Positions 1-42,860 of a stretch of 42,860 nucleotides of DNA are shown piece after piece. The translations under genes were made by a program, and so were the position numbers. The stretch comes from Azolla caroliniana (lineage: Eukaryota > Plantae > Polypodiophyta), in contig JBHGNT010000268.1 of the NCBI GenBank assembly GCA_043228905.1, forward strand, positions 1 to 42,860. Direction: 5' to 3'. Every line of letters starts with the position of its first letter. The stretch's first letter is position 1. The notes under the pieces are model-generated. The model made no database searches, was not told the DNA's origin, and saw only the letters and a program-made list of their open reading frames with translations.

Positions 1-287
1 AAGGACTGAAATATTTACACTTAGGTTTGACAACTACAACTATACCTAGGTAGATAAACAAGCTATTCACGTTTAAATGATATTACACCCCTCAACACCA
101 ATTCGGTAAGAGTAGTTATGATTCATGAACAATGCTCAAGTACATGCACACAAGTTTACTACTAGCCCTTTTCACATTGTCGTGGTTTTCTAAGCCCGCT
201 ATATACAAACATGTAACAAAAACCACGAAATGGCTCCCTCTTGCCAAAGTACGCAAAAAGGGCACAATAATGAAGACAATCCCATGA

Positions 288-1730
288 TTAGACTCCGGTC
301 GGCCATGCCTCTGGAACTTCGTGAATATCGTACTGATCCGATAGAGGTAGGAGAGCTTGGGACGAGTCGAAGAAGACAAAGGCATCATAGCGACGAGCGA
401 GGCAAGTCGGAACATAGTTTCCCCATCGCTCCGTCAAAGGCTCATAAACCACTCCGATGGCTCGGTTACCCCGCCACTCTAACAGGACACTCGGAGATGT
501 ATTCTTACTATCCATGGCATCCACAACCACATTGTCATCATTATTGGTGTCCTTGGACCTTTTGCCCTTGGGAGGCCCAAAGAGGAGATAGAACTGTTGG
601 AGATGCCCTGCAGCCTTATGCAAGATGTCCTCGAACGAGTCCGGCTTGGCCTCGGGCACACGTAGCTTCTGCACGGGACCCGTCCACTTGTTAGACGCGA
701 CTACCGAACCCTTGTAGGTCCCAAACCCCACTAATGCAACCTCTTCTTCACCGTACCGGAGCCGGGCCAAGCCCCCAATATTCACGCTCCCTTGCTTCTC
801 CATGCTTGTGTAGCGATAATCCCCGATGTGCGTGTTATGGGCCCACACGATGGCGCGCCCTTTGTCCGGCGTGTGTCGGACCAACAGCTCCAAAGTCTCC
901 ATCATGTGCCGGTCCCTCACATTCCATGACTCCGAGCTGCTCCCGAACATGACCGTGCGGTAGTACTTCTCGGCATCCACAGCAACCTTTGCGTTTTGCT
1001 TTATGTCTCTCACGACCTCTTCCTCGTCCTCGGACTTGATCCTAAACCGCTTCTTCCTTACCTCTTGCAAGACCCGGATCACCTCGGCTTTACACCCCTC
1101 GGGGCACTCGGCCAAAAGGTTCATGTATTCTTGTTCGTCCCGATTGGACTGGTGGAAGCACGCATATTGCGCCTTCGCCTTCTCCGCGAGGTCCGGGTCA
1201 AGCTTCTCAAGCTCCGATATGACCACATCCATGGACTCGAAGAGCGAGTAAAGGTCAAGGCCGTAGAATCGCACCTTCCGTCCGCTTTCTTCATTGTAGG
1301 ACTTGAGCCAATTGATGAATGATTCGGTCTCTTTGTTTGCCCACATCCAAGTGGGCCATCTTCGGAAAGCCTTCTTCAAAACCTCCCCGGCAGGAGGTGA
1401 TGTTTCACACTTGTCTAGCTTCTCCGTCTTCTTGCTGGCCGCGGTGGCGGCGGACGAAGAGAAGGCGCCCAAGAGTTTCTTATTGACCGTCTGAGATGCC
1501 GGCCAATCGCCTTCGATCGCAACGAACTCGAATCCGTGCTCCGAGATGAGGCGTTGGGATATGAGACTCCGCCACTCGTAGAAATCATGGGTGCCATGGC
1601 TCGCCTCGCCCAGCATGACCACCCGAGCTTTGCTAATGAACTCTACGAGCCCCGAGAGGCTATTATTCTGGTCATGGAGTGGGACCGCCCACTTCGCCAC
1701 TTCCTTCAGGAGCCCTTCACCCACTGGCAT
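288..1730 (-). CDS. Erythromycin esterase family (EreA/EreB-like) hydrolase, bacterial-type
   Basis: Uninterrupted ORF of about 480 aa (first ATG at 1730; the track start at 1736 is TTG). Family motifs appear in order: VVMLGEASHGTHDFY, GFEFVAIEGDWP, FRRWPTWMWAN, FYGLDLYSL, SWNVRDRHMMETL, IVWAHNTHIGD, VGFGTYKGSV, RAIGVVY, YDAFVFFD, C-terminal PEAWPTGV. An upstream exon at 2088..2001 may supply an alternative N-terminus. Confidence 0.9.
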   Translation of the reverse strand: MPVGEGLLKEVAKWAVPLHDQNNSLSGLVEFISKARVVMLGEASHGTHDFYEWRSLISQRLISEHGFEFVAIEGDWPASQTVNKKLLGAFSSSAATAASKKTEKLDKCETSPPAGEVLKKAFRRWPTWMWANKETESFINWLKSYNEESGRKVRFYGLDLYSLFESMDVVISELEKLDPDLAEKAKAQYACFHQSNRDEQEYMNLLAECPEGCKAEVIRVLQEVRKKRFRIKSEDEEEVVRDIKQNAKVAVDAEKYYRTVMFGSSSESWNVRDRHMMETLELLVRHTPDKGRAIVWAHNTHIGDYRYTSMEKQGSVNIGGLARLRYGEEEVALVGFGTYKGSVVASNKWTGPVQKLRVPEAKPDSFEDILHKAAGHLQQFYLLFGPPKGKRSKDTNNDDNVVVDAMDSKNTSPSVLLEWRGNRAIGVVYEPLTERWGNYVPTCLARRYDAFVFFDSSQALLPLSDQYDIHEVPEAWPTGV

Positions 1731-1791
1731 GATCAATCAATGTATGTAGTTATAGGAGTCCTTTTTTTTAAAATTAAATGATGATGAGCAA

Positions 1792-1921
1792 TTAACTATG
1801 GCTAAAACCTGGCCGTTAACTAATTATGATGGTTATTATGTATGTAGTAGAAATCCCTCTCTTTTTTTACCTATGATTAATTTAACTATGGCTAAACCTG
1901 GCTGTTAACTAATTATGATGG
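1792..1921. repeat. Imperfect ~40-bp direct repeat, two copies
   Basis: ttaactatggctaaaacctggccgttaactaattatgatgg (1792-1832) and ttaactatggctaaacctggctgttaactaattatgatgg (1882-1921). Confidence 0.85.
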
Positions 1922-2000
1922 CTAAAAGGAAATGTATTAACAAAAATGTGTTTCCTAATAGATTTCCTTTTATTTATTCGTATGCTGATGTGGCACTTAC

Positions 2001-2088
2001 CATATTTAGCAAACCATTCTTCTTCTTCTTCTTCTTCTTCTTCTTCTTCTTCTTCTTGATGCTTCCAGATGAAAATCCCCAAATTCAT
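2001..2088 (-). CDS. Putative first exon of the esterase-like gene (MNLGIFIWKHQ-E13-WFAKY)
   Basis: The ATG at 2088 follows an in-frame TGA. The 88-nt exon ends in a consensus donor G|GTAAGT (2001|2000). Splicing to CAG| at 1724|1723 is phase-compatible with the esterase frame. Confidence 0.45.
2017..2057. repeat. (TTC/GAA)n microsatellite
   Basis: About 13 perfect TTC units. Confidence 0.95.
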
Positions 2089-2885
2089 TTCATTCTTTAC
2101 ATCTCAATACATTGAGGAAGATGGAAGCACAGAAATGAATGAATGATTGAAGGAAGTAGATTGTTCACCCCACTAGGGAGTTTGAATAGTATTTTTGGAT
2201 CCATTTTTACCACATTTGTCCTCAACCCCAATCGTGGGAAAGGATAGTGTGGATGGGTGAATATAATGTGTTGCTCCATGGGGACATGTGTGGGGAACAA
2301 AATTTTAAAAAAGGTTATGGCCTATATCACTACAACTATGAATCAAATACCTTGCATGGTTCCTCTAACATGTCAATGTGTGACTAATCTTTCAAGAAAA
2401 ATGTAACATAGATGTCGATTATCAATGATTTTCTTGAACTCTGGCTTGCTATATGTGTATTGCGGTGTCACGAAAACTTGATCCATGCATGAATATATAA
2501 GTTATAAACTGATTTTGGCATCATCAATTGATATGACACCAATAGTATCAATCGTGAATGTTGCAACAATAGATCATCAATTGAAGAATTGAAATATTTG
2601 CACTTGCATATAAGTTTGTATAAAAAAAGGCACTCCGAGAAAAAACAAAAGGTTTCTTATTTTAAAAGACATGTGTTCAAAATATTCATCTTTAAACTAG
2701 TGTATGACTATTTTCACCTTTAGTTCTTGTAGTTAAGTATTTATAGTTTGGCATGCTACTACATTACATTTTCGGTTATCGAGTTGAGACAAGCTATGAT
2801 CAAATGAAATTGCACTCAAGATATTGTTTTAACTAGATTCGAGCTTGTGCATAGGTCCTCAAATTGTACACCTGCAGATCACTAT

Positions 2886-3398
2886 TAACAATCAGCAACG
2901 GAACTGCGATACCACGACTGAACAACTTAACGGTTCGATTTGGTTTGGTTCAGTTCTAGTTTTTTTAACGGTTCGGGTTTGGTTCGGTTTGAATGGTTTG
3001 AATCCATGGTTTAGGGTTGCTAGTTCATTATTATTTTTAATATTTTTTTAAACAACCTTTTCAATAGGGGGGAGGAACAAAGGAGAGCCCACACACGAGC
3101 GCTTAGGAATTCGCTATACCCACCAAATTTTGGTTTTTTAAGTCTATTTCTCACATTTTAGAAAAAAATATTTAAAATTTTGAATTATTTAAAATTTAAA
3201 ATAATGAAAATTTAAAAAGTTTGAATTTTGACCTAATTTGATAACTGAAATTGAACCATGAAACCATAACTTTAATAGTTTGAACTTTTCCTAACGGTTC
3301 GGTTTAAACAGTTTTGGTTTTAATGGTTGTCGTTCAAGTTTCAAATTTTTAAATGGTCTGGTTATGACACTCTCGAACCAAACCGTTGCCAATTGTTA
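2886..3398. mobile_element. Non-autonomous hAT-type DNA transposon (MITE), 513 bp
   Basis: Left TIR taacaatcagcaacgg (2886-2901) matches the reverse complement of ccgttgccaattgtta (3383-3398) at 14/16. Perfect 8-bp TSD atcactat at 2878-2885 and 3399-3406. Repeated subterminal aacggttcg/ggtttggtt motifs. An 8-bp TSD is typical of hAT elements. Confidence 0.85.
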
Positions 3399-4701
3399 AT
3401 CACTATGCCAATATGTCTTGAATCAAATTGTTTGTAATGACTACTCTAAAAGACATGTGCCAATTCATCTACATCCAACTTGATTCCTAACTATCACACC
3501 CCTCATCAAAATTGTTGGAGATGTAACCGAAGATTGATGAAATAATGAAGACTTTCCACATTTTGATACTTAAGTACAAAGCATTAGAAAGCAGCTCCTA
3601 GAAATTGTCGCCAATGACAACAAAAGAGGAATAGTTGATACAAGTGCAAATGACCTTCAAAAATCACGAAAGAAATTTGGCCTAGCCCCCACGCCATCTT
3701 GGCTTCCATGATACTTTAAAAAGTGTACGGATGGAATAATTTCTATTACCAAAAGAGTTTCAATGAGATCAAGAGTTTGTGGATCACTTGTTCAACAAAA
3801 ACATTTAAGAATCTCTACGTTTTCAACTCTTACCATTCACTTTTTCTAATATGCCTACAAACATGACACACTTTTCTTCGCCAAACCCAATAAAGAATTA
3901 TTATATCACTAGTGCCCCAATCTACATGAAGAGATACCTAAATACGTCCCATCAGAAAGCAAAACAATCATGGTCAAGAATCTTTGTTCATGAGATGTAT
4001 TAGACTACGTAATAGGAGTTGGTAGATGGAATGCTAAAAATGATTCATTCAATTAGCTTTAGGACCAAGATTCATTAAAATGCACAAAAACATTGAACAA
4101 AACTTGGAAACCAACTTTACTTCTCATAGGTTTATTACATCATCAAGTTACTGTTGAATGCTATACAGCTCAATCAAGGAACATGAGGCATAAAATGTGA
4201 TCACAAATACAAATTACAAACTGGTAACTGGCAAGGGAGAAGGACTTCACATTCAAATCCCCCCCTTCCTACTTGTTTGTGGAGAGACTTGATGAGTTTT
4301 TTAATTGTGTATTCTGTTACTACCTCTTTTCACCACTCACAAATCCTCAAATGATTTGAACTGATTCATATGAACTGGACAACATAATAAAAAGTTTGCA
4401 TTGCATCCACATTGTAAGCGGTTATTCATTTCTAGATTACATGAAAATATGAGATGGTGAATTAACGGGGAAACAGGCATCTGCACATCAGAAGTGGATG
4501 TTTCATAAACATCAAAAAGATCTTGATTCGTTACAAAACTTCATGCAATGTAGGGAATATGCATAACATTCATTAACACAATAGCATGAAAATGCAGGAA
4601 ACAAAGCATTAATCTTGCCAAGAGATTTTATACGAATGCTATATACGTTACGTAGTTCAGCAGGATAGATATAAAAGTGAGAATATATCTACCTGACTTG
4701 G

Positions 4702-4859
4702 CTTCTCTACAGTGTATGGTACACCTTTAAAACAAGTCTTCTCTACAGTGTATGGTACACCTTTAAAACAAGTCTTCTCTACAGTGTATGGTACACCTTT
4801 TAAAACAAGTCTTCTCTACAGTGTATGGTTATATCAATAAAGCTATATCAATAAAGCTA
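4702..4859. repeat. 36-bp minisatellite (about 3.5 copies) followed by a 14-bp duplication
   Basis: Unit cttctctacagtgtatggtacacctttaaaacaagt from 4702 to about 4829; then atatcaataaagct twice. Confidence 0.9.
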
Positions 4860-5763
4860 TGTTATATCCACAGTTGATCACCTCTTAAAAGTAGGATTAG
4901 CCCACAAACAGTCAAGTTATACATGCAAATACATTGACAATCATGCCCGTTTACTGTTGCCAGAAAATTCCAGGTTATATCCGTAGACCAAAAATGATTA
5001 GTTTAACAGAATTCATGTTATATCAGCAAATACCCAGACTATCATAGCCATCACTCAAATCATATATTTCACACTATGTTCATTAGGAAATCCCTGTTCA
5101 ATTCATAACTAGACTAAAGAAAGTTCGCTAATCCAATTACATAAAAAAAAGCTCAACATAAATAGCTCAACACTATCCCAATCACATAAAAATAGCTGCA
5201 ACATAACCGTATATCCACCCCATGGCTGGAATGAAAAAGACATGGGTGGCCAAAAACATTTTGAAAGTAAAATTAGCCTAAAAAGCGTCACATTTCATCA
5301 TCATCGAATACAAAAATTGTTATCCATCAGATGCTTCTACCCTTGATAAAAAAAAAAGGCAGTATCCTACACCATAAGATACCTCTACAGCGCATGAATA
5401 GCATACAGAAAGTCATGTCACACCATGACATACATCAACAAATCATACCCATATTACATTATCAAACATCTCAACCATAGCATTGAAAGAGAGAGAGAAA
5501 CATAATATGCTATATCATCAAATATCTGATCACCTCAAAAAGAAACAAATGTTATATATCAACACATACATCTAGGCTCAGGACAAAAAAAAGTTTGACA
5601 TGTTACATGACCAAATACATCTCGAAAGCATGATTAGCTACAAAAACAAGTCAGAATTATATCGGCAAATGAACCGCCAATCATTCGCTATCCAGCGCAT
5701 TAAACAAGCCATGTTATATATTGGACATATACCCTCTTAGGGAGAAGAAAAACCCCAAACATA

Positions 5764-6327
5764 TTATACCACCACATACCTCTTCAAAGCGTGCTTTCCA
5801 CCGGCAGCTGCGGCCGCGGCAATGCCACCAAGTGCGCCGGCAAAGGCGGCGGCACGAGGCCCAGCCCCGACTCTAAACAAAGCTCCAGTCCCAAGCCCAG
5901 CCACCACACTATTGAGTATATCATCAGTTCCACGTTGGTGTGTAAGCCCACTCTCTAGTCCTGCATACAGTAGCCCCACAACCCCCATCTTGTTCCCATA
6001 TGAACGCCCCCTATGTCCAGACGCATTTAAGAGGCGGTTCACACGCAGCTTGAGGGTATCATCATGCTCAGCAGCTCGTAATCCGTCAAAGAACCCTAAT
6101 GTGCCTCCGGTGAGAGATCCTGCTAAGTATCCACACCCAGTATAGTATGTCAGATTTTCGCTCCAATTCCGATGCTTCACTGCAGCCTCCTCAGGGAAGA
6201 GGTATTGGGGTGAGGATGGGAGCTTGTAGAGGGAGTTGATCGATTTCTGGTCAAACGATGTGCCTTTATATTCTGCAAATGGGTTGTAATAGCGACCATC
6301 TTCACCGCTGCCAGTTGAAGATGCCAT
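5764..6327 (-). CDS. TIM23: Mitochondrial inner-membrane translocase subunit TIM23 (Tim17/22/23 family), 187 aa
   Basis: Plant TIM23 hallmarks: RYYNPF, LYKLPSSPQYLFPEE, WSENLTYYTG, KLRVNRLLNASGHRGRSYGN, GLLYAGLESG, RGTDDILNSVVAGLGTGALFR, Gly/Ala-rich TM segments. First ATG at 6327; intronless CDS. Confidence 0.95.
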   Translation of the reverse strand: MASSTGSGEDGRYYNPFAEYKGTSFDQKSINSLYKLPSSPQYLFPEEAAVKHRNWSENLTYYTGCGYLAGSLTGGTLGFFDGLRAAEHDDTLKLRVNRLLNASGHRGRSYGNKMGVVGLLYAGLESGLTHQRGTDDILNSVVAGLGTGALFRVGAGPRAAAFAGALGGIAAAAAAGGKHALKRYVVV

Positions 6328-6668
6328 GGATGTTGCGAATCGAAGGTGGAACAACAGAGGATAGTATTGACGAAATTCAGAACAAACAGAAAAAAAAAAA
6401 AAAAAAAAAAACAGAGAACGATTCTATTCGAGGTTTGGACTGAAGATCCCCGCCCCCACCTTACAGATTTCTTGTGAAAGAGGAGGATAAAATCTCAATA
6501 CAGAGATTTCCCGTGTCCTCTCTCACTCTCTGTGTCTGTGTATATGAGTCTCTGTGTCTTCCTTTCCCCTGTCTCTGTCAAAACCCTCCTCAAGCAAGGG
6601 TCAAGGGTTTTAGCATTTCTCTGAGGTATATGCCCAACAAATGCAAAACCCTTTTCACACTTGGGCGC

Positions 6669-6924
6669 CCAAACATCCTGACCACAGATCAAAAGCCTTT
6701 TGGCTTCCACCCGAAAGCCCTCTGCATCCATTCACCGGTCATATTTATTACATATATTATTATATACATATGGCCTTTGCCTCTGTTACCGACCTTTCAC
6801 AAGCCAAACATCCCGACCACAACACAAAATGCCTTTGGCTTCCATCCGAAAGCCTTCACTCACTTTCAATTATCAGATATACATACATATGGGCTTTGCC
6901 TCTGTTATCGACCTTTCACAAGCC
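6669..6924. repeat. Diverged tandem duplication (about 135 and 120 bp) upstream of TIM23
   Basis: Both copies contain ccaaacatccYgaccaca...tttggcttccaYccgaaagcc...catatggSctttgcctctgttaYcgacctttcacaagcc. Confidence 0.85.
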
Positions 6925-6972
6925 TCGCTCACATTCGATCATCTTGTGTGGTTCTGATTCCACCATTGAGAC

Positions 6973-6975
<3 letters not shown>

Positions 6976-7021
<46 letters not shown>
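6976..7021. repeat. (CT)n microsatellite
   Basis: Perfect CT run. Confidence 0.95.
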
Positions 7022-7024
<3 letters not shown>

Positions 7025-8730
7025 TGGATAAATACCCATTTTGTAAACCTACTATCTCATGGGCCAATTTTGGCCTTAGAAGACGTTAATATTTCTTTCT
7101 TTCTCTCTTTTATCGGCACATGTAAGGTGTGTATATGTGTAGGAACGACATCGGTATCTACCTCGAACATTTAGCGTGCTTGCTCCGCCCCCGGTTTGTG
7201 AATTCATTGTCCATCTACTTCTCCAACTCAACAAAAAGAGGAAATGGTGTGTGCATGCTTACCGATTTGTGGGGACAAACAAGTGCCACAAATAATAACA
7301 GTTTGTGCAAAGGGTCTGATAATTGATCTCAGTGGATCTTTGCATTTCAAACTATGTTGTACAGTGAAAGCCTTATCATATAAGAAAACAAAAACCACCA
7401 AATTAGAGGTACAACATAATTTTGCTAGCTTTAGATATAAAAAGCTATAAAAACATAGAAACGAGCTCTTATTATGAGCTACCAACATATGTTTTGACTA
7501 CACAAGCATTTTGTTGGGTTCAAGAAAGGGTTTTGAATAAACCCTAATTAGATCAGCTTCCTCTATGCCTCTATTGGTCCCTGGATATTTTGATTGGAAA
7601 TATAAAGCATATATTTGGATTTAGTCTTCCTAGTGGCATGTGTGACAAGATGAATGTGCTTTCTCTTATAAGTGAAAGGATATGTTGGGAACAATTTGCA
7701 CTTGAGACTCAAGCAACAATGCTCTCAAGAGCTTGAAAGATGGAGTTGGATCTTAGACCTTTGATCTTTTTTGAATCTTTGGGTCTCAACTATATTGACT
7801 ATAAGATAAATTTATTCTGATTGAACCCTAATTAAGAGCATCCATGACTAACACCATCCATCAATTAGGACTGATCAACACATGACTAACACCATCCATC
7901 AATATGACTCCTCACTAATCACATCTTACATATAAGAATGATAAAGTATTCATAACCCATTCAAAATCTTGGAATGATATTTGGAAATGATATCCCTTTG
8001 TTGGATGAATGAAGAATGGTTAAAACTTGCAAACACTTTTTTCAACACTGACTCATAAACATGACATGAAGACAACTTTTTTTCAATACCAATACATAAA
8101 CTCTTTAATTTTAATCTTCCACTTCATCCCAAATTAGTATACACTTATGCCAATCCTACATTACCACAAAGGTTCCCAAAATAATTCTAGATCGATGAGT
8201 CATGAAGAAGAATAGCCATGAAGATGGGATGAACAGAGAAGTTGTATTGAACAGAGAAGTTGTATTGGACATAGAACGAACAAGATTCTGGTAGGCACAA
8301 CCCCAGACAAGTGCTGAAAACCGAATTGTCGTAACTCCAATGAGATGGAAGCCTTGTAATCCCTGAGGACCTCTTACCCCCACCATCTGCAACTTACGTC
8401 CAGTTCCTCAGCACTTTCCCCTTTAATGTTTCCCATACTACTAAATCATATTTTCTACTGCCTAAAGTGGACCTTGAACCATTTGTAATTGGTGAACACA
8501 AAAAGTTCCCCTATCTACCAAGTGTAATGACCAATCATTCCTCTCTCACTAAGTCAAATTACTACTGCAGCACCATGAAGCAGTTCAGATCTAAATCTAG
8601 CCATTTCCCATATCAACATGTGTAGGATTTACATCCACCCAATGCAGAGGAAAGAAAGAAAGAAAAAATATTTTCCTTGTCATAACACCTGGATTCATAG
8701 GAACAAGAAATGCTGTGTTAATCAAGCCTA

Positions 8731-10178
8731 CTAAGTCTTTGACGTATCTATCCGGCTCTTGTGAAGTTGGAAGGCAGGAACAACCCAAGTTCCACAGCTG
8801 CATTGTGCACCAGCCCAGTCAAAACTACCAAGCCTCGCACTACATACAATACAAGAAAGCTTTCCCATAACATCACCTTCTTGGACTGCAAAAATAAGCT
8901 CGAGTATTACAACAAGGCTAAAGAAAACTAAAACTTCAATTACCACATTCAAAGAATGCCATATCCTACCTGGAATCATCCATTTCATGGGCTGAACAAA
9001 AATAGAAGTGCAGTCCAGCGGTGTCTTCTCATTCCAAAGCCTGTCTTTTCCTCTTCTTTTGAAAGACTTCCCACTCTCTTGGTTATGGATTTGCACATTC
9101 TCTTGACATGCTACTATTTGCCTACATTTTTTACATCGGTAAACCTCTTGATCTCTAGAATCTTGTGGCATTGAAGAAAATTTTGACACAGGGTCAGCTG
9201 GAAGTGACAGCTTTCCAAACTCTTGCACGTAACCAGACTCTTCACCTACATGAGAAGCAATTTAATTGCCTCACTAATTCACTACAATTTACTGTCTCCA
9301 TTCATGCATGCATGTATGCATACTCTATATACATGCATACGCATAATATATATATAATATCCAATAATCACATAGCACATACATATAAAACCATATGCCA
9401 AACCCCTGCAAAGGTTGCAAGATTTGGGATCTCAATCTCAAGATGATAGGCTGTGGGGAAACATTGCATTCTTTAAGTTCTTTACCCCCTCCATTCTACA
9501 ATATATTTTTCTTTTCTCTATCAAATAAACATTTTGGCAGTTGTTTTGCCTTGATCTTCTTTGCCATTTTCAAATATTCATTTTCTAGAAGCAACTTTTT
9601 TACAGCATCTTATTGTTCATGCTTTTGCTTCTTTTACATCAAGCAAGAACATTAGTTCCTAGAGTGTTTTCTGGTTTATATAAAAAAATAGGTTTATTTA
9701 AGAAACCTCCTAGTATGTATGTGTACTGATAAAGCATTCACTATGGTTGCTTCAAAACCACAACAAAAACTGTCTTCCGCATATATAAAGAGAATCATGG
9801 CAAGCTTAGCACACAATATGAAGGGAGAAGTGTTTTATGACAAAGGAGGGAAGTCAATTTCTTTTCAAATGTTTAATGAATTGTCTGTTTTAAATGAACT
9901 TAAAAGGTTAAAATAAATGCATGTGTGTGTATGTGCAAATGTATAGGTATACATGTATATAGACATGCAGTTGTGCGTGTATGTGTATGTGCAAAAAGCA
10001 GATCATAAAGCGATCGAATCAGATATATAACTGAAATAACCCTGTTTCCTACATTCCGTGATGTGAATCCAAAATTCCATGCATTTAAAGAAAGGGCAGA
10101 AGACAGAGATTGAGATGGAAATCTGAAGCAGAGAATAATAGACAGAGAGTTGCTACCTGCAGGTTGGATGGCAGCCAT
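8731..10178 (-). CDS. Stand-alone Zn-binding domain of a YVH1/DUSP12-type dual-specificity phosphatase (At4g18593-like, no catalytic domain), about 150 aa
   Basis: Exons 10178..10157 (MAAIQPA G), 9245..8970 and 8885..8731, joined by phase-compatible GT-AG introns. Motifs YRCKKCR, CTSIFVQPMKWM, GKLSCIVCSARLGSFDWAGAQCSCGTWVVPAFQLHKSRID. An in-frame TAG lies upstream of the ATG. No HCxxGxxR motif. Confidence 0.88.
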
Positions 10179-10271
10179 GGACAATACTTCCTAGCCGACC
10201 TCACCAATTCTTCAAACCTGTATCATGACACATAAAAATTGTGCCTGTGTCTGTGTGTATACAGTCTTAAC

Positions 10272-10330
10272 ATGTGTATGCATGCATGCATGCATGCATG
10301 TATGTATGTATGTATGTATGTATGTATGTA
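10272..10330. repeat. (CATG)n/(TATG)n compound microsatellite
   Basis: catgcatgcatg... running into tatgtatgtatg... Confidence 0.85.
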
Positions 10331-11140
10331 CACGTGTACAGAATGTATTATCAAGGGAGAGGTTTTTTTCTTCTAGTTTATTGAGTTGTGGGAGGATTTG
10401 AACTTGTAGTGATAAAGGGGTTTTCTAATGCTTAAGCTGTTTTGTGAGCATGAGGTTCACATGACAAATAGTTGTCATGAAGACCATATAGAGTATTTTG
10501 GAATAGTTGTGTTGTACGGTGGACAATGGGCAATGGGCAATAGGCATTGGAGTTGATTAGGCGAACTTCTACTTCCATTGACGAGTGTTTTTAATGCTTA
10601 GCTTGTTGTAATGACACCCATTAAGAGAGTCTCTCAATGTGGTTATTGTGTATAATGATCATTGGCATTGATTAGGCTAAATTGTGGAGACTAGGGATTT
10701 TATGAATGTGTTTCATTGTGAATAGTTGAATCGACAACCATTTGGAGAGGCTTTCGGAGTGGTTGTATTATAAATTGGTCATTACATTGATTCCACAAAA
10801 GCGATTCTAGTGTAAAAATATCATTAAAATGTGTTGCTTGATAATTCTTTACTGAAAATTAACAAGCCATTTATATTTGGTAGTGTTGAAGTTTTTGCTC
10901 TGATGCAACAAAAAATTAGGCAAAAGTGTATTAATGGAAGTATAGGCTGATGGAAGAAGAAATTAATCTCTACCACACAAACTAAAGAAATCCTCAACTT
11001 GCTTGAGGATTGTGACATTAAAGGTATCTACAAATTCTCTATGTAAATGTAACTTAAATCTCCTTGATATTGGCAACTTGTGTAATTGTGTTATTTTCTA
11101 ATCTTTTCTATGTTGATGCTTCAAGTTCAGCTCACCGTTA

Positions 11141-14100
11141 ACCATGTCCTTGTATTCCTCATCATTCTGATGATGACACTTAACAATGTTGCAATAAAAT
11201 TCATCTTTCAACATAGATTCCTAGTACTTAATAACTTTAAATTGAATTTGAGTCATTATAGGTGCTCAAAACTCATTTCTCATAGGAGATCTATAGTGAT
11301 CAAATATTTAAAGTTAAATTTGAGTGAGCCATTGTGATTTCCCTGTTTTGGCAATAACACAACTCGTGCACATACCATGTCCTTGTATTCCTCATCCTTC
11401 TGACGATGAGACTTAATAATGTTGCAATAAAATTCATCTTTCAACATAAATTCCTAGTACTTAATAACTTTAAATTGAATTTGAGTCATTATAGGTGCTC
11501 AAAACTCATTTCTCATAGGAGATCTATAGTGATCAATTATTTAAAGTTGAATTTGAGTGAGCCATTGTGATTTCCCTGTTTTCGCAATAACACAACTCGT
11601 GCACATACCATGTCCTTGTATTCCTCATCCTTCTGATGATGACACTTAACAATGTTGCAATAAAATTCATCTTTCAACATAGATTCCTAGTACATAATAA
11701 CTTTAAATTGAATTTGAGTCATTATAGGTGCTCAAAACTCATTTCTCATAGGAGATCTATAGTGATCAATTATTTAAAGTTGAATTTGAGTAAGCCATTG
11801 TGATTTCCCTGTTTTCGCAATAACACAACTCGTGCACATACCATGTCCTTGTATTCCTCATCCTTCTGATGATGAGACTTAACAATGTTGCAATAAAATT
11901 CATCTTTCAACATAGATTCCTAGTACTTAATAACTTTAAATTGAATTTGAGTCATTATAGGTGCTCAAAACTCATTTCTCATAGGAGATCTATAGTGATC
12001 AATATTTAAAGTTAAATTTGAGTGAGCCATTGTGATTTCCCTCTTTTGGCAATAGCACAACTCGTGCACATACCATGTCCTTGTATTCCTCATCCTTCTG
12101 ATGATGAGACTTAACAATGTTGCAATAAAATTCATCTTTCAACATAGATTCCTAGTACATAATAACTTTAAATTGAATTTGAGTCATTATAGGTGCTCAA
12201 AACTCATTTCTCATAGGAGATCTATTGTGATCAAATATTTAAAGTTGAATTTGAGTGAGCCATTGTGATTTCCCTGTTTTGGCAATAACACAACTCGTGC
12301 ACATACCATGTCCTTGTATTCCTCATCCTTCTGACGATGAGACTTAACAATGTTGCAATAAAATTCATCTTTCAACATAAATTCCTAGTACTTAATAACT
12401 TTAAATTGAATTTGAGTCATTATAGGTGCTCAAAACTCATTTCTCATAGGAGATCTATAGTGATCAATTATTTAAAGTTGAATTTGAGTGAGCCATTGTG
12501 ATTTCCCTCTTTTGGCAATAGCACAACTCGTGCACATACCATGTCCTTGTATTCCTCATCCTTCTGATGATGAGACTTAACAATGTTGCAATAAAATTCA
12601 TCTTTCAACATAGATTCCTAGTACATAATAACTTTAAATTGAATTTGAGTCATTATAGGTGCTCAAAACTCATTTCTCATAGGAGATCTATAGTGATCAA
12701 TTATTTAAAGTTGAATTTGAGTAAGCCATTGTGATTTCCCTGTTTTCGCAATAACACAACTCGTGCACATACCATGTCCTTGTATTCCTCATCCTTCTGA
12801 TGATGACACTTAACAATGTTGCAATAAAATTCATCTTTCAACATAGATTCCTAGTACTTAATAACTTTAAATTGAATTTGAGTCATTATAGGTGCTCAAA
12901 ACTCATTTCTCATAGGAGATCTATAGTGATCAATATTTAAAGTTAAATTTGAGTGAGCCATTGTGATTTCCCTCTTTTGGCAATAGCACAACTCGTGCAC
13001 ATACCATGTCCTTGTATTCCTCATCCTTCTGATGATGAGACTTAACAATGTTGCAATAAAATTCAACTTTCAACATAGATTCCTAGTACATAATAACTTT
13101 AAATTGAATTTGAGTCATTATAGGTGCTCAAAACTCATTTCTCATAGGAGATCTATTGTGATCAAATATTTAAAGTTGAATTTGAGTGAGCCATTGTGAT
13201 TTCCCTGTTTTGGCAATAACACAACTCGTGCACATACCATGTCCTTGTATTCCTCATCCTTCTGACGATGAGACTTAACAATGTTGCAATAAAATTCATC
13301 TTTCAACATAAATTCCTAGTACTTAATAACTTTAAATTGAATTTGAGTCATTATAGGTGCTCAAAACTCATTTCTCATAGGAGATCTATAGTGATCAATT
13401 ATTTAAAGTTGAATTTGAGTGAGCCATTGTGATTTCCCTCTTTTGGCAATAGCACAACTCGTGCACATACCATGTCCTTGTATTCCTCATCCTTCTGATG
13501 ATGAGACTTAACAATGTTGCAATAAAATTCATCTTTCAACATAGATTCCTAGTACATAATAACTTTAAATTGAATTTGAGTCATTATAGGTGCTCAAAAC
13601 TCATTTCTCATAGGAGATCTATAGTGATCAATTATTTAAAGTTGAATTTGAGTAAGCCATTGTGATTTCCTTGTTTTCGCAATAACACAACTCGTGCACA
13701 TACCATGTCCTTGTATTCCTCATCCTTCTGATGATGACACTTAACAATGTTGCAATAAAATTCATCTTTCAACATAGATTCCTAGTACATAATAACTTTA
13801 AATTGAATTTGAGTCATTATAGGTGCTCAAAACTCATTTCTCATAGGAGATCTATAGTGATCAATTATTTAAAGTTGAATTTGAGTGAGCCATTGTGATT
13901 TCCCTGTTTTCGCAATAGCACAACACGTGCACATACCATGTCCTTGTATTCCTCATCCTTCTGATGATGACACTTAACAATGTTGCAATAAAATTCATCT
14001 TTCAACATAGATTCCTAGTACTTAATAACTTTAAATTGAATTTGAGTCATTATAGGTGCTCAAAACTCATTTCTCATAGGAGATCTATAGTGATCAAATA

Positions 14101-14400
14101 TTTAAAGTTGAATTTGAGTGAGCCATTGTGATTTCCCTCTTTTGGCAATAACACAACTCGTGCACATACCATGTCCTTGTATTCCTCATCCTTCTGATGA
14201 TGAGACTTAACAATGTTGCAATAAAATTCATCTTTCAACATAGATTCCTAGTACTTAATAACTTTAAATTGAATTTGAGTCATTATAGGTGCTCAAAACT
14301 CATTTCTCATAGGAGATCTATCGTGATCAATGATTTAATGTTGAATTTGAGTGAGCCATTGTGATTTCCCTCTTCTGGCAATAACACAACTTGTGCACAT
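11141..14400. repeat. Tandem satellite array, 14 units of 232-233 bp
   Basis: Unit start accatgtccttgtattcctc at 11141, 11374, 11607, 11840, 12072, 12305, 12538, 12771, 13003, 13236, 13469, 13702, 13935 and 14168; units near-identical. Confidence 0.97.
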
Positions 14401-14899
14401 ATGAACATAGTTTCCTTGGTTGTTCGAGCTAAGATTCTCTTCTCATTACACAACTTCCTTTTGCCTCTACAAATCCCCAACTATAATCTTCAATCCATAT
14501 TTGCTCCATATTGATGATTGCTTCATCCTTTTTTCATTTTCATTTTCATTTTTTTTCTTCCAATAGAGATGCAAGCTTTTTCATGGTTACTATGTGATGA
14601 ACGTTTGCACCATTTATCTATATGCTAGGATTGATGACCAATCTCCAATACAATAAATTATTCCAGCAACATTGATGTTGATTATGGAGACTATTGTAAT
14701 AACCATAAGAAAATTCTATGCTTGCAACACTTTTTTGGGTAGAACAAAGGGAATCCTCACTTGGATGGGTTGTGGAAGCCTTTCCTCTTCCAATAAGTTT
14801 GGAATCCGTCTTCGCTTCCCAATACAGGGTCAAACACCTCTCATGTATATTTCATCTTCCCTCCTTGAAGGTTTTTAAGTACATTCTCTTGCACAAGCT

Positions 14900-15490
14900 C
14901 TTGTCTTGGAATTGTGTCTCTTTTATCATACCACATCCTTGGTTTGTTGTGGCTTTCGGTAGTGACAGGAAACTATAGAGAATATTCCATTAACTGAAGG
15001 GTGGATAATCATACCCAATCTCCGTGGAGATGATATTCTTTTAGTGGATAAAGCATCTATTGCTAAAACTCTATGCAATTCTTGTTATGAGCATACACAT
15101 ACCCTTAATTAAAGGAGTTTCATTGGTCCAGAGATAAGCTCGTCAGTCATGTATAACCATCTGCTTGCACGATCTTTTATTCACTGGAAGCACACAAAGG
15201 ATATGACTTTATTTGTGTTCAAATGCTACAACTGTTCAGAGGGATTGAAACATATATGCAGTATCCCTTCTCTTGAGCATGTACACTTTGGAGCCCCCTA
15301 CTTACCCAACAGCTTTAGAGCTTATATCCATCATTCATAGCATGAATTGCATGATTGTAGTAACTTTAGTCTCATAGATCATTTTGCCCTTTTGCAAACA
15401 TTAATCACATTTCTTTTCTTTTGGCCCAGGTGTTTGATCTCTTTTTACGACCCCCCTGAATTTGATATCAGTATATTCTCCTCTTCTTAA
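14900..15490 (-). mobile_element. Possible highly decayed hAT-like transposase fragment
   Basis: Broken minus-strand peptides (..QGGRKKEIKHLG.., ..EIGYDYPPFS..) loosely resemble the BED-finger and GYxPPS regions of hAT transposases; many stops. Confidence 0.25.
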
Positions 15491-16165
15491 GAGGGACTTT
15501 GTATGTACAAAGGTTTGAGCATCCTGGCAGTTTTGGCACTCACAATCATGATGTTTTGCCCCATTACAAGCATCCTATCAGTATGCACAACATTTACTTA
15601 TTGCATCCCAGGTACATCTTACCAAAAGAAATATGCAAAGCAATATTCGTGGAACTCCTTTTGTTGACATATAACAGGAATTTTCAGCTCTGAAAAACAT
15701 CAAAATCCAAATCACATTCGAACAAGAAAGATACTGTAAGGACATCTGAAATTCATATAAATTGACAGTTATATGGCTTCAGACAGAGATCCAGATAGTG
15801 CGTTGCACATTTGATCCCATGTTTGTAACACTATACTCCTCGACTGCATTAGCATTTGTGGCTCATCATTATACCCATCAGTGAAAACACCCATCACACC
15901 TTATCTGGTATATTCACTGATGAATTTTTGTGTTCACAGGACCAGGTTTTATGAAACTCTAGGCCCCATGTCCTGGTAAAATCAGACCGTGCCCTGTTTC
16001 CTGGTAAAATGGAGTACGCCACTTCGCCTCTCAAAACATTCCCTCATTTTATGATTTATCATTGTATTGTTGCCCTACATTCGTTATGGGGTTTTCGCCT
16101 TTTGAGTCTCACTGATCAGATCACAATCAATTTCCTTAATTATTGTCTGCCCATTCTCCCTACTA

Positions 16166-19100
16166 CTAAGTTTCTTGCAGGACACAAATGCCTTTTTTGC
16201 CTATGATGGCATATCTTGGTGATGACGATTGCAATGAATTTAATGGAGATGAAACATCTTCCATAAGCATAGATGACAAGATAGTGGGCCCCTTGCAAAC
16301 ACACTTTCCATCTTCGAAAACATGGAGATTGTTGGGATCTCTAATCATAATCTTTCTATTCTCTATTTTTGAGATAAGCGATGTGCCAAAATGGCAGTGA
16401 CTACATATACATGTGTTATTCACAACATGAATAGTTTCCCCTTGGTATGTATTGATGAGAGCACAAGCAATGGCTAACTTCTCACTATGTCCACAGAGCA
16501 CATCATTCTTTACATCATCATAAGTGCTTCGTAACACCCAAAGAGCACTAGATGGATAGCCTGCTTGTTTCATTTTAAGAGCAATTGCTTTTATCTTAGC
16601 ATGTATGATTTTCCTTTGAGGATGTCTTGTATCCCCCACAGAAAATGAATGAGCATTTCCACTGACATCAACCCAAACACTGTTTCCCCGATCTTTCCAA
16701 ACGGCATATTTCAGTCTCATGGCTTCAACTTTGTCTGCATCCTCTTGCATACCAGCAGCTGCAAAAATATTAGCTATAAGAACATAAGCTACAGCACAGC
16801 TATCATCAAGTTGCACAGCCTGATCAAAAGCTAATATCCCAAGCTCTACATTTCCCCATTTTCTACAACCACCTAATAATGCAACCCAAACATCATGATA
16901 ATCAGAAGACGGCATCACTTTAATCACTGACATTGCCTTATCAAACAGCCCTGCATATCCAAAAACCACCACCATGCAAGTATGGTGCTTCACATTAGGA
17001 TTGACATCATATTTTCTTGACATATCCCCAAAAATCGTTTGGGCCTCATCCAATAGCCCTGAGCGGCCACATGCACTCAAAACACAAAGGAATGTAATTG
17101 CATCTGGAGAGAAACCCTCAGTTTGCATCAGCTCAAAACAGTTCAGTGCTTCATGACCTTGTCCCTGTTGGGCAAGCCCTGCAATTAATGTATTCCAAGC
17201 AACTACATCTCGTGTAGGAAGTGCTTTAAGAACCTTTTGTGCCTTTCCAAGCTGACCACATTTAGCATACATATCCACCAAAGCAGTACCAAGTACAACA
17301 TCTTTCTCCAGCAAGTTCCTATTGACAATCTGTTCATGAATTTCTTCGCCTATGTCTATAGCGCCCGTGCTAGCACAAGCTCTCAAGATGCATATCAAAG
17401 TTACTGCATCTGGAGAGAAATCCTCACTCTGCATGCGCTCAAAACAGTTCAATGCCTCGTGACTCTGCCCCCGTTGGACATACCCTGCAATTAGAGCAGA
17501 CCAAGATACAACATTTCGAACAGGAAGGCCTTGAAGCACTTCTTGTGCTTTTGCAAGCATGCCACATTTGCTGTACATGTCTACCAAAGCATTGCCAAAA
17601 ACAATATCCTTCTCTAGTAAGCCTCTATTTATAATTTCATCATGGATTTTTTTCCCTTTGTCAATAGCTCCTATTTCCCCGCATGCCTTTAAGATTGACG
17701 TAAAGGTAACTGCATCAGGCGAGAGGCCCTCACTCAGCATTTTTTCAAAACAACTCAGTGCTTCATGACCTTCCCCTTGCTGAACGTATCCTGTAATTAG
17801 TGCATTCCAAGAAACTACATTGTGAATAGAAAGATCTTCAAGCACTTCTTGTGCTTTTGCAAGACAACCACATTTGGCATACATATCCACTAAGGCAGTG
17901 CCAAGTACAGAATTCTTCTCTAATAGGCCCCTATTTGCAACCTCTTCATGGATTTGTTTGCCTTTGTCGACAGCTCCTGTGCTACTACAAGCCTTCAATA
18001 TACATGTGAAAGTGACTGTATCCGGGAAAAGTCCCTCTCCTTGCATCCGTTCAAAACAGTTTATCGCTTCTTGGCCTTGCCCTTGTTGGGCGTATCCTGC
18101 TATAAGTGCAGACCAAGAGACAATGTTCCGGACAGGAAGCTCATCAAGCACTGCCTGTGCTTTTGCAAGCACGCCACATTTGGCATACATATCAACAAGA
18201 GCAGTACCGAGCACAATGTCTTTTTTAAGACCCCTATTCAGAATCTCTTCATGAACCTTCTCTCCCTTGCTTATAGCCCCCGTACTACCACAGGCCTTCA
18301 AGATAGATATAAAGGTGACTGAATTCGGAGAAAGGCCCTCATTCAGTATCCGTTCAAAACAATGCAACACTTCATGAAACTGCCCCTGTTGAAGATACCC
18401 CACAATTAGTGCATTCCAAGAGACTATGTTGCGAACAGAAAGTTCTTCAAGCACCTGTTTCGCTTTTACAAGCACACCACATTTGGCATACATATCCACC
18501 AATGCAGTACCAAGTACAATATCCTTCTCCAGCAAGTTCCTACCCACAATTTCTTCATGAACTTGGTTGCCCTTCTCTATAGCCCCAATACTACCACATG
18601 CCTTTAAGATGCAAATGAAGGTGATGGTGTTTGGGGAGATGCCCTCTCTTTGCATTTGATCAAAACAGTTCAATGCTTCATGACCTTGCCCCTTTTGAGT
18701 ATACCCAGTAATCAGTGCATTCCAAGAGACCACATTTCTAACCAGAAGCTCTTCAAGCACTTGTTTTGCTTTCGGAAGCATCATACATTTGGCATACATA
18801 TCCACCAAAGCTGTGCCGAGCACTACATCCTTCTTCAGCAAACCCCTACTCACAATTTCTTCATGAATTTGTTTACCCTTCTCTATAGCTCCGATATTGG
18901 CACAAGCCTTCAAGATGCAAATGAAGCTGATAACATCCGGAGAGAGACCCTCACTTTGCATTCTCTCAAAGCAATTCAGAGCTTCTTGACCTTGCCCATG
19001 TTGTGCATATCCTGCAATTAATGCATTCCAACATACTAAATCTCGGACCGGTACATTCTCAAGAACTTCTTGTGCTTTTTCAATCATCCCACATTTGGTA

Positions 19101-19585
19101 TACATACTGATCAAAGTGCTGGCTATGTAAGGGTTGTTTTCGAGCAAGCCTCTGTTCAGAATCTGAGCATGAAGATTAATGCCTTTACTAATATCCCTTT
19201 TCTGGCCACAAGTCTTCAGCAAGGCCACAAAAGTATGAGTTTCGGTGCGGGTTCCATCTGTATGCCTTTCTTGCAACAATCCAATCTCTCTTCTCCTGTG
19301 CTGAGACCTAAAATCTGGCAGGATTGAACCATCCTGGATTAAGACAAACAATCTCTCTCTCACACACAATCAAAATGTGGCCTCTCGGATTGCAACATTC
19401 ATTGGTAAAGTTCTTGCACATTGGGAGTGGCTATTCACTTTCACATGTATTAGGTAAAATGCAATATTTTTGGCCTCTTAGGTCATATTTGACCCCCAAA
19501 GACAATAATAGAATATATCTCTCTCTCTTTCTCTTTCACTCTCTCCCTCCCATTAAACCCTAAACCCTCTTTCTTTCTGTGTGTA

Positions 19586-19626
<41 letters not shown>

Positions 19627-19713
19627 AAGCGTGGGTGTATCAGAGCTTCTTACCTTGATGCTATGAAGAGCTGTTCTTTCAAAGGGCGCATTCGATTTCC
19701 TCTGTCTCGCCAT
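16166..19713 (-). CDS. PLS-class PPR protein with E and DYW-like deaminase domain (PPR-A), organellar RNA editing factor family
   Basis: Exon 1 19713..19654 (MARQRKSNAPFERTALHSIK, AAG|gtaag) splices in phase 0 to exon 2 19333..16166 (ccag|GAT). Seven P-L-S triplets (WNALIAGY / TFICILKAC / LVDMYAKCG), E domain (VWVALLGGCRKWGN), then SVWVD...VGDTRHPQ...CGHSEKLAIA...CSHCH...HVFEDGKCVC. Confidence 0.92.
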
Positions 19714-21503
19714 GGAATCATGGGGGCTGGCATGGCATCCTGGTCATTTGGCATTGGCAGAGAGTTGTATCCGCTCCATTATGTGCCCGGCAATGGTAAC
19801 TGCTCCTGTTGTCCAGCAGCACGGACATCTCCCACACTCACTCTATAAGATGATGGATGCTATGTCATAGGCCCCATGTCATGCCCAAAGCATCCCTGAG
19901 CATAAATAACATCTTATCGCACGTGTAGACAGACGGACACTTAGCAATAGACTAGATATTACCCCGCCTATCGACCTTCAATAGATACATTTAGTTCGTC
20001 TTTTAAAGTGTGGTTATTAATGTCATTGATCACAAGCAATGACGCCCATTTCTAACTAGTATCTCCACTAATCTTCCTTTCAAATACTTCCATGTACTAG
20101 AGCTTAGTCTACATTCTCTAGTTCTTACATGAGGTTCATCATATTTACCTAAGATGGAACATCCAACTATCATGCGAGTTGATTGATTAAGAATGTGATT
20201 AATACAATGTTATTTATCAATCACAAATACCATCTTTATATTTTTATGGGATTTTATCAATTTCTTTAGCCTATTGTAGATATATACATCCCTTCGTCTA
20301 TTTAGCCTAATGTGAGGGAGATGAGTATTCCTAATAGGATGAAGTGCATATAAATTGTGCTCTAATAAACATGAACAAAGTGAACCCTTATAGCTTATAT
20401 GGGAATGCATTGATTCAATAGGTAGAGCCTTGCTTCTAATTACAAATAGAGACAGACAGACAGAGAGAGAGAGAGAGAGAGAGAAGTCGAGTTTGCAAGG
20501 ACATTATATCACTGACACCAACACATAGAAGTATCATATCATTTGGCATCTTACTTTCATGGTCATCTCCACCCCACTCTCATCCGTCAAGGGCGGTCCC
20601 TACGGGATCAAAAGCATTTTGTAATGTCTTCATAGTAGGATGCAGCGAATTTATGTAGCACATAGGTGAATGTCACACATATCGTCAAATTTTACTTGGG
20701 CATTCCAAGTCATGTCCTAGGAATGATCCAAACGTGATTTGAATTATACAATAAATCTAATGCATGCATATATGTGACCCACCTACCATTGTCACACTAA
20801 ACAATGAATTTAATTCATCATTGTCTTTTGCATGGTGTGAAACATATATTGATGTCAATCTAAACTATCTTTTTAGGAGCACAGCTACATAAGAAGTAAA
20901 AGCGTGTCCTAAGACAAGTCATTTAATAGCTTGATGAAACATATTAATAGGTAATAAGATGATCCATTTACGTTTAGACAAAAGAGACGGTATTCCAATG
21001 GTAACTTTATCCCACAAAGTTACATAAGCACAAACCTCCAACAACAATGATAGACACTAGAAAATTCTCTTTTATTAGTATGTCTTTCCTTCACAAGATT
21101 ACAAAAACATTATGGGTTGCATCTCAAGTTCACATGGATGGCAGCAATAAAGGAAGAAATTTGAGATACGATGGGACATGCAACTTTTTGTTGGTAGAAA
21201 CTCTCCCTTCTTGAATCTTTGAGCTTGAATCTAAAATCAAAATGCTCTCTTTCTCTTGCCTTCATCCATGGATGTAAAGGGATGAATAAATTTGAAGTTT
21301 CCCACGCCTCTAATGTCTTGATTTTTTATCCCAAGTGACAATCTACTAATAACACAATCCGTGTTAAGAGAGTGTTTTCTTTATTGTAAGGGTAATATCT
21401 CAAGCCTAAATATATCTGTTTATTTGTTTATTATACTGCAAGTTAACATGAACAGCTGAGATCTTGATTGGGTCTCATAGGGCACAATGGCCTTTTAAAG
21501 ATG

Positions 21504-24500
21504 TTAATATATCCTTTTTCCTTCTTCCATCAACCCACATAGTATTTCCCCCTCCTTGCAACAAGCATACTTCAGTCTACATGCTTCTACGTTGTCTGCA
21601 TCTTGATGCATGCCAGCAGCACCTAAAATGCTGCCCATAAGGACATAAGCTGCAGCATTATCATCTGCTTGTACAGCTTGATCAAAGGCCAATAGACCAA
21701 GCCTTATGTTTCCCCATTTCTTACAAGATGCTAACAGTGTAAGCCAAACCGCTGGATAATCTGAACAAGGCATTGCCTTAATGACCGAAATTGCCTTGTC
21801 AAAGTGTCCAGAACATCCGAGAACCATCACCATGCACGTATGGTGCTCTACCCTTGGAGTTATATCATATTTCCTACTCATATCTCCAAAGAATAGTTGC
21901 GCTTTGTCTGAGAGACCAGAGTGACTGCATGCATTCATAACACAAAGGACTGTGACCTCATCTGGAGACAGACCTTCAATTTGCATCTCTTCAAAGCAGC
22001 ATAATGCTTCATGGACTTTCCCTTGTTGGGCATACCCTGCGATGAGTGCATTCCATGAGATGACAACTCGGATGTCAAGCTCATCGAGTACTTCTTGTGC
22101 TTTTGCCAGTACACCACATTTGGCATACATGTCCACTAAAGCATTGCTGAGCTCGAAATACTCACCAAGGATACCCTTGCTTACAATCTCTTCATGAATT
22201 TGTTTGCCCTTGCCTATAGCTCCTATGCTCCCACATGCCTTCAAGATGCAAATGAAAGTAACAGCATTTGGAGAGAGGCCCTCAGTTTGCATTTGTTCGA
22301 CGCACTTCAATGCTGCATGTCCTAGCTCGAACTGGACATGCCCTGCAATCAATGCATTCCATGTGATGACTCCTCGAATTGGAAGCTCTTTAAGCACCTT
22401 TTCTGCTTTTACAAGCATGCCACATTTAGCATACATATCTACCAAAGCAGTGCCAAGTGCAATATTTTTAATCAGCAAACCCCTACTCACAATTTCATCA
22501 TGGATTTGTTTACCCTTCTCTATGGCATCTATACAGCTACAGGCTCTCAAGATATGGGTAAAGGTTACTCCGTCTGGAGTGAGGCCCTCACTTTGCATCT
22601 GTTCAAAACAGTTCAGTGCTTCATGACCTCGCCCCAGCTCAGTATACCCTCCAATTAGTGAATTCCATGAAACTAAATCTCGAACAAGAAGCTCTTCCAG
22701 GACTTCTTGTGCCTTTGCAATCACACCACATTTAACATACATATCAACCAAAGCCGTTCCAAGCACAACATCCCAATCCATCAAGCCCCTGCTCTGAATC
22801 TCTTCATGGATTAGTTTGCCTTTTTCTATAGCCTCTGCACTGCCACATGCTTTCAGGATGGAAATGAAGGTGACTGAGTCTGGAAAGAGACCCTCATCTT
22901 GCATCCGTTCAAAACAGTGGAGGGCTGCATGGCCTTGTCCCTGCTCCACAAACCCTGCAATTAGTGCATTCCAAGAAACTATGTCTCGAACAGGAAGCTC
23001 TTCCAGTACTTTCTTCGCTTTTCTCAGCAGACCACATTTCGCATACATATCAACTAATGCAGTGCCAAGCACAACATCCTTCTCCAAAAGACCTATATGC
23101 ATAATCTCTTCATGAATTTGTTTGCCCTTCTCTATAGCTCTCGCACTGCCACATGCCTTCAAGATGCAAATCAAGGTGATCACATCTGGAGAGAATCCCA
23201 CACATCGCATCTGATTAAAGCAGCTTAGTGCTTTGTGAAGAAGTCCTTCTTGGGCATACCCTGCAATTAATGCAGACCAAGAGACTACATTTTGAACAGG
23301 AAGTTCTTCCAGCATCTGCAGTGCTTTTTCAAGCATGCCACATTTGGCATACATGTCTACCAATCCATTTCCAAGAGCAATATCTTTCTCAAGCAAACCC
23401 CTAGTTGCAATCTCATCATGAATTTGTTTGCCCTTGTCTACATCTCTTGTCTTTCCACAAGCATTCAAGAGACAAATGAAGGTGACCTCATCTGGAGCGA
23501 GGCCTTCATTTTGCATTTGTTCGAAACAAGTTAGTGCTTCTTGACCTTGTCCTTGTTGGGAATACCCTGCAATCAGTGCATTCCAAGAGGCTACATTTTG
23601 GATTGGAAGTTCATTAAGCACCTCTTGTGCCTTCACAAGCAAATCGCACCTGGCATACATATCCACCAAAGCTGTGCAAAGCATGATATCTTCCCCAAGC
23701 AGGCCCTTTCTCACAATCTCGCAATGTACTCGGTTTCCCAGATCTATAGCTTGTGTAATGCCACAAGCCTTCAAGACACAAACGAATGTTACTGCATCTG
23801 GAAAGAAGCCCTCATTTTGCATCTTATTATAACACTTCAATGCTTCATGAGCTTCCCCCCGTCGTGCATACCCCATAATAAGTGCAGACCATGCAACTAC
23901 ATTTCGAGAGGGAAGCCCTTCAAGTACTTCTTGTGCTTTCTCAACCACACCGCATTTAGCATACATATCCACCAAAGCAGTGCCAAGCACAATATCCTTC
24001 GCTAAAAACCCTTTTCTCATAATATCATCATGAATTGCCTTCCCCTTGTCTATGGCATATGTGCTGCCACAGGCCTTTAAAATGCAAATGAAAGTGACTG
24101 CATTTGGAGAGAGACCCTCGCTTTGCATTCGATCAAAACACTTTAGAGCTTCATAATGCTGTCCATGATCAGCATACCCAGCAATTAGGGCATTCCAAGA
24201 GACTGCATTTCGAATTGGAAGATCTTCGAGCACTTCTTGAGCTTTTATTACGGCACCACATTTGGCATACATATCCACCAATGCGGTTCCAAGCACGATA
24301 TGTTTTTCTAGCAAACCCCTGCTTACAATCTCATCATGAATTTGTTTGCCCTTGTCTATAGTTTTCATGCTACCGCATGCCTTCAAGGTGCAAAGAAAGC
24401 TAACCTCATTTGGATTAATACCCTCATTTTGCATTCGTTCAAGACATTGCAACGCTGCATGACCTTGACCCTGTTGGACATACCCTGAAATAAGCACATT

Positions 24501-25773
24501 CCAAGAGACTTCATTTCGGATAGGTAGCCCTTCAAGCACATTTTGTGCTTTTGCAAGCAAGCCACATTTGGCATACATATCAACCAATGACGTGCCAAGG
24601 ACAACATCTGTTTCCAATAAGCCTCTATTTGCAATTTCATCATGGATTTGTTTTCCCTTCACTATATCTAGTTTTCCACCACATGCCTTCAAAATAGAGA
24701 TGAAGGTGACCCCATCTCTGGGGAGGCCCTCAATTTGCATCAACTCAAAACAATTAATTGCTTCTCCATATTTCTCTTGTAAGACATACCCAGCAATTAA
24801 GGCATTCCAAGACACTGTATCATGAACCGAAAGATTTTCAAACACTTCCTGTGCTTTAAAAATCATCCCACACTTGGCATACATATTAATCAAAGTGCTG
24901 GTGAGGTATGGACTCTTCTCAAGCAAACTCCTTTTCACAATATCAGCATGAACTTTGGATCCTGTATAAATATCCTTGCTCTTGGTACAAGCCTTGAGTA
25001 CGTTTATAGAAGTAAGAACTTCATTGATATGTTCATTTTTTACTCCTTTGTTACTCCTTTCCTTGAACTGCCCCTGTTTTTCTTGAAGAATAGTTCTTCG
25101 TCTGAGTTCATCAAGAACCCAAGAGGGGTTTTTCCATCCATCAACCCACAAAGGCACATAAGTGACTGTGTGTGTAAAATCGGGTGATCTCGAGGTGGTC
25201 TTTATCAAGTTTCAACACAAAAAACAAAAAATCTCTCTCACTAGTTGTTGGCTTTGATGGTTTACAACATAGCATTAAAACAATAAAATTGAGAGAACTC
25301 AAGTTTGGTCCTTTCCCGGACCCCCAGATTGTATTCAATCTCCCTGGGATTTTAATAATCTATTAATCTCTCTCATGTGTTTCTTCACGTTAGGCTTATA
25401 CCTTCTAGTAAGCCAAGCTACTATTTTTCCATGCACTCATGCTCAAATCTCACAATGTGTACAATTACAGTGGATGCCATTGGCAGGACATAGGGGTTTC
25501 AACAGGTGACCGTCAGAACTAACGTAGGGGTTTGAGCATGACCTTCAGAACTAAGCTGAGCATCGTTACCAACAGAACTACAATGTCTGGCCATCTCTCT
25601 CTATCTATATAGCTATCTATCTCTAACTCATTCACTCACTCACAAATCAATATATACATACATACCTTTGTGGTGCGATTGTCTGCCCATAGCAAAGGCT
25701 CCCTAAAATACTCCTTCCATAGGAGGTCCGTCCCTTCCGCAGCAGCCAAACCTGATCTCCTCTGAATCGCCAT
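21504..25773 (-). CDS. Very long PLS-class PPR protein ending after the E domain (PPR-B)
   Basis: Ten P-L-S triplets in the 21504..25208 ORF, whose track start is TTG, plus E domain VWLTLLASCKKWGN. Probable exon 1 at 25773..25666 (MAIQRRSG...NRTTK, AAG|gtatgt). A phase-0 acceptor at about 25200|25199 is plausible but uncertain. Confidence 0.88.
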
Positions 25774-26047
25774 AGGATCGGATCGCCATTCATGTCTTCC
25801 TTTGCCCGTCAGTAAATCAGAAAGCTGCAAGCATATGATGATGGATGGGAGGGGGGCAGGGGAATCACATTTTAACCGGAGGTCGAACTTAACTCATCCA
25901 TACATATTATTTCTTATAACACGATTTGAAGTGCAAAAGAGGGAGCCAAATTGCAATAGATTATAGAATCATAAATAGATGAGTTTACACATCCCAATTT
26001 TTAATTGAATGATATCAAACAATGAGACCTCTAATAAGGAATTATGA

Positions 26048-26085
26048 TTTAGGGTTTTAGGGTTTTAGGTTTAGGGTTTAGGTTT
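26048..26085 (+). repeat. Interstitial telomere-like (TTTAGGG) tract
   Basis: tttagggttttagggttttaggtttagggtttaggttt. Confidence 0.85.
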
Positions 26086-26489
26086 GCGAGTTCAAATGAG
26101 GAATTATGATTTAGGATTTCATTGCGAGATCTTACCTTGATCTAGTGCCCATCTTATTGCCCGCCTTGCTCATCTCTATAGATCTTACCTTGATCTAGTG
26201 TAAAGCTAAAATCCTATGTATATTTCTATATAGGATAGATGGATATTCTCATACCGTCATGTTAATTGATCATTTGTCAATTTTCCAGGAGTGAGTGCAT
26301 TGTGTGACACAATGGTTTGTTAATAATTGGGGTTTCATTATCATAGTTTTAGATGGTAGAATGTCAAAATGGAGAACACTATTTAATTGTGTAATATCCA
26401 TAAACATTATTATTATTTGCGAAGATATAGTATCTTAAAAGCCACAATAGCTAGAATCGTGCCTTTTGAAGAAAGAATGAGATTATCAT

Positions 26490-27447
26490 GACAAAAACGT
26501 CTCCTCGTGAATGGGGGTAGATTAGACACAGGGAGAGAGGTTCTATTATGTCCACAAAATTTACATCTTTCGAATCATTTTGGTTATGTTCCTCTCATGA
26601 CTCCTCTCAACGTCTTCAATGAGTTCCTCTAATGTCTTCCACAATGGCTTTAGATTCCACATTCTCTAGCAACTTCCTTAAAGACTTGTCTTGCAAATAA
26701 TAAAATCACCCTATTTATAATTTTGTAACTTCTTTGGAGTATGAGTCATGTTCCATCCAAGAAACCTTCAACAACAACCTTGCACAATCATTTGTGAAGG
26801 GAAAGGATCAATCGAAAACTCCTCGATCACTGTGATCAGCTTGGCCTCTTCGTCTCCACGACCATATTCTCCTATTGCCAACCATGTAGGAATCATCTTC
26901 AAAATTTCAAGCTCGGTCATCTGGAATCACCTTTTTGTCCTTGTTTCCCAAAGTCTTACCCCACATCCTCGATCACAAATATTATGCTTAGTCCAACTAG
27001 ATGCACAATAAGTCTTCAAAGTGTTCAACTCCAAAAGGTCTATTACTTCTCTTGATCTAAAAACACATCAAGATTTGGTCCATCAGCATTTGTATGTTCA
27101 TTAATGATCTCATTATTTGAGATGCCCAAAGACTCAAAAACTCTAAATTACAAGTCCTCTACTCTGCCTCAATCTTCCAACTTTTGTTCTCAGAAGACCT
27201 TCTTTCAGGCTGCACCACAGCCCTCATATCACTACTATTTTCTTTTTTTTCAGCTATTGATAGTAGTCACTCTTACTCATACAAAGGTTTTACCGATGCA
27301 TAACATCTCCCTTGCAATAATATAATTTCAAGTTCTTTGCATGTGATTCCCTTCAACTCTGAACCTCTCTATCTAGGATACTCCCCATCTTCTCAAGGTT
27401 TTCCATGGTGCTCCCAGTTCTGAAGGACATACAGCCCCCCCTCATTC
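26490..27447 (-). mobile_element. LTR-retrotransposon remnant: polypurine tract plus 3' LTR
   Basis: On the minus strand, gaatgagggggggc (27447-27434) is followed directly by TGTA (27433), and an LTR-type TATA box TATAAATAGGG lies at about 26720-26710. The distal LTR boundary is approximate. Confidence 0.55.
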
Positions 27448-27500
27448 AATCTTAAGATTGAGAATGTTTTATATTCCCAAATGAAAATACATTTGGCCAT

Positions 27501-29736
27501 TTATACTTGCATCACACTATTCTGTGAGGCAGCATAGTTTAGCCTCATGTATTCAAGCTTTTCTGCATCCTTTTGCATGCTAGAGGCCACAAAAATGTTA
27601 GCCATAAGGACATATGCTGCCGAACAGCTATTATCTGATTGCATTACTTGATCAAAAGACAACCTTCCAAGCTTCACATTTCCCCACTTTCTACAAGCGC
27701 CTAGAAGTGCAAGCCAAACATCAGGAGAATCAGTCAGTGGCATCACTTTGATAACTGATATTGCCTTGTCAAAATACCCTGCATATCCAAAAACCATCAC
27801 CATGCAAGTATTGTGCTCTAAGTTTGGAGAAATGCCATATTCCCTACTCATAACATGGAAAAGTGTTTGGGCCTCGTACAGTAACCCTGAATGGCTACAT
27901 GCAGTTAAAACACCTAAGAATGTGACATCATCAGGACGCAGGCCCTCAGTTTGTAACCGTTTAAAACATTTCAATGCTTCTTGACCTTCTCCTTCATGAG
28001 AATAACCTGCAATCAATGCATTCCAAGTGGATACATTTCGGGAAGGAAGTTCTTCTAGAACTTGGTGCGCTTTTGCAAGTACACCACATTTGCCATACAT
28101 ATCCACCAAGGCAGTTCCAAGCACAATATCATTCTCTAGGAACCCTCTAGTTATGATGGTATGATGTACTTGTTTGCCTTTTTCTATAGCTCCGGTATTA
28201 CCACAAGCTTTTAGGATGCAAATGAAGGTGACTGCATCTGGCGATAGACACTCTCTTTGCATTTGGTCAAAACAATTCAATGCTTCATTCCCTTGTCCCC
28301 GTTGAGCATACCCTCCAATCAATGCAGACCAAGAGACAATATTTCTAACATGAAGATCTTCAAGCACCTTTTTAGCTTCAGCAAGCATGCCACATTTAGC
28401 ATAAAAATCCACCAAAGAAGTTCCAAGCACAACATCTTTAACTGCCAATCCTCTACTTATAATATCGTGATGAATTTGTTTCGCCTTTTCTATAGCTCCA
28501 GTGCTACCACAAGCCTTCAAGATGCAAATGTAAGTTACCATATTTGGACAGTGTCCTTCCTGTTCCATCAATTCAAAACATCGTAATGCTTCATTGCCTT
28601 GGTCTTGCTCAACATATCCTGAAATAAGTGCAGACCAGGATACTACATTCCGAACCACAAGCTTTTCAAGAACCTCCTCAGCTTTTGCAGGCCTGCCACA
28701 TTTGGCATACATATCGACCAAAGCAGTTCCAAGCACGATATCCTTCTCTAATAAGCCCCTACTAACAATATCTTCATGTATTTGTTTGCCCCTATCTACA
28801 TTTCCTTTGCTGCCAAAAGCTTTCAACATGCAAATAAAAGTGACAGCAGTTGGAAAGAGGCCTTCACTTTGCATTCTTTCATAACAATCCAATGCTTCAT
28901 TACATCGTCCTTGTTGTGTATATCCATCTATTAATGCATTCCAAGAGACTATATTTCGAATTGGAAGCTCTTCGAGCACCTTTCGTGCTTTCTCAAGTAA
29001 GCCACATTTGGCATACATGTCCACCAATGAGGTGCCGAGCACTACATCTTTCTCCAACAATCCCTTCCCTATAATCTCTTCATGAATTTGTATGCCCTTG
29101 TGTATATCTCTTGTATTGCCACAAGCCTTCAATATACAAATAAAAGTGATAGAATCGGGTAAGAGACCTTCATTTAGCATCATTTCAAAGCATTTCAATG
29201 CTTCTTGACCTTGTCCTTGCTGGGCATGTCCAGCAATGAGTGCGTTCCATGTGACAGTATCTCGTATCAAAAGCTCTTCAAACACTTGGTTTGCTTGTGA
29301 GAATATTCCACATTTGGTATACATACTGATTAATGTGCTTCCTATGACATGATTCCTTTCAAGTACGTTTCTCTTGAGAATTTCAGCATGAATTCTAATT
29401 CCTTTACTTAAGTCCTTCTTCTCGGCACAATGCTTGAGCAATGCCACAAAGGTCGAGTCTTGTACATATTTTTCTTCACCATTGTATTTGTCACTAGGTT
29501 CTTGTGACGATGAAACAACCATTGTTTTGTTCAACTCTTTCAAAGCTGAAATTGTATGGTAGCTTGCAAACTTGTAGAGATCTGAAGAGATTGTGTACCA
29601 TAATCAATCAAATCAAACATTCCCTCTCTTTAAAACATAACAATTCTCTCTCTCTCTCTTTCTTTTTTGTCGTGATGTAATCTATTCTGGCTATCAATTC
29701 AAGTTCATGGATTCAAATCCTCATTTCCACACAGCA

Positions 29737-29799
<63 letters not shown>

Positions 29800-29884
29800 G
29801 CTCACCTTGTTGCTCTGATGTTTCTTCTCTCCAAAAGAACGAAATTGGTTCCATAGCATGCCCACATCTATGTTGCCTTGCCAT
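27501..29884 (-). CDS. PLS-class PPR protein ending after the E domain (PPR-C)
   Basis: Exon 1 29884..29806 (MARQHRCGHAMEPISFFWREETSEQQ, G|gtgag, upstream in-frame TGA) splices in phase 1 to 29581 (ttcag|AT), in frame with the 27501..29543 ORF. Five P-L-S triplets and E domain VWLALLGACRKWGN. Confidence 0.9.
29742..29795. repeat. (CT/GA)n microsatellite in PPR-C intron 1
   Basis: Perfect CT run; a similar (TG)(AG) run lies in PPR-A intron 1 at about 19578-19626. Confidence 0.95.
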
Positions 29885-30899
29885 GTGTATAATTCGATGA
29901 ATGGGTGCATTTGAATACAGTTCAGCTGCTTTTGTATTCTCTGTTTTCCCTCTTGTTTTTTTATTTGCTACTTGTCAGACCCTCCATATGTATACTACTG
30001 CTTGATGATTCAACATCTCTTCATTGTTTCTCCATGTAAGGATGCCAATGAATGTTGCCGATGACCATCGGCAACCAAACTCGAGGGGTTTCATGATTTC
30101 ACTTGTTATGCTTTGATGCTTGTGGTTTTCTTAGGCCATTGGCAACCGCGGATTTGTTTTTGTATTTCCGAGGGAAACACTACAATGACCTCTTTGATGA
30201 TGAATCACGTCAAATTTTATGATGAACTAGGAGGATACGACTCTTGAGCAAGACTTCCTTCTTTGTTCGAATGTGAGAGTTCAATTCTTAAATTTGAAAA
30301 GTATACATATAGTAAGCATCTATGTAGGAAAATGTCCATGCCCATGATGTCTTTGCTTGAGCCAACTCACAGATGGGTCCGCAAGGGTTTCATTGTCTTC
30401 CTTTTTGGCACTTCTCTCATCTTCATATTAAACGATTAAAAGTGGTTTTTAATAGATCATAAGGACAATTATGGTTGCAAACCTTGTACATTATAATAGC
30501 TATCTAGCAAGTTTAATAATATAATACATGAGATTTGACAATATGTAAGCTCTTTTACACGGGGTGGAAGAGGTAAGAGTGAGAGAAAGTTGTGATCAAT
30601 GTATCCTTCAGTTTCGGTGTGGCAAGTGTACAATCAATCATCATCGACGTCGTTGCCTTGGTCATCATATACCTCCCCACCAACATCTCTAGCAACAGAA
30701 TCCATAAACAGAGTTAGCAGCCATTGTTTCCCAAAATGATGGGAACAATATACATCCATATTATGTGATCTCCATCTTCCCTAAAAATGAGTAAGAGGCT
30801 CAACAACTTTGTTATCTCCTAAGGAAACACAGATGTTCCTTCCTCGGTATACATTGGTCATGTTGCCATTTATTTGCTTGTCACAAGTGGCTCAACGAC

Positions 30900-33450
30900 T
30901 CGTACAAAAGACTTTGCCATTACAACTCTTAGAAAACTAGAATAAATGTCTTTTGATCCGAATGTTTTGTAATCATCCACACTTTTATAAATGATACATC
31001 ATTATTAAGCAATGGTGCACCTATTTCTATATTTACATGGAACAATTACATGCAAATGTGCATACAACTTTGAGTTTGCAATGCCCAAAGGAATTCGTGA
31101 TTGATTTTATGTTCATGCATATTGAAGCATAGTGCAACACATTACGTGACAACCCTCAACGTGGAAACATTGCCTTTACAACCAGGCAAGACACTTAAGG
31201 CTACCAACCATGTCAATAACACAATACATCATCCTACATTGTTGTATTTATGTTATTAAATATTGAATTAATTATCGTCTGCCACAATTTCAAGTGTCAA
31301 GTACATGTATAAATTTCAAGATCATGCACACCACATTTTACAATGCTACAAATAGTGAATGCATCACACTCATATATTGTAAATTTGGCTTTTCATCTCT
31401 AAATGCACTTGAATAAAACATATATATAATTATTTATCACTTTTTGTGCATTTGCATAAAATTCATGCCAATGTAATGCAAAATAGTTAATTGTCTCATT
31501 GATAAACATGAACCTCATATGTTTTATTACGTTTTAGAATAATTAGTGCACATGGGAGATCCAAAGTGGGGCTTACACTCTATGTGGTGAAGTCAATGTG
31601 ATTGAGACGGTTTCTATATATTAATCTCATTCATTAAAATTAAACAAATGAGAAACAAGAGATTGTTGTAACTTGTATTCAACCCTTAGTGTCTCGTTAT
31701 CATCCAAACTTTGATACAATAACACACTCATACTTCATAAGTTATAACTTATGTTCATCAACATTGTCCTTTACCTAAGGATTTACTCAATATTTATTAT
31801 AACATAAATGAAAACCTCAACTTTACAATTACATGTACATAATTTGATTCACATGGGATGTGTAAGGGTAGTGAAGTCAACGAAATTGAATTGTTCATCT
31901 TAAGATGCACTTTGTACAACAATATATTGTTAATTTCTAAAGTAAAACATATCAATGCTCTTGTTATAATCCGGTTTTATAAATTTCTTCATTGCTCCAA
32001 CATGTTGATGCACTGCACTGCATCACTTGTTTATGTCCTCGTTTGTACACTTATCTTGATTGTTGCTTCAAATTTATTTGCATATGGAAAGCCTCGACCT
32101 TACAATGGGTAGACATGCATGAGAATGATCCTAACATGAAACTAATTTATTCCTAACATCAAGGGAGACGTGTTTGTGTGCAACCTACATGCATGAGATT
32201 CATCCATGAAAATTGATTAAAATGCTACCCTGTCAAGTCTTGTTGAGTATTCACATTATTCCAATTGCCTATGAAGTAATGCCTTTGTTAATTCTTCAGA
32301 AACGAGGCAAATATAATTATTTGTGATATGGCAATAAAAATCGAAGTTTTTAGAAAGTGTACTATGGTACAATGACGAGGACAGTTGGTGGCAATGATAG
32401 GTAGTGACAACTTTGTTCTTATGGCAAGATAGTCCCTAAAATTGTTTGGAAACGATATCAAATGAAGGTGGAAATGTATCAAATCATAGGTTCAAACATT
32501 CTTCTAATACTACCTTGATAAATTGCGCTCTTGGGCAAGTGGTGAGGACATAGTCCAATTTTCCATTAAAGCTACATGCCATATTGGCAAAGAAGCAATA
32601 GGAGAATAATTGAGACATGGAATTGGTAAATTAAGGGAGTGTAGCGATAATGAATATCATTAATGGGGAAAGGCTATCCATGCTACAATCATTCCATGTG
32701 AAAACATATAGCTTGGTTTATGGAAGAGGTCGATTGTATTAAAAACTTGAGATACATATGCCTAAAGTCAACTACGATCTCCTGCTCTTCGATGGGTAGG
32801 TTTTTGATTCATGACAATACTTAACCAGTGTTTCTATTCACAGGATAAACTTAATTATTCAACACATTCCATGGATTAAGGATGATAACAACACATTCTA
32901 CATTCGAAGACTCACAATTTCTCTCAATTATTAGCAAACATTTTCCTTTTGTTAATCTATATTAATCACAGGTCAAAGATTTGCCCTCCTTAGGATGAGC
33001 ACTTCGAAATATAAAATAGTCACTTTTTTCTATACATGTCATGTACAAGCCACCGAGAAAACTTAAGTAGAATGCTTCATAGTAATGATTGCATAATGGG
33101 TTGTGTTATCAAGTTTTGCAGCCAACATTGTCTTAGGATAGATGCGATTTTCTTGTGATGAACACAAATGGGGGTCATACATTGACCATACAACTAGATC
33201 CAAATAATATGGGAATTGGAATGAGTAGTCTAGTGCTTGTGGGAATGGTCGTGGAAGCGCAACTACTCAACTTTGAGACTGGAATAGGGTTGAGTTGAAA
33301 ATGGGGGAGGGGTGGTGGTGGTCCTTCTTGGTTCTACCATAGATGGAGACAAGACATCTATTTGATGCCTCTTCATTAAAAAAATTGCTCCCTACAAACA
33401 CATGCTTTAATTCAAATGACAACGTAACCTCAAAATTGTGTGGAACCAAA
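30900..33450 (+). mobile_element. Possible decayed hAT transposase relic
   Basis: Frameshifted fragments in plausible order (NVL..HPHFYK, KGDVFV, ..MG.., GWWWSF) echo hAT transposase motifs; no intact ORF. Confidence 0.3.
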
Positions 33451-34206
33451 AGTTAAGAATGGATTTGCTGAATTCTTTTATTTCATTCAATTAGCTTTAC
33501 ATCAATGCACATGTAGAGCACCACAAGGATTGCATGATTGACTGTCCCCATTGCTACCCCCACACATTGCCATAGGTGAATCAAGAGAAAAGGACGAACA
33601 AAAAGAAGGAGGATCGCAATTGGTAAAATGAATAAATGATCGGATCGAAACGGTGGACCAAGAGCGAAATGCAACGTTTAATAGAACACATGTATAGGCA
33701 AAGCCGAGTCAATGTCCCGTGCATAGTCAATGGTCTCTGATTGTCGAGATGGAATGGACAACATGCATATGTATAGGGTACATACGAAAAGCACGTATGA
33801 ACATACATGTGTATGTAGAGGGGGTACAGACGAATACGTGCATGACATACGTATGAACATATGCACGTAAGTGCATACATACATGTATACATATGTATGT
33901 ATGTATTTGCCGATACAAATGCGTAAGACGGGACGGACGGATGGACACCGGACAACCAATGGACGCCGGACAAACCAACCTCCTGCTCTCTACTTACTTT
34001 TAACATAATAATAATCCTTTTTGATTTTGTTTCTCTTTTTTCTTTTTCTTTTTCTGTGACACATCACAAAAACAGGGAAAAAAAAAAAACAAAAAAAAAT
34101 TTAACCTAAAAGAAAACCTCTCTCCCCCTCGTCTTCCTTCTTTTTTTTCTCTTTCTCTTCCTTCTCTTTCCTTCCTTCATCTCTCCCTCTTCACAGAAAT
34201 AAACGG

Positions 34207-34337
34207 AAACCCTAATTTCCTCCCCCCCTCCCTGTCACTCGCGACAGGAGGAGGAGAGGGAGGAGGTCGAGGAAGGATAAGTAAGAAGAGGAGTCTTCGT
34301 CATTCCTTCGTCAAGAGAAGGCGGCGAGAAACCCTAA
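34207..34337 (+). promoter_or_regulatory. Two telo-boxes (AAACCCTAA) in the eIF4G 5' region, with a CT-rich tract
   Basis: aaaccctaa at 34207-34215 and 34329-34337. Telo-boxes are established cis-elements of plant translation-machinery genes. Confidence 0.65.
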
Positions 34338-34690
34338 ATCCACAGGTCTTTCTTATTCTACATTCTTTGTTCTCTCAAAACAAAAACAAAATCAAAAAAA
34401 AAAAAAAAAAACAAACGAAACCAATCAATTAACAACATTCAGCCAAGCATAGCCGATCAATCGTCGTGCAGGCTAAGGAAAAAGAAAAAACCAGCATTTT
34501 CTCTATCTATAGATGTAAACAGATCGGTATATATATATATATATATCTTATTAAAGGAGAAAGAAATAATTCTTTTGCCAAAGATCTTCCCTGCAACTAC
34601 TTTAGGTAGGGTTAACTTTACAGACAGAGAAAGGGATTAAGATAGAAGAAGAAGAAAAATCGAAGAAGGTTTATTCACAGGCCATTATAT

Positions 34691-37600
34691 ATGTCCCATC
34701 ATCAATCTAGGGTAGACCGTAACAGCGACTCGCAACCAAAGAGGAACAGTGCGAGGGCTGGAGCTCATCAGAGAGCTTCGGCAGCAACTACGTTGAAAGG
34801 AGGTGGCCACCACGGCCCCTCGGCGGCCACTGCTCCATTGCTTTCTCCTACTGCTCAACCTGCGCCTTTGCCCAGGTTATAATTTGTTTTTTTAGTTTTT
34901 ATAAAAATAATCTCAGTCTGTTTACCTTTTCTTACCTTTTCAATGATGTTACATCGGGCATATTTGAATCTTTTTAGGGTTCCTTCGTTACATTTATAAT
35001 TATGTGTAAATAGTTGTATTTGGTATTTCTGTCAGGTTTTCATGAGCATTCAAATCATGCGAGTCAGGCATATTTGAACATCTTGAAGGTTTCTTTTAGG
35101 TTTTCTAGTCATTGACATACTTGTTAGGTTATCCTTACCATTCTGGTTCCTTAGGTTTTTCCCCTATCCTTCTAAATATGTCAAATTAGGCATTTTTGGA
35201 CATTCTAATCATGCCAATCTATCATTCTTGAATATCTTACGGGTTCTTTGCACCGTTGTTAACACCAGCTTAATTTTTAGTGTTCTCATGAGTATTCTAC
35301 AGATCAAGTCACTCTTAGCCATTGGCTTATTGCTAGATTTTTTTATGCATGTCTTAATAGTGTCTATTAAGTGTATTTGAATCTCTGCAGACTCTATTTT
35401 ACCTTTTTTATCCTGGGCTGATTGTCAGATTTTTTACCTGCATTCTGATGATGTCAAATTAGGCTGATTTGAGCTCAGTATGAGTCCTATTATTTGAACT
35501 TTGTCATCATTGTTCAGCTGTAATTTCAATCACACATATTTGAGCATACAGTAATAGTCTGGTTTGTGTTTTAGTTGTTTATTCTTGGAGCAAAATGGTT
35601 AATGCTCTGATATATTTTTAGAGATGTTTTTTGGTAATGGGTCTTCACACTCAAGACTGAACCACATTATTGAAATGGTTTGTCCAACTATTTGCTGTTG
35701 TAGAATATATTGGCAATCTTGTTTTTCTGTGATGGTGATAAACACTTTAATACTTTAACCCCTGTCTAATTGTTATGAATTTTTGTAGCATTATAATCAT
35801 GCTAAATCAAGTTTTTGAGCACACATTGGATATTTATGTATGGAACAAAGTGGTTAATGGGAATGTGCATTAATGAAATGCGTTGTTCTCAAGTGTTTTC
35901 TTCTTTAAATGTGTGAATATTTCCTGGAAATAACATTTACTGATGGATCCCATAATGAAGACCTAACTGCATTATTGAAATCGTTTGTCCAAAGAAATGG
36001 CTGCTCTGCAATATATTAGCAATGCATGATTTTGCGTGAAGATGACATCTGTTTTTTGACTGTGCTGATTCTATGGAAGAGTAGAACTTATGGTCTCAAA
36101 ACAACCACCCTTAGGGTGATAGGGAGCTTCATAGCCAAGGCAAAACTGTATTATCGAAATGATTTGCGCAACTATTTTCTGCTCTAAAACTTGTTGATAA
36201 GTTTTATTTGATTGTATTAATAGTTTGATGCATTACAAAATATATTCTTATTATAAGACTTCACTTAGCAAGTATGAGGCATTATGGCAATGACAGTTCA
36301 AAGCGGTCCACTGGAGCAAATGGCCAAACAAGAGGACATTCATCTGGTAATCATGAGGCCGACAATCAGAAGGCTCAACAAAACACAACTCAGTACCAAG
36401 GGCAGGCTCATGGTCAGATGATGTTCTCATTACAAGATGTTTTTTGCATGTGAAATGCTGTGTATAATGTTAATATGCTTTTTTCATCATTTCAGGAGCA
36501 AAGTCTTCTACGCCGTCAAGCAATGGGAATGCACCCAGACAATCAAAAACTGTGCCACCATTGACCTCCATTGGTTCCGCAGACCCTATACCAGCTATCT
36601 CAAAGCCAGGTTTGCATAGTTAGCATAAGTCTTTCTTATTACCTATTCATAATGCACTATTAATTGTTTAAATAAAACAGAATCAGCATGGAGCTCTGCC
36701 CATCCTCAACTATCATTCCAATTTGGAAGCATAGGAGCAACTTTCGTGCACACTGGAGTGCAGGTCCGTTTCTATTATAAGTTGAAGGGTTCTCTTCTTA
36801 GTATTGTAATTTTTCATGATTTATATAATCCTTGTATTCTGTCAGATTCCTGCACGAACAAGCTCGGCTCCACCAGACATTGAAGAACAAAAGCAAGACC
36901 AAGCACGATACACGGTAATTAATGCAGTAGGGACAAAAGGAAATGTTCCTTCTGTAGGACAGCATCAAGGAGTAAGGCCACAGTCGCAACAATCTGGAGG
37001 ACATCATCAGCAATCCACGAGGCCTCAGGTTCAGCAAACAGGTGCTGCATTGCCTGCAGGTATACCACAAACACAATATATTCACAACCAGCCTCATCAG
37101 CACCCTGTTCAGATACAGATACCACAGACTAATCCTCATGTACAAGTTCAAACTAATCCCCCACATATGCCAATGCAAACCCATTTTGTTCCTCCGCAAA
37201 CTCAGCAACAAGGGCTTGTTCAACTCCCTTACCCACCAGTGCAGTTCCCGGGTCGTAACATACCAAATCAGATGTTGGGGCCACAGTTTGCTTCCATGCC
37301 ACCTCAACAAATTCATCAGATACCTCATCAGCTTTCTGGACCCTCTGCTGCTCCATTAGGTCCAGGAATGGCAGGTTCTCCTTATGGAATGGTTCAGGTG
37401 CCCAATCATTTCATTCAACCCCGTACAAGTAGGGCTGTGAAAATTGTGAATCCGCAGACTCAAGAGGTATTGAAGTTTGATTCAAAAATAAAACACGACT
37501 CTTTGAATGAAAGTACGCCATCTTTGTCCCAAGGGAGATTGGCAGGAAGTGGACAGTCCAGGCTGAATTTGAGCTATGCTAATGCTCATCATCACAGCAA

Positions 37601-40600
37601 CCAAGATGCATATTCTTCACAGCAAAATGGGGCATATGTCCCTGGCTTGAAGAATCATCATCAGCAAACTGAGCAAGGAACAGAACCGCAGAAGCAAAAT
37701 TTCACTGAGACTTTTCATGGCAAGGCAGTGTCTTCTCCAAGTATTGTGGCAACCACAGGGAGTGTAAATGCGGAAAATATTGGAATGAGTCCTCATGTAG
37801 CAACACAATCTGCTGCAATTTTATTGGATGAAGATAAGAATTTATATTTGGATAAGAGTGAAAAAACCTCAGCTGTACCTATTTTGGAAGCTACTGAACA
37901 AGCTAAGGAAAATGTAATAAATGTGGAAATAGAAATGAATAGCAAAGAACAAAAATCTGATTCCTCTGAGGGGTTGTCAGCACTGTTCATTAAGGATGGT
38001 GGACAATTGGAGGAACAATCTAAGGAAGCCCAACTGGATCCCACATCATTAGGAACGCTAACAACCAAAGACACTGTGAAAGTGCCTGAACAAGTAAAAG
38101 AGGACCAGGGAGATCCTGTTTTATTGAAAGATGCCTGCGAAATTGATTCAGTGCCAGAAATAAGTCATGGAAACAAGAAAAAGGAGTTGTTATTGGAAGT
38201 CTATTCAGCAGATGCACAGGAGGTGGGAAAGGTTCAGGTTGAAGCCAGAAGGCAACCTGAGGATAAGTTGCAAGATGGATATGCTGTGAAAAGCATGCCG
38301 CTGAAACCTGAGGATCAGGCCAAGGATCAAGCAGTGGTACCTACAGCTTCAAAAGAAGGTATAAATTCTAAAGAAGGAGAAAATTTGAAAGAATGGGCAG
38401 AACCAAAGAAAGGGGCAGACTTGAAAGAAGAGTCAGATTTGAAAGAAATAATAGAATTTAATGCAATCATAACATCTACTGGTAGTATAGATTTGATTGC
38501 ACAAGATAATAATATGGCAGTTGCAACACAGCAAACTGAGGTGGATATCCCAGCACCTGTCAAGGAAGATGAGGGGAAGGAAATAGAAGGTGGCGCTAAT
38601 GCATTAGAGGATTCTCTGTCAAGCCTCAGACTTGAGCCATTGGTAAATAAATCTCCAAGAGACAATGCTATTTTTGATGAGTCAGTAAATTGTGATGCTT
38701 CCAGCCAAGGCAGAAGCATAGATGAACAATCAGCCATAGGAAAAGTTCAAGATGTACATCATATTGGTTCTGTCGTGCTTCCAATTTTGGATATAAGTCT
38801 GGGACCAGACAAAAGTATGCAGCAAGTGCAGATGATGGATAATTTGAACAATGGGACTGCTGTGTCTACAACAAAAGGTGAAGCTGCCTCAGGAGAGATA
38901 CATGTTCCTGTTGCTCTCGACACCAGGCAAGGGGGCAAGAAAAAGAAGATGAAGGATATTTTGGCTAAAGCAGATGCAGCAGGAAACACTGCTGATTTAT
39001 ACAATGCCTACAAAGCTCCAGAAGAGAAGAAACATGAAACAAAAGTTTCAAAAGTGGATGACGCAAAACCTTCAAGTGCAGAATCTGTAAATGGGTCAAC
39101 TGTGCCTGATGAGAGTCCTGCATCTAAAGAACTTGAAGACTGGGAGGATGCAGTGGAACTTCCAACTCCCAAGACCTCATCAATGGCAGAAGCAGTTGGT
39201 AGGGGTAGCAAGTCTGCAAATGAAATGTACACTAGAGATTTCTTGCTGACATTCAAAGATCAGCATCTGGAACTTCCTGTTGACTTCGATATGAAACCAG
39301 AAATCATTGACTTGCTTGTCAATCCTCATCTTGTTAATCAACAGCTCTCCAATAAGACCCTTGATCGCCAGCTTAGTGGTGGCTCAAGACGTGGTATGCT
39401 TGATGAAGATCGATGGCCGAGACAACCACAGGGTTTGCACTCTCCATCATGGCCAGAAAATTATATGGACATGGGTCCTCCAGGTGGATTCCGTCCGGGT
39501 GGTGCACCCGGTCTCATTCCTCGGATGCCCCCAAATACTCGTCCAGGAATTTCAATGGTACCCATATCCCCAGGATTAATTCCTGGGAAACCCTCCACAC
39601 CATCGCCAATCACTGGTCTTGTTAGGCCAAACACTGTCGATTCTGATAGATGGCAGAGGATGCCAACTGGGCAAAAAGGGCTTATTCCATCCCCACACAA
39701 CCCGTTACCAGCTGTACACAAGGCTGAAAAAAGATATGAAGTTGGTAAGAATACTGATGAAGAGGAGGTGAAGCAAAGGCAAATTAAAGGAATACTTAAT
39801 AAGCTGACACCACAGAACTTTGATAAACTTTTTGAGAAAGTTAATGATGTGAATATTCAGTCAGCTGCTGCTCTAAATGGTGTGATATCACAGATTTTTG
39901 ATAAGGCACTCACAGAGCCAACTTTTTGTGAGATGTATGCAAAATTCTGCAAACAGCTAGCTTCGCATATGCCAGAGTTTCTTGAAGCTGATGAAAAAGT
40001 TACATTTAAGAGGGTTCTATTAAACAAATGTCAAGAAGAGTTTCACAAGGGCGAGAAAGAGCAGGCTGAGGCTTCAAAAGTGGAGGAAGGGAAGGAGCTG
40101 AGTCTAGAAGAACGTGAGGAGAGGCGTATTAAAGGAAAGAGACGGATGCTTGGAAACATCCGATTTATTGGAGAATTATATAAAAAACAAATGCTGACAG
40201 AACGGATCATGCATGAATGCATCATAAAGCTGTTGGGGGAATTTGAGAATCCAGAAGAAGAAGATGTTGAAGCGTTATGCAAATTAGTGAGCACCATTGG
40301 TCATATGATTGATCAACCAAAGGCAAAGGAACATATGGAGGCCTACTTTGATAGGTTTGATAGGTTATCTCATAATCAAAAGCTCTCCTCCCGTATAAGG
40401 TTCATGCTGAGGGATGTCATTGATCTTCGAAGGAATGGTTGGCAAGAGAGAAGGAAAGTTGATGGTCCAAAGAAGATAGAAGAAGTACATCGAGATGCTG
40501 TGCAAGAGAGGCAGGCTACTGTTGCACAAGCAGGTCGTCTTTCTCGTGGACCGAGTATGGGCACATCAGCTGGGAGAAGGATCATACCTCCATCAGACTT

Positions 40601-42804
40601 TCCCATACGTGGTCCCTCATCACCCATGTTTTCTCCAACAACACCAATTGGTGGTTCTCAGACAGGTGGCCATAGAGGACTTCCATCTTATGCTGGTGGC
40701 CGAAGCTCAATTTTGCAAGATGTACGGATGGAAGAAAGGTTATCTGCGGACAATAGATCCCTCCCAATGCCCTTATCCCAGCGTCCATTAGATGAGGCCC
40801 CACTAACACTTGGTCCTCAAGGTGGTCTTGGCAGGGGTATGCGTGGCCAAACTGAAGTCAGACGTTTTGGTCCAGCTTCAATGGCAGCCTACAGCTCTGG
40901 TTCAGTTCTTGGAGTTGAAAGGCCTCACACTCCACCTGAAAAGCCTATCCTGGACAAACCAGATAGATATGTGCCTGGACCTTCCATTAAAGGCTCACAC
41001 AACCTTGAACGCACTCTCAGTGATAGAGCTGTCAGTACATCTGCATCATTTGCTGAACATCATCAGCAACAGAGCAGTAGACCACCCACAGAACCTTTGT
41101 CTGTGCCTCTGGATGAAGATCAGCTGATTAAGCAAAGTAAAGGTGCTTTGGTAGAGTATTTCAGGTTTGTCTTTGTTATCAGTTGATCTGCCCTTTTCTT
41201 TGGCTTTCTTTAATTTAAGAAAAATTGTATTTTAAATGTCGAATTCTTGATGACAGTGCCCGAGATGTGAAGGAAGTGATGCGGTGCATTGAAGAATTAA
41301 GGGCTCCCAAGTTCTATTCTACGATGGTGTATATATGGATATTTCTTGCTTTGGAAAAGAAGGAATTGGAAAGAGATATTTTCATAACTCTGCTAATTAG
41401 CTTATGCAAATCTGAGCCTTTTCTGCTCAATCTGGATACAGTTTTCCTGGGGTAAGTGATGTACTATTTCTCAGAAGGTTCTGGACATGATAGCTGTCGT
41501 GGTGCACATTTATAATATATTTTAATTGCATTTACCAAGAGATATAAACACAAATTATACTGTGAACATGCACGCAAAGGAATTCTCATGTGCAGTCATG
41601 TAATCTTCTAGAACAGAATAAAGCGTGATAAATCTTAGATGATAATGGAGTTGCACCTGAAAATAGTGAAATAGGATACTCAATATCTGATGTGCATAGT
41701 GTGATATATAACTGGGTGATGCAAAGGAATTCTCATGTGCAGTCATGTAATCTTCTAGAACAGAATAAAGCGTGATAAATCTTAGATGATAATGGAGTTG
41801 CACCTGAAAATAGTGAAATAGGATACTCAATATCTGATGTGCATAGTGTGATATATAACTGGGTGCTTTGAGATCTTCTTGGTTCAAACTTTTGTTTGGT
41901 TAGGATGCTAGGATTTTAAGAAAAGAGTCATATCTTACATGACTTGAACTTTGTTTTTGGTTCCGCAAACATGATTGTCTTATACATGTTTTGCTTGAAA
42001 CAGGGAGTGCATTTTTGTTTTTCTGCTGCTAGAACTGTCTGGTTTCAATTGAGTCAATATTTATAGTCTCAAAGATATAAGTGAGCACTAATACAACATT
42101 TAGCCAGCAATTAAGAACACAATGTTTAACTGTTGTAGCCAAAAAATATATATTTTTGGAGTCTGAGATGTTACATCCAAATGTTTATAACAGCTTTCAG
42201 ATGGCTATAGAGAATCTGGAAGATTTTTCAATGGATGTACCAAAGGCACCCCAATATCTGATTGGAATGTTTAAGAAGCTTATTTCAGAAGAAGTCTTAT
42301 CAATGGAGCAAGTTTCAGATTTGATTAAAAAAACTGATTTGATTCATTCCCTTGATATTGTAGGACAGGTAAAATTATAGATTCATTCAAGAGACTTGGT
42401 ATTCCTATTTTTGCATCAACATATTTGTTCCTATGTATTTTTTGAAGTGCTCATTTGTTTCGTGACATCCACATTTTATTATATGGTTCTCAGTCTGTCT
42501 AGATGTCTCCTTGTACAGGATGCTGATAAGCATGGACCATCGAACATTCAACATTTAGAGAATAAACTGTCAGAATATTTAAAAGGAAACGATCCTGTTT
42601 CTGAGATAGAAAAATGGCTGGAGGTCAGTTGAGTGGCCTTGGTGTCAGGTAATTTTTGAAGATTAGGTGCTTGATATTGTATTTAATTTATCACTGCTTT
42701 ATTTGTTACAGGAAAATGCAAAATCTGAAATGCAGTCGAGTTCGAGTTTTTTAAGGATGCTGATGACTCATGTTTTAAGACATTCTGTACCTGCTGCCTA
42801 TGAG
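34691..42804 (+). CDS. eIF4G: Eukaryotic translation initiation factor 4G (large isoform), 3' end beyond the window
   Basis: Predicted phase-consistent exons: 34691-34875, 36258-36412, 36496-36609, 36681-36763, 36846-41164, 41257-41451, 42194-42368, 42519-42623, 42712-42804. Plant N-terminal motifs FQFGSI and IPARTSSAPP; KADAAG..DLYNAYK; eIF4E-binding YTRDFLL (39228-39248); MIF4G (ILNKLTPQNF...RRMLGNIRFIGELYK); MA3 (EYFSARDVKE). Confidence 0.95.
41574..41865. repeat. Perfect 147-bp tandem duplication in an eIF4G intron
   Basis: The unit starting gcaaaggaattctcatgtgc occurs at 41574 and 41721; the copies read identical. Confidence 0.95.
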
Positions 42805-42860
42805 GTATAAGCAGCATTTAGGAAATTTTTCTTTTATCATATCTTGAACTCTGGTTTGTT

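What the first reader, a model, noticed from the sequence alone, without database searches (positions are those of the whole stretch)
288..1730. Intact bacterial-type erythromycin-esterase-family hydrolase in a plant nuclear genome (horizontal transfer candidate)
Seen: a full-length ORF with the Ere-family signature residues intact (GExxHG, the AIE glutamate, HNxH) and the RWPTWMWAN and C-terminal PExxPxG motifs. It has no introns in the catalytic region, is visibly richer in GC and CpG than its flanks, and sits on the same stretch as clear plant genes (TIM23, PPRs, eIF4G) and a plant MITE. Two low-complexity loops (SSSAATAASKK..., GPPKGKRSKDTNNDD...) suggest divergence after arrival. Established: Ere enzymes open macrolide lactone rings, the family is mainly prokaryotic, and the Pseudomonas effector HopBA1 shares the fold. 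Inference: a laterally acquired hydrolase that may detoxify microbial macrolactones (plastid ribosomes are macrolide-sensitive) or act on another ester or amide substrate. I am not aware of a characterised plant member.
Basis: partly seen in the sequence, partly recalled or inferred. Interest (0 to 1): 0.85.

Follow-up and report, generated by a model that had tools for sequence, protein, structure and literature searches.

The report
Ancient bacterial-type hydrolase in ferns
This is a real, conserved fern gene for an enzyme of the erythromycin-esterase fold, shared with a spikemoss and most like genes of predatory bacteria, so it was likely acquired from a microbe early in vascular-plant history and likely cuts some ester other than the antibiotic.

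Summary
The ORF (288-1730, minus strand, 480 aa) is real. It scores 364 bits on PF05139, keeps all five EreC catalytic positions and folds like BcR136/EreC. It is not contamination: contigs from independent runs of several related species cross the 1750 junction at plant single-copy depth, overlapping contigs tile to TIM23, 25 of 27 listed between-species changes are synonymous, and one probable-RNA contig skips a GT-AG intron at 1724-2000. It is not a recent arrival either. Orthologues in Adiantum, Ceratopteris and Selaginella form one species-tree-like clade (99/95) inside a Bdellovibrionota-rich group (100/100). No named algal, bryophyte or seed-plant hit was listed. The nearest sister is a set of unlabelled, eukaryote-looking environmental genes (91/91), so the direct donor, bacterium or protist, is unresolved. 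The high GC is not a sign of recent transfer. Macrolide detoxification is unlikely: EreA/B/D models score 21-31 bits against cut-offs of 750-800, the closest structure (BcR136) does not cut macrolides, and bacterial relatives are fused to PRTase, DLH and PCMT domains. Verdict: an old horizontally acquired ester hydrolase of ferns and lycophytes, auto-annotated in databases and not described in the papers I could search.

The parts
288..1730 (-). Ere-like hydrolase ORF, 480 aa from the ATG at 1730 (start used in vivo uncertain, see intron)
   Evidence: fold
1605..1607 (-). E42, equivalent of EreC E47 (orients the catalytic His)
   Evidence: alignment to 6xcq; E in 435 of 454 homologues; role from PMC7979712
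1596..1598 (-). H45, equivalent of EreC H50 (proposed general base)
   Evidence: H in 446 of 454
1512..1514 (-). E73, equivalent of EreC E78 (holds the catalytic water)
   Evidence: E in 448 of 454
915..917 (-). R272, equivalent of EreC R261 (proposed transition-state stabiliser)
   Evidence: R in 453 of 454
828..830 (-). H301, equivalent of EreC H289 (second His of HNxH)
   Evidence: H in 453 of 454
1404..1463 (-). Disordered low-complexity loop 1 (residues 90-109), a hot spot for indels between related species
   Evidence: pLDDT<50; indels at 1393-1425 in run X18
495..575 (-). Disordered low-complexity loop 2 (residues 386-412)
   Evidence: pLDDT<50; contigs of X17 and X18 break at a simple repeat near 549-551
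1724..2000 (-). Likely spliceosomal intron, 277 nt, 30% GC, donor GTAAGT, acceptor CAG; splicing it removes the ATG at 1730
   Evidence: loose end of an X18 contig at 1724 matches window 2002-2030 with one extra base; boundaries; seen in one contig of one run of another species
2001..2088 (-). Likely upstream exon over a trinucleotide microsatellite; an in-frame ATG at 2088 would give a 507-aa form with an acidic N-terminal tract in this species
   Evidence: computed; frame differs by one base in X18, so coding use is not shown
2884..3400 (.). High-copy MITE-like element between the gene and TIM23
   Evidence: inverted ends; high depth in three DNA runs
5764..6330 (-). TIM23-like gene, the nearest clear plant neighbour
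   Evidence: PF02466 104 bits; linked by overlapping contigs

Best explanation
This is an intact, conserved fern nuclear gene of the erythromycin-esterase fold, shared with Selaginella, that was likely acquired once from a microbe (ultimately Bdellovibrionota-like bacteria) by an early vascular plant and likely works as a cytosolic ester or lactone hydrolase on a non-macrolide substrate. Shown: integration, conservation, plant monophyly, nesting among Bdellovibrionota-like genes, fold and catalytic residues. Inferred by analogy with EreC: H45, oriented by E42 and helped by E73 and H301, deprotonates a water that attacks an acyl carbon, and R272 stabilises the tetrahedral intermediate. Inferred from fusions in bacterial relatives (PRTase-like, dienelactone hydrolase, isoaspartyl methyltransferase): the substrate is a small metabolic, damage-derived or microbial ester. 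Inferred: loss in seed plants, and a cytosolic location because the conserved start lies directly before the fold with no room for a transit or signal peptide.
For: Integration: X2 contig spans 1-2009 with 3 differences; one X9 contig (another species) spans 4-2891; depths 13-20 over the gene against 17-27 in single-copy flanks; overlapping X9/X2 contigs tile to TIM23. Selection: 25 of 27 listed CDS differences are synonymous. Intron. Orthologues: Adiantum 58%, Ceratopteris 59%, Selaginella 47%. Trees: plant-like rows one clade at 99/95 and 100/93, in species-tree order, inside a 100/100 group in which 17 of 18 named genome loci are Bdellovibrionota. Selaginella joined to the eukaryote-like sister group is rejected, p-AU 0.029. 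Fold: BcR136 Z 41.0, rmsd 2.7, 379 aligned; BcR135 Z 39.8; EreC Z 32.7, rmsd 3.6, 378 aligned. BcR135/136 cleave p-nitrophenyl butyrate and BcR136 does not cleave macrolides (PMC6109786). EreA/B/D models give 31/24/21 bits against cut-offs 750/750/800. Fusions: PF00156 in 12 of 120 listed hits and DLH in 1; PCMT fusion in P0161 and in an Atlas cluster.
Against: No activity or substrate was tested. Under the C20 mixture model (quick tree) Selaginella is not joined to the ferns with support: the node is open. Selaginella joined to a Bdellovibrio subgroup is not rejected, p-AU 0.058, so two acquisitions remain possible. The nearest sister is eukaryote-looking, which weakens a direct bacterium-to-plant reading. 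Absence from algae, bryophytes and seed plants rests on the top 120 rows of two searches, most of which carry no name. The one spliced form seen removes the conserved ATG, so the protein actually made is not established. RNA status of runs X6, X7, X16, X18 is not on record. The same fold includes a peptidase (RRSP, Z 9.1) and non-enzymes.
Confidence: 0.6

Rival explanations
1. Origin rival: the gene reached plants from a microbial eukaryote, or is an old eukaryotic gene kept patchily in protists, lycophytes and ferns; the bacterial transfer happened earlier and elsewhere.
For: Six unlabelled environmental sequences (P0054, P0138, P0325, L084, L085, L158) are sister to the plant clade at 91/91, 93, 94 (three of them) and 86 with long-branch rows included. 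L084 has an 85-nt GT-AG intron-like stretch just before its ATG and 60% ORF cover against a median 95% in 80 genome loci; the gene next to L158 (29% GC) reads through from an upstream ATG when a 22-37 nt GT-AG stretch is removed. Family members are reported in a fungus (PMC7299934) and as a putative bacterial transfer in a dinoflagellate (PMC11453091).
Against: The sister link is unstarred and absent from the 61-row careful tree. Plants joined to a Bdellovibrio subgroup without these rows is not rejected, p-AU 0.134. None of the six has a taxon label; eukaryotic status is inferred. No named alga, bryophyte or seed plant was listed, so pure vertical descent needs many losses.
Confidence: 0.35
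2. Function rival: a protein-repair or protein-demodification hydrolase that opens succinimides or removes methyl or phosphoribosyl esters from protein side chains, or cleaves an amide bond.
For: Relatives are fused to PCMT (P0161; Atlas cluster with PF01135 in 100% of 51 members) and to PRTase-like domains. 14 of 30 matches in sampled Bdellovibrionota genomes lie in frames over 600 aa. The fold includes the endopeptidase RRSP (abstract start of PMC6254334).
Against: The plant proteins are stand-alone; no neighbour other than fusions recurred widely around 80 bacterial loci; RRSP similarity is distant (Z 9.1, 188 aligned). No paper linking the family to isoaspartate repair was found (1 paper, unrelated passages).
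Confidence: 0.25
3. Function rival: a macrolide or macrolactone detoxifier that protects plastid translation from soil or water actinomycetes.
For: All five EreC catalytic positions are kept, including the basic residue at 261. Both lobes of the Ere fold are present. The water fern Azolla survives erythromycin treatment that removes its cyanobiont (passage in PMC6786969); whether Azolla's tolerance involves such a gene is unknown.
Against: 16-19% identity to EreC; EreA/B/D scores about 4% of cut-off; the closer structural relative BcR136 lacks macrolide activity; the catalytic residues are family-wide (453 of 454 for R272), so they do not mark macrolide use.
Confidence: 0.12
4. Bacterial contamination or chimeric assembly.
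For: No single contig spans the gene to TIM23; closest non-plant hits are bacterial.
Against: Contigs from X2, X9 and X17 cross 1750 with plant flanks; depth matches single-copy plant DNA; orthologues lie on 0.7-136 Mb plant scaffolds; likely spliced intron.
Confidence: 0.01

Closest known systems
BcR135 / BcR136 of Bacillus cereus (PDB 2rad, 3b55, 2qgm)
   Same: Best structural match (Z 41.0 and 39.8); both lobes; Glu-His-Glu-His site; general esterase on p-nitrophenyl butyrate (PMC6109786).
   Different: Only 20-22% identity; lack the RWPTWMWAN block and the Arg at the 261-equivalent position; natural substrate also unknown.
Erythromycin esterases EreA/EreC (type I) and EreB/EreD (type II)
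   Same: Same fold (EreC Z 32.7) and the five catalytic positions E47, H50, E78, R261, H289 (PMC7979712).
   Different: 16-19% identity; NCBIfam scores far below cut-offs; no macrolide activity shown; nuclear plant gene under long-term vertical descent.
Uncharacterised 'erythromycin esterase family protein' subfamily of Bdellovibrionota and other bacteria (RWPTWMWAN type, often fused to PRTase, DLH or PCMT)
   Same: 44-50% identity over the full length; shares the subfamily motifs and two conserved cysteines; the plant clade nests here.
   Different: Stand-alone in plants, with two disordered insertions and a likely 5' intron; found in 29 of 201 sampled Bdellovibrionota genomes, so patchy there too.
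Reported bacteria-derived fern genes: Tma12, squalene-hopene cyclase, aerolysin-like genes, phenolic acid decarboxylases
   Same: Bacterial affinity, plant neighbours, intron gain; aerolysin-like genes share the Ceratopteris plus Selaginella distribution (PMC6786969, PMC9477723, passages).
   Different: A different family, not mentioned in those papers or their searchable supplements; apparently low copy rather than tandemly amplified; function untested.
HopBA1, ChaN, RRSP, PMT C2 (EreA/ChaN-like fold)
   Same: Major-lobe fold (Z 12.0, 13.3, 9.1, 8.8).
   Different: HopBA1, ChaN and PMT lack the minor lobe (PMC7979712); about 190-200 aligned residues at 9-15% identity; no sign of a secreted effector role here.

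Membership tests
Pfam PF05139 Erythro_esteras family | Score above the gathering cut-off over the full profile | tested here: met
   363.7 bits vs 26.4; profile 1-357 of 358
Pfam PF05139 Erythro_esteras family | Two-lobed Ere fold (sheet lobe plus four-helix lobe) | tested here: met
   Model pTM 0.83; Z 41.0 to 2qgm, 32.7 to 6xcq with about 380 residues aligned
Pfam PF05139 Erythro_esteras family | Catalytic E47/H50/E78/R261/H289 equivalents | tested here: met
   E42, H45, E73, R272, H301 by sequence alignment to 6xcq
True macrolide-resistance esterases EreA/B/C/D | NCBIfam EreA, EreB or EreD score above cut-off | tested here: not met
   31.4/750, 24.2/750, 20.8/800 bits
True macrolide-resistance esterases EreA/B/C/D | Hydrolysis of the macrolactone ring | not testable with these tools
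   needs purified enzyme and LC-MS
True macrolide-resistance esterases EreA/B/C/D | Type I or type II set of 38 pocket-lining residues and the Gly/Pro lid loop | not tested
Horizontally acquired plant nuclear gene | Physically integrated among plant genes | tested here: met
Horizontally acquired plant nuclear gene | Plant copies nested within a prokaryotic clade with support | tested here: met
   100/100 and 97/94 enclosing nodes with Bdellovibrionota branching outside; root on other bacterial and one archaeal sequence
Horizontally acquired plant nuclear gene | Direct sister is the donor lineage | tested here: inconclusive
   sister is unlabelled eukaryote-looking sequences at 91/91; bacterial sister not rejected, p-AU 0.134
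Horizontally acquired plant nuclear gene | Absent from green algae, bryophytes and other outgroups | tested here: inconclusive
   no such name in the top 120, but most rows are unnamed and no plant genomes could be searched directly
Horizontally acquired plant nuclear gene | Expressed and under purifying selection | tested here: met
   25 of 27 listed differences synonymous (40 of 191 difference rows were shown); spliced contig in X18 implies RNA, though no run is on record as RNA
Recent, lineage-specific transfer | Restricted to this species or genus | tested here: not met
   orthologues in Pteridaceae ferns and Selaginella in species-tree order

The most novel reading that the evidence does not exclude
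An early vascular plant took up a hydrolase of predatory-bacterium type, possibly by way of a phagotrophic protist; ferns and lycophytes have kept it for some 400 million years as a defence that opens microbial macrolactones, and seed plants lost it, making it a native plant antibiotic-inactivating enzyme and the first link between Bdellovibrionota genes and land plants that I could find.
Probability: 0.1. Interest if true: 0.8.

Novelty: new member of a known kind. Interest (0 to 1): 0.45.

Why it matters
It adds a family to the short list of microbe-derived genes that ferns and lycophytes kept and seed plants appear to lack, dates the gain to the base of vascular plants or earlier, and points to an unusual source group (Bdellovibrionota-like, perhaps through a protist). 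The subfamily is large and biochemically uncharacterised, so a Ceratopteris knockout plus an enzyme assay would test its function for plants and bacteria at once. If it did open macrolides it would be a native plant antibiotic-inactivating enzyme.

Tried and rejected
No whole genome is held for the window, so copy number and synteny could not be checked. No RNA holder is on record among 24 listed runs; partial cover of the CDS by X6, X7 and X16 is compatible with low-level transcripts but was not used as evidence of level. GC/CpG richness as a transfer signature: rejected. Contamination: rejected. Gene neighbourhoods of 80 bacterial loci gave no widely shared partner; the 46-locus cluster was an ORF overlapping the gene itself on the opposite strand, and others were lineage-specific. 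P0166, P0227 and P0281 sit near the plants in some trees but move between trees on long branches, and were left out of the 37-row tree with 8 other rows. The 'shorter' search added one further plant-like fragment (P0335) and one piece of P0002 among 120 rows; longer (fused) forms were not searched in that collection. The neighbour of L158 had no Pfam match and the Atlas could not read it. Paper searches that found no description of a plant member: (0 papers with 'erythromycin esterase' and 'Selaginella'); supplements of PMC6786969 and PMC9477723 had no hit (one scanned file not searched). A land-plant-wide HGT survey that I recall (Ma et al. 2022, Molecular Plant) is not held and may list this family. 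Earlier findings of this scan: nothing. No complex prediction was run. Endosymbiotic origin was considered: no cyanobacterial locus is among the 80 best genome loci, but that scan stopped at 600 candidates, so this is weak.

Full report
OBSERVATION. It matches Pfam PF05139 over the whole profile at 363.7 bits. The neighbours are plant genes: a Tim17/22/23 protein, a PPR-DYW protein and a MIF4G protein. A high-copy element with inverted ends lies at 2884-3400. The ORF is GC- and CpG-rich (54.9%, o/e 0.93) against the PPR and eIF4G ORFs (40-44%, 0.28-0.34), but TIM23 is also 52.7% GC.

IT IS PART OF THE PLANT GENOME. Twenty of 24 listed runs, from 14 studies, hold some of the stretch, five of them half or more; I laid 8 of the 24. 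In X2 one contig covers 1-2009 with 3 differences. In X9, labelled as another organism, one contig covers 4-2891. Depth over the gene (13-20) is of the same order as the single-copy flanks (17-27). No contig spans the gene to TIM23, but X9 record 25 (4-2891), X2 record 2 (2068-4731), X9 record 27 (3332-5498) and X2 record 6 (4767-6377) overlap in a chain. In more distant relatives (X17, X18) 25 of the 27 listed differences inside the CDS are synonymous (the tool showed 40 of 191 rows, chosen by support). An X18 contig ends its match at 1724 and continues with 50 letters whose first 30 match window 2002-2030 with one extra base. The skipped 277 nt begin GTAAGT and end CAG on the minus strand, and the DNA-like run X17 covers most of them, so this is likely a spliced intron. 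It rests on one contig of one run. Splicing removes the ATG at 1730, which aligns with the starts of the Adiantum, Selaginella and bacterial proteins. An in-frame ATG at 2088 would give 507 aa in this species, but the extra base in X18 shifts that frame. Which protein is made is unexplained. Ceratopteris also has two annotated isoforms that differ at the N-terminus.

IT IS OLD. The best hits are Adiantum nelumboides (58%), Ceratopteris richardii (59%), Selaginella moellendorffii (47%, three full-length records and one short one), an unlabelled Logan cluster on 1.4-1.5 kb contigs (P0002, 49%) and a JGI fragment (P0154, 72%). A profile of seven plant-like rows found no further named plant among its top 120; a search of shorter proteins added P0335. 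In a 61-row IQ-TREE (LG+G4; bootstrap not fully settled) the nine plant-like rows are one clade at 99/95 in the order Selaginella, P0002/P0335, then (Adiantum, Ceratopteris) with (window, P0154). A 37-row tree without long branches gives 100/93. That order follows the species tree, so the gene was likely present before ferns and lycophytes split. The host is therefore a fern, sister here to the two Pteridaceae; its dense gene spacing suggests a water fern (inference; not identified). Against this: under the C20 mixture model with long-branch rows included, the node joining Selaginella to the ferns is open, and Selaginella with a Bdellovibrio subgroup is not rejected (p-AU 0.058), though Selaginella with the eukaryote-looking group is (0.029). 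These groups were chosen after seeing trees. A gene this old would have lost any donor base composition, so its GC says nothing about origin (inference).

WHERE IT CAME FROM. The plant clade lies inside a group supported at 100/100 against Gemmatimonadota, Bacteroidota, Actinomycetota, Chloroflexota and other relatives. In the 387-row FastTree, 17 of the 18 named genome loci in that group are Bdellovibrionota, and all 17 Bdellovibrionota loci among the 80 fetched fall there. The gene is in 29 of 201 sampled Bdellovibrionota genomes. The nearest sister, however, is six unlabelled environmental sequences (91/91; unresolved). Three could be read as DNA and look eukaryotic: L084 has an intron-like GT-AG stretch before its ATG and long ORF-poor flanks, L158 is 29% GC with a neighbour that needs a tiny GT-AG intron to reach an ATG, and L085 is a contig no longer than its gene. 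A tree joining plants directly to a Bdellovibrio subgroup is not rejected (p-AU 0.134). So ultimate bacterial ancestry is well supported, while the direct donor is open: bacterium or protist. Other eukaryotes carry family members: a fungal secretome table lists one (PMC7299934, one passage) and a review lists one as a putative bacterial transfer in a dinoflagellate (PMC11453091, one passage); I could not place those in my trees.

HOW IT LIKELY WORKS. The AlphaFold model (13 sequences, pTM 0.83) matches BcR136 (Z 41.0, rmsd 2.7, 379 aligned), BcR135 (39.8) and EreC (32.7), far above ChaN (13.3) and HopBA1 (12.0) (Foldseek agrees on the top group). PMC7979712 (parts 1-3 of 5 read) proposes that EreC uses H50 as base, oriented by E47, with E78 and H289 holding the water and R261 stabilising the intermediate. 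These align to E42, H45, E73, H301 and R272, which are kept in 435-453 of 454 homologues and in 5 of 6 plant-like proteins checked; one Selaginella copy, P0003, has Cys for R272. The chemistry is thus likely water attack on an acyl carbon. The substrate is probably not a macrolide: EreA, EreB and EreD models score 31, 24 and 21 bits against cut-offs of 750-800, and BcR136, the closest structure, cleaves p-nitrophenyl butyrate but not macrolides (PMC6109786, passages). Close bacterial relatives are often fused to a PRTase-like domain (12 of 120 hits), to dienelactone-hydrolase-like domains or to PCMT, which points to small metabolic or damage-derived esters, or to protein repair. I commit to a cytosolic ester or lactone hydrolase on a non-macrolide substrate; location and substrate are inferred.

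WHAT IS KNOWN. UniRef already names the Selaginella and Ceratopteris proteins 'Erythromycin esterase' by automatic annotation. Eight paper searches aimed at plant or eukaryotic members found no description of them (listings and abstract starts only). The Azolla/Salvinia and Ceratopteris genome papers describe other bacteria-derived genes (Tma12, SHC, aerolysin-like, PAD) but not this one in the passages and supplements searched (one scanned file unread). A land-plant-wide HGT survey I recall was not held and may list it. bioRxiv supplements were not searched.

VERDICT. Real, intact and conserved; an ancient microbial acquisition of ferns and lycophytes, not a recent transfer and not a demonstrated macrolide esterase. 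New member of a known kind; interest 0.45.

Noticed in passing
L084:1121-1205, L158:640-2719, L085:1-1429; P0054, P0138, P0325: A clade of unlabelled, eukaryote-looking Ere-like genes from JGI metagenomes is the nearest sister of the plant genes; probably protist genes with small introns.
   Followed up: partly
window 1724-2088 (-): The one spliced form seen removes the conserved start codon; the upstream exon runs over a trinucleotide microsatellite whose frame differs between species.
   Followed up: partly
window protein residues C191 and C213 (about nt 1160 and 1094): Two cysteines in the minor lobe are conserved in 426 and 430 of 454 subfamily members; possible disulfide or metal site, not seen in the BcR135/136 alignments.
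   Followed up: no
P0003 (Selaginella SELMODRAFT_120707): One Selaginella copy has Cys in place of the otherwise invariant R272 and other odd changes, and P0125 on the same scaffold is a 234-aa truncated model; it may be a decaying copy or allele.
   Followed up: no
window 16166-29603 (-): Three long intronless PLS-type PPR ORFs in tandem, the first with a DYW deaminase domain: typical fern RNA-editing factors.
   Followed up: partly
window 8731-9261 (-): ORF with CxxC-rich segments resembling the zinc-binding tail of DSP12/YVH1-type phosphatases (recalled resemblance; no Pfam hit at 0.001; likely interrupted by an intron).
   Followed up: no
window 1792-1924: An approximately 90-nt tandem duplication inside the likely intron.
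   Followed up: no
window 41555-41899: A tandem duplication of about 50 codons' length shows as a repeated peptide in an ORF listing; may be a local repeat or an assembly artefact.
   Followed up: no
plasmid collection: Subfamily members at 35-42% identity lie on 193 plasmid records, mostly Sinorhizobium (67) and Rhizobium (54), so plant-associated bacteria carry more distant copies.
   Followed up: no
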